Positions 1-64,000 of a stretch of 64,000 nt of DNA are shown one piece after another; positions within the stretch are counted from its first letter, which is position 1, and each line of letters begins with the position of its first letter. Location: the NCBI GenBank assembly GCA_965250085.1, contig OZ252287.1, forward strand, positions 416,001-480,000. The letters run 5' to 3'. The position numbers and the translations under genes were made by a program. Below the pieces are notes generated by a model, which was not told where the DNA came from, did no database searches, and was given only the letters and a program-made list of their open reading frames with translations. This DNA comes from Candidatus Altimarinota bacterium (GTDB taxonomy: Bacteria; Patescibacteriota; Gracilibacteria; CAIRYL01).

Positions 1-179
1 GAGGCATAAACAATGGTAACCCGAACATAGACTATTTCATTAAAGGATTTTTTGTCAAATATTGTATTGCCCTTCATAATAAAAAGTTTGATTTTTCTGT
101 GTGAAACCGTAAAAATTCTCCGGACTCCTTGTCTGGCAATATTTACAAACTTTATACCTTTCTACTTTTTACTTTTTAT

Positions 180-264
180 GCCGCCATCGTCTCGTCAGCC
201 TTTGATGCTCTGAGCGCAGCCGAAGAGGAACAAAGTGCGATCCCGAAGAACGGGATGGTTAGGA
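180..264 (+). pseudogene. 5' fragment of tRNA-Glu interrupted by a 63-nt structured insert in the D-loop
   Basis: GCCGCCATCGTCT (180-192) and TGGTTAGGA (256-264) match the adjacent tRNA-Glu; bases 193-255 replace the 2 nt (AG) found between them in the intact gene. Confidence 0.75.
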
Positions 265-300
265 AATAGAAGCAAGTGCACGTTAATATCATTGCAGTAT

Positions 301-375
301 GCCGCCATCGTCTAGTGGTTAGGACGCCAGGTTCTCATCCTGGTAACAGGGGTTCGATTCCCCTTGGCGGTACCA
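301..375 (+). tRNA. tRNA-Glu (anticodon CTC)
   Basis: Cloverleaf: GCCGCCA/TGGCGGT acceptor stem, CCAGG-TTCTCAT-CCTGG anticodon arm, GGTTCGATTCC T-loop, encoded CCA. Confidence 0.97.
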
Positions 376-479
376 GAAGCAAATTACTTGCACAAAATTC
401 AGAGGCCCTGTAGCATTCCTCGGTCTTACTTTTCCTTCCCATTGCGAAATATGAGAAGGTATCTATAACCCACAAAGGT

Positions 480-1001
480 ATGAGCAAAGATCTCAAACAA
501 TATGAAATCATGCTTCTGATCAGTTCTGATCTTTCAGAAGCAGGTGCAAAAGAAGAAATTGATACTTTCAAATCTACTCTCGCTAAACAAAAAGGCGAAG
601 TAAATTTTGAAGATTTTTGGGGGAAACGAAAGTTAGCGTATCTCATTCAAAAACAAGATATGGGATACTACCATGTGATGCTCTTTACCTACCCAAGCGA
701 TCAATTGAGTACCTTGAAAAATGATTTGGAACTCAACAAGTCTTTCTTGAGATATTTGATTACTATTCCTCCAAAAGAATATCAGCCCATTACCTCTGGA
801 GAGATAGAAGCAAGCGAAGAAAAATACATGATAGAACTTGCTGCAAAGAAGGCGGGAAAGAAAAAGAAACCAACGGTAGCACCGACCTCTACGCCCGAAA
901 AACCGAAGGTGCATAAAGAGATAGAAAAGACATCTACTGACAGTGCTGAGGAGAGGGCTAAAAAACTTGATAAGATCCTCAGTGAAGATTTGAATATTTA
1001 A
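480..1001 (+). CDS. rpsF: 30S ribosomal protein S6 with long Lys/Glu-rich C-terminal extension
   Basis: YEIMLLI...FWGKRKLAYLIQKQDMGYY...FLRYLI S6 signature; upstream of rpsR. Confidence 0.95.
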   Translation: MSKDLKQYEIMLLISSDLSEAGAKEEIDTFKSTLAKQKGEVNFEDFWGKRKLAYLIQKQDMGYYHVMLFTYPSDQLSTLKNDLELNKSFLRYLITIPPKEYQPITSGEIEASEEKYMIELAAKKAGKKKKPTVAPTSTPEKPKVHKEIEKTSTDSAEERAKKLDKILSEDLNI

Positions 1002-1027
1002 TTTAATATAATTTAATTTTTTTTCTC

Positions 1028-1234
1028 ATGGCAAAAAAAAGGAGATCTCCCTTGGCATTAGATACAAAGTATGTCGATTACAAAAATATTACTTTGCTCA
1101 GAAACTTTACAACATACTTTTGGAAGATTAAACCTCGGTATTACACTGGCGCAACACTCAGGCAACAAAAAATGGTTTCTCGCGCCCTAAAAAGAGCCCG
1201 ATTTATGGGGTTAATCCCGTATATAAGGGATTAA
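1028..1234 (+). CDS. rpsR: 30S ribosomal protein S18 (no Zn-binding Cys)
   Basis: VDYKNITLLRNF...KIKPRYYTG...QQKMVSRALKRARFMGLIPY. Confidence 0.95.
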   Translation: MAKKRRSPLALDTKYVDYKNITLLRNFTTYFWKIKPRYYTGATLRQQKMVSRALKRARFMGLIPYIRD

Positions 1235-1276
1235 CAAGTTCATAAAGTAAAAAGTTTTAAAGTTTGTAAAGTTGAA
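1235..1276. repeat. Left arm: tandem (TAAAGTT)-like 8-9-mer array flanking the four-helix-bundle gene
   Basis: aagttcataaagtaaaaagttttaaagtttgtaaagttgaa; inverse of the array at 1615-1640. Confidence 0.7.
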
Positions 1277-1621
1277 ATGAAAATTGAGAGGTTTGAGGAC
1301 ATAATTGCATGGCAGAAAGCGAGAGAATTGACTGCTTTGATATATAAGATATTTAAAAATAATAAGGATTTTGGATTCCGTGACCAGATTCAAAGAGCCT
1401 CTGTTTCTATAATGAATAACATCGCAGAGGGTTTTGAAAGGGGAAGCAATCAGGATTTTAAAAGATTTCTTTTTATTGCAAAAAGCTCTTGTGGTGAAGT
1501 CAGATCGATGCTTCATATAGCACTTCCGATCGGATATGTCTCGCAGAAACAGTTTGAAAAGTTATATAATCTTACCTGTGAAATTTCTCGAACAATTTCA
1601 GGTCTCATAAAAACACTATAA
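1277..1621 (+). CDS. Four-helix-bundle protein (23S rRNA intervening-sequence protein / bAvd-like family)
   Basis: FEDIIAWQKARELT...DFGFRDQIQRASVSIMNNIAEGFERGS...F..FL.IAKSSCGEVRS family signature. Confidence 0.93.
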   Translation: MKIERFEDIIAWQKARELTALIYKIFKNNKDFGFRDQIQRASVSIMNNIAEGFERGSNQDFKRFLFIAKSSCGEVRSMLHIALPIGYVSQKQFEKLYNLTCEISRTISGLIKTL

Positions 1622-1640
1622 CTTTATAAACTTTTTAACT
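1615..1640. repeat. Right arm: (AACTTT)-type array, inverted relative to 1235-1276
   Basis: actataactttataaactttttaact. Confidence 0.65.
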
Positions 1641-1647
1641 CACTCTT

Positions 1648-2402
1648 TTGTCTGGACATTCCAAGTGGCATTCCATCAAGCACAAAAAAGGAGCGGCGGA
1701 TGCAGCGCGCGGGAAAATATTTACTCGTCACGCCAATTTGATCACTTTGGCTGCACGAGAAGGAGGAGGCGATGCGGAAATGAATCCTTCCCTTCGCTTA
1801 GCTATTGATAATGCAAAATCTGTCAATATGCCAAATTCAAATATAGATCGAGCTATCAAAAGAGGCACAGGGGAAGACAAGGAAGGAGCTCAGTTTTTTG
1901 AAGTACAGTATGAAGGATACGGATCTGATGGAGTGGCAGTCATCGTTAATGCTCTGACAGATAATAAAAACAGAACTGTCGCCAGTATCCGTAGTATTTT
2001 TACAAAAAATGGAGGAAGCCTTGGAGAAACTGGATGTGTGAGCTACATGTTTCATAAAAAAGGAGTTATTATACTCCAAGTCTCTTCCGAACAAACAGAA
2101 GAGGTTGAATTGCTTGCCATTGATCTGGGAGTAGAAGATGTTCAAGAAAGTGAAGAAGGTCTTGAAATTACAACCCCATCAGATACCTTTTTTACGGTAA
2201 AAGAAAAATTGGAGTCATCTGGGGCACATATTGTCAAAAGTGAACTTCTGCTTATCCTGAAAACACAGTACAAATTGAAAATGAAGAATCTGCTCGAAAA
2301 ATACTTCACCTGATCGAAGCTCTCGAGGAAGACTCTGATGTCTCCTCTGTGTCTGCAAATTTTGATATTCCAGATGACATCTTAGGGCGCATTGCTGAGT
2401 AA
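1648..2402 (+). CDS. yebC: YebC/PmpR family protein, frameshifted near 2247 (1-nt deletion; sequencing error or pseudogene)
   Basis: MSGHSKWHSIKHKKGAADAARGKIF; the conserved C-terminus (AYPENTVQI...LIEALEEDSDVSSVSANFD) continues in another frame to TAA at 2400-2402. Confidence 0.92.
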
Positions 2403-2497
2403 ATCAGTGACATAAAAATCAAAAAGGAGGGGTTTTTGCTTGCCTTGAATACGAAACGTGAGAAAATGAGCCTGTAATACTCTTGAGATATTTGTTT

Positions 2498-2926
2498 ATG
2501 GACTCTCAGGTTCTACAAAAACCTAACACCAATACTCAAAAAACAGAGGATTCTTCCTCTCCTCTTTTCATCTCTCATAAAGATCCTTCCGAGGCAAAGC
2601 TTGCTTTGGATGTTTTTGAAACAGGCACAGACCTTATACTCTTAGCTCCTCTTTCAGGTATTTATGTGGAAGAAGTAGAAGTTCTCCTCACAGAAGATGT
2701 GCTTACTATTTCTGGGAAAAGAGTATTTCCAGATGATATTGTACCCGAAAAATCAAAAGCTTTTTTAGAAGAATGCTATTGGGGTGGTTTTTCTCGTAGC
2801 ATCGTTCTCCCTGCAGCAGTGAATTCAGAAGATGCAACTGCAGAATTTATACGAGGAATTCTCACCATTCGTATACCAAAAGCCAAAAAAGTGAAGTCAA
2901 AAGTGATTCCTATTAAAATAGCATAA
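2498..2926 (+). CDS. Hsp20/alpha-crystallin small heat shock protein
   Basis: LDVFET...LTISGKR...ECYWGGFSRSIVLP...AEFIRGILTIRIPK and C-terminal IPI motif. Confidence 0.92.
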   Translation: MDSQVLQKPNTNTQKTEDSSSPLFISHKDPSEAKLALDVFETGTDLILLAPLSGIYVEEVEVLLTEDVLTISGKRVFPDDIVPEKSKAFLEECYWGGFSRSIVLPAAVNSEDATAEFIRGILTIRIPKAKKVKSKVIPIKIA

Positions 2927-3036
2927 CAGACTACTTTTCTCGAAAAGACAATTGGAACCTTTTGATTTTTAGGGCAAAAAGGAGTAGAATTATAAGATAT
3001 GTACACATTCAGATTCTCACTCGTTTTTTAAAAAAT

Positions 3037-3693
3037 ATGACTTCAAAAAGCGCCAAATACTCTTCATCAGATGCACATTATTCTCAGAAGATAATGGACC
3101 AATTGGCAACTTCTGAAGAATATAAAATAGCTGGTGAACACGAAAAAGCAATTGATATTGCAGAGAAGATTCTTTTAGACGATCCTTTGTGCTTAGCTGC
3201 TATAGAAGAGCTCGCTGATAATTTTCTTTCACTTGAGAAGTATAGCAAAGCAGAAAAATCTTCTGACTTCGCTCTCACATTAGATCCAAAAAGTTATATT
3301 GCCAACTATACCAAAGGATTTTTGGAGCTCTCTCATGGAAACTGGAAAAAAGCTGTGGGATATCTTCAAATCGCCAATGAAGGACAAACAAATAACCCCG
3401 AAATTTTACGATGTCTTGGATGGGGACTTTTTCATTCTGAGAATCAGATAGAAGGTCTTTCTACCCTTGATAGAGCACTTAATTTGCGTTCAGATGATCC
3501 CATGATCCTCTGTGATTTGGGAGTGTGCTGTCTTCACTGTAATTCATTTAAAAAAGCTGTTTCTCTCTTTGAGAAAGCATTAGAAGTTTCTCCTGGAAAT
3601 GTAAGAGCAGAAGAATGCCTTAAGGCCGCTCAAGATCTCAAAAACAAAATTGAAACTGCTCAAGAGGAGGAGGCATCACTTCCAAGTCTTTAA
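3037..3693 (+). CDS. Tetratricopeptide repeat protein
   Basis: Multiple TPR-like helices ending in ALTLDP, ALNLRSDDP, ALEVSPGN. Confidence 0.88.
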   Translation: MTSKSAKYSSSDAHYSQKIMDQLATSEEYKIAGEHEKAIDIAEKILLDDPLCLAAIEELADNFLSLEKYSKAEKSSDFALTLDPKSYIANYTKGFLELSHGNWKKAVGYLQIANEGQTNNPEILRCLGWGLFHSENQIEGLSTLDRALNLRSDDPMILCDLGVCCLHCNSFKKAVSLFEKALEVSPGNVRAEECLKAAQDLKNKIETAQEEEASLPSL

Positions 3694-3705
3694 AGAAATA
3701 GACCC

Positions 3706-4014
3706 GTGGCATTTATTGTCCATAATGAAGGATTTATTTGCTCGTATTGTGGCAAAAAAAATCCTCCTGCTGTGCGTACTTGCAGAAATCACTGCTATAC
3801 GTGTTTGTGCTCAAAGCACGTAGACGATGCAAGCCCTGGAGACAGAGCGTCCATGTGTAACGGAAAAATGGTTCCTATTAAAGTGATACCAGACTCAAAA
3901 AAAGATTGGATTATTCTTCATGAATGTCAAAAATGCGGAAAACAGATCCACAATAAAACAGCAGAAGATGATGATTTTGAACAGCTTTTGAAGATTGGAA
4001 AAAGTATATCGTAG
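3706..4014 (+). CDS. RNHCP domain protein (Zn-ribbon)
   Basis: NEGFICSYCG...RNHCYTCLCSKHVD...PGDRA..C.G.M...HECQKCG...NKTAEDD. Confidence 0.9.
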   Translation: MAFIVHNEGFICSYCGKKNPPAVRTCRNHCYTCLCSKHVDDASPGDRASMCNGKMVPIKVIPDSKKDWIILHECQKCGKQIHNKTAEDDDFEQLLKIGKSIS

Positions 4015-4078
4015 GCATTTAATCATTGGGATATGTACTCACCTTGAGCCTTTAGTTCTTGGCTATTAGCTCTTAGGA

Positions 4079-4152
4079 GTAGGGATTGATTGCACAATCC
4101 CTACAACTGAATTCAACACGCATCGTATAGGGGCTCAAAATTTTGAGCCCTC
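4079..4152. repeat. Two GTAG-type REP-like palindromes
   Basis: gtagggattg-attgca-caatccctac (4079-4104) and ggggctcaaaattttgagccc; same families as 48664-48887. Confidence 0.75.
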
Positions 4153-4297
4153 TGTGTTTGCAACGCGCACTAGCGAAATGTAGAAGTAAAGCAATGTTCT
4201 GTCATTACTTTATGAACTTTCGACTTTTTTTATCCTGAATTTGTTGAAGGAATGGACTTTTGACTTTCAAGGGTAACCAAATGGATCGCTCCTATGA

Positions 4298-5281
4298 CTA
4301 CTCTTGTGTTTCTACCTGTGCCAGCAGTATATCTGCTTGTGACTTTATTTTTTGTCCAATGGTCTGAGTTGATGGATCGTCTTCATAGGCGAGTCCTGCG
4401 AGTTCTTTTGCTTCATCTGCATATTGTACTAGGAGATCATTATCTCCTTCCAGTCCTGCTTTGTATGCCAAACAGAGAATCTTGAATCCTCTTGCTATTT
4501 TGTGAGCGGCTTGCACAATTCCTTCTTCTGGAGCCATACTGAGAGCTTGCTCGGCATAAAACACAGCATCACTGGCATCGGTCAGTGCCTGCTGAATGTT
4601 ATCTTCATTGAGATCCACGAGTACGTTTACGAGCTTTGATTCTGTAATGCTCAGCATCTTCTGAACATCTCCCCCTCTTTCTATGACGAGAAGTTTATAA
4701 ATAATTTCCGCACATTCTGCACGAGTGAGGAATCTTTCCGGTTCGAGTCTATTATCAAGCGAGGGGATAATGAGTCCCAATGTCTTTGCGTAACTCAGAT
4801 ACGGGAGGAACCATTGGCCCTCGGCAGTATCTGCCGAAATTGCTCCTACATCTTGGTGATTAGAAATATCCTCTTCAAAGGCCTGGATGAGCATTTTGAG
4901 AAATTCTGCCTTGTTGACCTGTCTCGCTGGTGCCAGATTTCCAGTCTTTCCGTCTCCCTTTACAATTCCCAGTGCCCGTGCCGTGACCGCATATGGTGCA
5001 AACCAGTCATCAGCGCTCGCATCTGGAAATCCTGTTTCTGTTACTTCTGTTGAAACTTCTATCCCAGCACTAATCAGGATCATTTTGAGTGCCTCCACAC
5101 GATTGACCGGTCCCTCGGGACCAAAATTGCCATCTGCATATCCATTGATGATTTCTAGATTTTTAAGAGACTCAATAGCCACATATTGTGGATGCGTTTC
5201 CGGTACATCTGGAAACGTTGCTGCTGTTGCGATGGAGAAATAAGAAGCAAACGCAAGGACGAATATAATGAGCCGTTTCAT
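4298..5281 (-). CDS. S-layer homology (SLH) domain protein with helical C-terminal domain
   Basis: Signal peptide; FPDV...IINGYADGNFGPEGPVNRVEALKM and two further SLH repeats. Confidence 0.88.
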   Translation of the reverse strand: MKRLIIFVLAFASYFSIATAATFPDVPETHPQYVAIESLKNLEIINGYADGNFGPEGPVNRVEALKMILISAGIEVSTEVTETGFPDASADDWFAPYAVTARALGIVKGDGKTGNLAPARQVNKAEFLKMLIQAFEEDISNHQDVGAISADTAEGQWFLPYLSYAKTLGLIIPSLDNRLEPERFLTRAECAEIIYKLLVIERGGDVQKMLSITESKLVNVLVDLNEDNIQQALTDASDAVFYAEQALSMAPEEGIVQAAHKIARGFKILCLAYKAGLEGDNDLLVQYADEAKELAGLAYEDDPSTQTIGQKIKSQADILLAQVETQE

Positions 5282-5388
5282 AATGTTTGTATAAAATAAG
5301 TATTCGGCAAAAAGATACGCCCTTTCAAAAAAAAAGTAAACAAAAATATCAGATCACTAAAATTTCACGAGCAAGCTCTTAAAAACAT

Positions 5389-7440
5389 CTATCGAATACG
5401 CTTAAGAACTGTTGAACTCTGATTAGCGAGAGTAGTGATATTTCCATTAGTTCCAGTGCTAGAGCATTGAACTTCATAATAATCATTGGCAGCAAAATTG
5501 TAGAGAAATGTCGCTGAATTACTTTCAAAATCATCGGTATTATTTCGGGAATATGCATGAGTTGTTCCTACTGCAGGATTTACTGTTACTCCATTGACAT
5601 AAAAGGCACAACTTGCAGTCCGTCTTGCATTTGCAGTCGTATCCCACGAAATATTATATGCTATTTCATAGAGACCAGCATTTGCCACAGTGACTCTACT
5701 GGGGTTCACTGCAGTAGAATGAGTATATGCTGCGTCTACTATTCGAGAAGTAGCACTCGCTCCATCCCAGTCAATTGGTGTCACAGCATTGAATGTGGTT
5801 GTCCCCGATTCATATACTTGGGCAACATCTGGCGCACTGGCAATGGATTGGAACGATCCACCATCATTGCTAAACTCCCACCTATTGGTTGTGGCGTTAT
5901 AACGCAGAATACCATCATTATCAGTACCCTGTTCAGCAATAAGATCAACATCAACTCCTGTACTCACATTATCCTGATCCAGAGTGAAAGTAGTTTCATT
6001 CGTCCCCAACCCCACACTTCCGGGAAGACCCTGATCACCTTTGTCTCCTTTGAGCCCTTCCAGTTTTACCACCGAAAAGAATATATCTCCTTGTGTGTCA
6101 TCAGCAACAGCATCTCTGGCAAGTTGAAGTGAAACAAAATCACCATCAGTAAGCTCTGCTAAGAAAGCTGAAGATGTTGTTGAATATTCACCTTGGAAGT
6201 TTTTATTATAAGAGGATGACTCTGTGAGAACTGTGGCGTCATTGATTCGCACCCGCCCAAGTGCTTCATGAGTAGATGTAGCAGTTGCACCGGCAATAAA
6301 ACTATAAATAATTTGATACAGGCCTGTTTCTTTAATCAATATACGATCAGTATTGGTATTGTCATGCTCAATAATATCAGTATTGTTTTCTATATCTGTT
6401 GTATCCAATGTTATATCTGTAAATGTAGTGGTTAAAGTAAAACTCGTAGTCCTTCGTGACTGCACAGCCGGAAACTGAATAGTAGATCCGAGAACATTCT
6501 CCAGAGGGTTAAAGCTCGTCCCATCACAAATATATGTAAATGAATCTGTCGTATCATAGTATACTCGTCCTATAGATGTTCCATCGCATGTTGGAGCTGA
6601 AGTAAGATTTTCAATATAAAAATTTTGAAGTTCGTTTCCTTCAAGACTTAAATCATTACTGAGTTCAAATCGAATATCTCCAATAGAATCGAATATAAGA
6701 GTTTGCCAAATGTCATTGTTAACTCCTAGGTTGATGGTTCCATTACTATCGGTAGCGGCATGATCATCAGCTATATACATTTCACCGACTGTGGCTAAAT
6801 TTCCTTCGATTCTCACATCATCGGTAAAGACAAATCGGGTATTGTCTACATCGTACTGCAGAAATTCTGACAAAGTACTTCCAAATTGTAAATCAATAGT
6901 GCCAGTGCTTACACTATCATCTTGGTCCAAAATAAATGTATCGGCTCCAGTAGCGTCATTTGTATACACGCTCTCGAAAATATCTGGTCCATTTTCCACT
7001 AATGGGAAACGATCCAAAATACTATTATTGATATAGGTATCCGTGTAGACAGTGTAGTTGGTATCCGGGTCTCCATCATCTTTATATTCTACCATCAAAA
7101 ATTGGTTTTCATGGGTAGTCTGAGGAAAACCTGACAAAATACTCAAGGCTATTTTCAGTCGACCTAAACCATCTGGTGTGCGAGTAGTTTCCATATTATA
7201 ATTCGCGTATTTTGAAGCACTGGTGTTAATAGCTCCTGCTCCAGTAATATCGCCACTTTCCAATCGGCCATCTGACCACAAGCTCAGACGAATATTCTGA
7301 ACAGTAGTGATAGGACTCCCATCATTGAGCGTTAAAGACACCGAAGTAAGGTAATTTTTCGCAAAAACATTTTCAAATGACCCTCCTCCGATGAGCAGGA
7401 GGGCAAGAAAGCCGAGAAAAAGTGTTTTTACAAATTTCAT
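5389..7440 (-). CDS. Secreted mosaic fibre-like protein (collagen triplets, two C1q/BclA-like domains)
   Basis: Signal peptide; LDQDD..LQFG module, APTCD...YICDG module, GLKGDKGDQGLPG, two domains with GLYxIxY motif. Confidence 0.75.
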   Translation of the reverse strand: MKFVKTLFLGFLALLLIGGGSFENVFAKNYLTSVSLTLNDGSPITTVQNIRLSLWSDGRLESGDITGAGAINTSASKYANYNMETTRTPDGLGRLKIALSILSGFPQTTHENQFLMVEYKDDGDPDTNYTVYTDTYINNSILDRFPLVENGPDIFESVYTNDATGADTFILDQDDSVSTGTIDLQFGSTLSEFLQYDVDNTRFVFTDDVRIEGNLATVGEMYIADDHAATDSNGTINLGVNNDIWQTLIFDSIGDIRFELSNDLSLEGNELQNFYIENLTSAPTCDGTSIGRVYYDTTDSFTYICDGTSFNPLENVLGSTIQFPAVQSRRTTSFTLTTTFTDITLDTTDIENNTDIIEHDNTNTDRILIKETGLYQIIYSFIAGATATSTHEALGRVRINDATVLTESSSYNKNFQGEYSTTSSAFLAELTDGDFVSLQLARDAVADDTQGDIFFSVVKLEGLKGDKGDQGLPGSVGLGTNETTFTLDQDNVSTGVDVDLIAEQGTDNDGILRYNATTNRWEFSNDGGSFQSIASAPDVAQVYESGTTTFNAVTPIDWDGASATSRIVDAAYTHSTAVNPSRVTVANAGLYEIAYNISWDTTANARRTASCAFYVNGVTVNPAVGTTHAYSRNNTDDFESNSATFLYNFAANDYYEVQCSSTGTNGNITTLANQSSTVLKRIR

Positions 7441-7454
7441 GAATATAAAAAGAG

Positions 7455-9923
7455 TTAGAGTTTTTCACCCGTCGTCCAGAAAACTCCATTCATCTCAAAT
7501 CCCACCATGATAGCATCAGAGCCATAGGTGTCGTCCGTGTCCGTCGGATCACGATAGAGCCGTAAAAAGATATTATCTCCTTCATATAACCCTGAAATAT
7601 CAATATCGGTGGTAAATTCAGAGAAAATAACTTCCGAGGCTGGACTACTACTCCCGGTGGCGGTCGTTTGAACCGTAACCGCATCAATACTCGTAATAAC
7701 ATCTCCCGTACTCCGAGCTCCTGGGTCTACATTGGTTCCGTCTGCTACCAGAACATTTCTTGCTCCAGCTTTTACATAATCAAGTTTCCATTCTACATTT
7801 CCAGTATTGCCATTCAGCTTTTTCCAGTAGATACGTACTCTCAGGCCATTGGAGGTATCTATTCCTTTTGGGATGGTTACTGATCCGGTAATTTCTTCTA
7901 ATGTTGAATTTCCATTGAATGCCGAACGAAAACGCTCATCACTCCAGGAGCCAGTGTTTCCGACCGTAAACGTCACATTATCCGGCGCATTGCTTCCCCG
8001 ACCATAAAAAATGGTTTCCGGACTTACCACAAATGTCTTCCGTTCCCGGGCTTTTCCATGAAAGGTAATGGTACCATCAGAATTTATTTCGGTTCGATTA
8101 CTATGCACTTTAAACTGCTCAAAAACTGGTGCCGTAGTAACAGCACTATCAATCCGTAAACGCACCCAATAACGATTAGTACCGGTACTCGGAGGGTCAT
8201 TTTGAACCCAGTTATCGCCTATTCTGTCTTCAAAGCGAACATGTTCATCTGTACTGGGGCGAAGGAAACAATCGCCGTTGTACGGATAAAACAGACTCGC
8301 GTGGGTACACATCACCGAAAACTCCGTCCACGCAGATCCGTTCCAGTACTCATACACAATTCCACCGGACCCCAGAGTCACTCCCGTGCCCCCCATCCTG
8401 AGTTTGTGTCCGTAAAACTTTACCAAATTACTAGCGATATCGGTTCGGTTTGTAGAAATATAAATAGCGTTATCGGCTGCCGTTCCCGGAAAAGTAAAGG
8501 TAGAACTCAAGGCGCTCGCCGCTGCGGTACTAACGTCGGCAAATGATCCTCCGGAGGTCTCAGTGTAGACGAGCATTCCATAAGTATAGCTATCTCCTTC
8601 TCCAAAAATGGATTCACTCGGTTTTTCAGGAGATCCCACGCTGAGTTCTCCAAAGACAGAGAAGGATTCCTCATTCTCGGTATCATCATTAAAATTGAGC
8701 AAAAATATGGATGAAGGATTGATATTCCATTTATCTTTATTCGCACGCCAACCGGAAAAGTAGATTTCGGCAGTAGCGGAATCAACTCGGATATCATAAG
8801 TGTCATTATTAATGACCAATCCTCCCGGTCCCTGTGCTACCGGACTCCCAGTTGGCCCCAAATAAATACCGGTGGTAGCATTTTGAACATTGATCTGCTG
8901 AATGTTAGCCACTGCACTGTCATTCACGTAGAGTGCCGTAGTTACATTAGTTGCGGTAATCATGGCTCCTGGAAAAGTCCCAATGGTTCCACTTCCGGTA
9001 ATCTCTATCCCCGTAGTTATGGTTCCTCCATTTATGGTAACGCCACTGAAAATCGTCTCTGCGCTGCTATTTACTGTTATGACTTTTCCAAACGTTCCTG
9101 TTTTAACCACTACTTCATCAGCCGTCAGGATAGTACTAGAACCTGTCACTTCTATGCCGGTATCACAGTTTTCCAGCGAAAGATTAAAAAGAGACGATTC
9201 ATCAGCCGTGTAGTAGCACGTTCCACTGGTAGCTCCTTTTAAGGTAAATCCCTCTACCATCGAATACAGCCCCGATGTAAAAATCGTATCCGTGGTATTG
9301 GCGGCTTCAATAATGGTGTTTTCAAGCCCTCCCGCGGCTTTCACTCCCACATAATCTGGGATGATCATAGCATTTTCTGTATATGTTCCAGGGTAAACCA
9401 GTACTTGGTAACGCTTGGAAGCACTTGCATCCGTGATGCTATCAAGAGCTGACTTGACCGATGTATAGTCTCCTCCGGATTTTGCTACGGTAATAGTCTG
9501 CGCGTAAGTAGTACCAGAACCATTTGCATCAATCTGTTCCCAAACTGTCCCATCGCAAATATAGGAATTGCTATCAGTAGTATTATGATAAATTTTCCCA
9601 ATCACCGTCCCGTCACAAGTAGGAGCTGAGATCAAATTTTCAATACGGGCACTCAGTAATTGATTATCACCAAAATTCACATCATCACTAAAGACAAAGT
9701 AATTATTCGTATCATCCCATAAAATAGACTCGTTTAAACTCTGTCCAAACTGAAGTTTGAGATCACCACTCGTGTCATCATTATCCAGAATAATAGTCCC
9801 AGAGTAGAGTTCTCTCACATCTCCTGAGTGAATAGCAATCTCTAGAGCCTGTGCACCAGAAAACATCCCTTCCAAAGAACATATGAGAATCGCCAGAAAT
9901 ATGCTTAAAAACTTGTGAAACAT
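7455..9923 (-). CDS. Secreted fibre/tailspike-like protein with pectin-lyase-like beta-helix
   Basis: Signal peptide; shared modules, then VAKSGGDYTSVKSALDSI...VYPGTYTE (start of a pectinesterase-like beta-helix) and beta-rich C-terminal domains. Confidence 0.75.
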   Translation of the reverse strand: MFHKFLSIFLAILICSLEGMFSGAQALEIAIHSGDVRELYSGTIILDNDDTSGDLKLQFGQSLNESILWDDTNNYFVFSDDVNFGDNQLLSARIENLISAPTCDGTVIGKIYHNTTDSNSYICDGTVWEQIDANGSGTTYAQTITVAKSGGDYTSVKSALDSITDASASKRYQVLVYPGTYTENAMIIPDYVGVKAAGGLENTIIEAANTTDTIFTSGLYSMVEGFTLKGATSGTCYYTADESSLFNLSLENCDTGIEVTGSSTILTADEVVVKTGTFGKVITVNSSAETIFSGVTINGGTITTGIEITGSGTIGTFPGAMITATNVTTALYVNDSAVANIQQINVQNATTGIYLGPTGSPVAQGPGGLVINNDTYDIRVDSATAEIYFSGWRANKDKWNINPSSIFLLNFNDDTENEESFSVFGELSVGSPEKPSESIFGEGDSYTYGMLVYTETSGGSFADVSTAAASALSSTFTFPGTAADNAIYISTNRTDIASNLVKFYGHKLRMGGTGVTLGSGGIVYEYWNGSAWTEFSVMCTHASLFYPYNGDCFLRPSTDEHVRFEDRIGDNWVQNDPPSTGTNRYWVRLRIDSAVTTAPVFEQFKVHSNRTEINSDGTITFHGKARERKTFVVSPETIFYGRGSNAPDNVTFTVGNTGSWSDERFRSAFNGNSTLEEITGSVTIPKGIDTSNGLRVRIYWKKLNGNTGNVEWKLDYVKAGARNVLVADGTNVDPGARSTGDVITSIDAVTVQTTATGSSSPASEVIFSEFTTDIDISGLYEGDNIFLRLYRDPTDTDDTYGSDAIMVGFEMNGVFWTTGEKL

Positions 9924-10057
9924 CAAAATAAAATCCTAGAGAAAAGTGCTGAAAAAGAATCCCTATATTGTATCATTTTCATCCCTAAAAACCAAGTACT
10001 TTACTAGTGCTTTAGCATATTTTTACTTTTTTACAATTTTTTTAAATTATACTTGTC

Positions 10058-10085
10058 AAAAGCCCCATCACTGAGATGAGGCTTT
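10058..10085 (-). terminator. Rho-independent terminator of the 10121-11827 gene
   Basis: Minus strand AAGCCTCATC-TCAGT-GATGGGGCTT followed by T residues. Confidence 0.65.
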
Positions 10086-10120
10086 ATGAGTTTTCCCAAA
10101 ATGAAATGTGTAATTCCTAA

Positions 10121-11827
10121 CTATTGAGTGCTATAACTGAGAACAAGTTCCCCGGCTCTCGCATCATCTCCATTCGTTGCATAGAGTTTGACGGTTACAT
10201 AGATGTATTCTCCCGCAGCAGGATCAAAGCCAGCTCCGTCAAATTCATCGGTATACTCCGTCCAAGAAGTATTCACCAGTCCTTGTCCATCAGTGGCAGT
10301 AAATGCATCATCGCCATCATCATCTTCCACGAGGATATCAAGCTGGTTATCTGCTGCCAGAGCGGTGTCAGTCTGATAGAAAAAGTTCAAATCATTCGTT
10401 GCACTCCAGTCCACAAAATCTTCTGGAAGACGTACTTTAAATTTGAGTTCAATATCCTGCTGATCAACTTTATTGGTGCGTCCGATATAATACTCATGTC
10501 CTCCGGCAGTGGTTTCCGCATCCGTATATACATTCATGCTATTACTGGTTCCATCCGCATTGACCGTCATGGTATTGATACGAACATGGAAAGACTGTTC
10601 ATCAGCAGGGAGTGCTACAAGAGCCTGATCTATGGCATCCAAAGAAGCGGTGAGAGCCTGTCCATCAGTAAGCACATTGTCGTCTGTATAGGTCCTGTCT
10701 CCAACAGCAGTATCAACTGCGTCCAAAGAAGAAGTAAAGCTCTCTCCATCCGTCACGACATTGTCGTTTGTATACGTCTGATTTCCAGACGCTACATTCA
10801 GGGCTTCGAGAGAAGCAGTAGTGGTTTGGTCATCTGTAAGCAGGAGAGAATCAGTATAGTCTTGATTTCCCAGTGCGGCATCCAGAGCATCTACTGATGC
10901 AGTGAGTGTTTCTCCATCTGTTACCACATTGTTATTGGTATACGTGGTATTCCCAATATCTCCCACAGACTGATCGAGGGCATCGATAGAAGCAGTGATA
11001 GACTCTCCATCTGTGACCACATTGTCATTTGTATAGGTTCGGTCTCCAAATGCAGTATCAACTGCTCCTAAATTTGTCTCAAGATCGGCAACAGTAGTAA
11101 TATTTCCCGCTGTTTCAACATCAATTTCCGAAGCATCATGCTTGTTTGCAGTGCCATCAAGATGGTCTGTCACAGTTGTATCAAGAGTAGAGATATCCAC
11201 TCCATCCACCGTACCACTTACGACGATGTTACCAGTGACATTGATGTCGTCAGAAAAATCAAACTCTCCATTGGTATTGTCCCAATTAATAGTTTCTCCA
11301 AGGGTTGTTCCAAATTGGAGAGAAACATCTCCACCAGTGTCATCCTGATCAAGGACAAAATTATTACTATCGGTTCCACCAATATTTGTTACGGTCGAAT
11401 CAATCCTCTGCCATGCAGTTCCATCACACACATATGAAAATGTATCTGTTGTGTTGTGATATTGTCGACCAGCGGATCCCGCATCACATGTTGGCGCTGA
11501 AGCAAGGTTTTCAATACGGGCTTCTAGGAGTTCATTTAAGTTGAGGTCGACATTCCCCTGAACATTCAGATCGTCCGTAAAAACAAACTCATTATTGGTG
11601 TCATCCCAATACAGTTCTTCGGAAAGTGTATTTCCAAATCGGAGAATGATGTCCTCACCACCAGTGTCATCAAAGTCCAGAATGAGCAGGTTTGCATTTT
11701 CTTCCTGCTGCTCATTGCTAAAGATCTGAATTTCAGCCGCAAAAGCGGGGAGTACTTGCAAGCATAGAAGCACAAAAGCTGTGAAAGCTCCTGCAATTTT
11801 CCGCAAGGTATATACATGTGTATTCAT
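10121..11827 (-). CDS. Secreted fibre-like protein with five 28-aa stalk repeats
   Basis: Signal peptide; two LDxDD..FG modules, APTCD module, GDRTYTNDNVVTDGESITASIDALDQSV-type repeats. Confidence 0.75.
   Translation of the reverse strand: MNTHVYTLRKIAGAFTAFVLLCLQVLPAFAAEIQIFSNEQQEENANLLILDFDDTGGEDIILRFGNTLSEELYWDDTNNEFVFTDDLNVQGNVDLNLNELLEARIENLASAPTCDAGSAGRQYHNTTDTFSYVCDGTAWQRIDSTVTNIGGTDSNNFVLDQDDTGGDVSLQFGTTLGETINWDNTNGEFDFSDDINVTGNIVVSGTVDGVDISTLDTTVTDHLDGTANKHDASEIDVETAGNITTVADLETNLGAVDTAFGDRTYTNDNVVTDGESITASIDALDQSVGDIGNTTYTNNNVVTDGETLTASVDALDAALGNQDYTDSLLLTDDQTTTASLEALNVASGNQTYTNDNVVTDGESFTSSLDAVDTAVGDRTYTDDNVLTDGQALTASLDAIDQALVALPADEQSFHVRINTMTVNADGTSNSMNVYTDAETTAGGHEYYIGRTNKVDQQDIELKFKVRLPEDFVDWSATNDLNFFYQTDTALAADNQLDILVEDDDGDDAFTATDGQGLVNTSWTEYTDEFDGAGFDPAAGEYIYVTVKLYATNGDDARAGELVLSYSTQ
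10619..11047 (-). repeat. Five tandem ~84-nt (28-aa) coding repeats
   Basis: GxxxYTxxNVxTDGxxxTASxDAxDxA repeated five times. Confidence 0.85.
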
Positions 11828-11915
11828 TTTGTAAGGAATAAAAGGAAACGAAAGGGATAAAAAATTGAAGAAAAATCAGATCATTATACAGGAATTTTTA
11901 ATAAAAATCAAATGT

Positions 11916-13337
11916 TTACTTTCCTATATAATTGAGTTGTGTTCTTCCCACTCGTATGACATTGCTCGAATGCGACTGCATTTTGAGCTGCAAGGTCAAA
12001 AATCCTCCTGGTGTAAACGTGGGAACCCCTCCAAAGGTAATCGCATACTCCGTCCATATACCTGCCAGAGCACTCGTAAGATCTGCTCCTCCCACAAGAG
12101 CAACCGCTGTGCCCACACTATCGTCTACAAAAACATCCACCTGATTCTCACTGCTGTCAGTGGTATCGGTGTAGACATATATCTGCAGTGGTGTTGCCTG
12201 AAAGGAAACAAAATCATCCGGAATGGGAACAATAATATGAAGATCCAGATCTTGCAGAGTAGCTTCTTGAGAAGTTAATGAATAGTATTGCTGATCACTA
12301 ACAGTATCAACCCCTTGATACAGACTTGCCCTATTGTCAGAACCATCCTGGTGCAGAGTAATGTTGTTATATTCTGGAGCCAGGAGAATGGTTTTATCTC
12401 TGTCCTTAAGAGAAGAGATATCAATATCCGTAATCGTATTATCATCACCATCTATCGTTTTGTTGGTCAGCGTCTGGGTATTATCTTCTCCCACCACTGT
12501 TGTATCCGCATCATCAAAACTCACCGTGATATCTCCCGTCAATCCCGTGGTATCGAGAGTGGCTCCATTGCCATCGTCATTGATTTCAAATGTATCGGCA
12601 TCCGTTCCCGTATCCGTATTTTGCGTATGCCCTCCGGGGAGACTGGTGATATCAACTCCATTGATCAGACCGGTCACCGTCAGATCTCCTGAAATGAGGA
12701 CGTCGTCATTAAACCGAAAATATCCTCCCGTGATGTCATATTCCAAAAATTTTCCCAGAGTATCTCCAAACTGAAGCTGGATAACATCCCCTGAACCAGC
12801 ACTATCATCCGCATCCAGAAGAAATGCATCCTGAGCAGTTTGATGCGCATCCTCTGCATGGATCGCATATGGGATCGATCCTATTGTTTTGCGATCGTCA
12901 GCATCTCCTCCGTCATCTCCAGTAGGATCCATCAATTGATAGTCTGTGTCTGCATCTCCCGAATTTTTTATCTCTACCTGCAAAAATTTGTGAATTGTAA
13001 AATCCACATTGGGCAAAGGCGTCACACTTCCCAGTTCTCTGGAAAACGTTCCGAGAGAAGTGGGGGTAAATGTATGCTCTTCCTGCCACCCGCTATAGCT
13101 GGGGGCAGTGATCTCAATCGCCCCTGCTCCGGTCAGATCTGCTCCTGTGAAATCCGAACTGCTCCAGAGAGAAAATCGAAACGTCATGGAACTGACGATA
13201 GGATCTCCAGCACTATCCAGGAGTCTTCCCTCATACAGGACCACATCTGGGATAGAGGCAAAAACAGCTCCAGAAGATGAGAGAAGCAAGGTGCAAGTGA
13301 GAGCAAACGTGCCGAGATATTTGGATATTTTTTGCAT
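11916..13337 (-). CDS. Secreted fibre-like protein with YEGRL...SIPYA N-terminal domain
   Basis: Signal peptide (MQKISKYLG...AVFA); N-domain homologous to that of 5389-7440, C-domain homologous to that of 10121-11827; TQTLTNKTID tail-fibre-type motif. Confidence 0.75.
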   Translation of the reverse strand: MQKISKYLGTFALTCTLLLSSSGAVFASIPDVVLYEGRLLDSAGDPIVSSMTFRFSLWSSSDFTGADLTGAGAIEITAPSYSGWQEEHTFTPTSLGTFSRELGSVTPLPNVDFTIHKFLQVEIKNSGDADTDYQLMDPTGDDGGDADDRKTIGSIPYAIHAEDAHQTAQDAFLLDADDSAGSGDVIQLQFGDTLGKFLEYDITGGYFRFNDDVLISGDLTVTGLINGVDITSLPGGHTQNTDTGTDADTFEINDDGNGATLDTTGLTGDITVSFDDADTTVVGEDNTQTLTNKTIDGDDNTITDIDISSLKDRDKTILLAPEYNNITLHQDGSDNRASLYQGVDTVSDQQYYSLTSQEATLQDLDLHIIVPIPDDFVSFQATPLQIYVYTDTTDSSENQVDVFVDDSVGTAVALVGGADLTSALAGIWTEYAITFGGVPTFTPGGFLTLQLKMQSHSSNVIRVGRTQLNYIGK

Positions 13338-13456
13338 ATATGTATTTCTTTCGAGAGTGTTCGAATCAGGTGAATATAGCCTATAATCTGAGCATTCTAT
13401 CATAAAAGTATATATTTTGACAATGGGAGTATTTCTTTCAAAATATTAAAGAAAAA

Positions 13457-14908
13457 TTAATTCTCTTCCTCTCTCTGTTCTCTTTTCCAAAAAAGAAAGA
13501 GAGGGAAACCCAAAAATACCAACCACAAAAAACAAGTTTTTTGTGGTGTGAGCTCAAAGAAATAGGTGGCATCCTTGGGCAGCAAGATGCCTGATACTTT
13601 TTCCCCTGCATGTATAAATTCTCGAAACTCTGAAAGATCTTCAGGAAGTATTTGAATAATATGTGCTTTGTGACGTCCCGGAGAAAGTTCACTTGGAATA
13701 TCTATTTCAAATCTTCCTTCATTATCAGCTTGGACCTCCTGCAAAAAGAGTTCACTACTTTCAAAATACGCAAAGATAAAAGCAAAAGGAATGCCCTCTC
13801 CCACAATCTTTTGATTTCTTTGTTTTCTCATTTTTCCGAGATCCACATCTGCTTCAAAATCAGTAGTGACATCCTGGTGCTCTGCAAAAGAAATAATTTG
13901 AAATGCATCATACTGCTCCCATCGGATAACAAATGAATATGTGCGAATGTGCTGTTTCTCATGTTCGTGTAATTGAGAAATAACTTCTTTTGAAATTACA
14001 AAAGAATACTCTCCATCTTCCAAATCTTCTGAATGTTCATAGGAAAATATTCCATCATTATTTGTATAAATATTTTGTTCAACTAAATGATTCTGTCGTC
14101 CATCATACACATCGATAACATACTCGGTATGAGGCTCTAATTTTCCTCCTACAAAAGGAGTTCTGTCGATCGCATAGATGACCTGTCCACGATAGTGGTG
14201 AGTCAAATGCAATTCATATTTTTCCAAATCAATGCTTTCCAGAGGACTTGGATGCAATGCTTCTTGGATAAAAGAGAGAGGATACTCCTCTTCTCGTTTA
14301 GGAAATGTGGCATCAGGAATATAAAAATCATTAATATACACATTCATGCCTCCTCCAAAAGACAGATCCGATTCTTGTGATGTTTCTGATGGTTCAGATG
14401 TTTCTGGTGATTCTTCAATTTGCTTTTCTTCCTGCCCTTGCTCTTCATCATCACAAGTACCAGCCAATGTGCACCGCACATGATGGTTACTCCCTCCACC
14501 TCCTCCTTCATTGGCGCAACTGGTTGTACTCATTGTGGTACACTCCACGCAAGTGAGGTTTCCCTCAGAAAATCCAAGATTTATACAACTTTGTCCCCCA
14601 AACTCCGTTCCATCACACATTTCACCATCTTCGATAATCCCATTACCACACACACTTATCTCTGGAATAAGATTGATTGTTTCTACAGTAAAATCACTCG
14701 AAAGTGATCCTGTCTCGATGGGAGTAATGCCTGCATGAATGTAAAAATCTGATGATTCATATTGCTGAGCACCAGTAGTGACCGTATCAAAATCCAGATC
14801 AAAATCGGCACTCGTACTGGCAAAAACACTGCTTATCACCAGCAGAAAAAAAGAAGAGAAAAAGATGCCGCAATGAAAAAGAATTTTTGTGTTTATTTTT
14901 ATGTACAA
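13457..14908 (-). CDS. Secreted, C-terminally membrane-anchored protein with Cys-rich repeat and Ig-like domains
   Basis: Signal peptide; CGNGIIEDGEMCDG (Myxococcus Cys-rich-repeat-like), poly-Gly linker, two Ig-like segments, C-terminal TM plus charged tail. Confidence 0.75.
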   Translation of the reverse strand: MYIKINTKILFHCGIFFSSFFLLVISSVFASTSADFDLDFDTVTTGAQQYESSDFYIHAGITPIETGSLSSDFTVETINLIPEISVCGNGIIEDGEMCDGTEFGGQSCINLGFSEGNLTCVECTTMSTTSCANEGGGGGSNHHVRCTLAGTCDDEEQGQEEKQIEESPETSEPSETSQESDLSFGGGMNVYINDFYIPDATFPKREEEYPLSFIQEALHPSPLESIDLEKYELHLTHHYRGQVIYAIDRTPFVGGKLEPHTEYVIDVYDGRQNHLVEQNIYTNNDGIFSYEHSEDLEDGEYSFVISKEVISQLHEHEKQHIRTYSFVIRWEQYDAFQIISFAEHQDVTTDFEADVDLGKMRKQRNQKIVGEGIPFAFIFAYFESSELFLQEVQADNEGRFEIDIPSELSPGRHKAHIIQILPEDLSEFREFIHAGEKVSGILLPKDATYFFELTPQKTCFLWLVFLGFPLFLFWKREQREEEN

Positions 14909-14973
14909 TAAATCCTTCCATTATACCGAAAAATGGCTTAAAAATCAAATTTTTCATGATTCTTTACTTTTTA

Positions 14974-16155
14974 TTAAGGCTGACTCATTCCCGGGAGATT
15001 TTTCCCTTCCAAAAATTCAAGCATAGCTCCCCCTCCAGTAGAAACATGCGTAAAATTATCTTCTTGCATGTGAAGCTTTGTAAGCGCCTTGATTGTATCT
15101 CCTCCACCAAGAAGTGTAACCGCATTTGCGGCTCGAATGGCATCAGCCACTCTTTTGGTTCCCTCCAAAAATGGAGTGTACTCAAAAAGTCCCATGGGTC
15201 CATTCCAAATAATCATTTTTGCCTCTAGGAGTATACTGGAGAATTTTTCTGCCGATACAGGTCCAATATCCAATATTTTTTCTGATGGCTGCACCTCTTT
15301 GATATTTTTATGAGTTATCAGAGCTTTTTCCGAAATCTCTTCTGCAACAACAATATCTTCAGGAATCAGAAGTTCTACATTTTTTTCTTGAGCTTCTTGT
15401 AATATTTGTCGAGCAGTCTCCATTTTATCTGCTTGATACAAGGATTTTCCTATTTCATATCCTTGGGCAGCCAAGAAAGTATTTGCCAGTCCCCCACCAA
15501 TCAAAATCTGATCCGCAATGTCAAAAAAATTCCGAATAACCCCTATTTTTGTATCAATTTTTGCTCCTCCCATGACGACAGTGAGTGGATGATCAGGGGA
15601 CTCCATAACTCTTCCAAGCATCTCTACTTCCTTGTCTATGAGAAACCCAATGTAAGACGGGAGAAATCGCATGATACCTTGAGTAGAAGCATGTGCCCTA
15701 TGGGCTGTTCCAAATGCTTCCTGCACAAACAAGTCCACATGAGTAGCAAGCTCTTTAGCAAAACCATAATCATTTTCTACTTCTTCTGGATGGAATCTCG
15801 TGTTTTCCAAAAGGAGTATTTCTCCTGAAAATAATTTTTCCTTCTTTGCATTCACCTTTTCTCCAATGGTTTCATTTGTTTTTTGAACCTTTTTTTGCAG
15901 TAATTTTGAGAGTTTTTTTGCTACCGGATCAAGTCTGAGCTCTTCTACCACCTGTCCTTTCGGTCTCCCGAGATGTGACATCAGTATCACCGCTGCTCCT
16001 CGATCAAGGAGGTATTGAATTGTTGGAATCACCTTTTGAATACGAGAATCCTCTGTGATCTCCCCATCCTGCATTGGCACATTCAGGTCCACTCGCATGA
16101 GTACCTTCTTATTTGAAAGTTCTGCTGGATCAAGATCAGAAAGCTTTGGAAGCAT
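14974..16155 (-). CDS. pgk: Phosphoglycerate kinase
   Basis: RVDLNVP, SHLGRPKG, LLENTRF, AFGTAHRAHAS, GGAK, HVSTGGGA. Confidence 0.98.
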   Translation of the reverse strand: MLPKLSDLDPAELSNKKVLMRVDLNVPMQDGEITEDSRIQKVIPTIQYLLDRGAAVILMSHLGRPKGQVVEELRLDPVAKKLSKLLQKKVQKTNETIGEKVNAKKEKLFSGEILLLENTRFHPEEVENDYGFAKELATHVDLFVQEAFGTAHRAHASTQGIMRFLPSYIGFLIDKEVEMLGRVMESPDHPLTVVMGGAKIDTKIGVIRNFFDIADQILIGGGLANTFLAAQGYEIGKSLYQADKMETARQILQEAQEKNVELLIPEDIVVAEEISEKALITHKNIKEVQPSEKILDIGPVSAEKFSSILLEAKMIIWNGPMGLFEYTPFLEGTKRVADAIRAANAVTLLGGGDTIKALTKLHMQEDNFTHVSTGGGAMLEFLEGKNLPGMSQP

Positions 16156-16214
16156 GTATACAAAAAAACCCTTTAGAGTATAGAGAGATTCGTGAGTAGG
16201 ATCAAAACAGAAAG

Positions 16215-16598
16215 CTAAGCAGGGTCTGCAACAGCTCTCATTCTCTTTCTTGAGTCACCTACCATTCCCATGACTTTTCCAAATGATCGCGTCAACTCCT
16301 GCATGGGCAAAGCGCCTGTAAGAAAATTATTAAAGTCCTTTATGTACGCAGGGTGAGTAAAGATTTGTTGTAATTTTTTTTCATCAAGCCCTATTGACGC
16401 TCCAGCAGAGAGATCTAAAGCAGGGAAATGCGATCCTAAGAAAAACTTAATCTGTCTTTCAACAAATTTTTCCATTTCTGGATCTTGCAAAAGAAGCTCT
16501 GCATTACTTCGGTCTACTACCTCTTGTGCAAGCTCAGTATAAATATTGCTCTGAGGATTTACCTCTGGGATTCGCGAGATTTCTGAAGGAAGAATCAT
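16215..16598 (-). CDS. Hypothetical protein
   Basis: 127-aa ORF; TTGACG-16-TAGCAT promoter-like sequence upstream; no recognised motif. Confidence 0.65.
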   Translation of the reverse strand: MILPSEISRIPEVNPQSNIYTELAQEVVDRSNAELLLQDPEMEKFVERQIKFFLGSHFPALDLSAGASIGLDEKKLQQIFTHPAYIKDFNNFLTGALPMQELTRSFGKVMGMVGDSRKRMRAVADPA

Positions 16599-16712
16599 AT
16601 ATTTATAAGGCTTGGACTCACCATGCTATCAAAATATTGACATACGTCAATGTAATATTGCATAAAAACTGTATTCACATAAAAACCTACCCCCAATAGA
16701 ATATGTTTTCTT

Positions 16713-16970
16713 TTATTTCTTTGAAGGAGGTCCCGATGTAATAAGATTTTCTTTCTTTTTCTTTGTCCAACTTTTAATTTGGCTCTCCCGTTTCATAGCC
16801 TCTGATCTATTCAGAAATTCTTCGAAATAAACAATTTTAACCGGTCTTCTTTGTCGAGTATATTTTGCTCCTTCTCCGGAATTATGCTTCTGTTCTCGGA
16901 CCGTAACATTTTTACAATATCCAGTATAAAGAGAATTATCTGCACAACGGGCTAAATAGGTAAAATACAT
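16713..16970 (-). CDS. GIY-YIG nuclease family protein (UPF0213/YazA-like)
   Basis: YFTYLARCADNSLYTGY...R...HNSGEGAKYTR..RPV...AMKRESQIK. Confidence 0.93.
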   Translation of the reverse strand: MYFTYLARCADNSLYTGYCKNVTVREQKHNSGEGAKYTRQRRPVKIVYFEEFLNRSEAMKRESQIKSWTKKKKENLITSGPPSKK

Positions 16971-17021
16971 AATCGAAAATATTAGAGTTTAGAGGGCTCT
17001 TCAGCTCAACACAAAATATCA

Positions 17022-17333
17022 ATGGGCTCAGTCCATGAACAAGAAACTGCTGTAAACAGTAACGAGTCGAATGGTGGGGGTTCACACGCGTACATTGAAC
17101 CAACTACACAAAGGGTTCAGGAGTACTTTTTGGAAAAACATGGTAGAAAGCCAACTTTGGAGGAAGTTATAAATTTTGAAGAACCTTTACAGGCACGAAT
17201 TGAACCTGAAGCCAAATGGGTTGAATTTGAGAAAAACTTAATTGAACTGGTGGATAGAGAATATTTTGTGTTTTGTCGATGGTGTGATGGGAATCGGGAG
17301 GCTGTGGAGGAATTGGTTGAAATAATGAAATGA
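17022..17333 (+). CDS. Hypothetical protein
   Basis: 103-aa ORF, no recognised motif. Confidence 0.5.
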   Translation: MGSVHEQETAVNSNESNGGGSHAYIEPTTQRVQEYFLEKHGRKPTLEEVINFEEPLQARIEPEAKWVEFEKNLIELVDREYFVFCRWCDGNREAVEELVEIMK

Positions 17334-17342
17334 ATTATTTTT

Positions 17343-18052
17343 GGCTCTAGAGTAGGAGATTTTAAAAATCTCTGATAATTTTGGACATTATAACAAAAAT
17401 ATCTTGATCTTTATAGTTCCATCGCCACTCACATTCTTTGAGGTGAAAGTTAAACTTGTGAGAAGCAATTCCGTTAAACTTAGAGAGTCTTCTTTTCGCA
17501 AAAGACCAAAAGGATTCAATACCATTTACATGACATTTTCCTCGTGCAAATTCATTTTCTGAGTGATGAATACGATAGTGATCATATCCATTGAGAATGA
17601 GTCCATCATAAGCTCTCCATCCATCAGTATGAATAGTTGATCCTTCTAGTATTTTTCCTTGAATAATAGGTAGGAGCTCTTTTCTGGAGCAATCTTTTAC
17701 AATAGAAACAAATACCCTTCCTTCTCTTTGAAGGATTCCAAAGACAGGAGTCTTTCCTGCGGCTCCTCTTCCTCTCTTTCCTCTCACTCTCTTTGCTCCA
17801 AAGTAACTTTCATCAAGTTCAAATTCTCCAAAACTCTTTGACTGTGCTAAAGAGAACTTTGCAATCTTTTCTCTAAAAATATTAAAATATCGATCAACCG
17901 TTCTCCGATTGAGATCTAGAATATTTGCTGTTTTTGATGCATTGAGATCTTCACAAAAACACTTCAATATTTTTTTGATCTTATAATTCGATATTTTACT
18001 GTGTTTAAGCATGTTAAGAGAATAATTGAAGTAATTATTCTACTCAAGAGCC
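17343..18052 (-). mobile_element. IS1595-family (IS1016-like) insertion sequence, copy 1, 710 bp
   Basis: 13-bp terminal inverted repeats GGCTCTAGAGTAG / CTACTCAAGAGCC; flanks TTATTTTT / TAATTTTT (8-bp target duplication, 1 mismatch); near-identical to 56042-56751. Confidence 0.93.
17362..18012 (-). CDS. IS1595-family DDE transposase (ISXO2-like domain)
   Basis: ELDESYFG...GKRGRGAAGK.PVFG...IHTDGWRAYD...HVNGIESFWS..KRR. Confidence 0.96.
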   Translation of the reverse strand: MLKHSKISNYKIKKILKCFCEDLNASKTANILDLNRRTVDRYFNIFREKIAKFSLAQSKSFGEFELDESYFGAKRVRGKRGRGAAGKTPVFGILQREGRVFVSIVKDCSRKELLPIIQGKILEGSTIHTDGWRAYDGLILNGYDHYRIHHSENEFARGKCHVNGIESFWSFAKRRLSKFNGIASHKFNFHLKECEWRWNYKDQDIFVIMSKIIRDF

Positions 18053-18793
18053 TAATTTTTTTAAATGCTGTCTTTCATATGCTTCAATAATTTTTTGTAA
18101 TAATTCCGTTGGTTTAACTTCATATTTTTTAAACTCTTTTATATTTTCAGCTTTCAAATGCAATTGCCCTTCTCCCTTATTCCCTCGATGTTGTCCTTTC
18201 GAGTAATATTTATTTTTCGCTACTTCTTTTGAGGCTAAAACCCAGTATTTTATTGTATCTCTCCATACTCCAACCCATACAAAAACATCACAACATTTAG
18301 GTTTCACTTGTTGAAAATTCATATCGAATGGGAGTTTTGATTCCCATGCAAGCGCTTTTACATACAATGCTTCTCTACTGTTAAAATCAACCGCCCTTGA
18401 AGCCTTTACTTCAATTTTGATTTGCTCTCCATTTGTGAGATTGTGTAAAAAATCATACTGTCCAGAATAATTTTCATCTAACTTTTTTGTTGGTTTTATA
18501 AGTTCAGGAGCAATTTCTTTTAAATGCCCCTGTGCCCATTGTTCACCGAAAGTTCTTGGTGCAGAAATCTCAAAAATATGGAGATATAAGTTTCGTGCAA
18601 TGTATTCATCGCGAATTTCTAAATAATCATCAATTGTTATTTTTCCAAGCCCGAGAAGAGTTGAAATAATATACTCATATTCATTGAATGGATATATTGA
18701 GATAAGATTTCCCAACCTATCTCTCAGTGATTTATTGTCTTTTTTAGACAATGAATTGATAAGTTCTTCGAGTTTTTTCTTTAGAATTTCCAT
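18044..18793 (-). CDS. Putative type II restriction endonuclease (PD-(D/E)xK)
   Basis: YD...IEVKASR motif; directly downstream of a DNA methyltransferase; last codons lie in the IS end. Confidence 0.75.
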   Translation of the reverse strand: MEILKKKLEELINSLSKKDNKSLRDRLGNLISIYPFNEYEYIISTLLGLGKITIDDYLEIRDEYIARNLYLHIFEISAPRTFGEQWAQGHLKEIAPELIKPTKKLDENYSGQYDFLHNLTNGEQIKIEVKASRAVDFNSREALYVKALAWESKLPFDMNFQQVKPKCCDVFVWVGVWRDTIKYWVLASKEVAKNKYYSKGQHRGNKGEGQLHLKAENIKEFKKYEVKPTELLQKIIEAYERQHLKKLGS

Positions 18794-18797
18794 AATG

Positions 18798-20762
18798 CTA
18801 TTTTAAAAAGTTAGTAACATATTCAATCTCTTTTTCTGAAAAATTAAATTGTGCAAAAATGTATTTATCAAGTTTTTCAAAAGAAGATTGGTTATTGATA
18901 ATTTCATCAACAAGAGAGACAATCTCTTTTAGTACTTCATCCTTCCAAAGAGGTATCGGCATTTGTTCAATATGATTTCGTAAAACTTTTATGCTTGAAA
19001 ATTTTTTCTGAAAAATAAACTGATATAAAGAAGAATTAAACAATGCAGAAATAACTTTGATTGAATAATTTTCAAGTTTAGGAATAACAATATTAGCACT
19101 ATTTAAAGTAAGTTGTTGCTTGTCATCATAGGCAAATACTAATTTTTTTGAAATAAATTTATAAATTAGTTTTTCTTTTGCACGATATTTTTCGATAGGG
19201 GCAACTTGTTGAAATTTATCAGGAGTAAATAATATATAATTTGACGGAGCTTTCAATTTAAATTTTTCAACATCTTTTCCTTTATAGATTGGCTCAAAAT
19301 CTTTTTGATGCTCTGTGACAATATGTTTTTTATTGTCTCCTGTTACAATTCCAAGTGCCCAATCAGCATTGTTCAGTAAATTTGTGTGCTTGGTATTATA
19401 AACTTTTTCAATAATATCCATATCTATATCATTGGCGTGGATATTGAAAACAAAATCTTGATTACTTTCCCATTTTGATTGAGGGATATTATAATTTTCT
19501 TCATCTTTTATGATTTCAATTTCTTGTAAACTTTCTTCTTTTGTTATATCTAATCGTATTACAGGAGTGAAAACATTTTTAAAAACTCTGTTGAGGTAAA
19601 AAACTTTCTTGATTTGTGTATTTTTTAAAATTATCTCCCTTATATCTTTATGTGTTTTTACATTTAAAATTGATTCAGGAAGAACAAAAGAAATAATTCC
19701 TTTGTCATTTAATAAATCAATACTTTTCTTTAAAAAATAAGAAAATGACTCAAAGGATTGTATTTGTGGGTATAAAGTTTTTAATTTTTCATTATCATTT
19801 TTTGAAAAATGAACTCCCCAAGGTGGATTTGTTGCAATAACATCAAAATCTTTAATATTTTCATCATTTAAACTAAAGAGGTCGTAATTTCCAATTTCAA
19901 AAAGTGTATTTTTACAAACAATATTTGGTGCAAAATCTATATTCTTATATTTCACAAGTAAATTTAATCGAGCAATTCTAACGGCAATCTCGTCAATATC
20001 TACTCCATAAATATTTTTTGGGTCTTCAATTTTATCTGCAAAAGCAAGTAAAAATTGTCCAGTACCGCAACAAGGATCAAGCACCTTTGAATCCTCTTTT
20101 ACATAATCTGAAATAATTTTGCTGACAATATTTTCTGGTGTGTAATATGATCCATTCTGTGATTTTTTCCCTTCTGATAAAAGTGATTGATAGATAAAGC
20201 CTAAAATATCTCTTTGCGTTGGTAGTTGATAACTAAGCAAAAAAGAATACTCTGGTGTAATTTTATTTACATCAATTTCGGATTGCCATGATTTTAACTC
20301 TTCATTGACTTGTTTATTATTTGAAATAATTACTTTTCCAAGAATAATATCTTGAATATCTATTGTTGTAATAATATTTTCTTTTTTTAGTAGATTAAGA
20401 GATAAAAGAAAAAGAGATGTTTTTATACTTGTCTTTCTTCCGTGAATAAAAGAAATTATTGGATCAATATTACTAGACTCAATATTTGAGTTGAAATATT
20501 CATCAGGAATAAACATTTTTTTAGATTTTGATTTATTTGCTCGTCCATTTAATTTATTTATTTCTCCATTTTTAATATTGTTTTTTACTTTCTGAATTTC
20601 TTGAAAATAAAAATTATATTTATTATTTGAAATAGGTCTTAAATCTCCACATTTAGTCCAATTACGAACAGTTGCAGTGGAAACACCAAGAAGAAGTGCA
20701 ACATCTTCAATGTTTACAATTTCTTTTTCCCCCATAAGTGGTGTCATTGTGCTATTTTGCAT
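18798..20762 (-). CDS. Amino (N6-adenine-type) DNA methyltransferase with N-terminal HTH and TaqI-like C-terminal specificity domain
   Basis: GSYYTP, VLDPCCGTGQFL (motif I), IATNPPWG (motif IV); N-terminal IEDVALLLGVSTATVRNW HTH; visibly AT-rich relative to flanks. Confidence 0.92.
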   Translation of the reverse strand: MQNSTMTPLMGEKEIVNIEDVALLLGVSTATVRNWTKCGDLRPISNNKYNFYFQEIQKVKNNIKNGEINKLNGRANKSKSKKMFIPDEYFNSNIESSNIDPIISFIHGRKTSIKTSLFLLSLNLLKKENIITTIDIQDIILGKVIISNNKQVNEELKSWQSEIDVNKITPEYSFLLSYQLPTQRDILGFIYQSLLSEGKKSQNGSYYTPENIVSKIISDYVKEDSKVLDPCCGTGQFLLAFADKIEDPKNIYGVDIDEIAVRIARLNLLVKYKNIDFAPNIVCKNTLFEIGNYDLFSLNDENIKDFDVIATNPPWGVHFSKNDNEKLKTLYPQIQSFESFSYFLKKSIDLLNDKGIISFVLPESILNVKTHKDIREIILKNTQIKKVFYLNRVFKNVFTPVIRLDITKEESLQEIEIIKDEENYNIPQSKWESNQDFVFNIHANDIDMDIIEKVYNTKHTNLLNNADWALGIVTGDNKKHIVTEHQKDFEPIYKGKDVEKFKLKAPSNYILFTPDKFQQVAPIEKYRAKEKLIYKFISKKLVFAYDDKQQLTLNSANIVIPKLENYSIKVISALFNSSLYQFIFQKKFSSIKVLRNHIEQMPIPLWKDEVLKEIVSLVDEIINNQSSFEKLDKYIFAQFNFSEKEIEYVTNFLK

Positions 20763-21019
20763 AAAAAAAAGATATTTCTAATTGACTAATTATTCATTTT
20801 AAAGCATATCAATTGATTAAATTTTTTCAATACAAAAGGGTACATGCATTTTGCCACTACTCTTTTCTTGAACCGACAACCAAAAGGTCAAAAACCTCTC
20901 CAAATAGACATTTCTTGCCTAACAACCCCAACACGTTGCCAAATGGATACCCATTGTGTCAGGTTCGAACACAACAAAAAAATCCAATTCCGCTTAAAAT
21001 AGAATTTCATGAGTTGAAA

Positions 21020-21096
21020 TGGTGGGCGGTACTGGACTCGAACCAGTGACCTCCTGGGTGTAAACCAGATGCTCTAGCCAACTGAGCTAACCGCCC
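21020..21096 (-). tRNA. tRNA-Val (anticodon TAC)
   Basis: Reverse complement GGGCGGTTAGCTCAGTTGGCTAGAGCATCTGGTTTACACCCAGGAGGTCACTGGTTCGAGTCCAGTACCGCCCACCA. Confidence 0.97.
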
Positions 21097-21124
21097 TTAA
21101 GCGCCAGAAGAGTGTAGCGGAGAG

Positions 21125-22108
21125 CTATTTTGAAGGCAATAATTTTTTTAAATCTTCTGGGAGTTCTGACTCAAACTCCATCTGCTCCTCTGTTTCCGGA
21201 TGTTGAAAAGCAAGTTTGTGTGCATGAAGGAAGTGTCTTTTGAGGTCATATTGTTTCTGTAAAATTCTATTCCAAGCGAAGTCTCCATACGCATCATCTC
21301 CCGCTAATGGGTGGCCTATCGACGCAAAGTGTACACGAATTTGGTGCATGCGACCGGTGTCTAATGTAGCTTCCACAAGCGATGCATCAATATCTGAGAA
21401 GTATTTTTTGACGATATAGAGTGTGCGAGCGTCTTTTGCCTGATGAGACTGGGAAGTGCAAATTTTTGTGTACTTGCTTCCTTCAGTTCTGAGAAGTTTT
21501 GCCGTGATCTCTCCTTCGGACTTTTGAAGCCTTCCTTTGGAAAGTGCCAGATATGTTTTTTGAATTTCCCCCTCTCTAAAGAGTGCTGTGAGCTTTCGAA
21601 GCACAGCATCATTTTTTGCAATAAGAATAAGACCTGAAGTCTGTTTATCCAATCGATGTGCCAATTTTGGATCTGGAGCATCTGGATTTTTAGATTTTAT
21701 TTTTGCAAGAAATAGGTCAATAAGAGACCTCCCCCATGGGGTCTTGCTCCCAGGATGTACAGAAATTCCGGATGGTTTTTCGGCAACAAAGAGATGCTCA
21801 TCTTCATAATGAACATGAAAATTGTGATGAAAAAACTTGGATCGCAGAACAAAATTAAAATCGGGCTTCTTTTGAGGAGGAGGCTCTCCAAATGCAGTTG
21901 CATCAAAATAAAGAGAGAGAGCGTCTCCCTTTTGAAGCATCGTGTCTCGCTTGCCATAAAGTTTGTCTGAATCGCGAATAATTTTTACCTTTTTTTGTCG
22001 TAAAAACCGATAAATGGTCGAAAGAGGAATTTGTGAAAACTTCTTTCGGAGAAACTTATCAAGCCGCCGGCCATCATCATTGCCGGTGATCTGTATTTCT
22101 TCTGACAT
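21125..22108 (-). CDS. RluA-family pseudouridine synthase with S4 domain (RluC/RluD-like)
   Basis: RRLDKFLRK, KPSGISVHPG, HRLDKQTSG, TGRMHQIRVH, GHPLAGDDAYG. Confidence 0.95.
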   Translation of the reverse strand: MSEEIQITGNDDGRRLDKFLRKKFSQIPLSTIYRFLRQKKVKIIRDSDKLYGKRDTMLQKGDALSLYFDATAFGEPPPQKKPDFNFVLRSKFFHHNFHVHYEDEHLFVAEKPSGISVHPGSKTPWGRSLIDLFLAKIKSKNPDAPDPKLAHRLDKQTSGLILIAKNDAVLRKLTALFREGEIQKTYLALSKGRLQKSEGEITAKLLRTEGSKYTKICTSQSHQAKDARTLYIVKKYFSDIDASLVEATLDTGRMHQIRVHFASIGHPLAGDDAYGDFAWNRILQKQYDLKRHFLHAHKLAFQHPETEEQMEFESELPEDLKKLLPSK

Positions 22109-22314
22109 CAATACAAATGTTCTCATATGAAACAAAGGCGGACAATCTCTCTTACCAAGTATATGGAAGTAAGTCAGTAAATCAGTTGTAAGTTGTCAGT
22201 ATGGAGTTGTTTTTAGAAAGTTGAAGAATGAGAAAGAGATGAAAATGTAAACTGCTGAAGATACGATTTTGCTAATTGCCAAGAGCGAACATCTAAGAGC
22301 TGTTTTCACACAAG

Positions 22315-22343
22315 AAAAAGGCCTCAGTTGCCTGAGACCTTTT
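22315..22343 (-). terminator. Rho-independent terminator of the poly-Asp gene
   Basis: Minus strand AAAAGGTCTCAG-GCAA-CTGAGGCCTTTTT. Confidence 0.8.
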
Positions 22344-22378
22344 CCCCCTTTTCCTTATTCAGGAAACAAAAATAAGAA

Positions 22379-23128
<750 letters not shown>

Positions 23129-23149
23129 AAGGAATAAAAATTAAAGACT

Positions 23150-23182
23150 AAAAAAGCGGAGTGAATATACTCCCGCTTTTTT
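23150..23182. terminator. Bidirectional terminator-like hairpin
   Basis: AAAAAAGCGG-AGTGAATATACTC-CCGCTTTTTT. Confidence 0.65.
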
Positions 23183-23299
23183 CTCTTGTACATTCCATGA
23201 TTATATTTTTTGTTGCATAAGTAACAATTTATTCATTTTTCATTCAGGCAACAAAAAGACTCCTCAGTTGCTACCTTAAAATCATTCCATGGAATCATT

Positions 23300-23920
23300 C
23301 TATGCTGAACGTGTAATTTTAGTCTCAACGTCCTTTTTCAGAGCAAGTCGTCTTCCAATTAAAATCGACGCATTCGCTTTATCTACAAGCCTCTGATACA
23401 AAGAAACCGTTTTTTTCATGTCTTTAATTTCGTTTTGGATAGTGGTGCTTTCTAGCATTGATTGAAGTATGCCAATTTCAGCATTTGCTATTCTAATTTG
23501 GATTTCTATAAATTCGAGAATTTCTTTATCTGTTATTTTTGCACTATCAACAGCCATCTCTGCCATCGTCTTGTCAGCGATTCTTTCTGCAAAATCAGCC
23601 ACCAGCTTTACAGCTCTTGGAACGTATTTTTCTTCAAGATACCCGCGCCATTTGAATCCCAAAGCTTCGTCGTGTTGATTATCTACAAGCTGTCTCATCA
23701 AGCCAATATCATCAGGCTCATATCTTGTTTCAGCATTTAGTAAAAGTATGAAGCGAATATTGTCTGAGTTTGAGTCTAGTTTCCGAAACAATAATCGAGC
23801 TTTCTCCCTGACGGTAGTCAATAACTGTTCCTCTTCCTCTTTTGCTACTTCTATTAACTGTTTATAATCTTGCAGGGGGCTCTCCTGAGCGCTTGGAGAA
23901 TTATCTGGAGTTTCAGGCAT
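23300..23920 (-). CDS. Hypothetical helical protein
   Basis: 206-aa ORF with Pro/Ser-rich N-terminus; TTGTAT-17-TACAAT upstream. Confidence 0.7.
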   Translation of the reverse strand: MPETPDNSPSAQESPLQDYKQLIEVAKEEEEQLLTTVREKARLLFRKLDSNSDNIRFILLLNAETRYEPDDIGLMRQLVDNQHDEALGFKWRGYLEEKYVPRAVKLVADFAERIADKTMAEMAVDSAKITDKEILEFIEIQIRIANAEIGILQSMLESTTIQNEIKDMKKTVSLYQRLVDKANASILIGRRLALKKDVETKITRSA

Positions 23921-24125
23921 AAGGCAATAGTTAAAATATATCGTGTCATTGTATCACATTTTATGAAATTATACAATCAGTTTTTCCTTATTTTATACCT
24001 TTTAGAAGGGTAAAAATATTAATGGAAACATTTGATATACATCAATACCGCAAAATACAAAAAAGCAGTACCTCTCTCTGGCTTTACTTATTTTTCTGCT
24101 TTAATTCTTACCGCTTATGATTTTG

Positions 24126-24755
24126 CTAATTGTTTTTGACAATATGGTCCACAAGACCATATGACTTGGCCTCTTCCGCTGTCATAAACTTGTCTCGCTC
24201 TGTGTCCTGTTGCACCTGATCCAATGGCTTCCCCGTGTGCTTTGCAATCAGTTCATTGAGGATATTTTTGGTTTGCAATATGTGCTCTGCTGCAATAGCG
24301 ATCTCTGTAGCCTGTCCCTCTGCTCCACCTAGAGGTTGGTGAATCATGACTTCTGAATGTGGCAAAATAAATCGCTTCCCCTTTGCTCCTCCCATGAGAA
24401 TAATAGCTCCTCCTGAGGCTGCGAGTCCTACACACACCGTTGCTACATCAGGTGCAACATAGTTCATAGTGTCGTACATCGCCAGAGTAGCCGTCACACT
24501 TCCTCCTGGAGAATTTACATAGAGTGTAATATCTTTTTTTGGATCTTGCTTTTCCAAAAATAGCAACTGTGCAATCACTGTATTGGCAACAGCATCATTT
24601 ATTTGCGATCCCAAGAAAATAATTCGCTCTTCCAGGAGTCGAGAATAAATATCATACGCCCGCTCTCCTTGTGGTGTTTTGTCTATTACTGTCGGTACGA
24701 GGACATTGTTTTGTGGTGGGGTGAAATTTTTTGTCTGGGAGGTGATTTGGTGCAT
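24126..24755 (-). CDS. clpP: ATP-dependent Clp protease proteolytic subunit
   Basis: [55 protein letters not shown]. Confidence 0.98.
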
Positions 24756-24829
24756 TTTGTTGAGAAAAAATCATAAAAGATGGTTGCATATTTTTTTGAG
24801 GTGGGCAATGAATTAGGCTGTAATTTTTT

Positions 24830-24918
24830 AATTTTATAGATAATTTTTAAGCATTAATTTTTAAAAATTAGAAATTAGAATTTATTTAAAAATTAAAAAA
24901 TTAAAAACTAAAAATTGC
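24830..24918. repeat. Empty AT-rich inverted heptamer array (same arms as 42510-42925)
   Basis: T-rich arm taatttttaattttata...taatttttaa facing A-rich arm aaattagaaattagaatttatttaaaaattaaaaaattaaaaact. Confidence 0.6.
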
Positions 24919-24919
24919 T

Positions 24920-26476
24920 TTAAGATTCTTCATCTCCTTTTCTATCAGAAGAGAGTCCTAATTCCTGCAGAAAGTATTCTTCCGGCACATCCTCTGGCGG
25001 AAGTTCATCTAAAGGCAGGTAATCCAGAGGATTTTGGACCACTCCATTTTCCCAGACTTCAAAATGCAAATGGGGACCTGTGGTCATGACTCCAGCTCCT
25101 TTGGTACCGATGGTTCCTCCTGTTTTTCCGATACTCTCTCCCTCCTGTACCAAATCTCCTTCTGTGACATCAAATCCTGAAACGTGTCCGTAAACAGTCA
25201 TGAGATTATTTCGATGAATGAGCACGATATAGGAATACCCTCTACCATTATCAATCGTTTTGTAGACATATCCCGCTGCTGGAGCACGGATTGAAGTCCC
25301 CTGAGGCGCTCGGATATCCAGTGCATTGTGCTCGACTCCAAATACTCTCTGGTAACTGGCATCCTTGAAATAAGAAGTAATTTTGAGTGGTTCTACTGAC
25401 CATGAAAATGGCTTTTTTCCGATATCTTGAAGGATAAATTCTTCCCCTGCTTCATATGAACTCTCTTCATCCAAAAGGAGCTGCTCCACACGGTCACGTG
25501 TTACGGATTTTTCAATTCCTTGTCTATTCTCTAAGGTTTCAAGCTTCCTGTTGATCGTATTGAGATCTGCTTGTAAGTCAGTGATCTGCTCCGCACTCTC
25601 TCTGAGTTGTGCTTTTGATTCTCTGAGGAGAATTTCAAACTGTTCTTGTTCTCCCTGCGTCTGAGTAATGAGGTCCTGTTGAGCTTTGCGTTGCAAACTC
25701 AAAGTCTGTTCTTGTTGGGCAAGTTCGTTTTGTAAACTGGTGAGAGAAGATCTTTCTCGTGAAAGAAGTGAATCGACTTCTTCCAGATTGAGCAGGGCTC
25801 CCTCCAAATCATGAAAAATGCTTCGCGCTGATTTTTCAAGTGCGGTAAAATGCATTTCATCTCTAAGATTTTGAGTAAATGAATCATCAGAAAGCACTAT
25901 GCTCAGTCCCGTTGTTACATCAAATGGTTGCAAACTTTCGGATTCTGTCTGGAGAAGTGAAAAGTAGGACATCACCACATCTTTTTGTACATCTGCTTCG
26001 GCATGAATCACCTCTTTTTCTTCCATTACCTTTGCCAGACCTGATTCTCTAACCGCAATCTGCTCTCCTGTCTTTTGTATTTTATATTCTGTTGTCTCCA
26101 GCTCATCTTGTAAGTATTCCAGTTGCCCATTGAGCGTAATAAGCCGTGAAGACAATATTCTGAGTGCTCGCTCTTTTTCTGCAATATCGTTTTGATGTGC
26201 ATCAAACTCCTGTAGGTATTCTTCAAGTTCTTCTTTGAGTTCGAAAAGGCGAGTTTGATGAGTGCTAATACGATCTGAGTATTTGCCTTCTATCTGCTCA
26301 TAATATCTCTGTACTTCCTCTTCAATACGATCAAGTTCTTCGGCTTTTCTTTTTTCAGCTGTTTGCTCGGATGCGAGCACCAAAAAGCTTCCCCCTACAA
26401 ACATAAATAAGAAGCTGAGAATTCCGAATGCAACACATGTTTTATAAAGGTATTGAAGCATAGAGAGAGAAAGCAT
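24920..26476 (-). CDS. Peptidase M23 with long N-terminal coiled coil (EnvC/CwlO-like)
   Basis: HNALD (HxxxD), YGH, TTGPHLHFEV; N-terminal TM and coiled coil. Confidence 0.9.
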   Translation of the reverse strand: MLSLSMLQYLYKTCVAFGILSFLFMFVGGSFLVLASEQTAEKRKAEELDRIEEEVQRYYEQIEGKYSDRISTHQTRLFELKEELEEYLQEFDAHQNDIAEKERALRILSSRLITLNGQLEYLQDELETTEYKIQKTGEQIAVRESGLAKVMEEKEVIHAEADVQKDVVMSYFSLLQTESESLQPFDVTTGLSIVLSDDSFTQNLRDEMHFTALEKSARSIFHDLEGALLNLEEVDSLLSRERSSLTSLQNELAQQEQTLSLQRKAQQDLITQTQGEQEQFEILLRESKAQLRESAEQITDLQADLNTINRKLETLENRQGIEKSVTRDRVEQLLLDEESSYEAGEEFILQDIGKKPFSWSVEPLKITSYFKDASYQRVFGVEHNALDIRAPQGTSIRAPAAGYVYKTIDNGRGYSYIVLIHRNNLMTVYGHVSGFDVTEGDLVQEGESIGKTGGTIGTKGAGVMTTGPHLHFEVWENGVVQNPLDYLPLDELPPEDVPEEYFLQELGLSSDRKGDEES

Positions 26477-26650
26477 AAATATATCCCTCTAGTATAGCGA
26501 TTTTTTAAGGTTTTTTCAATGAGAAATACATTTTTCATGAAACTGAATCATGGGAAGAAATATTAAGAAAATATTAAAATTTGCTCTAACTTATTTGACT
26601 CTCTCATCATCTCAAAGATAATGGGGACCTATTTTTTGAACCCTATTCTT

Positions 26651-27352
26651 ATGAAAAGACTTTTTACTGGAATTTTCATTGGCATCTCTCTTTCAGCATC
26701 CCTCTCAGTTTTTGCTTTTTCAAAAAGCTTTCCTGATGTCAAAATTTCTGACTGGTTTTATAATGATGTCATGCAGATGGCTGAATGGGATGTCATTCGT
26801 GGAAATGGTGATGGGACATTCCGTCCAGAAAACAGTGTCAATCGTGCCGAATTGTCAGCAATGTGGAGTAGATATGAAGATCATTTGGAGCAGAAGTTCT
26901 ATACAAAAGAACAAGTGGATCAGATGATCAATATATCATCAAGTACTGTAACTCCTTCTGATATAGAGTCTTCAAAAACGATATCAGTAGGGTCTACAGG
27001 AACTCTCAATGGTGTCTCTCTATCTGTTAAAAGTATAGAAGATTATCAAGATGACATTTTTGATCCAAAAGAAGGAAACAGGTTTGTTTCTATGGATCTG
27101 TTTATAGAAAACAACAGCGGACAAACAATTAAAATCAATGCTTATCAATTTATTTTACGAGATTCTGAAAGCTACGAATACAATTACTCAGTTTCAACAA
27201 AGGAGCCTCAAATAAGTGTTGGAAAATTAGAAGATTCAAAAAGTCTTCGTGGCTTTTTGGTGTTTGAAGTACCTCAAGATGCACTTCTTGATGAATTAAA
27301 GTATGAGGTTGATTATGGCAGTCTTGGACAATTCTATGTCGATATAGAGTAA
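26651..27352 (+). CDS. SLH domain plus DUF4352-like Ig-fold protein
   Basis: FPDVKISDWF...VIRGNGDGTFRPENSVNRAEL; PKEGNRFVSMDLFIEN...F.LRD...RGFLVFEVP. Confidence 0.8.
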   Translation: MKRLFTGIFIGISLSASLSVFAFSKSFPDVKISDWFYNDVMQMAEWDVIRGNGDGTFRPENSVNRAELSAMWSRYEDHLEQKFYTKEQVDQMINISSSTVTPSDIESSKTISVGSTGTLNGVSLSVKSIEDYQDDIFDPKEGNRFVSMDLFIENNSGQTIKINAYQFILRDSESYEYNYSVSTKEPQISVGKLEDSKSLRGFLVFEVPQDALLDELKYEVDYGSLGQFYVDIE

Positions 27353-27461
27353 TAAATCTCACGATAGAGTCTCAAGATTTTGAGCCTCTCTGCCTTGAAT
27401 CAATAGTGACAGATGTGATACGGTTGTCTCTAGGTTCATATAGCATTTTATCTTCTTTCCC

Positions 27462-28658
27462 ATGTATACAAAAGTAGCAAAATACTTGGTGACAAGCTTC
27501 TGCTTATTGCTGTTCACATACTTTTCCATTCCTACCCTTGCCCAAGAAGACACCTGTGCAGGATTTTTGGATGTTCCGGCAGATCATGAGCTCTGCTCGG
27601 CTATTTCATATGTAAAAGAACATGGTGTATTTGAAGGCTATCCAGATGGAACATTTCATCCTGATGCAGAAATTAATAGAGCAGAAGTGTTAAAAGTTTT
27701 TCTCAATACATTCTATAACACGATGTTTGACCCTTATAAAAATAATTTTCAAGAATTTCTAGATGTAAAAGTAACAGATTGGTATTTCCCATTTGTTCAA
27801 CGTGCAAAAAAATACAATTTTATAAGTGGATATATAGATGGAAGGTTCCATCCAGAAAGGAGTATCAATCGAGTTGAAATCCTTAAAATGCTCCTCAAAA
27901 TAACAGGTGAGATTGTTCCTGAAGGCATTGAAGAGTCTCCCTATAGAGATGTTCCAGTTGATGAGATGACTGAGTGGTATATCGGGTATGTACAGTTTTC
28001 GAAAGAAAACGATCTTTTTGATATTCCACTGAGCAATAAGTTTTATCCAGATCAGGCGGTGACACGAGGAGAAGTAGCTGAGTTGCTCTATCGCTATTGC
28101 CAAATATCTCAGTGTGCATTCAAAACAGAAGACCTGGATGCAGATGATCATGTGTATGGGAATACAGACGCCACAGTCTTACTGGTTGAATATTCTGATT
28201 TTGAGTGTCCATATTGTCAGAGATTTCATACAACCGTAAAAGAAGTGGTCGATAACTCTGAGGGAGAAGTCGTATGGGTATATCGTCATTTTCCTCTCAC
28301 TATTCATTTTGGAGCGCAAAAAAAAGCGGAAGGAAGTGAGTGCGCCGCAAAAATCGGCGGTGAGGAAGCTTTTTGGGAATACACTGAAACACTCTTTGCT
28401 GATGATGCGAATTATTCTGTCGAAGAATTAGGGGATCTCGCTTTTGAAATAGGACTGGATAAAAACGAATTCCAGGACTGTCTTGATTCCGGAGAAATGA
28501 TGAGTGCGGTGCAGAATGATCTTGAGAGAGGGTATAACGCTGGTGTTAATGGCACCCCTGGAAGCTTTGTCATCAACACAAAAACAAGAAAAGCATTGTA
28601 TGTCCCCGGAGCGGTCCCGATAGAATTTGTAGAACAAGCAATAGAGAGTGTTCGATAA
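27462..28658 (+). CDS. SLH-anchored DsbA/thioredoxin-fold oxidoreductase
   Basis: Three SLH repeats; EYSDFECPYCQRFH, YRHFPL, GVNGTPG. Confidence 0.9.
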   Translation: MYTKVAKYLVTSFCLLLFTYFSIPTLAQEDTCAGFLDVPADHELCSAISYVKEHGVFEGYPDGTFHPDAEINRAEVLKVFLNTFYNTMFDPYKNNFQEFLDVKVTDWYFPFVQRAKKYNFISGYIDGRFHPERSINRVEILKMLLKITGEIVPEGIEESPYRDVPVDEMTEWYIGYVQFSKENDLFDIPLSNKFYPDQAVTRGEVAELLYRYCQISQCAFKTEDLDADDHVYGNTDATVLLVEYSDFECPYCQRFHTTVKEVVDNSEGEVVWVYRHFPLTIHFGAQKKAEGSECAAKIGGEEAFWEYTETLFADDANYSVEELGDLAFEIGLDKNEFQDCLDSGEMMSAVQNDLERGYNAGVNGTPGSFVINTKTRKALYVPGAVPIEFVEQAIESVR

Positions 28659-28705
28659 ATTTTTTCTCATCCTTTGCTTGCATCGCATGCGACAGATATA
28701 CCCCC

Positions 28706-28856
28706 CGTTGGTTCAAGTTAAGCCTATCCGCCTCTGGCGGGTAACTTGAATCATTTGTTTGAGAAACAATTTTTTGCATGGGAAAGGATTCATCGTATTG
28801 AAAAATAAAAGTTCAGATTGTCCTCCAGAGGCGGATAAACGAAATCTGAACCAACG
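28706..28856. repeat. Pair of 45-bp inverted repeats, each a hairpin carrying ATCCGCCTCTGG
   Basis: 28706-28750 versus reverse complement of 28812-28856. Confidence 0.8.
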
Positions 28857-29027
28857 AATAACCGAAGAATACTACACCGAAATAGACATGGGTAAAAAAT
28901 CATTTTCAGCAAGAGAAATGCTGACTCTTTCAAAGCAAGTTGGCATTGAGATGCCCTTTTGGAAGAAAAAATAGATCCCATTACTGAAGAAGGAGTGGCT
29001 CAAAATCTTGAGCCCCTACAAAAAATC

Positions 29028-30506
29028 TTACGATTCTTCTGTAGACTCCTCTTTTTTCGGTTTCTCTCTCCTTTTCCCCCCCGATCCGGCAAAAGATATC
29101 AATACGAGAAGAATGACAAAGACCCAAAAAATGCGATCCCATCTGCCCTGAGTGGAATTGACGGTAAGTATTTTGGTGCGGGGTTCTCCAGCAGAGTCGG
29201 TCACGATGAGCTCAATATGGCGGGTGCCGGAACGATTCATGAGGTACTCAACGCGTGATCCATTGCGCACGGTCCCATCGGGAAAATGCCATTCATACGT
29301 GAGCGGCCCTCCATCTGGATCATATGAAGAAGAAGCATCAAAATAGACCTTCTGCCCTTTTTCCACTTGCTCAGAACTGGCAGAAACGCTGAGTATCGGA
29401 CCAGGATTGCTGTCATTTTTGTCCGCATTGTCTCCCAGTCCATCATGATCGGAATCCTTGTGCTCTGTGGGGTCAAGCGGCAGATCATCTTCCCCATCTT
29501 CAAATCCATCTCCATCACTATCGTTTTTGAGAGGATCAGTCCCTGCTACCACTTCTTCCTCATCAAAAAATCCATCATTATCATCGTCCGCATCTGCATT
29601 ATCTCCGATGCCGTCATTATCCACATCACTTGTTTCTGAAGCATCTCTGGGGAATGAATCTGCAGAATCTACTGCTCCATCACCATCATCGTCTGGGTCA
29701 TCTTCATCTGGGATACCATCTTTATCCGTATCAAATGTTTTGGTGATGTCCAGAGGGAAATCATCTTCAGCATCTCCTACAGAGTCTCCATCAGTATCAA
29801 ATTTATAAGGATCAGTCCCTCGTACCCCCTCTGCATCATCACTCAAATCATCATTATCATCATCTGTGTCGGCATTATTTCCAATACCATCGTTATCAAA
29901 ATCTTCTGTTTCTCCACTATCGAGCGGAAACGCATCGGCCACATCTGGGACGGTATCATTGTCATCATCTGTATCCGTATTATTCCCCGTGCCATCTCCA
30001 TCGGTATCAGCCCACTCTGAGGGATCAAGTGGAAAGGTGTCCTTGTTATCAGCAGTTCCATCATTATCATCATCTGGATCCTTTTGATTTCCAATGCCAT
30101 CACCATCTGTGTCTTCATCCACAAAAAGTGGTTTGAGAATTTTATTATTCTCTACCCCTTCCCCCTCTTCTTCCCAAGGGAGAATGCGCACAGCAATAGG
30201 ATGTTCCCCTGACTGAGAAGGAGTGTATTGTACAAAAACCGTATCTTTGCCTCCTGCCAGCACGGATATGGTCTGATCTTGACCAATATGAGTCCCCTCT
30301 AATTCGTCAAAAAATTTTACAACTCCTCTTCTATCAACTTCCGAAAAATTAAAAACCGAAAGATAGATCGTTAAAGACTTTCCGACCACAGGGTCTCCTC
30401 CTTCAAATCGAATGGTATCTGTCGAAATTGCCAAATCCGCCCACACGGAAGGAAGGAATAAAAAAAAGGAAATGAAAAAAATACAGAATCGCATTATGTG
30501 CCTCAA
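29028..30506 (-). CDS. Surface protein: CARDB/Ig-like domain, thrombospondin type-3 Ca-binding repeats, PKD domain, C-terminal TM
   Basis: DTDGDGIGN.xD.DDDNDG...D.FPLD repeats; FDASSSYDPDGGPLTYEWHF PKD motif. Confidence 0.88.
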   Translation of the reverse strand: MRHIMRFCIFFISFFLFLPSVWADLAISTDTIRFEGGDPVVGKSLTIYLSVFNFSEVDRRGVVKFFDELEGTHIGQDQTISVLAGGKDTVFVQYTPSQSGEHPIAVRILPWEEEGEGVENNKILKPLFVDEDTDGDGIGNQKDPDDDNDGTADNKDTFPLDPSEWADTDGDGTGNNTDTDDDNDTVPDVADAFPLDSGETEDFDNDGIGNNADTDDDNDDLSDDAEGVRGTDPYKFDTDGDSVGDAEDDFPLDITKTFDTDKDGIPDEDDPDDDGDGAVDSADSFPRDASETSDVDNDGIGDNADADDDNDGFFDEEEVVAGTDPLKNDSDGDGFEDGEDDLPLDPTEHKDSDHDGLGDNADKNDSNPGPILSVSASSEQVEKGQKVYFDASSSYDPDGGPLTYEWHFPDGTVRNGSRVEYLMNRSGTRHIELIVTDSAGEPRTKILTVNSTQGRWDRIFWVFVILLVLISFAGSGGKRREKPKKEESTEES

Positions 30507-30569
30507 ACAAAACTCATATGAAGAATAAATTTTGTGAACAAGAAAAGCAAGGAAATTTTATATTCTCTT

Positions 30570-31325
30570 TTAATTTAAGATTATTAAGGCTTCTTGTTGC
30601 AAATGTGATCGTATTCTATCCACTGCCCATTCTTCAGATTCTTCAATTGGAGCTCCACCTACTACGGCTCCATTTCTTCCAAAATCTGGAGAATTCAGTC
30701 GTCCACGACAAACAAAATGCATACAGTGTAGCTTTGATTCTTCTTCATCGGGATCGTCAGTAATTCCAAAATACCAATCTGGAGGATAATCAAAAATATG
30801 TCCCATGTTATCCCTAATTAATTCCCCAGTTGCCCAATATCCTCCATCTCTTTCATGTACGATGTCCAGAAGCCCTTGTAGAGATGGAGCTTCAAGAGGC
30901 AACAGGGAGAAAGTTGGTTCATAGTTTGCAGCGGAAGAAGCGAGCCATTTTCCACTTAGCCCTTGTGTTACTAGATGGGTATGTCTTTCTACCCATTGCC
31001 CATTTTCTGCATCCGCCCCATAGTGCGGGTGCATTTTTAATTTCCACGGTCCTCTGTTGTCTGCAGACTCTATAAGAAAAGCTTTTTGAAATTTTTCTCG
31101 ATGAAGTGTGGCAAGGTACCAAAGAGTGTAACTCGCTACCTCATCGCATAAGCCTTGTGAGTACATACGTAAATATTCATCAATCTTTCTATTTCCCGAT
31201 AGTTTTTGTTCTTCAAGATCTCCATTTCCTTCTAATTCTAGTACCACTATTTTTGCAAGAGCTTCAATAGAAGCATCTTGCAGAGCCTTGCCTTCCTGCG
31301 ATAAAGTTTTAGTGGACCTTGGCAT
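30570..31325 (-). CDS. Hypothetical protein
   Basis: 251-aa ORF with near-consensus promoter upstream. Confidence 0.7.
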   Translation of the reverse strand: MPRSTKTLSQEGKALQDASIEALAKIVVLELEGNGDLEEQKLSGNRKIDEYLRMYSQGLCDEVASYTLWYLATLHREKFQKAFLIESADNRGPWKLKMHPHYGADAENGQWVERHTHLVTQGLSGKWLASSAANYEPTFSLLPLEAPSLQGLLDIVHERDGGYWATGELIRDNMGHIFDYPPDWYFGITDDPDEEESKLHCMHFVCRGRLNSPDFGRNGAVVGGAPIEESEEWAVDRIRSHLQQEALIILN

Positions 31326-31345
31326 TATTTCTCAACAAGAAAAGC

Positions 31346-31373
31346 ATTATATTTATTTTTTGCAAAAAGTCAA
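31346..31373 (-). promoter_or_regulatory. Sigma70-type promoter for 30570-31325
   Basis: TTGACT-16-TATAAT on the minus strand. Confidence 0.55.
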
Positions 31374-31377
31374 CCAC

Positions 31378-31677
31378 ATGCTTCACATCGCCCTCATCGA
31401 CGATAAATCTTATGGACTCGAGCAAATCCACGAGCTTCATATGGGGACTCAATATGAGCTGGAATATTTTGAAAGTTTTAAAAAATTTCAAGAAGATAAA
31501 AAGATATATGATATTGTGTATCTTGATTACTATCTCGAAAAAGATGGAATCACTGGCGACATGGTGCTTCCTCAAGTACAACAAATGACACAGAAAGTGA
31601 TTGGATTTTCTAGTGTGGAAAGATGTAATGAGATGCTAAAAAAACTCGGAGCGGATGACACGGTACTCAAATTATAA
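31378..31677 (+). CDS. Stand-alone response-regulator receiver domain protein
   Basis: IALIDD...YDIVYLDYYL...G...VIGFSS...GADDTVLK: acidic pair, phospho-Asp, Ser and Lys positions all present. Confidence 0.75.
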   Translation: MLHIALIDDKSYGLEQIHELHMGTQYELEYFESFKKFQEDKKIYDIVYLDYYLEKDGITGDMVLPQVQQMTQKVIGFSSVERCNEMLKKLGADDTVLKL

Positions 31678-31719
31678 ATTTTGAATGTTGAATTTTAAAT
31701 TGGCGATCTTTTGCCCATG

Positions 31720-31820
31720 TTGTTATTCCTGCGAAGGCAGGAATCTGGTCTTCAAAAAATGAAGAAATCCTGAAGCATTTCGATCGAGCTTGTTCGTTAC
31801 AAACAAGCCTGGGGTGACAG
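31720..31820. repeat. REP-like hairpin element
   Basis: ATTCCTGC-GAAG-GCAGGAAT palindrome plus GCTTGTT...AACAAGC hairpin. Confidence 0.55.
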
Positions 31821-31866
31821 TTATCCTAAATTTCGATACACTTTTTCAGCTTTTTTAAAGAATCTC

Positions 31867-33003
31867 TTGGCTTCTCACCTCTTTACTTCCGAGTCAGTTA
31901 CTGAAGGGCATCCAGATAAAATCTGTGACCAGATTTCTGACGCTATTCTGGATGAGGCGCTTGGGCAAGACCCTGATGCTCGGGTCGCAGTTGAATGTGC
32001 CGTAAAAACAGGGCTCGTTTTTATTTTTGGCGAACTTACCACAAGTGGATATATTGATTTTCAAAGCGTTGCCCGGAATGTAATTAAAGATATCGGGTAT
32101 ACTCGAGCGAAGTTTGGATTCGACTTTGAAACGTGCTCCGTGATCTCCTCTATTTCAGAGCAGAGCAAAGAGATTGCGCATGCAGTTGCGCAAAATCATG
32201 AGCTCGGCGCTGGAGATCAAGGTATGATGTTTGGCTTTGCCTGCAAAGAAACTCCAGAATGTATGCCATTACCCATTATGCTCTCTCATCAGCTGGCTCA
32301 GAAGTTGGCAGAAATAAGAAAAGATGAAAGTTTGACTGAGCTTCGTCCAGATGGAAAAACACAGGTGACCGTAGAATATCATGATGGTGCACCGCAGCGA
32401 GTCCATACTGTTGTCATATCCGCACAACATAGCGCAAAAATTTCCGAACAGGACCTGAAGAACAAAATTGAAAAAGTGGTGCTGAGACCGGTGCTTGGAA
32501 AGCTGTATGATAAGAAGACAATCTTCCATTGTAATCCGAGCGGCAGTTTTATTATTGGCGGACCCCAGGGTGACGCAGGACTGACTGGGAGAAAAATTAT
32601 CGTAGATACGTATGGAGGATATGCACCACATGGAGGAGGTGCGTTTTCAGGAAAAGATCCATCCAAAGTAGATCGAAGTGGAGCATACGCTGCTCGATAT
32701 ATTGCCAAAAATATTGTTACTGCAGGGCTTGCCCAAAAGTGTCAGATAGAGGTGTCATATGCCATTGGTATTGCCGATCCAGTTTCTATTTGGGTAGAAA
32801 CTTTTGGAACTGAAACCATTTCTCATGACAAGTTGGGGACAATTATTCAAGATCACTTCCCCCTTCGGCCTGGTGATATTATTGATCAACTGGATCTCAA
32901 AAAACCAATCTATCAAAAGACGGCTATCTACGGACATTTTGGACGAGATGATGTGCCGTGGGAGAAGGTAGATAAAGTGGAGGAACTAAAGAAATATCTC
33001 TAA
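31867..33003 (+). CDS. metK: S-adenosylmethionine synthetase
   Basis: [56 protein letters not shown]. Confidence 0.98.
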
Positions 33004-33005
33004 AA

Positions 33006-33038
33006 ATCCCCCTTGATCCCCCTTTTCCAAAGGGGGAA
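33006..33038. repeat. CCCCCTTT-nn-AAAGGGGG hairpin repeat (possible terminator)
   Basis: atcccccttgatcccccttttccaaaggggga; related copy at 51712-51805. Confidence 0.6.
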
Positions 33039-33117
33039 AATCTACTATGACTTTTGATTTTCAGTTTTTTGAATTTGAACTTTCGACTTTATGGACTTTT
33101 AACTTTCAACTCTTGTT

Positions 33118-33492
33118 ATGTGGAAAAACATCCCTCTTTGGATACTCCTCTTCTGTACTTTTCTCTGCTGGTCAGCATGGGCACTCGTGCTGAATAAAAT
33201 ATCGCCTGTAGAGTCTCCGCGAATAGCAGTTCCTGCATTTTATTTCGCCACATTTTTTTCATTACTCACCACATTTACCGTCATTGGAAGCCTCCTCAGA
33301 AAATTTTCTGCACCCCATCGTAAGATTCTTTCCTGTATCAATATTTCTCTGCGCCAAGGCACCATTCTTGCTGTTATGTGTAGTGTGGCTCTGTTTTTTC
33401 AGCAGCAGCGTATTTTTACCTGGTGGATAGGAGCCTTGCTTTTGACTATTGCCGTCACTATGGAAGCCCTTTTTTGGCAAGACCAGGGGTAA
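33118..33492 (+). CDS. Four-TM hypothetical membrane protein
   Basis: Four hydrophobic segments, SLRQG motif. Confidence 0.75.
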   Translation: MWKNIPLWILLFCTFLCWSAWALVLNKISPVESPRIAVPAFYFATFFSLLTTFTVIGSLLRKFSAPHRKILSCINISLRQGTILAVMCSVALFFQQQRIFTWWIGALLLTIAVTMEALFWQDQG

Positions 33493-33507
33493 AGTCATCT
33501 TTGATGG

Positions 33508-33670
33508 CTAATTTTTAATTTTAAAATCTTGTAATTTTTAAAGAATTTCTAAATCCCAATTCTTAAGCACTCAACATTATCTTTTTAGAAATTAAAAATT
33601 AGGATTTATTTATAAAATTAAAAATTGTCTTCGACCTTGAGTTCAGACCGAAAGGAGAATTAAAAATTCT
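33508..33670. repeat. Empty AT-rich inverted heptamer array with a small hairpin inserted
   Basis: Arms share ATTTATTTATAAAATTAAAAATT with 42880-42925; GC-richer insert at about 33627-33658. Confidence 0.6.
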
Positions 33671-33734
33671 CTCAGCTCTAATTTGCAAATTCCTTGCACG
33701 CGAGGTACCATTTTCTCAGAATATTATTGTCCCT

Positions 33735-33980
33735 ATGGAAATAGATCTCTCCAATAGTAAAGACCTCCTCTTCGTTTCACTTGCCGTAGGATTTTTGATG
33801 ATCAGCATTTCCCTTACTTTTGTACTGGTGCGAGTCTTTCGAGTCTTAGGCAGGGTCAATTCTATTAGCGAGACTGTGGACGAGATTACCCATTTGGTAA
33901 ACCATTATCTCTGGCAACCAGCAAAGATCACCAAAAAAATTGTAGATAGGGTAAAAAAAGCCGCGAAGAAAAAAAAGTAA
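33735..33980 (+). CDS. Small membrane protein (DUF948-like TM plus coiled coil)
   Basis: N-terminal TM followed by amphipathic helix and Lys-rich tail. Confidence 0.65.
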   Translation: MEIDLSNSKDLLFVSLAVGFLMISISLTFVLVRVFRVLGRVNSISETVDEITHLVNHYLWQPAKITKKIVDRVKKAAKKKK

Positions 33981-33991
33981 ATCAAATATTT

Positions 33992-34567
33992 TTACACCGG
34001 TTCCGGAAGAGCATCTGGAAGCATATCTTCAAGCTCTTCTTCTTGGGGTTGCTTCATTCCAGGATGACTCACGATATATGTTCGTAATAAATTTAGTATA
34101 GTCATTCCACATATAATCTGTAGTTTAAGCATTGATTCAATATCATCTCCTTGCTCAAGAAAAATGCTATGTCCTATTCCAACTCCCCCTGTAATAAAAC
34201 CTGACATAGTTACGAATATCGCGTTCATTCTCGTGGTTCTTGTAGTCACATCTATAGCACCTTGAGCCTCTCTTCCTTGCTGAATTTCGTCCTCAAGTGT
34301 GGGTATCGCCTTTTTATTTATCATATACATTAAGACTGCCAACGGAACTGATATAATTGCTATTTCTATGGAAATTTCTGGAATATGAAAGTCTACTCCC
34401 AAGGTTGCCGCAGTCACCATTGGCGAGTCTTTTATGAAAGTCCCACTTAAGAGCTTATGTACTTTTTTTGCCGTGATTTTTGTCTTTGCTTCAACCACAC
34501 CCAATACCTTGTGCACCACCTGTTCTATTTCAATATCGGTTTCTACCAACTCTTCTTCCAGACTCAT
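33992..34567 (-). CDS. Hypothetical membrane protein
   Basis: 191-aa ORF with about three hydrophobic segments. Confidence 0.65.
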   Translation of the reverse strand: MSLEEELVETDIEIEQVVHKVLGVVEAKTKITAKKVHKLLSGTFIKDSPMVTAATLGVDFHIPEISIEIAIISVPLAVLMYMINKKAIPTLEDEIQQGREAQGAIDVTTRTTRMNAIFVTMSGFITGGVGIGHSIFLEQGDDIESMLKLQIICGMTILNLLRTYIVSHPGMKQPQEEELEDMLPDALPEPV

Positions 34568-34625
34568 TATTTAAAAATTACAGGAGATATTTATACTAGA
34601 AAAATAGAAGAAAGACAATATGTTC

Positions 34626-34672
34626 TTGACACTTCTGTTTTTCTATATACAATAACCGACCGAACGGTCAGT
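34626..34672 (+). promoter_or_regulatory. Promoter and putative TetR operator
   Basis: TTGACA(34626)-16-TACAAT, then palindrome ACCGACCG-AA-CGGTCAGT (34655-34672) just upstream of the TetR gene. Confidence 0.7.
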
Positions 34673-34692
34673 CAGGCTTTATTCAAAACAAT

Positions 34693-35277
34693 ATGAAAAA
34701 ACGTTCTCAAAACGCCAAGAGCAAAATCATCAAGACAGTTCTCAAAATGCTTTCTCAAGGCAATTCTCACTTTTCTATGTCTGAAATTGCGGCGTCATCA
34801 GGGGTATCCAAGTCTTCTCTCTATTATTTTTTTGAGAATAAAAAACATCTTTTTGAGGAAATCATATTTGCCATTTTTGGAACGTTGGGAGAGAGAGTGG
34901 AAACAATATCTCAGAAAAGTATATCTCCGGAAAAAAAGATGCTCCAAATGATGAAGGCGTGTACGCAATGCGCCGAAAAAGATGGAGCGGTGACACATTT
35001 TATTTTTCAGCAGGTATTTGAACATGATCAGAAGATTTTAGGAAAAATTCATGACATGAGAGAAAGTCTCAAACTCTCCTTTGCCAATGTTATACGAGAA
35101 GGCATCCAAACTGGTATTTTCCGAAAGCAAAACATTGACATATGCGCTGAAATTATGGTAGGATATTTAGATTTTATCGCGCTCAGATCTGCTTTTCGTG
35201 CGCACAAAATCGCAAAAACCTATTCATCTGAAAAGCTCTGCAAAAACTTTATTTCGCTTTTACAAGACAAAAAATGA
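34693..35277 (+). CDS. TetR/AcrR family transcriptional regulator
   Basis: SMSEIAASSGVSKSSLYYFFENKKHLF HTH; GIQTGIFR. Confidence 0.93.
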   Translation: MKKRSQNAKSKIIKTVLKMLSQGNSHFSMSEIAASSGVSKSSLYYFFENKKHLFEEIIFAIFGTLGERVETISQKSISPEKKMLQMMKACTQCAEKDGAVTHFIFQQVFEHDQKILGKIHDMRESLKLSFANVIREGIQTGIFRKQNIDICAEIMVGYLDFIALRSAFRAHKIAKTYSSEKLCKNFISLLQDKK

Positions 35278-37328
35278 GAAAAATCCCAATTGTCGGCGCT
35301 TTATGCTTGATAATGCTTTTTTCCAGTGGATGCACTGAAAAAGATTCAGAAGGAGATGTCGTTGAAGAAGAGATAAAGCCAATATCCGCCTACACCGTCC
35401 ATCGGGAAAAACTTGTCTCAAACATAGAAATTTTTGGAACCCTGGAACCCCAATCTCAAACAACCCTGGCGGCTGAAGTTTCTGGGACCGTATCTTCTTC
35501 TCTTGTACAAGAGGGAGATCTCGTGTCTGTAGGACAGGAACTGGCTCGATTTGCCGCAAGAGAGAATTTTATTCAACTGAATTATCAAAATGCTCTTCAA
35601 AATTATGATAATGCACAAAAACTCTATGACCTTACATTTCGCTCTGTACAGCGAGACGAAGAAAATGCTCGCATTGCTATTGAACAATCAGAAATAAATC
35701 TCAGTAACGCCTCTGTCAGTGAGGAAAAAACAGATATTTCTCTTGAAAGCCAAATAGAAAGTGCTCAAAAAAGCGTTGAGATTGCCGAAACAAATGTCGA
35801 AATTGCAGAGCTTGCACTGAGTAATTTGATCGAAAGTAATCAGCAAATGGAAGATAATCTTGAACGAAGTTCTCGGACATCTGCACATTCTGCCCTGATT
35901 GCTTTTGAAGACATCATCCTCTTTACCGATACCGTTCTGGGAGTTACTCACGAAAATGATGCTCAAAGAAAGGTGTATGGCGCATACCTCTCTCTCTATG
36001 ATCCCAATCTTCTGGTGAGAACAGCGCAAGACTGGAAAGTGAAAAACAATAGCGTCACGGGTTTGAGAAATACTTTTAATACCATTCCTGCAAATGATTG
36101 GGATGATTTGATAAAAAATAAACCTTTCTTTGATCAGGCAGAGCAAGTTGCTGAAGGGCTTCGAGAGTTCTTGATTCAATTTGAAGCAGTACTCACCAAT
36201 AGTCGGATAGGCGGAGGGCTTACTTCTACAGAGCTTTCTCGTCTCAAGACAGAAACCAGTGCACACCAGTCATCATTAGAAGGACAGTTGTCATCTCTCA
36301 TTTCTGTTCAGCAAAGTATTGACGACTTTTTACTATCCGCTCCGCAGAATGAAAAAAATAGTGAACTTTCACTGCTTTCTGCTGAGAATCAACTCGAGCA
36401 GGCCAAACAAAAACTTGTGGAGTTCAGTGCTTCATCTGATGTTCAGAGAACCAATACAAATTCTCAGAAAGAAAATGCCCAAAAGTCTCTCGAATCAGCA
36501 GAAAACAATCTCCAAAGCATTCGTGAAAAAAATGCGATTCAAGTTCAAAATGCCGAATCTGGGATCGATGCTGCTGGTAATCAGCTCGACCAAGCATCGC
36601 TAGAGCTCAGTAAAGCGACAGTAAAGAGTCCTGTATCAGGAGTTATCGTTTCCAAGTTTATAGAAATTGGCGATACTATTTCTGCTGGCAGTCCTCTCTT
36701 TGTCATCGCTGAGATCGATACCTTGACTCTAAAAGGCGAAGTTGACCCGAATGAATTGAATGATATCAAATCAACAAAGACCGGAATGGTTTTTATTGAG
36801 AATTTTGGGGAAGTGCCCGGCATCCTCACTCGATATAATCCGATTGCCGATATTAATACACGGCAAGTTGGTGTAGAAATTGACATTAAAAATTATGACC
36901 GAGCCATACCAGCAAATGTCTTTGCAACTGCAAAGTTTGATGTTCCTCAGAATAAAGAGTCATTGCTTATTCCTTTAAAAAGTTTGGTAAATCAAAATCC
37001 TGCTCAAATTTTTGTTCTTGTTCCAGAAAAAAATTCAGACGCTCTGAATACCCCTGTCTCTGATCAGACGTCTGGAACATTTAGAGTCGAGAGAAGGACT
37101 GTAGAATTGGGAGACAAACATGAAGAATTTATTGAAGTTCTCTCTGGTCTCGAAGTAAGAGAGAAAATCGTGGAAGAACGAGTGCTCGGTCTTCGTGAAG
37201 GAGATATCGTGTCTATCGCAGACGATTCCCTTCCTCTAGAGAAAGTTGAAGGTAGAGGCAATTCTGATGAAGAAAAAAAGAAAGAAGAAAATCCCGACCT
37301 TGAATTTGGAAAAGAGTTATCTCTGTAG
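35274..37328 (+). CDS. RND efflux periplasmic adaptor (MFP) lipoprotein with very long coiled coil
   Basis: Lipobox LFSSGC; VSGTV...VQEGDLVSVGQEL and KSPVSGVIV...IGDTISAGSPLF lipoyl halves separated by a helical region of roughly 340 aa. Confidence 0.88.
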   Translation: MRKIPIVGALCLIMLFSSGCTEKDSEGDVVEEEIKPISAYTVHREKLVSNIEIFGTLEPQSQTTLAAEVSGTVSSSLVQEGDLVSVGQELARFAARENFIQLNYQNALQNYDNAQKLYDLTFRSVQRDEENARIAIEQSEINLSNASVSEEKTDISLESQIESAQKSVEIAETNVEIAELALSNLIESNQQMEDNLERSSRTSAHSALIAFEDIILFTDTVLGVTHENDAQRKVYGAYLSLYDPNLLVRTAQDWKVKNNSVTGLRNTFNTIPANDWDDLIKNKPFFDQAEQVAEGLREFLIQFEAVLTNSRIGGGLTSTELSRLKTETSAHQSSLEGQLSSLISVQQSIDDFLLSAPQNEKNSELSLLSAENQLEQAKQKLVEFSASSDVQRTNTNSQKENAQKSLESAENNLQSIREKNAIQVQNAESGIDAAGNQLDQASLELSKATVKSPVSGVIVSKFIEIGDTISAGSPLFVIAEIDTLTLKGEVDPNELNDIKSTKTGMVFIENFGEVPGILTRYNPIADINTRQVGVEIDIKNYDRAIPANVFATAKFDVPQNKESLLIPLKSLVNQNPAQIFVLVPEKNSDALNTPVSDQTSGTFRVERRTVELGDKHEEFIEVLSGLEVREKIVEERVLGLREGDIVSIADDSLPLEKVEGRGNSDEEKKKEENPDLEFGKELSL

Positions 37329-37357
37329 TCTTAGGCGAGTTTTAAACTCGCCCCTAC
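37325..37357. repeat. GTAG...CTAC REP-like palindrome
   Basis: ggcgagttt-t-aaactcgcc bounded by GTAG and CCTAC. Confidence 0.65.
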
Positions 37358-37376
37358 AAACTTTCATTCTGATTAA

Positions 37377-37862
37377 ATGCCTCAAGAGAATCCACAACCA
37401 TCAACAAGATCATCTTCAGATGACAATTCACAGGAAATCCCTGTCTTTCAGAATCCGGAACTGAATTTTAAAGTTATGTGTGCTTTAGAGAATATGGAAA
37501 ATCCAAAGGAAGGTTCTCTTCAGTATTACTTTATAATGTTTAAAACGCTTCGATATTCTTTTTTAGACGATCTCCCTGCCCAAAGAATTACCCCCAGTGA
37601 TCCTAATTATTATTTGTACAAGTGCAGAGGTAATTGGCTAGCCTGCTTGAGAGGGCACCTCGAAAATGCCATTGATTCAGATCGTATTTTTAATGACAGA
37701 TCAATAGTAGAAAGGATTGAAAAATTTATAGAACGTTTTTTAGGTAAAGGTGCTGATAACACAGTTGTTACTCGGCAAGAAATAAATGAGGTCAATCAAC
37801 TCTTAGATGAAGTAATTGCCTATCTTGAACCAAAACATAATCTGCTCCTACATAATTCGTAA
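37377..37862 (+). CDS. Hypothetical protein inserted inside the efflux operon
   Basis: 161-aa ORF between MFP and permease; Pro/Ser-rich N-terminus. Confidence 0.7.
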   Translation: MPQENPQPSTRSSSDDNSQEIPVFQNPELNFKVMCALENMENPKEGSLQYYFIMFKTLRYSFLDDLPAQRITPSDPNYYLYKCRGNWLACLRGHLENAIDSDRIFNDRSIVERIEKFIERFLGKGADNTVVTRQEINEVNQLLDEVIAYLEPKHNLLLHNS

Positions 37863-37885
37863 TTTTTCTATTCGTAATTGATTCC

Positions 37886-40800
37886 GTGTCTGATTCCAAT
37901 TCCTCATCACTGGTCAAAAAAATACCAAAGGGATTTTGGAGCTATTTTATCAAAAATATAAAAGTTGCATTCCTTGTAGGAGGAATCCTTATGATTTGGG
38001 GTATCCTTTCTGCCATATCAATCCCCAAAGAAAGCGCACCATATATCCCCTTCGGGATTGTAAATATTACTACGGTCTATAGCGGAGTTTCTGCTCCGGA
38101 AATTGACACCCTCATTACCCAAAAAATTGAAAATAAAATCAAAGCAGTATCGAATGTCAGTAAAATTGACTCTGTTTCCCGAAATAGTGTTTCCAGCATC
38201 ACTGTAGAATTTGAGCCGGATCATAATATGATCAAAGGAGTGAGTGATATTCGCAGTAAAGTGGATGAAGCGAAGCCAGAACTCCCAAGTGATATTGAAT
38301 CAGATCCATCGGTCTTAGAGATAGACAGTGCTATTGAGCCATTCTTTTCAATAATCCTCTATGGACCATATGATGTTGTGTCCCTCAGGGATTATGCCGA
38401 AAGACTCAAGCTTTTTTTGGAATCCGTACCCGATGTCGCTTCTGTAAGTATTAGTGGAGGAGCGGAGCGTGAGATTGCAGTAGAAGTGGACCCTCTCAAA
38501 CTTCAATCTTTTGGTCTCACTACAAATGATGTGGTTAATTCTATTAGAAGATCCCATATTGATACTCCTGTTGGCGGATTTGATATCGATGCTCTCGAAT
38601 ATAACATTAGATTTCAGGGCAAACATCGCTCTGCAGAAGATATCAAAAAAGTACATCTGAGAAATCTTGCTACCGGCGGTCGTGTATCAGTTGTACGAGT
38701 AGAAGATGTGGCAAACGTGATCGAGCAGGCAGATGAAGATACAGACTCCATAAGGCGCATTGGACTCCCCAAAGAAAATATATTTGAGAACTCTACAAAT
38801 CTGCAGGTGAGCAAGGGAATTGGGAAAAATATTTTTGTGGTTGATGCGGCGGTAAGGGAAAAAGTAAATGAATATACGACCAAAAATTTTCCTTCAGATT
38901 TACATATTACCTATGAGCTTGAGATTTCAAAGATTGCAGAAGATGATTTTGCAAAAGTGTTTCAAAGTGGCTTACAGGCGGTTGTAATTGTCTTGATTAT
39001 TCTTTTTATCTTTGTCGGATTCCGCGCTGGCATCATCGCTGCCCTCATCATCCCTCTCACATTTCTTACCACAATCGGACTCTTGTCCTATATGGGCAGT
39101 ACTCTCAACTTCATGACCAATTTTTCTATGATTCTCGCTCTGGGAATATTGGTAGATACCGCCGTTGTGATAGTAGAAGGCATACAACACCATATCCATA
39201 AAGGATATAAACCGAGGCAAGCAGCGATGATGTCTCTTCATGAATTTAAGTCTCCTCTTATTTCTGGAACACTCACGACACTTGCCGTGTTTATTCCTCT
39301 CTTTAGTCTCCCAGGGGTCTTGGGGAAATATCTCAGCTTTATTCCCATCACTGTTTTCTTGGTACTGACTTCTTCTCTGTTTATTTCACTGCTTCTGATT
39401 ACCGCTTATGGAGGAAAATTTATGCTTTCGCGCGGACAAATTGAACGTCGAAAACAAAGATGTACGCGCTTTGCTGAAATAGGACATCGATTTCGAGAAA
39501 AGTTTACCGCAAGAGAAAACACTGTTTTACAAAAATATGGAGACTTTGTTCAAAAGATTCTTTCTAAAAGGAGATATCGTATTGGAATATTTTACGGAGC
39601 TCTCATCCTATTTGTTCTCTCTATTTTTATTCCCGTAAAATTTGAACTGTTCCCTTCCGGAGATGCTTTTTCATTTAGCGTCACTCTTGAACGCCCAGAG
39701 GGGACATTGACCGAAGAAACCGATGCGCATATGCGTCCATTAGAAGAGGCGTTGATGAAAATACCAGAGGTGCGACACATCTCCACGACCGTAAATGGCA
39801 AACAAGCGAGCTCTTATGTAGAGCTCCTCCCCGTAAATGAGAGAAAAAAGTTGAAACTCAGACCCAGTAAAGAGATTGTAGATAACATTCAGATCGATTT
39901 TAAAAAACGATTTGCCGATCCTACCGGTTCTAATGTGCGTGTTGCCAATGCACAAAATGGGCCTCCTTCAGAATTTCCTGTTGCCTTTCGAGTGATTGCA
40001 ACTGAGAGTGACAAAATCCAGTCAGCAGAAACAGTTGCTGAAGAACTCACAGAACTTCTGAGAGATATCCCCGGAACTTTTGGAGTCAAGAGTGATATTG
40101 AGCAGATCCCCGGAGAGTTTCTCTATCGAGTGAATAGAGAAAAAGCACTTGCTCTCTCCCTTGATCCTGACAATGTGGCAAATGTGGTGCGTACTGCCCT
40201 GAAAGGAAGTACTGCTGCTACCATCACGAGAGATGGGAGAGATATTGATATTGTAGTGAGATACCACAAAAAAAGTCGTGATGACATACGAGAAGTAGGA
40301 AATATCAAAATCTTAAATCAAAATGGTGAATATATTCTTTTGAAGCAAGTAGTAGATGAAACACTTACTTCAAGCCTCAGTAGTATTCGCCGTCGAGATA
40401 CGCGTATTGCTTTTACCGTTTCCAGTCTTTTGACAGAAAATGGAAATGCTGCAGAAATTTCTACTGCTTTTTTACAAGAGTTAGAAAACTATCCACTCCC
40501 TGACGGAGTAGAGGTCCTCAATGCTGGAGAGAATGAGGAAAATGCTGCTTTATTTGCCGCTCTTCTCAGGGCATTTGTCCTCTCGGTATTGATCATGTTT
40601 TTGATTTTAGTAATTCAATTTAACTCATATCTGCAACCATTGATCATTCTCACTACTATTATCTTTGCTCAGATTGGGGTCAGTATCGGACTCTTTTTGA
40701 CCGGCACTCCACGCTCACTTGCATACATTCTTGGTGCCATCAGTTTAGCGGGAATTGTAGTGAATGATGCGATCATTATGGTAGATCAGATGAATAAAAA

Positions 40801-41194
40801 TCGAGACAGAGACAAAGGAAGCTCTTTGCCATTGAGCCAATCAATTGCAACCGCTGGAAGATCCCGATTTATTCCAGTGATCCTCACCACACTTACTACC
40901 AGTGCAGGGATTCTTCCCCTCGTTTTTGTAGATGTATTTTGGGCAGGCCTCAGCTATACCGTCATCTTTGGACTCATGATGGCAACACTTCTCACTCTTT
41001 TTGTGACTCCTGCTATGTACTACCAGATGGAACGGGAAAAGACCCTCACCTTTGTTCCTCTCCTCGCTCTTATAAGTCTGATCCTCACTCTCGTTGCACC
41101 CGGCTGGATAGCAAAAATCTTCTTCCTCGTGCTTACCATTTTCTTCGTGCGAGTAATTTGGAAGAAATATCAAACAAGTAAAGTTCTTGTGTAA
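37886..41194 (+). CDS. RND efflux transporter permease (AcrB/AcrD/AcrF family)
   Basis: LALGILVDTAVVIVE, QFNSYLQPLII, GIVVNDAIIMVD, RFIPVILTTLTT; 12-TM pattern. Confidence 0.95.
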   Translation: MSDSNSSSLVKKIPKGFWSYFIKNIKVAFLVGGILMIWGILSAISIPKESAPYIPFGIVNITTVYSGVSAPEIDTLITQKIENKIKAVSNVSKIDSVSRNSVSSITVEFEPDHNMIKGVSDIRSKVDEAKPELPSDIESDPSVLEIDSAIEPFFSIILYGPYDVVSLRDYAERLKLFLESVPDVASVSISGGAEREIAVEVDPLKLQSFGLTTNDVVNSIRRSHIDTPVGGFDIDALEYNIRFQGKHRSAEDIKKVHLRNLATGGRVSVVRVEDVANVIEQADEDTDSIRRIGLPKENIFENSTNLQVSKGIGKNIFVVDAAVREKVNEYTTKNFPSDLHITYELEISKIAEDDFAKVFQSGLQAVVIVLIILFIFVGFRAGIIAALIIPLTFLTTIGLLSYMGSTLNFMTNFSMILALGILVDTAVVIVEGIQHHIHKGYKPRQAAMMSLHEFKSPLISGTLTTLAVFIPLFSLPGVLGKYLSFIPITVFLVLTSSLFISLLLITAYGGKFMLSRGQIERRKQRCTRFAEIGHRFREKFTARENTVLQKYGDFVQKILSKRRYRIGIFYGALILFVLSIFIPVKFELFPSGDAFSFSVTLERPEGTLTEETDAHMRPLEEALMKIPEVRHISTTVNGKQASSYVELLPVNERKKLKLRPSKEIVDNIQIDFKKRFADPTGSNVRVANAQNGPPSEFPVAFRVIATESDKIQSAETVAEELTELLRDIPGTFGVKSDIEQIPGEFLYRVNREKALALSLDPDNVANVVRTALKGSTAATITRDGRDIDIVVRYHKKSRDDIREVGNIKILNQNGEYILLKQVVDETLTSSLSSIRRRDTRIAFTVSSLLTENGNAAEISTAFLQELENYPLPDGVEVLNAGENEENAALFAALLRAFVLSVLIMFLILVIQFNSYLQPLIILTTIIFAQIGVSIGLFLTGTPRSLAYILGAISLAGIVVNDAIIMVDQMNKNRDRDKGSSLPLSQSIATAGRSRFIPVILTTLTTSAGILPLVFVDVFWAGLSYTVIFGLMMATLLTLFVTPAMYYQMEREKTLTFVPLLALISLILTLVAPGWIAKIFFLVLTIFFVRVIWKKYQTSKVLV

Positions 41195-41205
41195 TGTGCG
41201 TATTT

Positions 41206-42507
41206 CTATATCTCAAAATCCCCTCTAAGATTTAGATATTTTCTCGTTACTTCATCTTCTTCCCGCCCTTTTTCCCACTCGGATTTGAGGAGTTCCATGT
41301 TGGAGAGATCATAGAGCTTGTTCTTTTTCTTGACCTCTTTCTTCGCTTCTCCCACTGTTTGAAATCCACATCGCTCATACATCCTGAGGGCTGCTATGTT
41401 CTCTTTGAAAACTTGGAGTGAGATTTTTTGAAATCCCAATATACCAAACCCAATAGAGAGAAGCTCTCGTACTATTTCAGTTCCATAGCCTTGTCCCCAG
41501 AGTTGTTTCTCTCCCAAACAAATAGCAAGATCCCCCACGTGAGAATGTACATCGCAAGATTTTGCTTTTACACTTGCGGTTCCAATAGGTTCTCTGGTAT
41601 TCCTATCAGACACTGTAAAATACAGACCATCAAACGATGTTTTTCTTTTTTCAAAATAATTCTCAGCATCCTCGGAAGTATAGGGAGTCTCAAGGCACAA
41701 ATACTGCACTATCTCTTCATCGTTAAACCATTGCATCCAGTGTTCCAAATCCGACTCTACATAGGTGCGAAGAAGTGTCATTCGTGATTTCCATGGTTTT
41801 GCAGGACTGAAGTATATTTCACGAATCAGAAATATTTCTTTCTCTCTATCGGTAAATCCGCGAAGGTGCTTTTTTCGCCACTTTTCAATCTCGGCATGAT
41901 TCCCGGAAAGAAGTATTTTTGGTACTTTCATTCCTTCAAATTCTTCCGGACGAGTATATTGAGGATGCTCAAGCCGTCCTCCAAATTCGTCAGAAAAACT
42001 TTCTGTTTGGGTGCTTTCATCATTTCCCAGTGCACCTGGGAGAAGCCGTGTGATCGAATCGACAAAAGCCATTGCAGGAATTTCTCCTCCCGTAAGGACA
42101 AAATCCCCTAGGGAAATTTCTTCATCGACAAACATTTCACGTACTCGCTCATCTACTCCCTCATAGTGACCACAGAGAAGAATCAGTGGTGTTTTCTGCT
42201 CAGCAAATTCATGGCATTTTTTTTGGGTGAGTGGCTCACCTTGAGGAGTAAAAAATACAATTTTTGCTTCCGGCATCTGATCCTTTGCCCACCTGAGTGC
42301 ATCAGCAAGGATATCTGGCTTCATTACCATGCCCGCACCTCCTCCATAAGGCACGTCGTCCACCTGCTTATGTTTTCCTGTTCCAAAATCACGAATATTC
42401 TTACTCTGTACAGAAATAATATCTTTTTCTTGTGCGCGCTGAAGAATACTCTCTGAGAGTGGTCCCTCAAACATTTCGGGAAAAAGAGTAAGCAAAAGGA
42501 ATTTCAT
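41206..42507 (-). CDS. trmD: tRNA (guanine37-N1)-methyltransferase fused to a RimJ/RimL-type GNAT acetyltransferase
   Basis: [50 protein letters not shown]; then WGQGYGTE...[15 protein letters not shown]. Confidence 0.95.
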
Positions 42508-42509
42508 AA

Positions 42510-42925
42510 GAAAATTTTTGAATTTTTAATTTTATAATTTTTAAATAAATTCTAAATCTTAATTTTTAAACAACAATCATTAACTCGAATTTTTCTTTAT
42601 TTTAGCAAAAATAAGGGTAAGTTCGTGTGCTTCTTTCCACAATTTTCTGCATTTCGTTCGCTTCTTTGGTGCAAATTGATATTTTATTCCGAAAATCCTT
42701 CTTAGAACTTGCTTGATTGGCTTCCATATAATTTGCTCTAATACTTGTTGCAGAGCGAATCAACTGTCGAATTATTGGTTTTGTAATCTCGTTTTGATCT
42801 AACTCTTTCAGAAATATAATTACTGATTCTCCAAATTTTTCCGTTCTTTCTTCCAAGTCATATTCCATTGAGAACATTAAAAATTATAATTTATTTATAA
42901 AATTAAAAATTAGAAATTTAAAATT
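42510..42925. mobile_element. Four-helix-bundle cassette with AT-rich inverted heptamer arms (decayed)
   Basis: Arms 42510-42570 and 42878-42925 are imperfect reverse complements (core AAATAAATT/AATTTATTT) enclosing the pseudogene; mobility itself is inferred. Confidence 0.55.
42580..42877 (-). pseudogene. Four-helix-bundle protein pseudogene
   Basis: DLEERTEKF...QLIRSATSIRANYMEA...SKKDF..KISIC.KEANE; internal deletion with frameshift, and the C-terminus CRKLWKEAHELTLIFAKIKKNSS* is in another frame; conserved SIGANY Gly is Arg. Confidence 0.85.
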
Positions 42926-45620
42926 ACTCTGTAAGTACCATGACCACATACAAGGTACCATCTGGAGCTACAAAAAATCCAATCCCGATATTCGTATATT
43001 TTTCTCGGAACAAAGCTGATGTATCCTCTTTGTACGAAAGCGAATCAAGTAATCTTTGAAAAGAACTTTCCGTATATAAAATTGAATCGACTGAGGCATT
43101 TTTTCGTTCTTGAATGAGAATGGCTGTTTCAAAAAAATCCTGCCCATCAGGTGCTTCATATCCAAAAAATCCCTCATCTGCCATTTTTTGGGCCCACTCC
43201 TGTGAAGCTTCGCTTAAATGGGCATCCAAGTTGAGTGCACCCTCTCTCTGGCTATTCAGAACAGACACCATTTGATTCTGGTACTCAGCAATAGAATCGT
43301 TAGAAAGCGCGTCCTCTGCAAAAAGCTGTGTGACTAAAATTGATCCTGATTCATCTCTTGCAATTCCAAATCCAGCTCTTGTGACATCAGGGTTCAAAAT
43401 ATTCTGTCGGTGAATAGCACTTCTCATGAGTCCATGATGAGCCAAGGAGTAATTTATATCGGCTGCAATGTTTTCGAGCACGCTCGCGCCAATGTCAAAA
43501 CGAGAGACAAAATCACTTGCCCCCTTCCCCTCTGGAGAAATGTGAGAAAAATATTTGTTTTCAGCCATATCATCGGATCTCAGCTGCGCAAGATCATTCA
43601 TATTGTCGTGAAGCATAAGCTTTGAAAGACCTTGTTTTTCCCGAACAATATTTATGAGCCGAAGGAGTTTAAGCCGGTCACGCTTCAGATTAATTTCCGT
43701 CACATACTCCTGCTCATGGCGGGGATTGATGTCAAAATAATCCGGCAGCAGTGGTGCGAGTCCTTCGTAATATACCGGTGCATTGAGAAGTGCAAATCCT
43801 TCTTTGGAATTGATCTCCACAATATGTGTTCCTATTTGTTCGGGAGTGAAGCGAAAAGTAAATGTTTGCCCTTTCGTAATCAGTGGCACAGTAACAGCTT
43901 CTCCATTCGGAAGAATAATCGCACCATCTTCTCGTATTTCACCATTAAAATTTCCAGAAAAAACAATATCATTCCCAAGAGAAAATGTGGACGGCAATGT
44001 GTGGGATTTTATTTTTCCCTTATCTCCTTCAAAAAATTGATGTCCTGTGAGTAAAAGATCCAATTTGACTGGAGGAGAAAATGCTCGAGAAGGATCTATA
44101 GAAAAATTTGATGAAAGGTCCACAGCAGAAATCCTCACCTCTGCTTTTCCGGTATGAAAAACCTCAAAAACTTGAGGTGGAAGCGTAAATTCTTCAGTTC
44201 CGTTTATAAAAAACTCAAGACTCTTCTCTTCTTGTGAAAATAAAACCCGAAAGAGTTCTGCTCCCATTCCATTCCACTGCAAGACATATGCACCATCACG
44301 AAAAGTGCCTCGCAAATTTTGCACTGAAGAGGAAATTTCTGTATTCCCCAAAAGACACGGAGCATCAACAATTTCAATAGGATAGACGGTGCTTCTCCCG
44401 CTGCGACCAGTAACTATTCCTATTTCAAACGAACCTTCATTTAGAAACGGGAGAGAGAGCATAAAATTACCATTCACTACTGGCACAGAGAAAACCCTTT
44501 GCTTTTCCTCTTCACTCCAAAAAACTGTAACAATATCTGTATTCTGGGCAGTCCCTTCAAGAAAAAATATTTCATTTTTCCGAAACAAAGTAGGGAGTGA
44601 CTCACTCAAAGTGATACCCTCAAATGCGGTAGCGGGTATTACTTTGCGTGCAGAAGGAAAAGAGCAAAGAGTCTCGAATGCTCCTGACTGAATACTGCTA
44701 TCTATTTGCTGTATTTCACCTCTGAGGAGCCCTCGCGACGGAGGCTCAAGGACAGAAAATGCCGCTTTACTGAGATCCAGATTTCGATAAGCCACATATG
44801 GACCCCTGTCATTTACTTCCACTACGGTAGATTTTCCTGAAGAGAATGAAGTGACTAAGAGTTTGGTTCCAAATGGGAGTGTGCGATGCGCAGCGGTAAA
44901 CTTGGCGTTATCAAATCTATCTCCGCTGGAAGTTGTGCGTCCATTAAAAGAATCTCCATAATAACTCATCACCCCTATCGGATAAGAATAGGTTTGTGCT
45001 CCATCTTGAAATCGATGCATGATCTCTACGAGTTCTCCTCTGCTGAGTGCTTTGCCAGGATTTACTTCAGAAGAAAACAGAATTGATTTCTTTTTTGCTT
45101 GATCATAATATGGCGCAAACCATTCATATCGAGAAACATTTTCGAATGGGCTAGAAGAAAGTGTGCTCTTTACTGGAATTTCATTGGTGAGAAACACCAT
45201 TTTGAGTGCCTCAGCTTGATTGATGGTCCGCATCGGCTCAAATCTTCCTTCCGCAGTTCCATCAATGATCCCTCGATTTTTTCCCTCTCGTACAAATGTA
45301 CTGAACCACTCTTGCGTAGGTACGTCTGGAAATATCTCTCTGAGCGGTGGCTCTGGTTCAGGAATATTTGATCCCAGCAGAATAATTTTGAGGCTTTCGG
45401 CCCGATTGACCGCTTTGTCTGCTTGAAATGTGTTATCCCCAAATCCATTGACCACTCCATGATTCCTGAGGGCTGTAACGGCTTCAAAATGCGGATGAGA
45501 TGGCCCAATATCTAGGAAAAGATTGTCCTCTGCAAACGCAGTGGCAAGACTCAAAACAATACTGAGTACAAATATGAGGAAAAAATACCTCTTGATATGT
45601 TGAAAGTTTTTAAAGCTCAT
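42924..45620 (-). CDS. SLH + RlpA (DPBB lytic transglycosylase-like) + beta-sandwich + two CAP domains
   Basis: SLH repeats; SYYGDSFNGRTTSSGDRFD...TAAHRTLPFGT...VNDRGPY...LDLSKAAF; CAP motifs DMAENKYFSH, ENIA, MRSAIHRQNIL. Confidence 0.88.
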   Translation of the reverse strand: MSFKNFQHIKRYFFLIFVLSIVLSLATAFAEDNLFLDIGPSHPHFEAVTALRNHGVVNGFGDNTFQADKAVNRAESLKIILLGSNIPEPEPPLREIFPDVPTQEWFSTFVREGKNRGIIDGTAEGRFEPMRTINQAEALKMVFLTNEIPVKSTLSSSPFENVSRYEWFAPYYDQAKKKSILFSSEVNPGKALSRGELVEIMHRFQDGAQTYSYPIGVMSYYGDSFNGRTTSSGDRFDNAKFTAAHRTLPFGTKLLVTSFSSGKSTVVEVNDRGPYVAYRNLDLSKAAFSVLEPPSRGLLRGEIQQIDSSIQSGAFETLCSFPSARKVIPATAFEGITLSESLPTLFRKNEIFFLEGTAQNTDIVTVFWSEEEKQRVFSVPVVNGNFMLSLPFLNEGSFEIGIVTGRSGRSTVYPIEIVDAPCLLGNTEISSSVQNLRGTFRDGAYVLQWNGMGAELFRVLFSQEEKSLEFFINGTEEFTLPPQVFEVFHTGKAEVRISAVDLSSNFSIDPSRAFSPPVKLDLLLTGHQFFEGDKGKIKSHTLPSTFSLGNDIVFSGNFNGEIREDGAIILPNGEAVTVPLITKGQTFTFRFTPEQIGTHIVEINSKEGFALLNAPVYYEGLAPLLPDYFDINPRHEQEYVTEINLKRDRLKLLRLINIVREKQGLSKLMLHDNMNDLAQLRSDDMAENKYFSHISPEGKGASDFVSRFDIGASVLENIAADINYSLAHHGLMRSAIHRQNILNPDVTRAGFGIARDESGSILVTQLFAEDALSNDSIAEYQNQMVSVLNSQREGALNLDAHLSEASQEWAQKMADEGFFGYEAPDGQDFFETAILIQERKNASVDSILYTESSFQRLLDSLSYKEDTSALFREKYTNIGIGFFVAPDGTLYVVMVLTE

Positions 45621-45776
45621 AAAGTTGTAAAGTTTTTTTCAAAATCCAAAACTTGCGAAATCCTAGCAAATTTACACAGTAAAATCGAGTGATCGTAGAT
45701 CATAAAATGCGAAACATGTATCATATCTCTCGAACTTTGTCTCAATTCGTAATTCGTCATTTGTAATTCGCAATCT

Positions 45777-46379
45777 ATGTCTCTTCCTCCAAACATTGAA
45801 ACTCTTATCGAAGAATTTGCCCGTCTCCCAGGGGTTGGTCCTAAAACTGCTCAACGATTTGTGTTTTTTCTCCTGAAGAAAGAAGAGCATGAAAGAAGCC
45901 AAATGGCACATGCACTTTTTGATCTCACCAAAGGACTCAAACTCTGTAGCAAGTGCTACTATTTTGCTGACGATCTCCTCTGTGAAATCTGTAAAAATCA
46001 AAAAAGAGACATTCACACTCTTTGTGTCGTAGAAGACGCACTGGATGTCATCTCTATAGAAAAATCTGGTGCTTTTCGCGGAAAATACCATCTTTTGGGA
46101 GGACTTATCTCTCCTCTTGATGGTATTGGTCCGGAGAAACTCAAGATAGCGGAACTAAAAAAGAGGATTGATTCATCACATGGGGAAATAACAGAAGTCA
46201 TTCTTGCAACAAACCCCACGATAGAAGGAGAGGCTACTGCTACATATATTTGGAAAATGTTTGAATCTATGAATATTAAAATATCACGTATTGCCCGAGG
46301 ACTTCCCGTAGGAGGAGATCTGGAGTATACCGATGAAGTCACACTTGCCAGAGCCATTGAAAGCAGAATAGACTTTTAG
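45777..46379 (+). CDS. recR: Recombination mediator RecR
   Basis: LPGVGPKTAQR, C4 Zn finger, LGGLISPLDGIGP, ILATNPTIEGEATA, GLPVGGDLEY. Confidence 0.98.
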   Translation: MSLPPNIETLIEEFARLPGVGPKTAQRFVFFLLKKEEHERSQMAHALFDLTKGLKLCSKCYYFADDLLCEICKNQKRDIHTLCVVEDALDVISIEKSGAFRGKYHLLGGLISPLDGIGPEKLKIAELKKRIDSSHGEITEVILATNPTIEGEATATYIWKMFESMNIKISRIARGLPVGGDLEYTDEVTLARAIESRIDF

Positions 46380-46382
46380 GAA

Positions 46383-46495
46383 AATTTCTAATTCCTAATA
46401 TCTAATAAAATCCTAATGACAAATGTATAAAACTTAAAATCTTTATATTTAGAAATTAGAGCAATGAGACATTAGAAATTTGAGAATGAAATCAT
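46383..46495. repeat. Empty inverted heptamer array (CTAAT/ATTAG subfamily)
   Basis: tttctaattcctaatatctaataaaatcctaat ... ttagaaattagagcaatgagacattagaaa. Confidence 0.55.
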
Positions 46496-46801
46496 GAAGA
46501 TTGCAAAAAGATATTATAAAATATAAATTTAAGTATTGTAATTTCCTTTCTTCTTAATTTATGAGATAATAGACTTAGAAAAGGTCTTTAAAAAAAGAAT
46601 AATTTTTTGAACCAAGAACTCAATATCTCTGAGAATATGAAACCAATTTTTGATACTTTCCACACCACCTTCTATTTTCCTTTGTTACTTGGACCTCCAG
46701 TAGGATCACTTGCTCTCGCAATATCCTCCGTGAGGGAATAAGAAACTTTTTTTCAAATATTTTTTCCAAGATTTTTACATTATTTTTAAGCAACACATTA
46801 T

Positions 46802-48664
46802 ATGAATAATCGGCTTGATAACTGGATATCCAAAGTGGTATCTGAAGATGCAAAGAAAAAACCTGCATCTCAAAACAATGAGAAGAAACAAAAATCTTTT
46901 CAGAAGCATAGAGCTCAGCAGAAAAAGCTATCTCCTCATTCAAAATCCAAAAAATCCTTTTCATCTCCCAAAGGAGGAAAAGGGAAGCTCAGGGCCATAC
47001 CTCTAGGAGGGCTCAATGAAATTGGGCGCAACTGTATGTGCTTTGAATACGGCAATGACATCATCCTCGTGGATGCGGGGTTTGAGTTTCCAGAGGTAGA
47101 TATGTATGGAGTGGATTATATCCTCCCTGATACACGATACGTGGAAGGGAAAAAACAAAATATTCGCGGTATTGTGATTACACATGCCCATTTGGATCAC
47201 ATTGGAGGACTGAGATATCTTTTGCCAAAACTCGGCTATCCACCAGTATATGCTCCCCCACTCTCAGTAGGGCTTATTGAGAAACAACTCAATGAATACC
47301 CTGAAGTGCGAAAGCGTGCAAAAATTCATCGTATTGATCCCCAGAAAGATGTTCTTAAACTTGGTGCGTTTCAAATAAAATATTTTCATGTGAACCACTC
47401 TATTCCAGATGCCAATGGACTCTATATCCAGACGCCGGCGGGGAATGTGGTGCACACTGGAGATTTTAAGTTTGATTTTACTCCTGCAGATGGAGTTCCC
47501 GCAGATTTTCACCGTATGACAGAAATTGCTAAATCTGGCGTAGATGTGGTCTTTTCTGATTCTACCAATGCTCAAAAGCCAGGATTCTGCACTTCTGAAA
47601 AAGTAGTAGCAGAAACCCTCGAACAGATTATTCGGGACACCAAACAAGGGCGACTTGTCATTACTTCTTTTTCTTCTGTACTCGGGAGATGGCAACAAAT
47701 TATCGAACTCGCCGGAAAATATGATCGCAAGATCTATGTCACTGGACGCAGTCTGCTCGAAAACTTGAAAATTGCTGCAGACCGTGGATACATCAAGGTG
47801 CCCCAAGGACGAATTCACAAGGTGACCAAGCGCATGCACGATGTTCCCAGAAATAAGCAGCTTATTATTACTACCGGAGCACAGGGAGAAGAAAATGCAG
47901 GACTTTCCCGTATTTCTCGAGGAGAACATCACATGATCAAATTGGAAAAAGGTGATAGTGTGATTTTTTCATCTTCTCCTATCCCTGGTAATGAAAGACA
48001 AATGACCAAAGTCATAGATGCACTCTACAAACTCGGAGCAAAGGTCATTACCAATAGAACTCTTGATACTCATACCACCGGACACGCTTGTCAGGGGGAT
48101 CTCAAGCTTATGTATGCACTTCTCAAACCAACCAACATTGTGCCCGTGCATGGGGAGTTTCACATGCGCGTAGATCACGCACGAATGGTTCGGGAAGATC
48201 TGGGATATGAATCCCAAAATGTCGCTGTCATTTCTAACGGAGATATATTGGAAATACTTCATGGAAAAATACAAAAATCTCGGGAAAAAGCCCCTGGAGA
48301 ACGCATTTTTGTAGATGGAAAAATGGTAGGAGATATTGGCAACGATGTTCTGGAAGACAGAAAAGCAATGATGAAATCAGGAGTCGTTTCTTTTACTTTT
48401 GCTGTAGACAAAGCAAAACGAAGAGTCTACAAATCGCCCAATATCCAAAGCCTTGGCTTTACCTATCCTCATGAGCGGGAGCGATTGATGGAAACTCTGA
48501 AAAAGGAGTCCATCACACTTGTAAACCAAGTGCTCAGCAAATACCCAGATCCTCGACAAAAAGGAGGACTCATCCGTCGGGATATTGAAAAAAAACTTTC
48601 AGGAAAGATTGTAAAACTCACTGAACGTGAACCACGGGTTTTGATAACACTGGTGGTGAATTAA
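46802..48664 (+). CDS. rnj: Ribonuclease J
   Basis: PLGGLNEIGRN, THAHLDHIGG, HSIPD, HTGDFKFD, SDSTNA, HTTGHA, PVHGE. Confidence 0.97.
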   Translation: MNNRLDNWISKVVSEDAKKKPASQNNEKKQKSFQKHRAQQKKLSPHSKSKKSFSSPKGGKGKLRAIPLGGLNEIGRNCMCFEYGNDIILVDAGFEFPEVDMYGVDYILPDTRYVEGKKQNIRGIVITHAHLDHIGGLRYLLPKLGYPPVYAPPLSVGLIEKQLNEYPEVRKRAKIHRIDPQKDVLKLGAFQIKYFHVNHSIPDANGLYIQTPAGNVVHTGDFKFDFTPADGVPADFHRMTEIAKSGVDVVFSDSTNAQKPGFCTSEKVVAETLEQIIRDTKQGRLVITSFSSVLGRWQQIIELAGKYDRKIYVTGRSLLENLKIAADRGYIKVPQGRIHKVTKRMHDVPRNKQLIITTGAQGEENAGLSRISRGEHHMIKLEKGDSVIFSSSPIPGNERQMTKVIDALYKLGAKVITNRTLDTHTTGHACQGDLKLMYALLKPTNIVPVHGEFHMRVDHARMVREDLGYESQNVAVISNGDILEILHGKIQKSREKAPGERIFVDGKMVGDIGNDVLEDRKAMMKSGVVSFTFAVDKAKRRVYKSPNIQSLGFTYPHERERLMETLKKESITLVNQVLSKYPDPRQKGGLIRRDIEKKLSGKIVKLTEREPRVLITLVVN

Positions 48665-49020
48665 GGATTGATTGCAATCAATCCTTACCACTTAATACCA
48701 CTTCGCTTTCAAAATGATACGCAAATGCGCCCAAGCTATCAAAGAATCAGTTGTAAGGTGTCAGTACATCAGTAGGGACGTATCACTAATACGTCCTTTT
48801 CTGGATGTACTGTAGAGACAGGTCGCGACCTAGTTTCTTACCACATTGGATGCACATCGGTAGGGGCTCAAAATTTTGAGCCCCTACTGGTCGTTCTGAC
48901 AGGGCAGTTGAAAAACTCAAAAACTTGTCGGTTCAATTTTGCAAATTGAACTTTATTTTTCTAGTCGAGTTTTAAAGATTAGGACGAAACATTATGATTC
49001 AGGTTGTAAACCTGAACCAA
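48664..49020. repeat. Cluster of about six REP-like palindromes
   Basis: Includes perfect 28-bp GTAGGGGCTCAAAATTTTGAGCCCCTAC (48860-48887), GTAGGGACGTAT...TACGTCC, GTAGAGACAGGTCGCGACCT, GGTTCAATTT..AAATTGAAC, TTCAGGTT..AACCTGAA. Confidence 0.8.
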
Positions 49021-49036
49021 TTAAAAATACCGGAGC

Positions 49037-49627
49037 CTAGTTCGCAAAACCGAGGGGGTGATCGTTATCTTCAATAGTCACAGTGCCCTCTCCCAGAAGA
49101 GTATCGCCAGAAACATCTGTTATCTGGATAATAAATTCTTCATCTTCTTCTGTTTTGCTATCATCAACAAGAGAAATTTGCAAATATATAATCCAGCCAA
49201 AAGAACCATCAGATGTGTCATTAACAACTGTATCAACGGACAAATAATCATCTCCGGCCTTAGCGGATCCCTCTATCGTCTTGACCCTAAACCGAGAGTA
49301 GTGTGTTCCATCTTTCGTACCAAGCTCTCTCAAACGAACATTTGCTGTTTTATGTCCTTCTGTAACAGTAGGGCTTCCAACCTCGAAGGCAATATCACTT
49401 GTAAGAGGAGGAGAAGCCTGAGGCAGATCAGGTGTAGTGGGAAGTTTAATAGAAAGAATATCATTATAACATCCTTCAGCAGCAACTCCTGTCAGAGCGA
49501 CCAATACTGGAAGCGCTAGTCGCTGGCGAAAGCCCTTTCGCAGTCGGGTAAGCGCTCCATCTGGAGGAGTAACGGATGCTTCATGTGGAGAAGGGAGAGA
49601 GTCAATGTGTTGAGGATTTTCTTTCAT
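49037..49627 (-). CDS. Calx-beta domain putative lipoprotein
   Basis: VTEG...T.EGSAKAGDDY...ISLVDDSKTEEDEEFIIQI...GTVTIEDND; VAAEGC lipobox-like after an extended leader. Confidence 0.8.
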   Translation of the reverse strand: MKENPQHIDSLPSPHEASVTPPDGALTRLRKGFRQRLALPVLVALTGVAAEGCYNDILSIKLPTTPDLPQASPPLTSDIAFEVGSPTVTEGHKTANVRLRELGTKDGTHYSRFRVKTIEGSAKAGDDYLSVDTVVNDTSDGSFGWIIYLQISLVDDSKTEEDEEFIIQITDVSGDTLLGEGTVTIEDNDHPLGFAN

Positions 49628-49658
49628 AGTGGAAAAGATAAAAAAACAAATGATCAGG

Positions 49659-50738
49659 TTATTCTGATCGAGAAATTTCCCTTTGTAGTTGATCTGTTAC
49701 GGTTCTGGCATGTCTTAGCCTCGATTCGGAAAGGTCTATAGGATATGTCTCTCTGAATGCTCTTACTTGTTTTCCATCACCAGTTTGAAAAATATATTGA
49801 TTCTCAGCTACGCTGTACCAGACCTGAGGATCAGGATACCCTCGACTGATCAAGTCCTTTCGTATTTCTGGGAGTATTCTCTCAGTCGCATATTTATCTG
49901 CCTCTTCTTCGGTACAGTTGTTCCAATTCTTCACTTTTTTTCTTCTTCCTTTTTTCTTGCCTTTTTCAAAAGGGCATACTTCCAACTCCCACCCTGACTG
50001 CTCCATAGCATACCAATCATCTATAGGAAAAGCAGGACGAGCGGCATAATCGCCATTTGTACCGAACTCTTGGGTTGTGGCTTTCCTTTGCAGCTCATCT
50101 GCTATGCTTTGGGCAGATCTCGTGACTGAGTCGTTGTCAAAGTCTGTAGGTCTCATATCTCTATAGGCTCTTACTTGCGCTCCATTCTTTGGCTCAAAAA
50201 CGTATTGATTCTCAGGTTCACTATACCAGACGTTAGGATCGGGATACCCTCGACTGATCAAGTCCTTTTTCAGATCTGGGAGTACGCTCTCAGCCGCATA
50301 CTGATCCGCCTCTGACTCATCACACTCCCGCCAACGTCTTGTTCTTTCATAAGACTTCACAGTAATATTATCAAGAAGATGATCGGCATAAAATTCACGA
50401 GAATACACAGAAAGACCATCACTATGATCACGCAAAAATTCATAAATACCACTATTAGAATCATCAACATAATCAATACGATATTGTTCGGATTCGGTCC
50501 TACAATTCTTCCTCTCATAATCATAATGCTCGTACCGTATGGGGAGAGATGAAGGAAGAGTATTCTCTTCACTGAATGCTTGATCCGCACCTGACATCAT
50601 TATTGCGACCATGACAAATTGTAATCGATTTTTACGAAAGCTTGTTACAAGATTGACCAGCGCTTCTTTACCAGAAGATATTTTACTTGGACCTCCTTCT
50701 CGGGCAGAAGGTGCTTGAGATGTTTCATTGCTTTTCAT
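49659..50738 (-). CDS. Exported hypothetical protein with two internal repeats
   Basis: ADxYAxExxLPxxxKDLISRGYPDPxVWYSxxENQYxF occurs twice, 408 nt apart. Confidence 0.8.
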   Translation of the reverse strand: MKSNETSQAPSAREGGPSKISSGKEALVNLVTSFRKNRLQFVMVAIMMSGADQAFSEENTLPSSLPIRYEHYDYERKNCRTESEQYRIDYVDDSNSGIYEFLRDHSDGLSVYSREFYADHLLDNITVKSYERTRRWRECDESEADQYAAESVLPDLKKDLISRGYPDPNVWYSEPENQYVFEPKNGAQVRAYRDMRPTDFDNDSVTRSAQSIADELQRKATTQEFGTNGDYAARPAFPIDDWYAMEQSGWELEVCPFEKGKKKGRRKKVKNWNNCTEEEADKYATERILPEIRKDLISRGYPDPQVWYSVAENQYIFQTGDGKQVRAFRETYPIDLSESRLRHARTVTDQLQREISRSE

Positions 50739-50884
50739 AGAAATAATTATAAGAGAGAATATACTTTTACTACTTAAAACTTCCTAGTGTCAACTTTTAT
50801 CTCTTTACAATATATATATATATTGCTTAATAAATATTAGGCCTGCGTCTTTCGGATTTGTGATTTCACATCTACAATACACAC

Positions 50885-51712
50885 ATGTTTGTCTTTCTCA
50901 ACAACTCATTCCTTCCGGCTGATGATGCAAAAATATCCGTCTTTGATCACGGGTTCCTCTATGCCGATGGAATTTATGAAACCCTCAGAACAGTAGAAGG
51001 TGCAGTATTTGATGTGCAAAATCATTTGCAGAGACTGAGAGATGGAGCACGAAAACTGAAACTCACAATTCCTCTTTCTGATTCAGAAATTATGGAAGCG
51101 ACTCAGGACCTTGTAGAAAAAAATAATATTTTCCCGGATGCTGAAGCCCGTATACGATGGACTCTTACTCGCGGTATCAATCATTTTGAATTTGATAAAC
51201 CAAGCCAGCCCACATTTCTCATCACCGCAGTGCCCATGAAGGCGTATCCAGAAGAATATGTGACAGAAGGTATATCGGTGACGACGATCGATGTGCAGAG
51301 GGTTCTCCCGAGTGTCAAAAGCACTTCTCTGCTTCCTATGATCCTGGGAAAGCAAAAATGTAAAGAGGGGGATTTTTTTGAATGCTTATTTACCGAAAAT
51401 GGCTTTATAACAGAAGGAACAGTGAGCAATTTTTTTGTACAAGCAGAAGATGGATTCTGGACTGCTCCCGAGCAAAAAGTCCTTCCTGGTACGGCAGCAA
51501 AAATATTTATGAAGCGAGTGGAGCATTTGGGGATGCGAGTACAAGAGAAGTTGTTTTCTGCAGAAGATGTGATGCAAAAAGCTTCCGCAGCATTTCTTAC
51601 CAACTCCTTAATAGGAGTCCTGCCCGTTACAAAGTTGGAAGATAAGAATATTGGTGATGGAAAGGTGTCCGAAGTTTTTGGGGAGGTATATAAGGATTTT
51701 TGGAATGTATAA
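50885..51712 (+). CDS. PLP-dependent aminotransferase class IV (IlvE/Dat/PabC family)
   Basis: FDHGFLYADGIYETLR, HLQRL, VKST (PLP Lys), EGTVSNFF, LPGT, FLTNSLIGVLPV. Confidence 0.93.
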   Translation: MFVFLNNSFLPADDAKISVFDHGFLYADGIYETLRTVEGAVFDVQNHLQRLRDGARKLKLTIPLSDSEIMEATQDLVEKNNIFPDAEARIRWTLTRGINHFEFDKPSQPTFLITAVPMKAYPEEYVTEGISVTTIDVQRVLPSVKSTSLLPMILGKQKCKEGDFFECLFTENGFITEGTVSNFFVQAEDGFWTAPEQKVLPGTAAKIFMKRVEHLGMRVQEKLFSAEDVMQKASAAFLTNSLIGVLPVTKLEDKNIGDGKVSEVFGEVYKDFWNV

Positions 51713-51868
51713 ATCTCCCCTAACCCCTCTTTGCAAAAGAGGGGGAATAAAACATCTCCCTTAACACCATGCCTGGCGGCAGACAGGAGGGGGATTGAGG
51801 GGGTTTATTTTTTCACATTATTCCCCAGTCTCTGTAATCTGTAGAGACAGCTCGCGAGCTGTCCCTAC
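51712..51868. repeat. Intergenic repeat cluster
   Basis: CCCCTCTTT-GC-AAAAGAGGGG element with inverted partner GGGGATTGAGGGGG, and GTAGAGACAGCTCGCGAGCTGTCCCTAC (51841-51868). Confidence 0.7.
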
Positions 51869-51930
51869 GCTCCATTGTGAAAGACACAAAAAGCATGCTA
51901 CATTTTCTGAGCTCAATAAAATATGCAGCG

Positions 51931-53085
51931 ATGACCCCAGAAGAACTTACAAAAAAGGCATTGGAACTCCACAAAAACCTGAAAGGAAAAATAAGCTATG
52001 GACTCAAAGGAGAATTGGATTCAAAAGAAGATCTTTCACTCCTCTACACTCCCGGAGTGGCTGAGCCATGCAAAGAAATTTCAAAAAATAAGGAAGCTGT
52101 GTATGAATATACTGGCAAAGGAAATCTGGTCATGATTGTGACCGACGGCACTGCTGTGCTTGGATTGGGTGATATTGGCCCAGAAGCAGCGTTGCCAGTT
52201 ATGGAAGGAAAAGCGGCACTCTTTAAACGATTTGCTGGTATAGACGCTGTTCCCATTTGTTTGAACACAAAAGACACCAATCAAATTATAGAAACCGTTG
52301 TTCGCCTTGCTCCTGGATTTGGAGGGGTAAATTTGGAGGATATTGCCGCTCCCCGATGCTTTGAGATTGAGGAAAGACTCAAAGAAAAGCTTGATATTCC
52401 CGTCTTTCATGATGATCAGCACGGGACTGCTATCGTAACGCTTGCGGCGCTTCAAAATGCTTTGAAGGTCGTGGGGAAAAAATTAGGAGAAGTAAAAATT
52501 GTGTTTTCTGGCGCTGGCGCCGCTGGCATTGCCATTGCCAAACTGCTAATAACTGCGGGAGCCAAAAATCTGATCCTCTGTGACTCCAAAGGGGCACTAT
52601 GTTCTGAACGAGAAGATCCCAATATTGCAAAGAAGGAGTCTATGACATTTACCAATCCGCAGGATATATGTGGACCACTCAAGGGTATGATTGTAGGAGC
52701 CGATGTTTTTATCGGAGTTTCTGGTCCTGACCTCCTGACCGCAGAAGATATTTCCCATATGAATAATGACGCCATTGTCTTTGCCATGGCAAATCCTACT
52801 CCGGAGATTATGCCAGATGAGGCACTCAAAGGAGGTGCTGCAATCGTTGCCACTGGCAGAAGTGATTTTCCCAATCAGGTGAATAATGTCCTCGCGTTCC
52901 CGGGACTTTTTCGGGGAGTGTTCGACGCCGGAGCACGTGAAATTACAGAAAGCATGTACCTTGCCGCCGCAGAAGCTCTGGCTTCATATGTGGAAAATCC
53001 CACTTCAGAAAAAATCCTTCCAGACGTATTTGATGAAGACGCAGCAGAGCATGTAGCTCTGGCGGTAAAAAAAGTATGCACGTAA
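51931..53085 (+). CDS. NAD(P)-dependent malic enzyme
   Basis: [58 protein letters not shown]. Confidence 0.96.
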
Positions 53086-53116
53086 AGCAGCCAATGGTCA
53101 GAGGTAGGAACCGACT

Positions 53117-53593
53117 CTATGAGCTCCTTACCGCCTGCACAACTTTCACAATACTTGGATCAGCTGAGGATTCATCCTGAAGTTTCAATCTCTTCTCAAA
53201 TTCCTCAGGAGAAATTTTTATAAAAAATTCGGAGAGAACATCACTTATCCCAAAGGTATAAGGGAGATTATTTCCATTGTCTTCAAAAGCCTTGATGAGT
53301 CTTTCACGCCTTCCCGAGTCATCCTGAGACGTCATTGCGTCATCAGGAGAATCTTGAGCAGCAATTCTATAGATTTTATCATCTTCGGATTTTGTAAAAT
53401 GTATGTTCACAAAAGAAACCTTAAGATCTCCATCACCTGATTCCTGTACTTCCAAAAAAGCGAATGAAAAATTTTCTGGGAAAATTTCATCATTTGTTTG
53501 TTCATTAAGAGAACGAATAACAGATCTTGCCACTTTCTCAGCGTCTTCTGTTGAGGGCAGTTCCCGAGATTTCAGAGTGTCTGGAGAAGTCAT
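53117..53593 (-). CDS. Hypothetical acidic protein
   Basis: 158 aa from ATG 53593; TTGACA upstream on the minus strand. Confidence 0.65.
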   Translation of the reverse strand: MTSPDTLKSRELPSTEDAEKVARSVIRSLNEQTNDEIFPENFSFAFLEVQESGDGDLKVSFVNIHFTKSEDDKIYRIAAQDSPDDAMTSQDDSGRRERLIKAFEDNGNNLPYTFGISDVLSEFFIKISPEEFEKRLKLQDESSADPSIVKVVQAVRSS

Positions 53594-53699
53594 ATGAGAA
53601 TTATTAAATTTTTCATAACTATATATATTTTTTAACATAAAAAATATATATTTGTCAAATATTTTACCTTTCCCGGTTTTCCCTATACACTTTTTGTAT

Positions 53700-55064
53700 A
53701 TGCAACAAACTGCTGTGCACATTGTAAAAATACTGCAAAAAGCAGGATATACTGCTTATTTTGCCGGTGGTGCTGTGCGCGATATTTTACTGGGAAATGA
53801 TCCAGTAGATATTGATATTGCCACCAGTGCCAAGCCGGATGAAATAGAACACCTTTTTGAAAAAACATTTTCTATCGGCAAGCATTTTGGCGTGATTTTG
53901 GTTGAAGAAAATGGACACCATTTTGAAATCGCCACATTTCGCTCAGACGCTGGATATAGTGATGGGAGAAGACCTGATGCCGTGCTTTTTACAAATGCTG
54001 AAGAAGATGCGTTGAGGCGTGATTTTACCATCAACGGAATGTTTTTTGATCCCATTGAAAAAAAAATTTATGACTTTGTTGGGGGGCAGAAAGACTTGGA
54101 TGGAGAAGTTTTACGATTTATCGGTGACGCAGAGCAAAGAATTCAGGAAGATCACCTGAGGATTTTGCGTGCCATACGATTTAAAAACAGGTTCCATCTC
54201 AGATTTGGGAAAAAAACGGAAGGAGCACTCAAAAGACATGCTTCTCTCATTGTAGGAGTCTCCGCCGAACGTGTGCGGGAAGAAATGACCAAGATGTTAC
54301 TTCATTCATCCAGAAAAAATGCTTTTGAAGATCTCCTTTTTCTCACTATTTTGGAACACATCATTCCTACATTTGCAGAGCTGAATAAAATCCCTCAGCC
54401 CAAAAACTACCATTCAGAAGGAGATGTTCTCACTCACAGCCTCTTGGTCATCAGTCAACTTCCAAAAAAAATAAATGCAGAACTTGCATGGTCAGCACTA
54501 CTCCATGACATTGGTAAAAAACAAGCATTTGTGAGAAAAAGCGACCGTATTCACTTCCCTCGTCATGCAGAGATGGGAGAAGAGATGGCAAAAAAGGTAC
54601 TGAGAAAATTAAAGTTTAGCAAATTTTCCGAAAGCAAAATCCGATGGCTCATCCGATATCATCACTTGTTTGATAGTTTTGATGAAATGAAATGGGTCAC
54701 CAAACTTCACTACTACGACCATCCGTTTTTTGAAGATTTGATGGAGCTCCATCGGGCTGACATGCTCGGATGCGTCCCTCTTGACCCCCATTTTCATGTT
54801 CGTGGACTCCAACATCTCAAACAAATCCGAGAAGAATATGAAAAAGCAGAGTTTGAAAACTTGCTTCCTTCGGCCCAAGAGGAATTCCTCACGGGAGAAG
54901 AAATCATGAAGATCTTGGACCTCAAGCCGGGAAAAAAAGTGGGAGAGATCAAATCTGCCCTGAGAGATGCACAACTCGATGGCGAGGTGAGGAGTAAAAA
55001 AGAGGCGGAGGAATGGATACGAGGAAAAAGTATGAAGAAAATACTTGACAAAAATATATTTTAG
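53700..55064 (+). CDS. cca: CCA tRNA nucleotidyltransferase / poly(A) polymerase family with HD domain
   Basis: AGGAVRD, DIDIAT, EIATFR, RRDFTIN, EDHLRILRAIRF, LLHDIGK. Confidence 0.92.
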   Translation: MQQTAVHIVKILQKAGYTAYFAGGAVRDILLGNDPVDIDIATSAKPDEIEHLFEKTFSIGKHFGVILVEENGHHFEIATFRSDAGYSDGRRPDAVLFTNAEEDALRRDFTINGMFFDPIEKKIYDFVGGQKDLDGEVLRFIGDAEQRIQEDHLRILRAIRFKNRFHLRFGKKTEGALKRHASLIVGVSAERVREEMTKMLLHSSRKNAFEDLLFLTILEHIIPTFAELNKIPQPKNYHSEGDVLTHSLLVISQLPKKINAELAWSALLHDIGKKQAFVRKSDRIHFPRHAEMGEEMAKKVLRKLKFSKFSESKIRWLIRYHHLFDSFDEMKWVTKLHYYDHPFFEDLMELHRADMLGCVPLDPHFHVRGLQHLKQIREEYEKAEFENLLPSAQEEFLTGEEIMKILDLKPGKKVGEIKSALRDAQLDGEVRSKKEAEEWIRGKSMKKILDKNIF

Positions 55065-55073
55065 TATTATGGT
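55045..55073 (+). promoter_or_regulatory. Sigma70-type promoter for 55106-56023
   Basis: TTGACA-17-TATGGT overlapping the cca 3' end. Confidence 0.5.
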
Positions 55074-55105
55074 GACATACTTCTTGTTTTTAACCCCTTC
55101 ACAAG

Positions 55106-56023
55106 ATGACAGAAAATACACCAGAAAATCCTTTATTATCTCAAAGAGAAGAAAGCTCTCCAAGTGACGGATCTCCAGAAGAACATGATTCTCATAGAAA
55201 GCTTTCCCGATTGAAGCAGTTTTTTCACTTGAAATCTTTCTTGCTCTTAGCTTTCTTATCAGCTGGAGCAGTAGATTACATTGAAAGAAGGACAGATAAG
55301 ATCGCCATAACGACGGTCCTACCCCAGATACAAGATCTCCTAGACGAGAGACCAGATTTTCAATTCGATAATACAGTACCTATAAGTGGTCGAATTAATA
55401 ATCTCCGACCAGGATACTTCGGTCCTTATGTATTATCTAATCCATCTCTCGAGTACAATTCTGGCACTAATGAATATGTTCTGGAATATGGGTTCGCACG
55501 TCCTAAGGATTTTAATTACCCTCATGATGATCCTAATTACTCTTATTATGATGATCTTAATCACCCTTATATTGGTAATGTTGATATTAAAACTATTCAA
55601 ATTCGAAAAAAGCGAGATGTTAATACTGTTTTATCTACAATGAAAACCCCTGAGGCTGTGGTAGATGAGATTCTATCGGAAATGATGACGGAAGATGGCA
55701 ATGGCACCTTTAAAAAGGGATATTTTATTGATCATGGGGCTTATTCAGAGATAGAAACAGAATACGATCAAATCGCCAATGAAAGAGTCTTACCACGAGT
55801 AAGAGATCTACTTCGACTAAATAATGAAGTACGTGGATCGATTTCCTATTATGATTCTGAGACTAATGAATATGCGCTATTCTATAGTGATTCTTCTGGA
55901 TCTGATCTTAAGGTTCGAACTGGTCGGGATAATAATGACGATTCATTCCCAGAGATGAAAACCCCTGACGCTGTGGTAGATGAATTTCTATCGGAAACGA
56001 TGAATCAAGGATCAGGCACTTAA
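55106..56023 (+). CDS. Membrane-anchored hypothetical protein with two internal repeats; 3' tail disrupted
   Basis: DxIAxxxVLPxxxDLL...TNEYxLxY...MKTPxAVVDExLSExM occurs twice; second repeat continues out of frame across the IS. Confidence 0.78.
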   Translation: MTENTPENPLLSQREESSPSDGSPEEHDSHRKLSRLKQFFHLKSFLLLAFLSAGAVDYIERRTDKIAITTVLPQIQDLLDERPDFQFDNTVPISGRINNLRPGYFGPYVLSNPSLEYNSGTNEYVLEYGFARPKDFNYPHDDPNYSYYDDLNHPYIGNVDIKTIQIRKKRDVNTVLSTMKTPEAVVDEILSEMMTEDGNGTFKKGYFIDHGAYSEIETEYDQIANERVLPRVRDLLRLNNEVRGSISYYDSETNEYALFYSDSSGSDLKVRTGRDNNDDSFPEMKTPDAVVDEFLSETMNQGSGT

Positions 56024-56041
56024 AAAGGGGTATTTTATTAA

Positions 56042-56751
56042 GGCTCTAGAGTAGGAGATTTTAAAAATCTCTGATAATTTTGGACATTATAACAAAAATA
56101 TCTTGATCTTTATAGTTCCATCGCCACTCACATTCTTTGAGGTGAAAGTTAAACTTGTGAGAAGCAATTCCGTTAAACTTAGAGAGTCTTCTTTTCGCAA
56201 AAGACCAAAAGGATTCAATACCATTTACATGACATTTTCCTCGTGCAAATTCATTTTCTGAGTGATGAATACGATAGTGATCATATCCATTGAGAATGAG
56301 TCCATCATAAGCTCTCCATCCATCAGTATGAATAGTTGATCCTTCTAGTATTTTTCCTTGAATAATAGGTAGGAGCTCTTTTCTGGAGCAATCTTTTACA
56401 ATAGAAACAAATACCCTTCCTTCTCTTTGAAGGATTCCAAAGACAGGAGTCTTTCCTGCGGCTCCTCTTCCTCTCTTTCCTCTCATTCTCTTTGCTCCAA
56501 AGTAACTTTCATCAAGTTCAAATTCTCCAAAACTCTTTGACTGTGCTAAAGAGAACTTTGCAATCTTTTCTCTAAAAATATTAAAATATCGATCAACCGT
56601 TCTCCGATTGAGATCTAGAATATTTGCTGTTTTTGATGCATTGAGATCTTCACAAAAACACTTCAATATTTTTTTGATCTTATAATTCGATATTTTACTG
56701 TGTTTAAGCATGTTAAGAGAATAATTGAAGTAATTATTCTACTCAAGAGCC
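56042..56751 (-). mobile_element. IS1595-family (IS1016-like) insertion sequence, copy 2, 710 bp
   Basis: Same 13-bp terminal inverted repeats; perfect 8-bp target duplication TTTATTAA (56034-56041, 56752-56759). Confidence 0.96.
56061..56711 (-). CDS. IS1595-family DDE transposase
   Basis: Identical to the 17362-18012 product except one Val/Met change. Confidence 0.96.
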   Translation of the reverse strand: MLKHSKISNYKIKKILKCFCEDLNASKTANILDLNRRTVDRYFNIFREKIAKFSLAQSKSFGEFELDESYFGAKRMRGKRGRGAAGKTPVFGILQREGRVFVSIVKDCSRKELLPIIQGKILEGSTIHTDGWRAYDGLILNGYDHYRIHHSENEFARGKCHVNGIESFWSFAKRRLSKFNGIASHKFNFHLKECEWRWNYKDQDIFVIMSKIIRDF

Positions 56752-56846
56752 TTTATTAATTATGGGTTAGATCAAGAATAAAGAAGCAGATACAAGAAAA
56801 TTACGAATTACGAGATAGGAATTCGATTCATAAAATTCTTTTTATA

Positions 56847-56875
56847 GTAGGAACGTAGCAGTGCTACGTTCGTAC
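56847..56875. repeat. GTAG-type REP-like palindrome
   Basis: GTAGGAACGTAGCA-G-TGCTACGTTCGTAC. Confidence 0.7.
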
Positions 56876-56885
56876 GAATTCCATA

Positions 56886-58565
56886 CTAACATGACACCGC
56901 CTGCCCAGTATCTGCATCAATAATATTTCCCGCCGCGTCATACATAGAGTTCCCATCTGCATCGATCTTGTGAGTCCCGCTAATGCTTCCGCCTTCTGGA
57001 CAAATGATTAAATAGGGAGGACCGATGCGGATCATCATAGCTCCCTCTCCTCCTTCGCACGGACATTTCTCCAGTTCTTTTTCAATGTCTGCCATTTCTT
57101 CTTGGAGTTCCTCGAGATCCTCTTTGAGCTTACGAATTTTTTCCCGCAATTTGGATGAAGACTCACGTGTCTTCCAAAACTCTTTGAGGGCGTCTGTCAT
57201 TCGTTCTGCAGCAGCTTCATCTGGACAGAAAAACTCTCGGTCTTGACTGCTCACTTTTCCGGTAGATTGTCCGTCTTGCACATCTCCGCCAGGGTTTTGA
57301 CCGGGATCACATCCGGCTTCGGCAATAAGTGCATCCAGATCAGTATTGAGCTCATCCTCACCACCTTCCGCATTTGCCAGCTCTTGTTCAGCGGCAGTAA
57401 CCTCACCTTCCAATATCACTTCCTCAGCCTGAAGTTCAATAAATTTCTGCCCGAGTCCAAAGCAATCAGGACATTCATCTCCCGATACCTTCTCTTCCTT
57501 TTTCTCTTTTTTCTTTTCGTCATCATCACCATCTCCGTCTCCATCTCCATCCCCGTCCCCGTCACCTGATGGCGCCGGTTTGCACTCCATCTCTCGTATA
57601 AGCCGAAAATCCGTATCATCACCCACAAACATTCCGGTCTTTTTGGTAATTTTGATCGGCGCTTGATCTGGCTCTTCAAGACGAATACCTGAGCTCGGTC
57701 TATCAGTTGTCATTTCAGCTTTGACACCTATGATGATTTCATGAACAAATTTTACTTTCCCGGGTTTCACGCAGGTAAATTGCCCGACATAAACATGTTT
57801 GTTTTTTGCAGGATCAGATATCAACCCATTGGGTCCAAGTGGTGGAGCAGATACATCTGTCTTTTTGGGAGCTGATGCGATCTCATCGGGACTCACGATT
57901 CCGTTGGGAAAGGCAGTAAGCTCCCCCTTAATATTCCATGGATCAGGCCGTGAAATCGTGACACGAGTGGTTCCCTGTACATCGGGACCAAAGGTCACAT
58001 TTGGTCCTCCTACTATTTCAATTATCTGAGTAGTTTGGGTTTTGGTGGTGGTGGTAGTTACGTCAAATTGCTCTCCTATAAGCGCTTCGGCTGGGTGGAT
58101 CATTTCGGCTTCAAAGGTATCTTCTGTGATGATCAATCGACTAAAGTGTGACATCTCTCCTCGTATTACCACTTCTTTCCCTGATGCATCGGGTTCTACC
58201 GCCACACTCACTTTTTCCAACACCCCATTTGAGAGATGATATACCGCTGGAACCGCATTTGGATTAGGAAGTGTAGTAGTCACAGCAAATTCTGCCGGCT
58301 GAGAAAAAGTGAGTCCATTTGGCTCAAAATTATAAATGGCGAGAGCCGGTACGTCATTGAGTGTCACGGTGAGATCTTGATCTGCACGAGAAATAGAAAC
58401 ATCTTCCATTCTCACATCTTCCGGGAGAATCTTCTCCTCCATATTCAGTTTCACCTGATGGTCATCAGAGAGGATCGTATTTCCTGTTTTTCGCATCGAC
58501 ATCACTCCAAAAATAAGAGCGATAAGCACTACAAGACCAACAATAACAAGAAGTATTTTTTTCAT
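56886..58565 (-). CDS. Membrane-anchored protein with ZU5-like domain (HFS motif), GD repeat and Cys-capped coiled coil
   Basis: N-terminal TM; YNFEPNGLTFSQPA...GEMSHFS; GDGDGDGDGDGDGDDD; CPDC, coiled coil, CPC. Confidence 0.72.
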   Translation of the reverse strand: MKKILLVIVGLVVLIALIFGVMSMRKTGNTILSDDHQVKLNMEEKILPEDVRMEDVSISRADQDLTVTLNDVPALAIYNFEPNGLTFSQPAEFAVTTTLPNPNAVPAVYHLSNGVLEKVSVAVEPDASGKEVVIRGEMSHFSRLIITEDTFEAEMIHPAEALIGEQFDVTTTTTKTQTTQIIEIVGGPNVTFGPDVQGTTRVTISRPDPWNIKGELTAFPNGIVSPDEIASAPKKTDVSAPPLGPNGLISDPAKNKHVYVGQFTCVKPGKVKFVHEIIIGVKAEMTTDRPSSGIRLEEPDQAPIKITKKTGMFVGDDTDFRLIREMECKPAPSGDGDGDGDGDGDGDDDEKKKEKKEEKVSGDECPDCFGLGQKFIELQAEEVILEGEVTAAEQELANAEGGEDELNTDLDALIAEAGCDPGQNPGGDVQDGQSTGKVSSQDREFFCPDEAAAERMTDALKEFWKTRESSSKLREKIRKLKEDLEELQEEMADIEKELEKCPCEGGEGAMMIRIGPPYLIICPEGGSISGTHKIDADGNSMYDAAGNIIDADTGQAVSC

Positions 58566-58647
58566 AAGGGGAAATAAGAAGCCTATAATGCGCAATTGTC
58601 TCCTCTGTAAGAGAAAATTGCAAATTTTATTTCTCTTTTGGAGCCAA

Positions 58648-58733
58648 TTACCAAGCCGATCCCTTTGTTAACACCGCTACAATAATCATAAGAGATATCA
58701 ATGCATAGAGCGCATTAATCACGAACAGATACG
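58648..58733 (-). pseudogene. 3' fragment of a diverged DUF1761 gene
   Basis: Encodes YLFVINALYALISLMIIVAVLTKGSAW* versus YLFVINALYALVAMMIIVAVLTKGSAW* in 59450-59872. Confidence 0.9.
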
Positions 58734-58941
58734 AGAAGAATATGAAAAAGCAGAGTTTGAAAACTTGCTCCCTTCAGCCCAATAGGAATTCCTCACGGGA
58801 GAAGAAATTATGAACATTCTGGACTTAAAGCCGGGAAAAAAAGTAGGAGAAATAAAATCTGCTTTGAGAGATGCACAGCTGGGAGGTGAAGTAAAAACGA
58901 AGAAAGAAGCGAAAAAGTGGACACAGAAGAGCTTTGGATAA
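58732..58941 (+). pseudogene. 3' fragment of a diverged cca gene
   Basis: EEYEKAEFENLLPSAQ*EFLTGEEIMNILDLKPGKKVGEIKSALRDAQL matches 54828-55017; in-frame TAG at 58783. Confidence 0.92.
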
Positions 58942-58959
58942 AAGCCTTAGTAGAATCTC

Positions 58960-58988
58960 TTGACATATATATATATATAGACTAGTGT
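58960..58988 (+). promoter_or_regulatory. Sigma70-type promoter with (TA)7 spacer
   Basis: TTGACA-TATATATATATATAGAC(17)-TAGTGT upstream of 59016. Confidence 0.55.
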
Positions 58989-59015
58989 AACTCCTCTACT
59001 TTCTATTATATTTTT

Positions 59016-59258
59016 ATGAGAAATCCATCAGAATTACAAGCTGCAGCGACAGCTGCACACGATGCAGGGGATTATGACGTGGTAAGACTCCCAAGCGGAC
59101 CATTGCAAGGAGGAGCAATATCAACGAGAGATTATATTACTCTAGTTGCAAGAGGAAAAGTAGATTGCGTTTTTGGTATGCCTCCCACTTACATTAAATT
59201 TCACGATACAGATCTTGGTGCAGGAATCAGAAAAATGTTTTTGAAAACCGTACGCTAA
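59016..59258 (+). CDS. Small hypothetical protein
   Basis: 80-aa ORF downstream of a promoter-like sequence. Confidence 0.55.
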   Translation: MRNPSELQAAATAAHDAGDYDVVRLPSGPLQGGAISTRDYITLVARGKVDCVFGMPPTYIKFHDTDLGAGIRKMFLKTVR

Positions 59259-59449
59259 AAGGTAAATAGATTGTACTGAATGCAGTCGAAGTATACTTTC
59301 ACTAGCGCGCGTTTGTAACCTTTGTTGGTCCAAGGTTGTACCTTGAACCTTAACGTTTTTTATTGTATCCATCTTAAAAAAAAGGTTTGGAGCTGTATTC
59401 TGAAGCTTTTCTTTACGAACTTTATAAACTTTCTACTTTCAACTCAACT

Positions 59450-59872
59450 TTACCAAGCTGACCCTTTTGTTAACACCGCCACAATAATCATCATCGCCAC
59501 TAATGCGTACAAAGCATTGATTACAAACAAGTATGGAGATTTTTTCTCCCAGAGCACCGCTCCCAAATAAATGGGAGCCTGAATCCCAAGCCAAATCAGA
59601 ACTCCGTAAATAAAGCTCTCCTCTAAAGATGGTGGATTCAAAAATCCAAATATCATTGCCAAGATATATATCGATATGATTTGGACAAGGAGTCCAAAAA
59701 ACAAACCCTTCATCGCTTCTCCGACGCCGGGATTTTCTTTATTCATTCCAGTGAATCTCATCCATTGTTTTCCAAACAAAAGTGGAGAATACCAGATCCA
59801 TCCCAGAAGCATCGTGAGAATCGATGCGATAAGAACACGAACCAAATCAATGTCAGAACTGAGAAAATCCAT
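59450..59872 (-). CDS. DUF1761 family membrane protein
   Basis: LGWIWYSPLLFGKQWM signature; four TM segments; LWEKK..LF.INALY. Confidence 0.9.
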   Translation of the reverse strand: MDFLSSDIDLVRVLIASILTMLLGWIWYSPLLFGKQWMRFTGMNKENPGVGEAMKGLFFGLLVQIISIYILAMIFGFLNPPSLEESFIYGVLIWLGIQAPIYLGAVLWEKKSPYLFVINALYALVAMMIIVAVLTKGSAW

Positions 59873-59932
59873 CGGAAAGAGAAAAAGGGAAACAATGTAA
59901 ATATACTCCTTTTATTTTTAACTCGGAAGAAT

Positions 59933-59966
59933 AAAAAGATCCCCACTCTTGAGAATGGGGATCTTT
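59933..59966 (-). terminator. Rho-independent terminator
   Basis: Minus strand AAAGATCCCCATTC-TCAA-GAGTGGGGATCTTT-TT. Confidence 0.75.
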
Positions 59967-59988
59967 AATTTCACGAAAAGAAAATATT

Positions 59989-61626
59989 TTATATCTTTCC
60001 AAGTTGACTGAGCTTGTAGAGCACTTTTGCCACTTCTCCTCTTGTCACCAATTGTGTGGGATACAAGCTGTTTCCGACAAACAGAGAATTGTCATAAGAG
60101 TACTTCCCGTAGCCAAAATACCACTGGCTGGTATCAGAAGCATCATTATACGATGTCCCTGCCGCTGGCATATCGTCACTTACATTTCGGAGGATCAGGG
60201 CAAGGAATTCAATACGATTGACACTGCGTGCTGGACGATACAACCCCGCATCAGCTCCAGACTGGTATCCAGTAATCATTTCCAGATCGACTCCTCTGCA
60301 GATATATTGTTGTGACCACGCACTTCCCGTGACATCTGGGAATGGATTCCCATCACAGTAATCTTGGTTTTCATCAAAAAGTCCAAATGCTTCGAGTGAT
60401 ATTTTGGCGATTTGATCACGTTGCAAAATTTCACCTGGACCAAATGTCCCGTCTCCATATCCCGTCATAGCACCAATGCTCTGCACATATTCGAGCGCAT
60501 CACAATCAGGATGATCAGCTGGAACATCAGTAAATTCTGCGCATGTATCATCATTTATTAGCTCTGGCTCTGGCTCTTCATCGGAAGCCATGACTTCTAC
60601 TGTCACTTTGTCTTCGTCTGTTCCAGCATCGTTTTCTACCATGACATGAACCGTATATTCACTATTTGGCACGGTGCTTCCTCCAGATTCTTCTCCATCC
60701 CAGACAGCATTTACTGTTCCTGCCGAAGTTGCTTCTGCATCTTTGAGCTTTCGAACTTCAACTTCATTTTCATTGAGGACAGAAATGGTAACATCAGCGT
60801 CATTGCTCAGGTCAAAAGTTACGGTAGTGGTGTCTTGATTCCCATCATCATCTGGTGAAAAAGGGTCTATTGTCATTCCCAAATCAGAAAGAGCAGGAGC
60901 TTCATCGGTAGTAACGGTCACTGTTCCTGTGGCAAGATCATTAGTATTCGCATCTCCTCCACAATATCCAGAATCGGCATACATCCTCCAGTCGTAATCC
61001 CCTTCTGCCGCCGCACCACCCCCCAGATCTCCATTCCAACTGGCAGTATGGTCTCCTGTGTTGAGGGGCCCATAAAACTCAATAAGCTCTCCGTCTACAC
61101 GCAATACAATACAAGCTGGCACTACTGTCTCCAGTGAAAAATCAATTTCATAGTCATTTCCACTGGTAATGGAATAGACTGTGGGGGCGTCATTTACCGT
61201 AATGTTTGATTCTTCCGTCACTTCAAACTCATGCATCAGTACATTGGTATCATTCGCAAACAGATCTGTACCCTGTATACGAAGTTCGTATGTGCCGGGC
61301 AAAGGATATCCTCCGGCAAACATTCCATCCCAACCAAATGTTTTTTGATCATTGGCGATTACCCAGTGACTATCGATTTCAAATTCCATCTCGGTAATAT
61401 GTCCCAGCGGACCTTTTACAAAAAAGTCCATGTCTACATCTTCTCCTTGGATTTCGCTAAGGTCATAGACAACGTCATACATTCCTCCTTCGTACACGTT
61501 GTATTCTGTTGCCGGAGTGGGATTGAAGGTGATCGTTGGCGGCTCTGCGAAGACAAGCGATGAGAAGAGGAAAGATCCAAATAAAAAGAACGCAAAATAC
61601 AAAAAACGAGTCATGTATTGATTCAT
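59989..61626 (-). CDS. Surface protein with three FlgD-Ig-like domains and C-terminal SLH repeats
   Basis: WDG/WNG..G.Y motifs three times, FSPDDDGNQDT; FTDVP...MTGYGDGTFGP...RDQIAK SLH; likely start MNQYMTRF. Confidence 0.85.
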   Translation of the reverse strand: MNQYMTRFLYFAFFLFGSFLFSSLVFAEPPTITFNPTPATEYNVYEGGMYDVVYDLSEIQGEDVDMDFFVKGPLGHITEMEFEIDSHWVIANDQKTFGWDGMFAGGYPLPGTYELRIQGTDLFANDTNVLMHEFEVTEESNITVNDAPTVYSITSGNDYEIDFSLETVVPACIVLRVDGELIEFYGPLNTGDHTASWNGDLGGGAAAEGDYDWRMYADSGYCGGDANTNDLATGTVTVTTDEAPALSDLGMTIDPFSPDDDGNQDTTTVTFDLSNDADVTISVLNENEVEVRKLKDAEATSAGTVNAVWDGEESGGSTVPNSEYTVHVMVENDAGTDEDKVTVEVMASDEEPEPELINDDTCAEFTDVPADHPDCDALEYVQSIGAMTGYGDGTFGPGEILQRDQIAKISLEAFGLFDENQDYCDGNPFPDVTGSAWSQQYICRGVDLEMITGYQSGADAGLYRPARSVNRIEFLALILRNVSDDMPAAGTSYNDASDTSQWYFGYGKYSYDNSLFVGNSLYPTQLVTRGEVAKVLYKLSQLGKI

Positions 61627-61789
61627 GAGAAAACGGGTAAAAGGGAAAATGTGTCTCCAATTTAACTCTCTCTGTCCAGAGAAATCAATAAAAAATACTT
61701 CCGCACCTTTCTCTTTTTTTACAAAGAACTTATCTTGCTCGCAGAAATAAAAAAATGTACAGTTCTCGAGCCTCTTTTTCGTGGCATCA

Positions 61790-64000
61790 ATGGCAAAAAT
61801 GATACGAATGGCGCACGTCGCCAAACATCTTGGCATTCCTTCTCAACAACTCAGAACATTGCTCTCTGAGGTCAATTTTGGCATCAAACCAACAGATCGT
61901 GAAGTGGAAGAAGGTGTCGCTTCTGGCATCGTGCGAGTAGCTTCCCAAAGACTTGGTATCAAATGCGAACCCTTTCCAGTCGAATCAGCAGAAGGATTAG
62001 AAGATGAAGCGCTCCAAGACACTGAGGAAACAGAAGTGTCATCTCAAACCGAAAAGAAAACAGCTCCTTCTGCTCTTTCAAAACTCAGCACTATTGCCGA
62101 AAAATCAAAGGAAGATATTCAAAAGAAGAAACAAGAACAACAAGAATCTCCTAAAAAACCTGGAATTCTCAGAAAAATAGAAATTTCACCTGAAGCGGCT
62201 GCAGAAGCGAAAGAACGAATGAAAGAGCAAGAAGAAGAACGCAGAAGACTGAAAGAAGAAAGAGAGCAAGAATCTCTGGAGCGCAAATTGCAACAAAAGA
62301 AAAAACAAGAACAGATTTTTACAAAAAAAGAAGGAACGGTAGAGCTTCCTGAAATGTTACCCGTAAAAGAGTTTGCAGAAAAAGTTGGTGTTCCCACCTC
62401 ACAGATTTTGAAGTCACTTATCAAAAATGGAGTTATGGCAACTCTCAACACCACTATTGATTTTGAAACTGCCGCTATTATTGCTGAAGAATTTGAAGTT
62501 CAGGTCAGAAAAGGACAAATAGAAGCTTCCTCTGAAAGTCTCTTTTTGGGGAACTTGAAAGAACTCCTCAATGATGAGCCAGAAAACATGACTGAAAGAC
62601 CTCCGGTAATAGTTGTCATGGGGCACGTTGATCACGGAAAAACGAGTATTTTGGATGCTATCCGTAAAACAAAAGTGGTGGAAGGAGAGGCGGGTGGTAT
62701 TACTCAGCACATTGGTGCATATCAGGTAGAAAAAAATAACAGGCTCATTACTTTTCTCGATACTCCCGGACATGAAGCTTTTACTTCAATGCGTGCTCGA
62801 GGTGCCAAAACAGCTGACATTGCTATCCTTGTTGTTGCTGGTGATGAAGGCATCAAACCGCAAACTGTAGAAGCTATTAATCATGCCAAAGATGCAGAAG
62901 TGCCCATTATTGTGGCAATGAACAAAATGGATAAACAAAATGTAAACCCAGATAAGGTAAAAGGAGAACTCGCAGAGCACGAACTTCAGCCAGAAGACTG
63001 GGGTGGAGAGACTCCTGTTATCCCTGTTTCAGCGTATACAGGAAAAGGGATTGAAGATCTTTTAGAAATTGTTGTGTTGCAGGCTGATCTTCTGGAGTTA
63101 AAAGCGAATTCAAATCGATCTGCAGTGGGAACTGTCGTCGAGGCACACTTAGATCCTTCCATGGGACCTGTCGCTACTATCTTAATAAATACCGGGACTC
63201 TCAAGGTAAAAGATACATTTTTGCTGGGGACACTGGGCGGGAGAATTAAAACAATGATTGATGATACTGGTACAAAGCTTTCTGAGGTCCCTCCTTCTGG
63301 AGCAGTGCAAATTTCTGGCATCAGTAAAGTTCCCGAAGCAGGAGATATTTTGCAAGTGTTTGAAAACGAAAAACTCATGAAAGCAAAGCTTTATGAAATA
63401 AAGACACTCCATTTGGAAAACCACGGCATCGGACTTGGAGTTTCTGAAATTATCAATCAATTACAACACGGGGAGATGAAGTTTCTCAAAGTTGTCCTTA
63501 AAGCAGATACAAACGGCTCATTACAAGCAGTTGAGCAGGCCTTAGCAAAAATAAAACATGAAGAAGTCGGAGCTAAAATAATCCATTCAGCGGTGGGGGC
63601 CATTACTGAAACTGATGTCATGATGGCAGCAGCGAGCCAGGGCGTAGTAATTGGATTTAATGTAATTATATCTCCTCGAGTGAAAAGAATTGCTGAAAAA
63701 GAAGGAGTAGAGATTATGAATTACGATATCATTTATAAGCTAACTGAGGACGTGGAAAAAATTCTGACCGGACTCCTGGAACCCGAGGAAATCGAAACGA
63801 TTCATGGCTCAGCAACAGTAAAAGCAGTGTTTTATACTCAGAAAAAAATGATGATTGTTGGATGCTCTGTCGATTCGGGAAAAATAAAACAAAAAGCCAA
63901 AGTTCGTATTTTCCGAAAGGGAGAAGGAGAAAACGAAGAAGGAGAAACCATAGAAATGGAAGTCCAAGCAGGAGAAGGTGTCATTGCATCACTTCAGCAT
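61790..64000 (+). CDS. infB: Translation initiation factor IF-2 (3' end beyond window)
   Basis: Absent from the ORF track because there is no stop in the window; reads [52 protein letters not shown] in frame with ATG 61790. Confidence 0.97.

Follow-up and report, generated by a model that had tools for sequence, protein, structure and literature searches.

Six intact open reading frames lie co-oriented on the minus strand between positions 4298 and 14908 of the window, the 64,000-nt stretch of DNA analysed here, at the coordinates originally assigned to them. The source genome, that of Candidatus Altimarinota bacterium (Gracilibacteria), is a 1.37-Mb single contig. The initial annotation described four fibre genes with signal peptides, bracketed by a membrane-anchored Cys-rich/Ig protein and an SLH protein, and the locus fits this description; signal-like peptides closing in small-x-Ala are visible by eye and in hydropathy at the N-termini of all six products. 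Genes are named here by their lower coordinate. Gene 13457 (13457..14908) encodes the anchor protein of 483 aa, which consists of a signal peptide, an X domain, a Cys-rich segment, an Ig-like stalk and a C-terminal membrane helix. That the anchor starts with a triple Ser-x-x-Phe/Tyr domain is described here for the first time: X (14660..14824) occupies the mature N-terminus, comprises three Ser-x-x-Phe/Tyr-x-hydrophobic repeats and is a candidate docking site for the N domain of the fibres. The Cys-rich segment (CGNG...EXCD) is found at 14453..14653, and the membrane helix, recognized by hydropathy at 13484..13537, is followed by a short charged tail. Core fibre 1 (11916..13337) has the organization N-A-stalk-C. 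Its ORF was called from 13403; the true start is probably the ATG at 13337, since a normal signal peptide is restored there. Its N domain (12843..13256) has a confident beta fold and is a likely remote homologue of the Bdellovibrio MAT N-terminal domain, module A with the stalk (12405..12830) is modelled as three interlocked chains, and the C domain (11919..12404) is predicted from a VIA structure match to be a galactose-binding-like jelly roll of the carbohydrate-binding-module (CBM) type. Core fibre 2 (10121..11827) is organized as A-B-A-five 28-aa repeats-C, with the repeats at 10613..11044. Of the two variable fibres, 7455 (7455..9926) joins A-B to a tailspike-type tip common to phages, in which a right-handed parallel beta-helix (8643..9521, VIA structure match) precedes two beta-rich domains, and 5389 (5389..7440) reads degenerate N-A-B-C1q-like-short Gly-X-Y-D-C1q-like. 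Gene 4298 (4298..5281) encodes the SLH protein (SLH, E 1e-22), whose helical C-terminal domain travels with the operon; the only SLH domain of the cluster is found here, the fibres having none.

The module sharing noted initially is borne out by pairwise scores, each controlled by 200 shuffles per pair. Module A is present in five full copies in the four fibre genes, two of these in 10121, and all ten pairs score 85–150, far above the shuffled maxima of 48–64. The three copies of module B, one in each of three fibres, have 26–31 identities over 46–47 aa and score 148–178 versus at most 49. The C domain is common to 11916 and 10121 (176 versus 75) and the N domain to 11916 and 5389 (163 versus 58), but the YEGRLLD motif ascribed to both N domains is confined to 11916, 5389 being degenerate at this position; 10121 and 7455 have no N domain. 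In a whole-genome search, N, A, B, C, the 28-aa repeat and the C1q-like domain were confined to this cluster. Each fibre had been credited with a different stalk or tip, but 11916 and 10121 have one tip in common. The C1q-like domains of 5389 were recovered (BclA_C, E 1.7e-5; C1q, E 0.0014; both below cut-off), whereas its collagen amounts to six Gly-X-Y triplets (residues 462–479) with no Pfam collagen match. The 28-aa repeats of 10121 are present as five copies, spaced by 31, 28, 28 and 28 aa. Repeats at the DNA level occur among the 28-aa units, and one of 35 bp is shared between A-B regions; the cluster DNA repeats carry no sign of wholesale recent gene-to-gene conversion. The fibres are mosaic, as proposed, but not freely shuffled: the anchor, the two C-tipped fibres and the SLH gene form a conserved core and the downstream genes vary.

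None of the four fibres matches a family above cut-off in Pfam, PHROGs or NCBIfam; matches to CbiN, COG4_N and PMT_C3 were weak and were rejected. Profiles of N-A, A-B and C yielded nothing significant against the PDB. In the best of these matches (E 0.28), the end of module A aligns with a phage puncture protein, which we record as a lead only. A genome scan with a single protein gave no match, cluster look-ups of relatives returned almost no names, and an archaeal label attached to relatives of P0105 was considered unreliable. Consistent with the original statement that capsid, terminase and integrase genes are lacking, PHROGs detected none of these in the six cluster genes and 40 other window ORFs of at least 120 aa. 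A 'head maturation protease' match at 24126–24755 is probably the host ClpP, and the 'major tail' matches are, in our reading, located on SLH repeats.

Conservation of the operon in Gracilibacteria

The core fibre profile matches 86 of 251 genomes of the class and the A-B profile 80, with 75 genomes matching both; because the sampled genomes are related, and partly incomplete, such counts overstate independence. No core gene was matched in the other 165 genomes, including whole families (0/31, 0/16 and 0/13), and thus the operon cannot be a class-wide attachment device. At the level of the phylum, the N-A profile matches 45 of 401 genomes, a count that includes the unpublished genome G189, from which no other result derives. 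Strong matches covering module A are confined to the Gracilibacteria class; other classes display weak N-only matches in frames of 300–3900 aa. Those relatives of 11916 that have names carry the labels Gracilibacteria, Peregrinibacteria or Peribacteria, and seven of the 23 loci of its relatives match the short stalk motif only, six of them in other lineages. The expectation that the modules would be restricted to CPR bacteria is only partly borne out: module A alone looks class-specific, whereas module B and the superfamily of N occur widely.

Within Gracilibacteria the cluster is a conserved operon. In relatives, an anchor is followed by an N-A-C fibre, an A...C fibre and up to about four A-(B)-tip genes, or none; the SLH gene lies alongside, and at some loci the set is divided into two divergently oriented halves. 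Of the 251 genomes, 98 encode the helical C-terminal domain of the SLH protein, 77 with the core fibre and 21 without it; nine of the 86 core genomes lack the SLH partner and 144 genomes have neither. Both positions are listed for 70 genomes, among which 50 have the pair on the same contig, within 20 kb in 48 cases.

The X domain and its linkage to the N domain

The conserved part of the anchor is not the Cys-rich segment, which is found in 44 of the 251 genomes and is DUF4215-like in one of 15 relatives, but the X domain of ~55 aa at the mature N-terminus, present in a single copy in the source genome. The X profile matches 54 of the 251 genomes, 52 of them core-positive; this profile search did not detect X in 34 of the 86 core genomes. 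X is fused or adjacent to the N gene in 37 of 59 loci, many of which are profile seeds, and was not detected near the N gene in the remaining 22. An atlas search with X returned matches at 0.75–0.78 only and was uninformative.

Of 62 N proteins, 23, from several families, are fusions in which the N fibre follows a segment that takes the place of the anchor. By eye, the 200–630 residues ahead of N in these proteins finish with a membrane helix, then a short loop that is mostly basic, and lastly another signal-like stretch, which closes in small-x-Ala immediately before N; 14 of the 23 carry X by profile. This organization suggests that anchor and fibre are made as one chain and severed by signal peptidase, making these fusions a testable case of bacterial polyprotein processing. 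Linkage extends to other classes of the phylum. Among ten genomes picked for having an N-only fibre, X lies upstream on the same strand within less than 10 kb in six (one being a profile seed); two others have it on a separate contig, and in the remaining two no X was found. Gene maps of these operons show signal peptide-X proteins of 230–280 aa, two of them with a terminal dockerin. X thus accompanies N across the phylum while the surface tether varies, as expected of an adapter, and we consider it a candidate for docking N. According to the Bdellovibrio study (PMC10769870), what MAT N domains bind on the surface awaits identification, and X is a candidate for that role.

Fibre architecture and relation to known systems

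In the AlphaFold2 monomer of 11916, the N and C domains are confident and the A-stalk is poorly defined. When residues 187–495 were modelled in three copies, the score was 0.83, compared to 0.38 for the best of three controls; the runs share at least 89% of contacts with pLDDT of at least 86, and the contacts run through A and the stalk. In a two-copy calibration, which fits a three-copy job only roughly, 20 of 30 solved pairs and one of 23 single chains attained the mark used, and the pass may reflect likeness to solved phage fibres. The model supports a homotrimer for the A-stalk-C part of 11916, in agreement with the trimeric state initially proposed. In the structure comparisons, the C domain matches CBM61 (2xom; VIA Z 12.5, rmsd 2.9, 135 aligned residues), with many folds lying within 2 Z units of this match, as well as the C-terminal domains of tailspikes. 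The predicted C domain is of the carbohydrate-binding-module fold; the fold-search lists of 11916 are filled by C-domain matches.

The initial annotation compared the cluster with the chimeric trimeric fibres of Bdellovibrio. Caulton et al. (2024; PMC10769870) report that a common domain of ~130 aa follows the signal peptide in each of the 21 MATs and that 13 of the 21 contain an S74 chaperone. The N domain of 11916 matches the MAT_N profile NF053851 over most of its length at 18–20 bits (E 3.5e-4, 20.4 bits). Ten of 34 N domains match it with E of at most 0.01 (best, E 2.1e-9), but none reaches the cut-off of 60 bits, nor does any of 41 genomes. Homology of N and MAT_N is likely on these grounds, although membership in the MAT family is not supported by the profile. 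A profile search reached distant N proteins, some labelled Bacteroidetes, that contain S74, collagen, YadA-head and BclA_C domains. Of seven N fibres scanned from other Patescibacteria classes, two have S74 and three have YadA heads. An atlas search with N returned unnamed clusters at 0.91–0.92 from Verrucomicrobiota and Bacteroidota. Since the distant N proteins and the N fibres of other classes carry fibre domains, N belongs, as judged from sequence, to a wide family of fibre base domains with MAT_N as one branch. Like MATs, the fibres have a signal peptide, a remotely homologous, beta-rich N domain of ~130 aa, a shaft that is trimeric in the model of 11916, several paralogues per genome and swappable tips on a conserved base, including TNF/C1q-like heads. 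Unlike MATs, only two of the four have N, they are shorter (470–820 aa versus 626–1959 aa), and a single operon encodes them together with a membrane anchor and an SLH protein, in Patescibacteria rather than in a diderm predator. S74 was found neither in the window nor in 83 A-bearing proteins, which fits the MATs of the non-S74 type. We conclude that the cluster probably encodes MAT-like fibres of an apparently undescribed kind, which share the construction of MATs and probably their way of working. The comparison with Bdellovibrio is thus upheld by remote homology, the trimer model and glycan-binding folds, but not at the level of the MAT_N cut-off. In the searched part of the supplement of PMC10769870, Gracilibacteria, Peregrinibacteria and Parcubacteria are not mentioned.

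The predicted beta-helix of the 7455 tip matches 8ja4 (VIA Z 26.9, rmsd 2.3, 263 aligned residues) and several tailspikes (Z 24–27), and the beta-helix followed by beta-rich domains aligns loosely end to end with Kp32gp38; the fold-search lists are filled by beta-helix matches and not by the two post-helix domains. Succession of a parallel beta-helix and beta-sandwich domains, as in the tailspikes and tail fibres of phages (CBA120 TSP2/TSP4, Kp32gp38, K2-2), is found in 7455 only. Further likenesses to tailspikes are the CBM-like terminal domain of the core fibres and the fact that both the 7455 tip and the 28-aa repeats have viral proteins as direct sequence homologues; the repeats contain a stretch 50% identical to a protein of one viral contig. 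In contrast to tailspikes, the fibres carry a signal peptide and an A-B shaft in place of a virion-binding head, and they are chromosomal, without virion genes. Among the 55 other homologues of the 7455 tip, eight have a signal-like start (four with module A, three with module D and one with neither detected) and 47 do not, as judged by eye and by profile. The tip occurs in 27 viral contigs, and portal, capsid, baseplate or other virion genes adjoin nine of the 12 loci checked; among the 251 class genomes it is found in the source genome only. In a quick tree of 76 rows (four duplicates removed), all nine copies with a signal-like start group in a single branch (SH-aLRT 100), surrounded by viral and unlabelled rows. 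The simplest explanation of these sequences would be capture from phage, a direction that is tentative with only a midpoint root. If so, 7455 would be a case of a tailspike domain from phage carried by a fibre that a bacterium secretes. The core differs in this respect: none of 58 candidate stretches in viral contigs contained the core fibre, it was not found in 50,697 phage records, 10121 and 5389 gave short weak matches to viral collections, and A-B gave weak fibre-like matches to viral proteins. The assertion that no phage is involved consequently holds for the surroundings, which lack virion genes, but not for the 7455 tip, whose homologues lie mainly in phage virion modules, or for the 28-aa repeats, which have close viral homologues.

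The tips of relatives vary, as anticipated: 82 tips from fetched loci fall into 40 clusters. Among 40 proteins from the loci and 83 of the 97 database proteins that bear A, Pfam identifies BclA_C/C1q, F5/8C, MAM, H-lectin, SO2946-like, TIG, LVIVD and collagen; the majority of tips match no family, and S74 is found in none. Members of a genus retain some tips at 46–68% identity and have others replaced, so that tip turnover, as seen in the sequences, is real, though not extreme. The C1q/BclA_C-like heads found in 5389 and in many relatives recall BclA and other C1q-headed collagen-like surface proteins, which have a long Gly-X-Y stalk and one C1q head; 5389 has instead its six triplets, two heads in series and matches below cut-off. 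A YadA C-terminal membrane anchor, characteristic of trimeric autotransporters, was not matched in Pfam at E of at most 1, the C-termini of the fibres being soluble beta domains.

Proposed function and alternative explanations

The fibres resemble the attachment factors of Patescibacteria (type IV pili, T4SS, large Saccharibacteria adhesins and Cys-rich proteins of Peribacteria) in being surface-exposed, proposed for attachment and strain-variable; the architecture of the operon differs. The available parts of the literature list pili, secretion systems and VCBS proteins for Gracilibacteria (PMC11452946) and large, Cys-rich, strain-variable extracellular proteins for Peribacteria (PMC4736985); the parts available of these two papers and of PMC10633639 and PMC11665869 describe neither trimeric fibres nor this operon. 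No description of the operon was found in the full-text literature, mostly without subscription papers and preprint supplements.

We consider it fairly probable that the locus is a chromosomal operon of MAT-type trimeric adhesive fibres, anchored to the cell and gripping host cells via surface glycans. The six proteins would be exported by Sec and cleaved by signal peptidase I, and the fibres would trimerise through interlocking modules A, B and the stalk repeats, as modelled for A-stalk-C of 11916. Held in the membrane of a monoderm-like surface by its C-terminal helix, the anchor would lift X on the Cys-rich/Ig stalk, where X may bind the N domain of core fibre 1, as gene fusion and co-occurrence suggest; three X repeats for three fibre chains is our guess. 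The weakest step is the attachment of the N-less fibres, which may join the core fibre via a conserved first strand and module A, a step that we infer only because they have no other anchor. Tailspikes can dock on one another in branches. Judging from its linkage, the SLH protein might brace the assembly on the cell wall. Based on their folds, the conserved CBM-like C tips may provide a general glycan contact, and the exchangeable tips of the downstream genes, some from phage receptor-binding proteins, may set host range. Against the host-fibre reading count the 34 core genomes in which X went undetected, the 21 of 98 SLH partners without the core, the other-class genomes with X unfound or on another contig (two of ten each), the failure of every N domain to reach the MAT_N cut-off, and the retention of tips at 46–68% identity, slower than a fast arms race predicts. 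Most Gracilibacteria, including the source organism, a tiny and probably host-dependent bacterium, have no known host, and the soluble tips of the operon could be used as host-finding probes; for host recognition by Patescibacteria beyond Saccharibacteria, the operon provides a testable model of the grip.

A broader scheme can be put forward as a speculation. X would be a general surface receptor for MAT-type N domains, supplying one repeat per chain and mounted on interchangeable anchors (a membrane helix here, dockerin or other wall-binding domains elsewhere). Many Gracilibacteria would make an anchor-fibre polyprotein cut at the internal signal peptide, and N-less fibres would branch off the core fibre, yielding a cell-borne, phage-baseplate-like bouquet with tips restocked from phage receptor-binding genes.

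Alternatively, the fibres could serve residence or feeding by binding or cleaving free polysaccharide (biofilm matrix, capsule, particles) rather than gripping a specific host cell, with the 7455 beta-helix as a depolymerase. The best matches of this helix are indeed alginate epimerase/lyases and depolymerase tailspikes, three of 56 tip homologues are labelled pectate-lyase-3 or pectinesterase, the conserved tips have a CBM fold, and anchor-plus-dockerin forms recall enzyme display. However, a common fold is no proof of catalysis, the beta-helix tip occurs in one of 251 genomes and most tips are non-catalytic, lectin-like or C1q-like, making this explanation unlikely. A protective or spacing coat, or decoys against phages or predators, tied to the S-layer via the SLH protein, would account for the tight linkage of that protein, for BclA-like heads as in spore coats and for the very acidic, Thr-rich sequences. 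We regard it as improbable, since a tailspike domain and a variety of glycan-binding tips point to recognition of an external target and the fibres themselves have no SLH domain. Just as improbable is that adhesive fibres are displayed or released singly, with X and the SLH protein being co-regulated neighbours rather than partners. X does go undetected in over a third of the core genomes, and promoter-like sites precede three cluster genes (their total, 32 versus 30.7 by chance, shows no excess), but fusion in several families and X–N linkage in other classes argue against independence. Finally, a remnant of a prophage tail module, which the viral homologues of the 7455 tip and the 28-aa repeats and the weak fibre-like matches of A-B might recall, is very improbable and already largely refuted, given intact genes with signal peptides, a core conserved in order across 86 genomes and not found in viral collections, surroundings free of virion genes, and a GC content resembling that of the chromosome.

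Operon variants in relatives

The architecture of the operon varies among relatives. In some of them the anchor position is joined in one chain to an N-domain fibre (the anchor-fibre fusion). In two genomes (L064:15961-18933 and L118:7060-10167), the fusion is preceded in frame by a helix-turn-helix, transposase-like N-terminal part. The operon is also carried by TGA read-through genomes (locus L028; genome G448). Operon proteins of loci L017, L019 and L020 are 1036-1224 aa long and contain at most three C1q-like domains each; no module A was detected in them. Genome G021 has a second locus (L036:7680-13331), where the C domains are found in short pieces, and this locus is perhaps a decaying copy.

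The N-domain is also found in a protein bearing YadA-head repeats (L072). It is encoded on a short contig (G008:C17), which looks foreign to its bin, and was the sole match to NF053851, the Bdellovibrio MAT N-terminal domain profile, in one of the scans with that profile. In other classes, loci L126-L131 contain X-gene operons with fibres reaching 3900 aa. These operons include several proteins of ~300 aa with a signal peptide and a membrane helix, for which no Pfam family was matched. Their layout is reminiscent of WxL operons, without a Pfam match.

Promoter-like sites and other genes in the window

The three best promoter-like matches (14948-14920, 13423-13394 and 11911-11883, minus strand) are located directly upstream of the anchor gene and both core fibre genes, and TTGATT-17-TATAAT is identical in two of them. 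The overall number of such matches is not above chance. A YebC-like gene (1648-2313) matches its profile over only 213 of 248 positions. Its tail looks unrelated, and a frameshift is possible. A 114-aa protein (1277-1621) resembles four-helix-bundle/rRNA-intervening-sequence proteins.

Transposase copies and proteins with SLH-family or Cys-rich matches

An IS1595-like transposase is present twice in the window (17362-18012 and 56061-56711). The whole genome holds 14 near-identical copies (99-100%), which represent a recent expansion. Adjoining the insertion sequence is a low-GC gene pair (18044-20762; GC 27-33%): one gene encodes a DNA methyltransferase, the other probably a restriction enzyme.

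The Cys-rich segment recurs elsewhere in the genome in one other protein (G000:C1:875854-877599), which lacks the X domain. The PHROG family hit by the SLH repeats of the 4298 protein is also matched by three more proteins in the window (27462-28658, 42924-45620 and 59989-61836).

What the first reader, a model, noticed from the sequence alone, without database searches (positions are those of the whole stretch)
54828..59872. Two alleles of the cca-DUF1761 variable slot captured in tandem through a microhomology joint
Seen: the order is cca(full), cargo A (55106, IS, 56886), DUF1761 3' fragment, joint, cca 3' fragment, cargo B (59016), DUF1761(full). The fragments differ from the full genes mostly at synonymous sites (24 of 27 DUF1761 residues identical despite many base changes), so they look like orthologs from a related lineage rather than decayed local duplicates. 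The joint AACAGATACGAGAAG (58724-58738) resembles both cca AACAAATCCGAGAAG and DUF1761 AACAAGTATGGAG. Known: homology-facilitated illegitimate recombination during natural transformation gives one homologous anchor and one microhomology joint. Inference: a snapshot of integrase-free gene acquisition that stacks cargo between convergent core genes.
Basis: partly seen in the sequence, partly recalled or inferred. Interest (0 to 1): 0.72.

Follow-up and report, generated by a model that had tools for sequence, protein, structure and literature searches.

The report
Foreign gene segment stacked beside cca
In a small candidate-phyla-radiation bacterium, a 3.9-kb piece of a related lineage's chromosome sits in tandem beside the resident version of the same locus, joined through a 7-base microhomology; it is a tidy natural footprint of a recombination route already known from laboratory work.

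Summary
A 207-nt copy of the cca 3' end (83% identical, one in-frame TAG) and an 80-nt copy of the DUF1761 3' end (78%) abut at 58722-58731, giving cca / cargo A / DUF1761' | cca' / cargo B / DUF1761 with a period of 3904 bp. Differences are overwhelmingly synonymous (dN/dS about 0.03-0.06; P=1.7e-7 against half-neutral decay), so both fragments spent most of their divergence inside working genes. The joint lies where resident cca and DUF1761 share CAAACAA in register (P about 0.001). Independent k=31 contigs from four runs of one sample cross the joint at genome depth, so it is not an assembly chimera. Best reading (about 0.6): DNA from a congeneric lineage entered through one homology-guided junction in cca and one microhomology junction. 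The flanking duplication fits single-crossover integration of a recircularised fragment, or template switching, better than textbook linear HFIR. The route of entry is untested, though ComEC, DprA, RecA and pilus ATPases are present. Corrections: DUF1761 is not core, because the two closest relatives have cca directly followed by infB. No congener genome exists to show that the slot varies. Divergence along the cca repeat is graded (6% to 39%), so this is not a fresh snapshot. It is a known kind of event and of moderate interest.

The parts
53652..55064 (+). Full-length CCA tRNA nucleotidyltransferase (cca); probable true start ATG at 53700
   Evidence: PolyA_pol, PolyA_pol_RNAbd and HD domains. 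Relatives start at the residues encoded from 53700.
54814..55020 (+). Left copy of the 207-nt direct repeat (3' end of the working cca)
   Evidence: Repeat family D1, 83% identical to 58718-58924.
54828..54865 (+). 38-nt exact repeat, identical to 58732-58769
   Evidence: Longest exact run. k=31 contigs break exactly here.
55106..56023 (+). Cargo A gene 1: 305-aa protein with an internal repeat and no family
   Evidence: Only a sub-threshold FidL_like hit. No match in 40 relatives and no paralogue in the genome. Internal repeats D4/D5.
56042..56751 (-). IS1595-family insertion sequence (transposase 56061-56711) with 8-bp target duplication at 56034-56041 and 56752-56759
   Evidence: DDE_Tnp_IS1595 and NF033547. 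14 copies at 99.2% identity or more in the genome. Ends and target duplication read. Matches a 710-nt contig at about 14 times genome depth.
56886..58595 (-). Cargo A gene 2: 569-aa protein with a hydrophobic N-terminus, an acidic Gly-Asp run and a coiled-coil-like part; no family
   Evidence: No Pfam family. Only coiled-coil-type noise in PHROGs and NCBIfam. Weak 29-31% matches to part of it in 3 of 40 relatives. No viral relative. N-terminus and acidic run read by eye.
58648..58731 (-). DUF1761 3' fragment (last 27 codons plus stop) with no start codon of its own
   Evidence: Repeat family D2. 23 of 26 residues identical with pS 0.74. tblastn 86%.
58722..58731 (.). Microhomology joint: the stretch readable as either parent
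   Evidence: Three-way alignment. Both readings differ from the resident genes only by synonymous changes in their own frame (inspection).
58724..58941 (+). cca 3' fragment (about 72 codons) with an in-frame TAG at 58783-58785 and its own stop at 58939-58941
   Evidence: the genome search reports 86% identity with 1 TAG.
59016..59258 (+). Cargo B: 80-aa ORF with no family; not shown to be a real gene
   Evidence: No hit in Pfam, PHROGs, NCBIfam or the Atlas.
59450..59872 (-). Full-length DUF1761 gene
   Evidence: PF08570, E=1.3e-25.
59989..61836 (-). 615-aa FlgD-Ig / SLH-domain surface protein; also part of the island between cca and infB
   Evidence: Not found between cca and infB in the two closest relatives.
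61781..64000 (+). infB (IF-2), the ancestral right-hand neighbour of cca
   Evidence: 67% identical to the ORF that directly follows cca in G004 and G001.

Best explanation
The interval between cca and infB in this Peregrinibacteria-like genome is an accessory island. DNA from a related, probably congeneric, lineage carried that lineage's version of the island's left part: the cca 3' end, two unknown membrane or surface genes, and the DUF1761 3' end. This DNA was integrated next to the resident version. One junction is homology-guided and lies inside cca. The other is an illegitimate joint at a short microhomology (CAAACAA in today's resident genes) between the incoming DUF1761 and the resident cca. 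The result is a 3904-bp tandem unit that leaves cca and DUF1761 intact and leaves one dead 3' fragment of each at the joint.

Shown: the structure, the selective history of the fragments, the microhomology, and the physical reality of the joint.

Inferred: the foreign origin, which copy is native, and the route. Three routes fit: a single crossover with a fragment recircularised at the microhomology, linear homology-facilitated illegitimate recombination with overlapping ends, or a replicative template switch. I rank the circle or template-switch routes above textbook linear HFIR because recipient DNA is duplicated rather than replaced. Later events were an IS1595 insertion, a nonsense mutation in the cca fragment, and probably partial homogenisation of the repeat next to the joint.
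For: (1) Topology: direct repeats D1 (207 nt, offset 3904) and D2 (80 nt, offset 802) abut at 58718-58727.
(2) Selection: cca has 65 codons with Sd 23, Nd 10, pS 0.575, pN 0.065. DUF1761 has 26 codons with Sd 14, Nd 5, pS 0.74, pN 0.085. Pooled, 15 of 52 changes are non-synonymous, against 65% expected if one copy had drifted neutrally (binomial P=1.7e-7). The DUF1761 fragment has no start codon, so selection acted while it was part of a whole gene (inspection).
(3) Each fragment's nearest known relative is the resident gene. The cca C-terminus matches the resident at 57 of 64 residues, against a best of 46 of 64 among 29 database homologues. The best database DUF1761 is 33% identical. The donor was therefore closer than anything sequenced.
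(4) Microhomology: an in-register 7-mer at the joint, P about 0.0014.
(5) The joint is real. One 2038-nt contig (56724-58761) crosses it in 4 of 4 runs. Depths are 13.8-24.1, against 15.5-24 for cca and 19.2-23.1 for DUF1761. The shared flanks do not sum in depth, and no second-strain contig of 80% likeness or more lies on the cargo.
(6) No integrase, tRNA gene or phage signal in the island.
(7) The machinery for uptake and homologous exchange is encoded: ComEC, DprA, three PilB/PilT-type ATPases and RecA.
(8) Laboratory precedent: most supposed HFIR products in E. coli were duplications of part of the homologous locus, made by a single crossover of a recircularised molecule (PMC3240628, abstract and passages). 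Transformation also creates tandem duplications in pneumococcus (PMC3784515, abstract).
Against: No genome of the supposed donor lineage, or of any congener, is available. 'Foreign' therefore rests on the substitution pattern over only 91 codons, and on the view that a 1.37-Mb genome would not keep two cca genes for long.

No mosaic breakpoint in cca could be sought.

Nucleotide identity of 75-83% is low for RecA-driven exchange; the longest exact run today is 38 nt.

Divergence along the cca repeat is graded, from about 6% near the joint to 39% at the 3' end (change-point permutation P=0.001; synonymous-only Fisher P=0.001). Relatives show no matching synonymous constraint there. A one-step model does not predict this gradient and needs an added conversion or duplication step.

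The k=31 contigs cannot phase the 38-nt exact repeat, so I did not verify the assembled order myself.

All four runs come from one sample, probably the source of the assembly, so this is not independent replication.

Competence families are common: the controls ring in 10-14 of 14 well-known genomes.
Confidence: 0.6

Rival explanations
1. Two complete tandem copies followed by a deletion. The genome once held cca1-A-DUF1761a and cca2-B-DUF1761b side by side, both working for a long time. A single microhomology-mediated deletion then removed the 5' parts of DUF1761a and cca2, creating the joint.
For: It gives exactly the same final topology. It explains low dN/dS, since both copies were functional before the deletion. 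It explains the microhomology, because deletions also use microhomology. It explains why each fragment's nearest relative is the resident gene.
Against: It needs two events, and the first (a diverged tandem pair) itself requires foreign DNA or a very old duplication. Synonymous sites are near saturation (pS 0.58-0.80), so a 1.37-Mb streamlined genome would have had to keep two cca genes for a very long time. The genome has no other cca copy. A genome-wide scan lists almost no other non-IS gene fragments near their full-length gene: 32 rows in all, mostly IS-related.
Confidence: 0.15
2. A tandem duplication within one lineage of the segment from the cca 3' end to the DUF1761 3' end, followed by divergence and cargo turnover. 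No foreign DNA is involved.
For: A tandem duplication with end points inside two convergent genes gives this gene order and a microhomology joint. The part of the repeat next to the joint is only about 6% diverged.
Against: Truncated copies should drift neutrally, which would give at least 65% non-synonymous changes; 15 of 52 were observed (P=1.7e-7). Cargo A and cargo B share no similarity. The 80-nt DUF1761 fragment is 22-24% diverged yet 23 of 26 residues are unchanged, and it has no start codon that would let it be selected as a gene.
Confidence: 0.07
3. An assembly or phasing artefact. Either two strains were co-assembled, or the true state is a chromosome (cca-B-DUF1761) plus a separate 3904-bp circle or variable tandem array, wrongly resolved across the 38-nt exact repeat.
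For: k=31 contigs break at the exact repeat (two paths in, two out), so the contigs I could see do not fix the order. All runs come from one sample.
Against: The joint itself lies inside a single contig at genome depth in 4 of 4 runs, and only about 8 nt are shared there, so a de Bruijn graph cannot invent it. The shared flanks do not have summed depth. The alternative phasing would put the TAG (58783-58785) into the only cca gene. Any read of 100 nt or more spans 38 nt. The genome is one closed 1,368,807-bp contig in which 14 near-identical IS copies are resolved.
Confidence: 0.05
4. A site-specific integrative element that targets the 3' end of cca and carries a replacement 3' end, as many islands do at tRNA or protein genes. 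The two cca copies would be attL and attR.
For: A direct repeat of a gene's 3' end flanking an insert, with the gene kept intact, is the classical look of such elements (established knowledge, recalled). A 38-nt exact core exists.
Against: No integrase or recombinase lies in or beside the insert. All six ORFs between cca and infB were scanned, and only an IS1595 DDE transposase with its own target duplication was found. There is no phage family or viral relative. An element would not be expected to end in a fragment of the chromosome's own neighbouring gene, DUF1761, in the same relative orientation as in the chromosome.
Confidence: 0.05

Closest known systems
Homology-facilitated illegitimate recombination (HFIR) in naturally transformable bacteria (de Vries and Wackernagel 2002; Meier and Wackernagel 2003; seen only as entries in the reference list of PMC13344027; details recalled; PMC122324 not held)
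   Same: One end of the foreign DNA is guided by homology and the other is joined at a microhomology of a few bases. No integrase is involved. Non-homologous genes are carried in.
   Different: Textbook HFIR of a linear fragment replaces or deletes recipient DNA next to the anchor. Here 207 nt of recipient-type sequence are duplicated on both sides of the insert. Uptake by transformation is not shown. Donor and recipient are only 75-83% identical.
Single-crossover (Campbell-type) integration of a linear fragment recircularised by illegitimate joining (Amarir-Bouhram, Goin and Petit 2011, PMC3240628; abstract and passages read)
   Same: The product is a duplication of part of the homologous locus flanking the insert: 56 of 60 clones there, with duplications of 109-950 bp in the 14 sequenced clones. 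The 207-nt cca duplication and the 3904-bp period fit a 3.9-kb circle closed at the microhomology.
   Different: That work used a plasmid-borne substrate delivered by conjugation into E. coli, with identical homology. Here the case is a natural event between diverged chromosomes, and no circle has been observed.
Transformation-triggered merodiploids and tandem duplications in Streptococcus pneumoniae (Johnston et al. 2013, PMC3784515; abstract read)
   Same: Incoming DNA that pairs at two alternative places produces a tandem duplication, which leaves essential genes intact and spare copies free to change.
   Different: Those duplications are 100-900 kb, are bordered by long IS-derived repeats, and arise by homologous pairing at both ends. 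Here the unit is 3.9 kb with one microhomology joint and diverged copies.
Integrase-free hotspots of gene turnover between conserved genes (Oliveira, Touchon and Rocha 2017, PMC5635113; Mol Biol Evol 2025, PMC12359135; first paper seen as a search listing, passages of the second read)
   Same: Accessory genes are concentrated in one interval (cca to infB) and exchanged through recombination in flanking genes, without a mobile-element integrase.
   Different: Normal hotspot exchange replaces one allele with another. Here both versions are kept in tandem and the illegitimate joint is preserved.

Membership tests
HFIR product | One junction between non-homologous sequences at a short microhomology | tested here: met
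   In-register 7-nt CAAACAA in resident cca and DUF1761 at the joint. P about 0.0014 over 200,000 random registers.
HFIR product | The other junction lies in homologous sequence (the anchor) | tested here: inconclusive
   The left junction is seamless and in frame within cca. No breakpoint could be mapped for lack of congeners. Graded divergence suggests a crossover or conversion zone at about 54905-54973.
HFIR product | The inserted DNA is foreign to the recipient | tested here: inconclusive
   dN/dS of 0.03-0.06 shows that the fragments were parts of working genes. A long-lived functional paralogue is not excluded.
HFIR product | Recipient DNA beside the anchor is replaced or deleted, not duplicated (recalled from the HFIR literature; also stated as the prediction in PMC3240628) | tested here: not met
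   207 nt of cca are present on both sides of the insert.
HFIR product | DNA entered by natural transformation | not testable with these tools
   ComEC, DprA, PilB/PilT-type ATPases and RecA are encoded. This shows capacity only.
Campbell-type single crossover of a circular molecule | A direct repeat of the homologous segment flanks the whole insert, and the repeat period equals the circle length | tested here: met
   Repeats at 54814-55020 and 58718-58924 with a period of 3904 bp. The insert ends exactly at the joint.
Campbell-type single crossover of a circular molecule | A circular intermediate exists | not testable with these tools
   No joint that skips the unit, and no circle-specific contig, is listed in the contigs laid. 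Contigs drop rare forms, so this says little.
Site-specific integrative island | An integrase or recombinase gene within the element | tested here: not met
   Pfam scan of all six ORFs between cca and infB found only an IS1595 DDE transposase with its own 8-bp target duplication.
In-situ tandem duplication | Truncated copies diverge neutrally from the parent genes | tested here: not met
   15 of 52 changes are non-synonymous, against at least 65% expected (P=1.7e-7).
Variable slot between core genes (hotspot) | Both flanking genes are conserved neighbours in relatives, and the content differs among genomes | tested here: not met
   cca is followed directly by infB in the two closest of 9 relatives examined. 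DUF1761 was found in 9 of 41 genomes, at 37% identity or less outside this locus. No congener is available to show variation.

The most novel reading that the evidence does not exclude
Candidate-phyla-radiation bacteria with competence machinery may routinely build and diversify their surface-protein islands without integrases. They would capture chromosomal DNA from diverged congeners through one homologous and one microhomology junction. The products would be tandem allele stacks, in which old and new versions coexist until one is pruned. This locus would be the first preserved intermediate of that process.
Probability: 0.12. Interest if true: 0.6.

Novelty: new member of a known kind. Interest (0 to 1): 0.4.

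Why it matters
Illegitimate recombination assisted by nearby homology is well documented in laboratory transformation and conjugation experiments. Natural products that still carry both parental gene stubs, so that the joint can be read base by base, are seldom pointed out. My three literature searches on the topic listed no natural case in the 37 rows shown. This is not a claim that none is in print.

Here the substitution pattern dates the stubs to working genes of another lineage. That gives sequence-level evidence that an uncultivated, host-dependent bacterium with a 1.37-Mb genome exchanges chromosomal DNA with relatives only about 80% identical. It also shows that such exchange can add genes rather than only swap them. 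Saccharibacteria have recently been shown to be naturally competent (PMC10633639, seen only as a search listing).

The value is that of a clean case study, not of a new mechanism.

Tried and rejected
Search for the donor or any congener. The species-representative genomes hold no second genome of this genus, and DUF1761 matches outside this locus are 37% identical or less. The protein database gave 74% as the best cca and 33% as the best DUF1761. The planned catalogue of the slot in relatives, a real phylogeny, and a mosaic scan of cca were therefore impossible.

Synteny. cca followed by infB was found only in the 2 closest of 9 relatives fetched. The other 7 showed no infB within the 2.3-4.7 kb fetched downstream of cca.

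Generality within this genome. A self-blastn listed 143 nearby pairs, mostly internal repeats of proteins. A tblastn scan of 1188 selected ORFs gave 32 fragment rows, mostly from two IS families. Apart from the two fragments studied, only a few short cases remained (928930-929163, 1205897-1206052 and 149380-149502 in genome coordinates). Stacking is therefore not a genome-wide habit. I looked at 921.5-932.5 kb and found a paralogue family, not this phenomenon.

Function of the cargo. Pfam, PHROGs, NCBIfam, the protein Atlas (best score 0.81, below the usable level; no hit for the 80-aa ORF) and a viral contig scan gave nothing usable.

Promoter scan. There is a TTGACA-17-TATGGT site at 55045-55073, but promoter-like sites are not enriched in the region: 13 found against 19.7 expected.

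Two-block mosaic. I first split the cca repeat at 54908 (5 of 84 against 28 of 111 differences, Fisher P=0.0004). The maximum-likelihood change point is instead after 54973, so I describe a gradient rather than two blocks.

C-terminal tail as a clue to which copy is native. Rejected, because tail lengths after the conserved Trp vary from 5 to 22 residues among 8 relatives.

Contigs laid from public runs show no form that skips the 3904-bp unit and no second allele. Contigs drop rare variants, so this is not evidence of absence.

Full report
WHAT IS THERE. The window is bases 416001-480000 of a single-contig genome of 1,368,807 bp with 40% G+C. Sources name its cca homologues as Peregrinibacteria or Gracilibacteria, so it is a candidate-phyla-radiation bacterium. 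The gene order at the finding is as follows.
- cca, ORF 53652-55064 (+). The relatives' start corresponds to ATG 53700.
- A 305-aa ORF of no family, 55106-56023 (+).
- An IS1595-family element, 56042-56751, with the 8-bp target duplication TTTATTAA. It is one of 14 copies at 99.2% identity or more.
- A 569-aa ORF of no family, 56886-58595 (-).
- An 84-nt stub of the DUF1761 3' end, 58648-58731 (-).
- A 218-nt stub of the cca 3' end, 58724-58941 (+).
- An 80-aa ORF, 59016-59258 (+).
- Full DUF1761, 59450-59872 (-).
- A 615-aa FlgD-Ig/SLH protein, 59989-61836 (-).
- infB, from 61781 (+).

The cca stub matches 54814-55020 at 83% over 207 ungapped nt, at an offset of 3904 (E=6.7e-53 in a whole-genome self-search). 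The DUF1761 stub matches 59450-59529 at 78% over 80 nt, at an offset of 802 (E=7.7e-8). The longest exact run is 38 nt (54828-54865 = 58732-58769). The cca stub has one in-frame TAG (58783-58785) and no indel before its last few codons. Beyond each stop codon the two versions lose similarity, so cargo A and cargo B are unrelated.

THE STUBS WERE ONCE PARTS OF WORKING GENES. Nei-Gojobori counts give the following.
- cca: 65 codons, 23 synonymous and 10 non-synonymous differences, pS 0.575, pN 0.065.
- DUF1761: 26 codons, 14 synonymous and 5 non-synonymous differences, pS 0.74, pN 0.085.
If one copy of each pair had drifted neutrally since a local duplication, at least about 65% of changes should be non-synonymous. 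Only 15 of 52 are (binomial P=1.7e-7). The DUF1761 stub has no start codon of its own, so this constraint cannot be current. The sample is small (91 codons) and the test ignores transition bias. Saturation at synonymous sites, however, makes the test conservative.

THE JOINT. In a three-way alignment the hybrid follows DUF1761 up to about 58731 and follows cca from about 58724. Within 58723-58731, both readings differ from the resident genes almost only by changes that are synonymous in their own frame (my reading). The resident cca and the resident DUF1761 (+ strand) share CAAACAA in register exactly there. Such a run occurs in 0.14% of random registers of the two genes.

NOT AN ASSEMBLY CHIMERA. 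Four public runs, all of one sample and probably the source of the assembly, hold the stretch. Their k=31 contigs, built independently of the deposited assembly, tile the region with zero mismatches:
- ...-54857
- 54836-56068
- 56042-56751 (the IS, at about 14 times genome depth)
- 56724-58761
- 58740-...
The 2038-nt contig crosses the joint in all four runs. Its depth is 13.8-24.1, the same as cca (15.5-24) and DUF1761 (19.2-23.1). A two-strain mixture would double the depth of the shared flanks, and that is not seen. The breaks at 54836/54857 and 58740/58761 are exactly what a 38-nt exact repeat does to a k=31 graph, so these contigs cannot phase the repeat. The other phasing would give a 3904-bp circle plus a chromosome whose only cca carries the TAG. 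I consider that unlikely but did not exclude it.

THE CONTEXT CHANGES THE STORY. In the two closest genomes of the species set (cca 66% and 64% identical), cca is followed on the same strand by infB after a gap of about 90 and 200 nt. Their DUF1761 homologues, 36% and 27% identical, lie on other contigs. Seven more distant relatives show no infB within the 2.3-4.7 kb fetched downstream of cca. So the whole 6.7 kb from 55065 to 61780 is an island inserted between cca and infB, and DUF1761 is island content, not a core gene. DUF1761 was found in 9 of 41 genomes. In a 5.8-billion-protein collection its best relative is 33% identical, and the best cca is 74%. Over the repeated 65 residues the stub matches the resident cca at 57 of 64, while the best of 29 database homologues matches the stub at 46 of 64. 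The stubs and the resident genes are therefore each other's closest known relatives. The other parent was a close, unsampled lineage, or else an old paralogue in this genome. The claim of a slot that varies among genomes cannot be tested at present.

HOW IT MOST LIKELY AROSE. The structure is a tandem unit of 3904 bp: [cca 3' part, cargo A, DUF1761 3' part, joint]. Three histories give this topology.

(a) One event with homeologous DNA: a homology-guided junction in cca plus a microhomology junction. Textbook linear HFIR predicts loss or replacement of recipient DNA. Here 207 nt are duplicated, which is what a single crossover with a recircularised fragment gives. In E. coli, 56 of 60 candidate clones had that structure, with duplications of 109-950 bp in the 14 sequenced clones (PMC3240628, passages and abstract). 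A break-induced copy of donor DNA that switches back to the chromosome at the microhomology would give the same product. Transformation-induced tandem duplication is also known in pneumococcus (PMC3784515, abstract).

(b) Two complete tandem copies, later fused by a microhomology deletion. This needs two events and the long-term maintenance of two cca genes in a 1.37-Mb genome.

(c) A local duplication followed by drift. The substitution pattern rejects this.

I put (a) at about 0.6, (b) at 0.15 and (c) at 0.07. An artefact or circle gets 0.05 and an integrase-type element 0.05. The island has no recombinase, tRNA gene or phage signal. The genome encodes ComEC, DprA, three PilB/PilT-type ATPases, RecA and a MutS-domain protein. 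Uptake by transformation is therefore possible but not shown, and these families also ring in 10-14 of 14 control genomes.

AN UNEXPLAINED DETAIL. Divergence along the cca repeat is not uniform. It is about 6% in 54820-54904 and 39% after 54973 (maximum-likelihood change point, permutation P=0.001). Counting synonymous changes only, there are 4 in about 16 sites against 19 in about 24 (Fisher P=0.001). The two closest relatives show no extra synonymous conservation in that stretch: 9 of 19, 11 of 19 and 7 of 22 identical codons, against 40-48% elsewhere in the gene. The gradient is thus not a constraint on the RNA or DNA. Either the part next to the joint was homogenised, through heteroduplex repair at the event or later gene conversion, or it is recipient DNA that was duplicated at the event. 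In the second case its 6% divergence dates the event as old. The IS copies, by contrast, are 99.2% identical or more, so the IS insertion is recent. The TAG lies downstream of the 38-nt exact run. Loop-out through that run would therefore leave the only cca gene with a premature stop, which may help to keep the stack in place (inference).

CARGO. The 305-aa and 569-aa proteins have hydrophobic N-terminal segments (by eye). They have no paralogue in the genome, no family and essentially no match in 40 relatives. The exception is 29-31% identity to part of the larger protein in 3 same-order genomes. The protein Atlas and a viral contig scan gave nothing usable. Together with the neighbouring SLH protein, this suggests an island of envelope proteins. 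That is only a suggestion.

VERDICT. The stubs do come from working genes of another copy or lineage, and the joint is a microhomology joint in real DNA. However, DUF1761 is not core, variability among genomes is unshown, the geometry is not that of textbook HFIR, the entry route is unknown, and the event is not recent. The case is a natural instance of recombination classes already known from experiments. It is rare within this genome: a scan of 1188 selected ORFs gave 32 fragment rows, mostly IS-related, with few other non-IS cases. Interest is moderate (0.4).

LIMITS. All read evidence comes from one sample. The selection test rests on 91 codons. For PMC10633639 and PMC5635113 I saw only the search listings. 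For PMC12359135 and PMC13344027 I read passages only.

Noticed in passing
window 53641-53665 and 55038-55062: A 25-nt inverted repeat (92% complementary) brackets the cca gene almost exactly. Each arm contains TTGACA. The right arm overlaps the last codons of cca and forms the best promoter-like site of the region, upstream of ORF 55106. Only 4 places in the genome match the arm with 4 substitutions or fewer. These are probably outward-facing promoters. Not explained further.
   Followed up: partly
window 56042-56751, and 13 other places in the genome: A 710-nt IS1595-family element is present in 14 copies at 99.2% identity or more, with an 8-bp target duplication here. Contig depth of about 14 times genome depth agrees with that copy number. 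A second IS family with a 314-aa transposase has at least 7 full copies. That is a high IS load for a 1.37-Mb genome.
   Followed up: partly
window 55640-55730 and 55955-56040: ORF 55106-56023 contains two copies of an internal module (49 nt at 92% identity and 21 nt at 90%). The second copy ends early at a stop 18 nt before the IS. By eye, DNA similarity to the first module resumes after the IS, so the gene's 3' end may be degraded.
   Followed up: partly
window 57518-57566: A Gly-Asp-coding repeat inside the 569-aa ORF attracts many unrelated contigs and loose ends in the laid runs, with depth of 156-446 in that bin. This is a low-complexity effect and not a variant of this locus.
   Followed up: no
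L024 (genome 921500-932500, outside the window): Directly downstream of dprA lies a run of same-strand paralogous genes that share 5' and internal segments at 62-100% identity. They include a LysM protein, alpha/beta-hydrolase-like proteins, an 885-aa Ig-domain protein and an IS200-like Y1 transposase homologue with a 272-nt near-exact tandem repeat. This is a different kind of diversification from the cca stack.
   Followed up: partly
window 58962-58980: A short (TA)n run lies between the cca stub's stop codon and the 80-aa ORF. Its significance is unknown.
   Followed up: no
window 59935-59966 (- strand): A strong terminator-like hairpin (14 pairs followed by a T run) lies between the SLH-protein gene and DUF1761. 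DUF1761 is therefore probably transcribed on its own.
   Followed up: no
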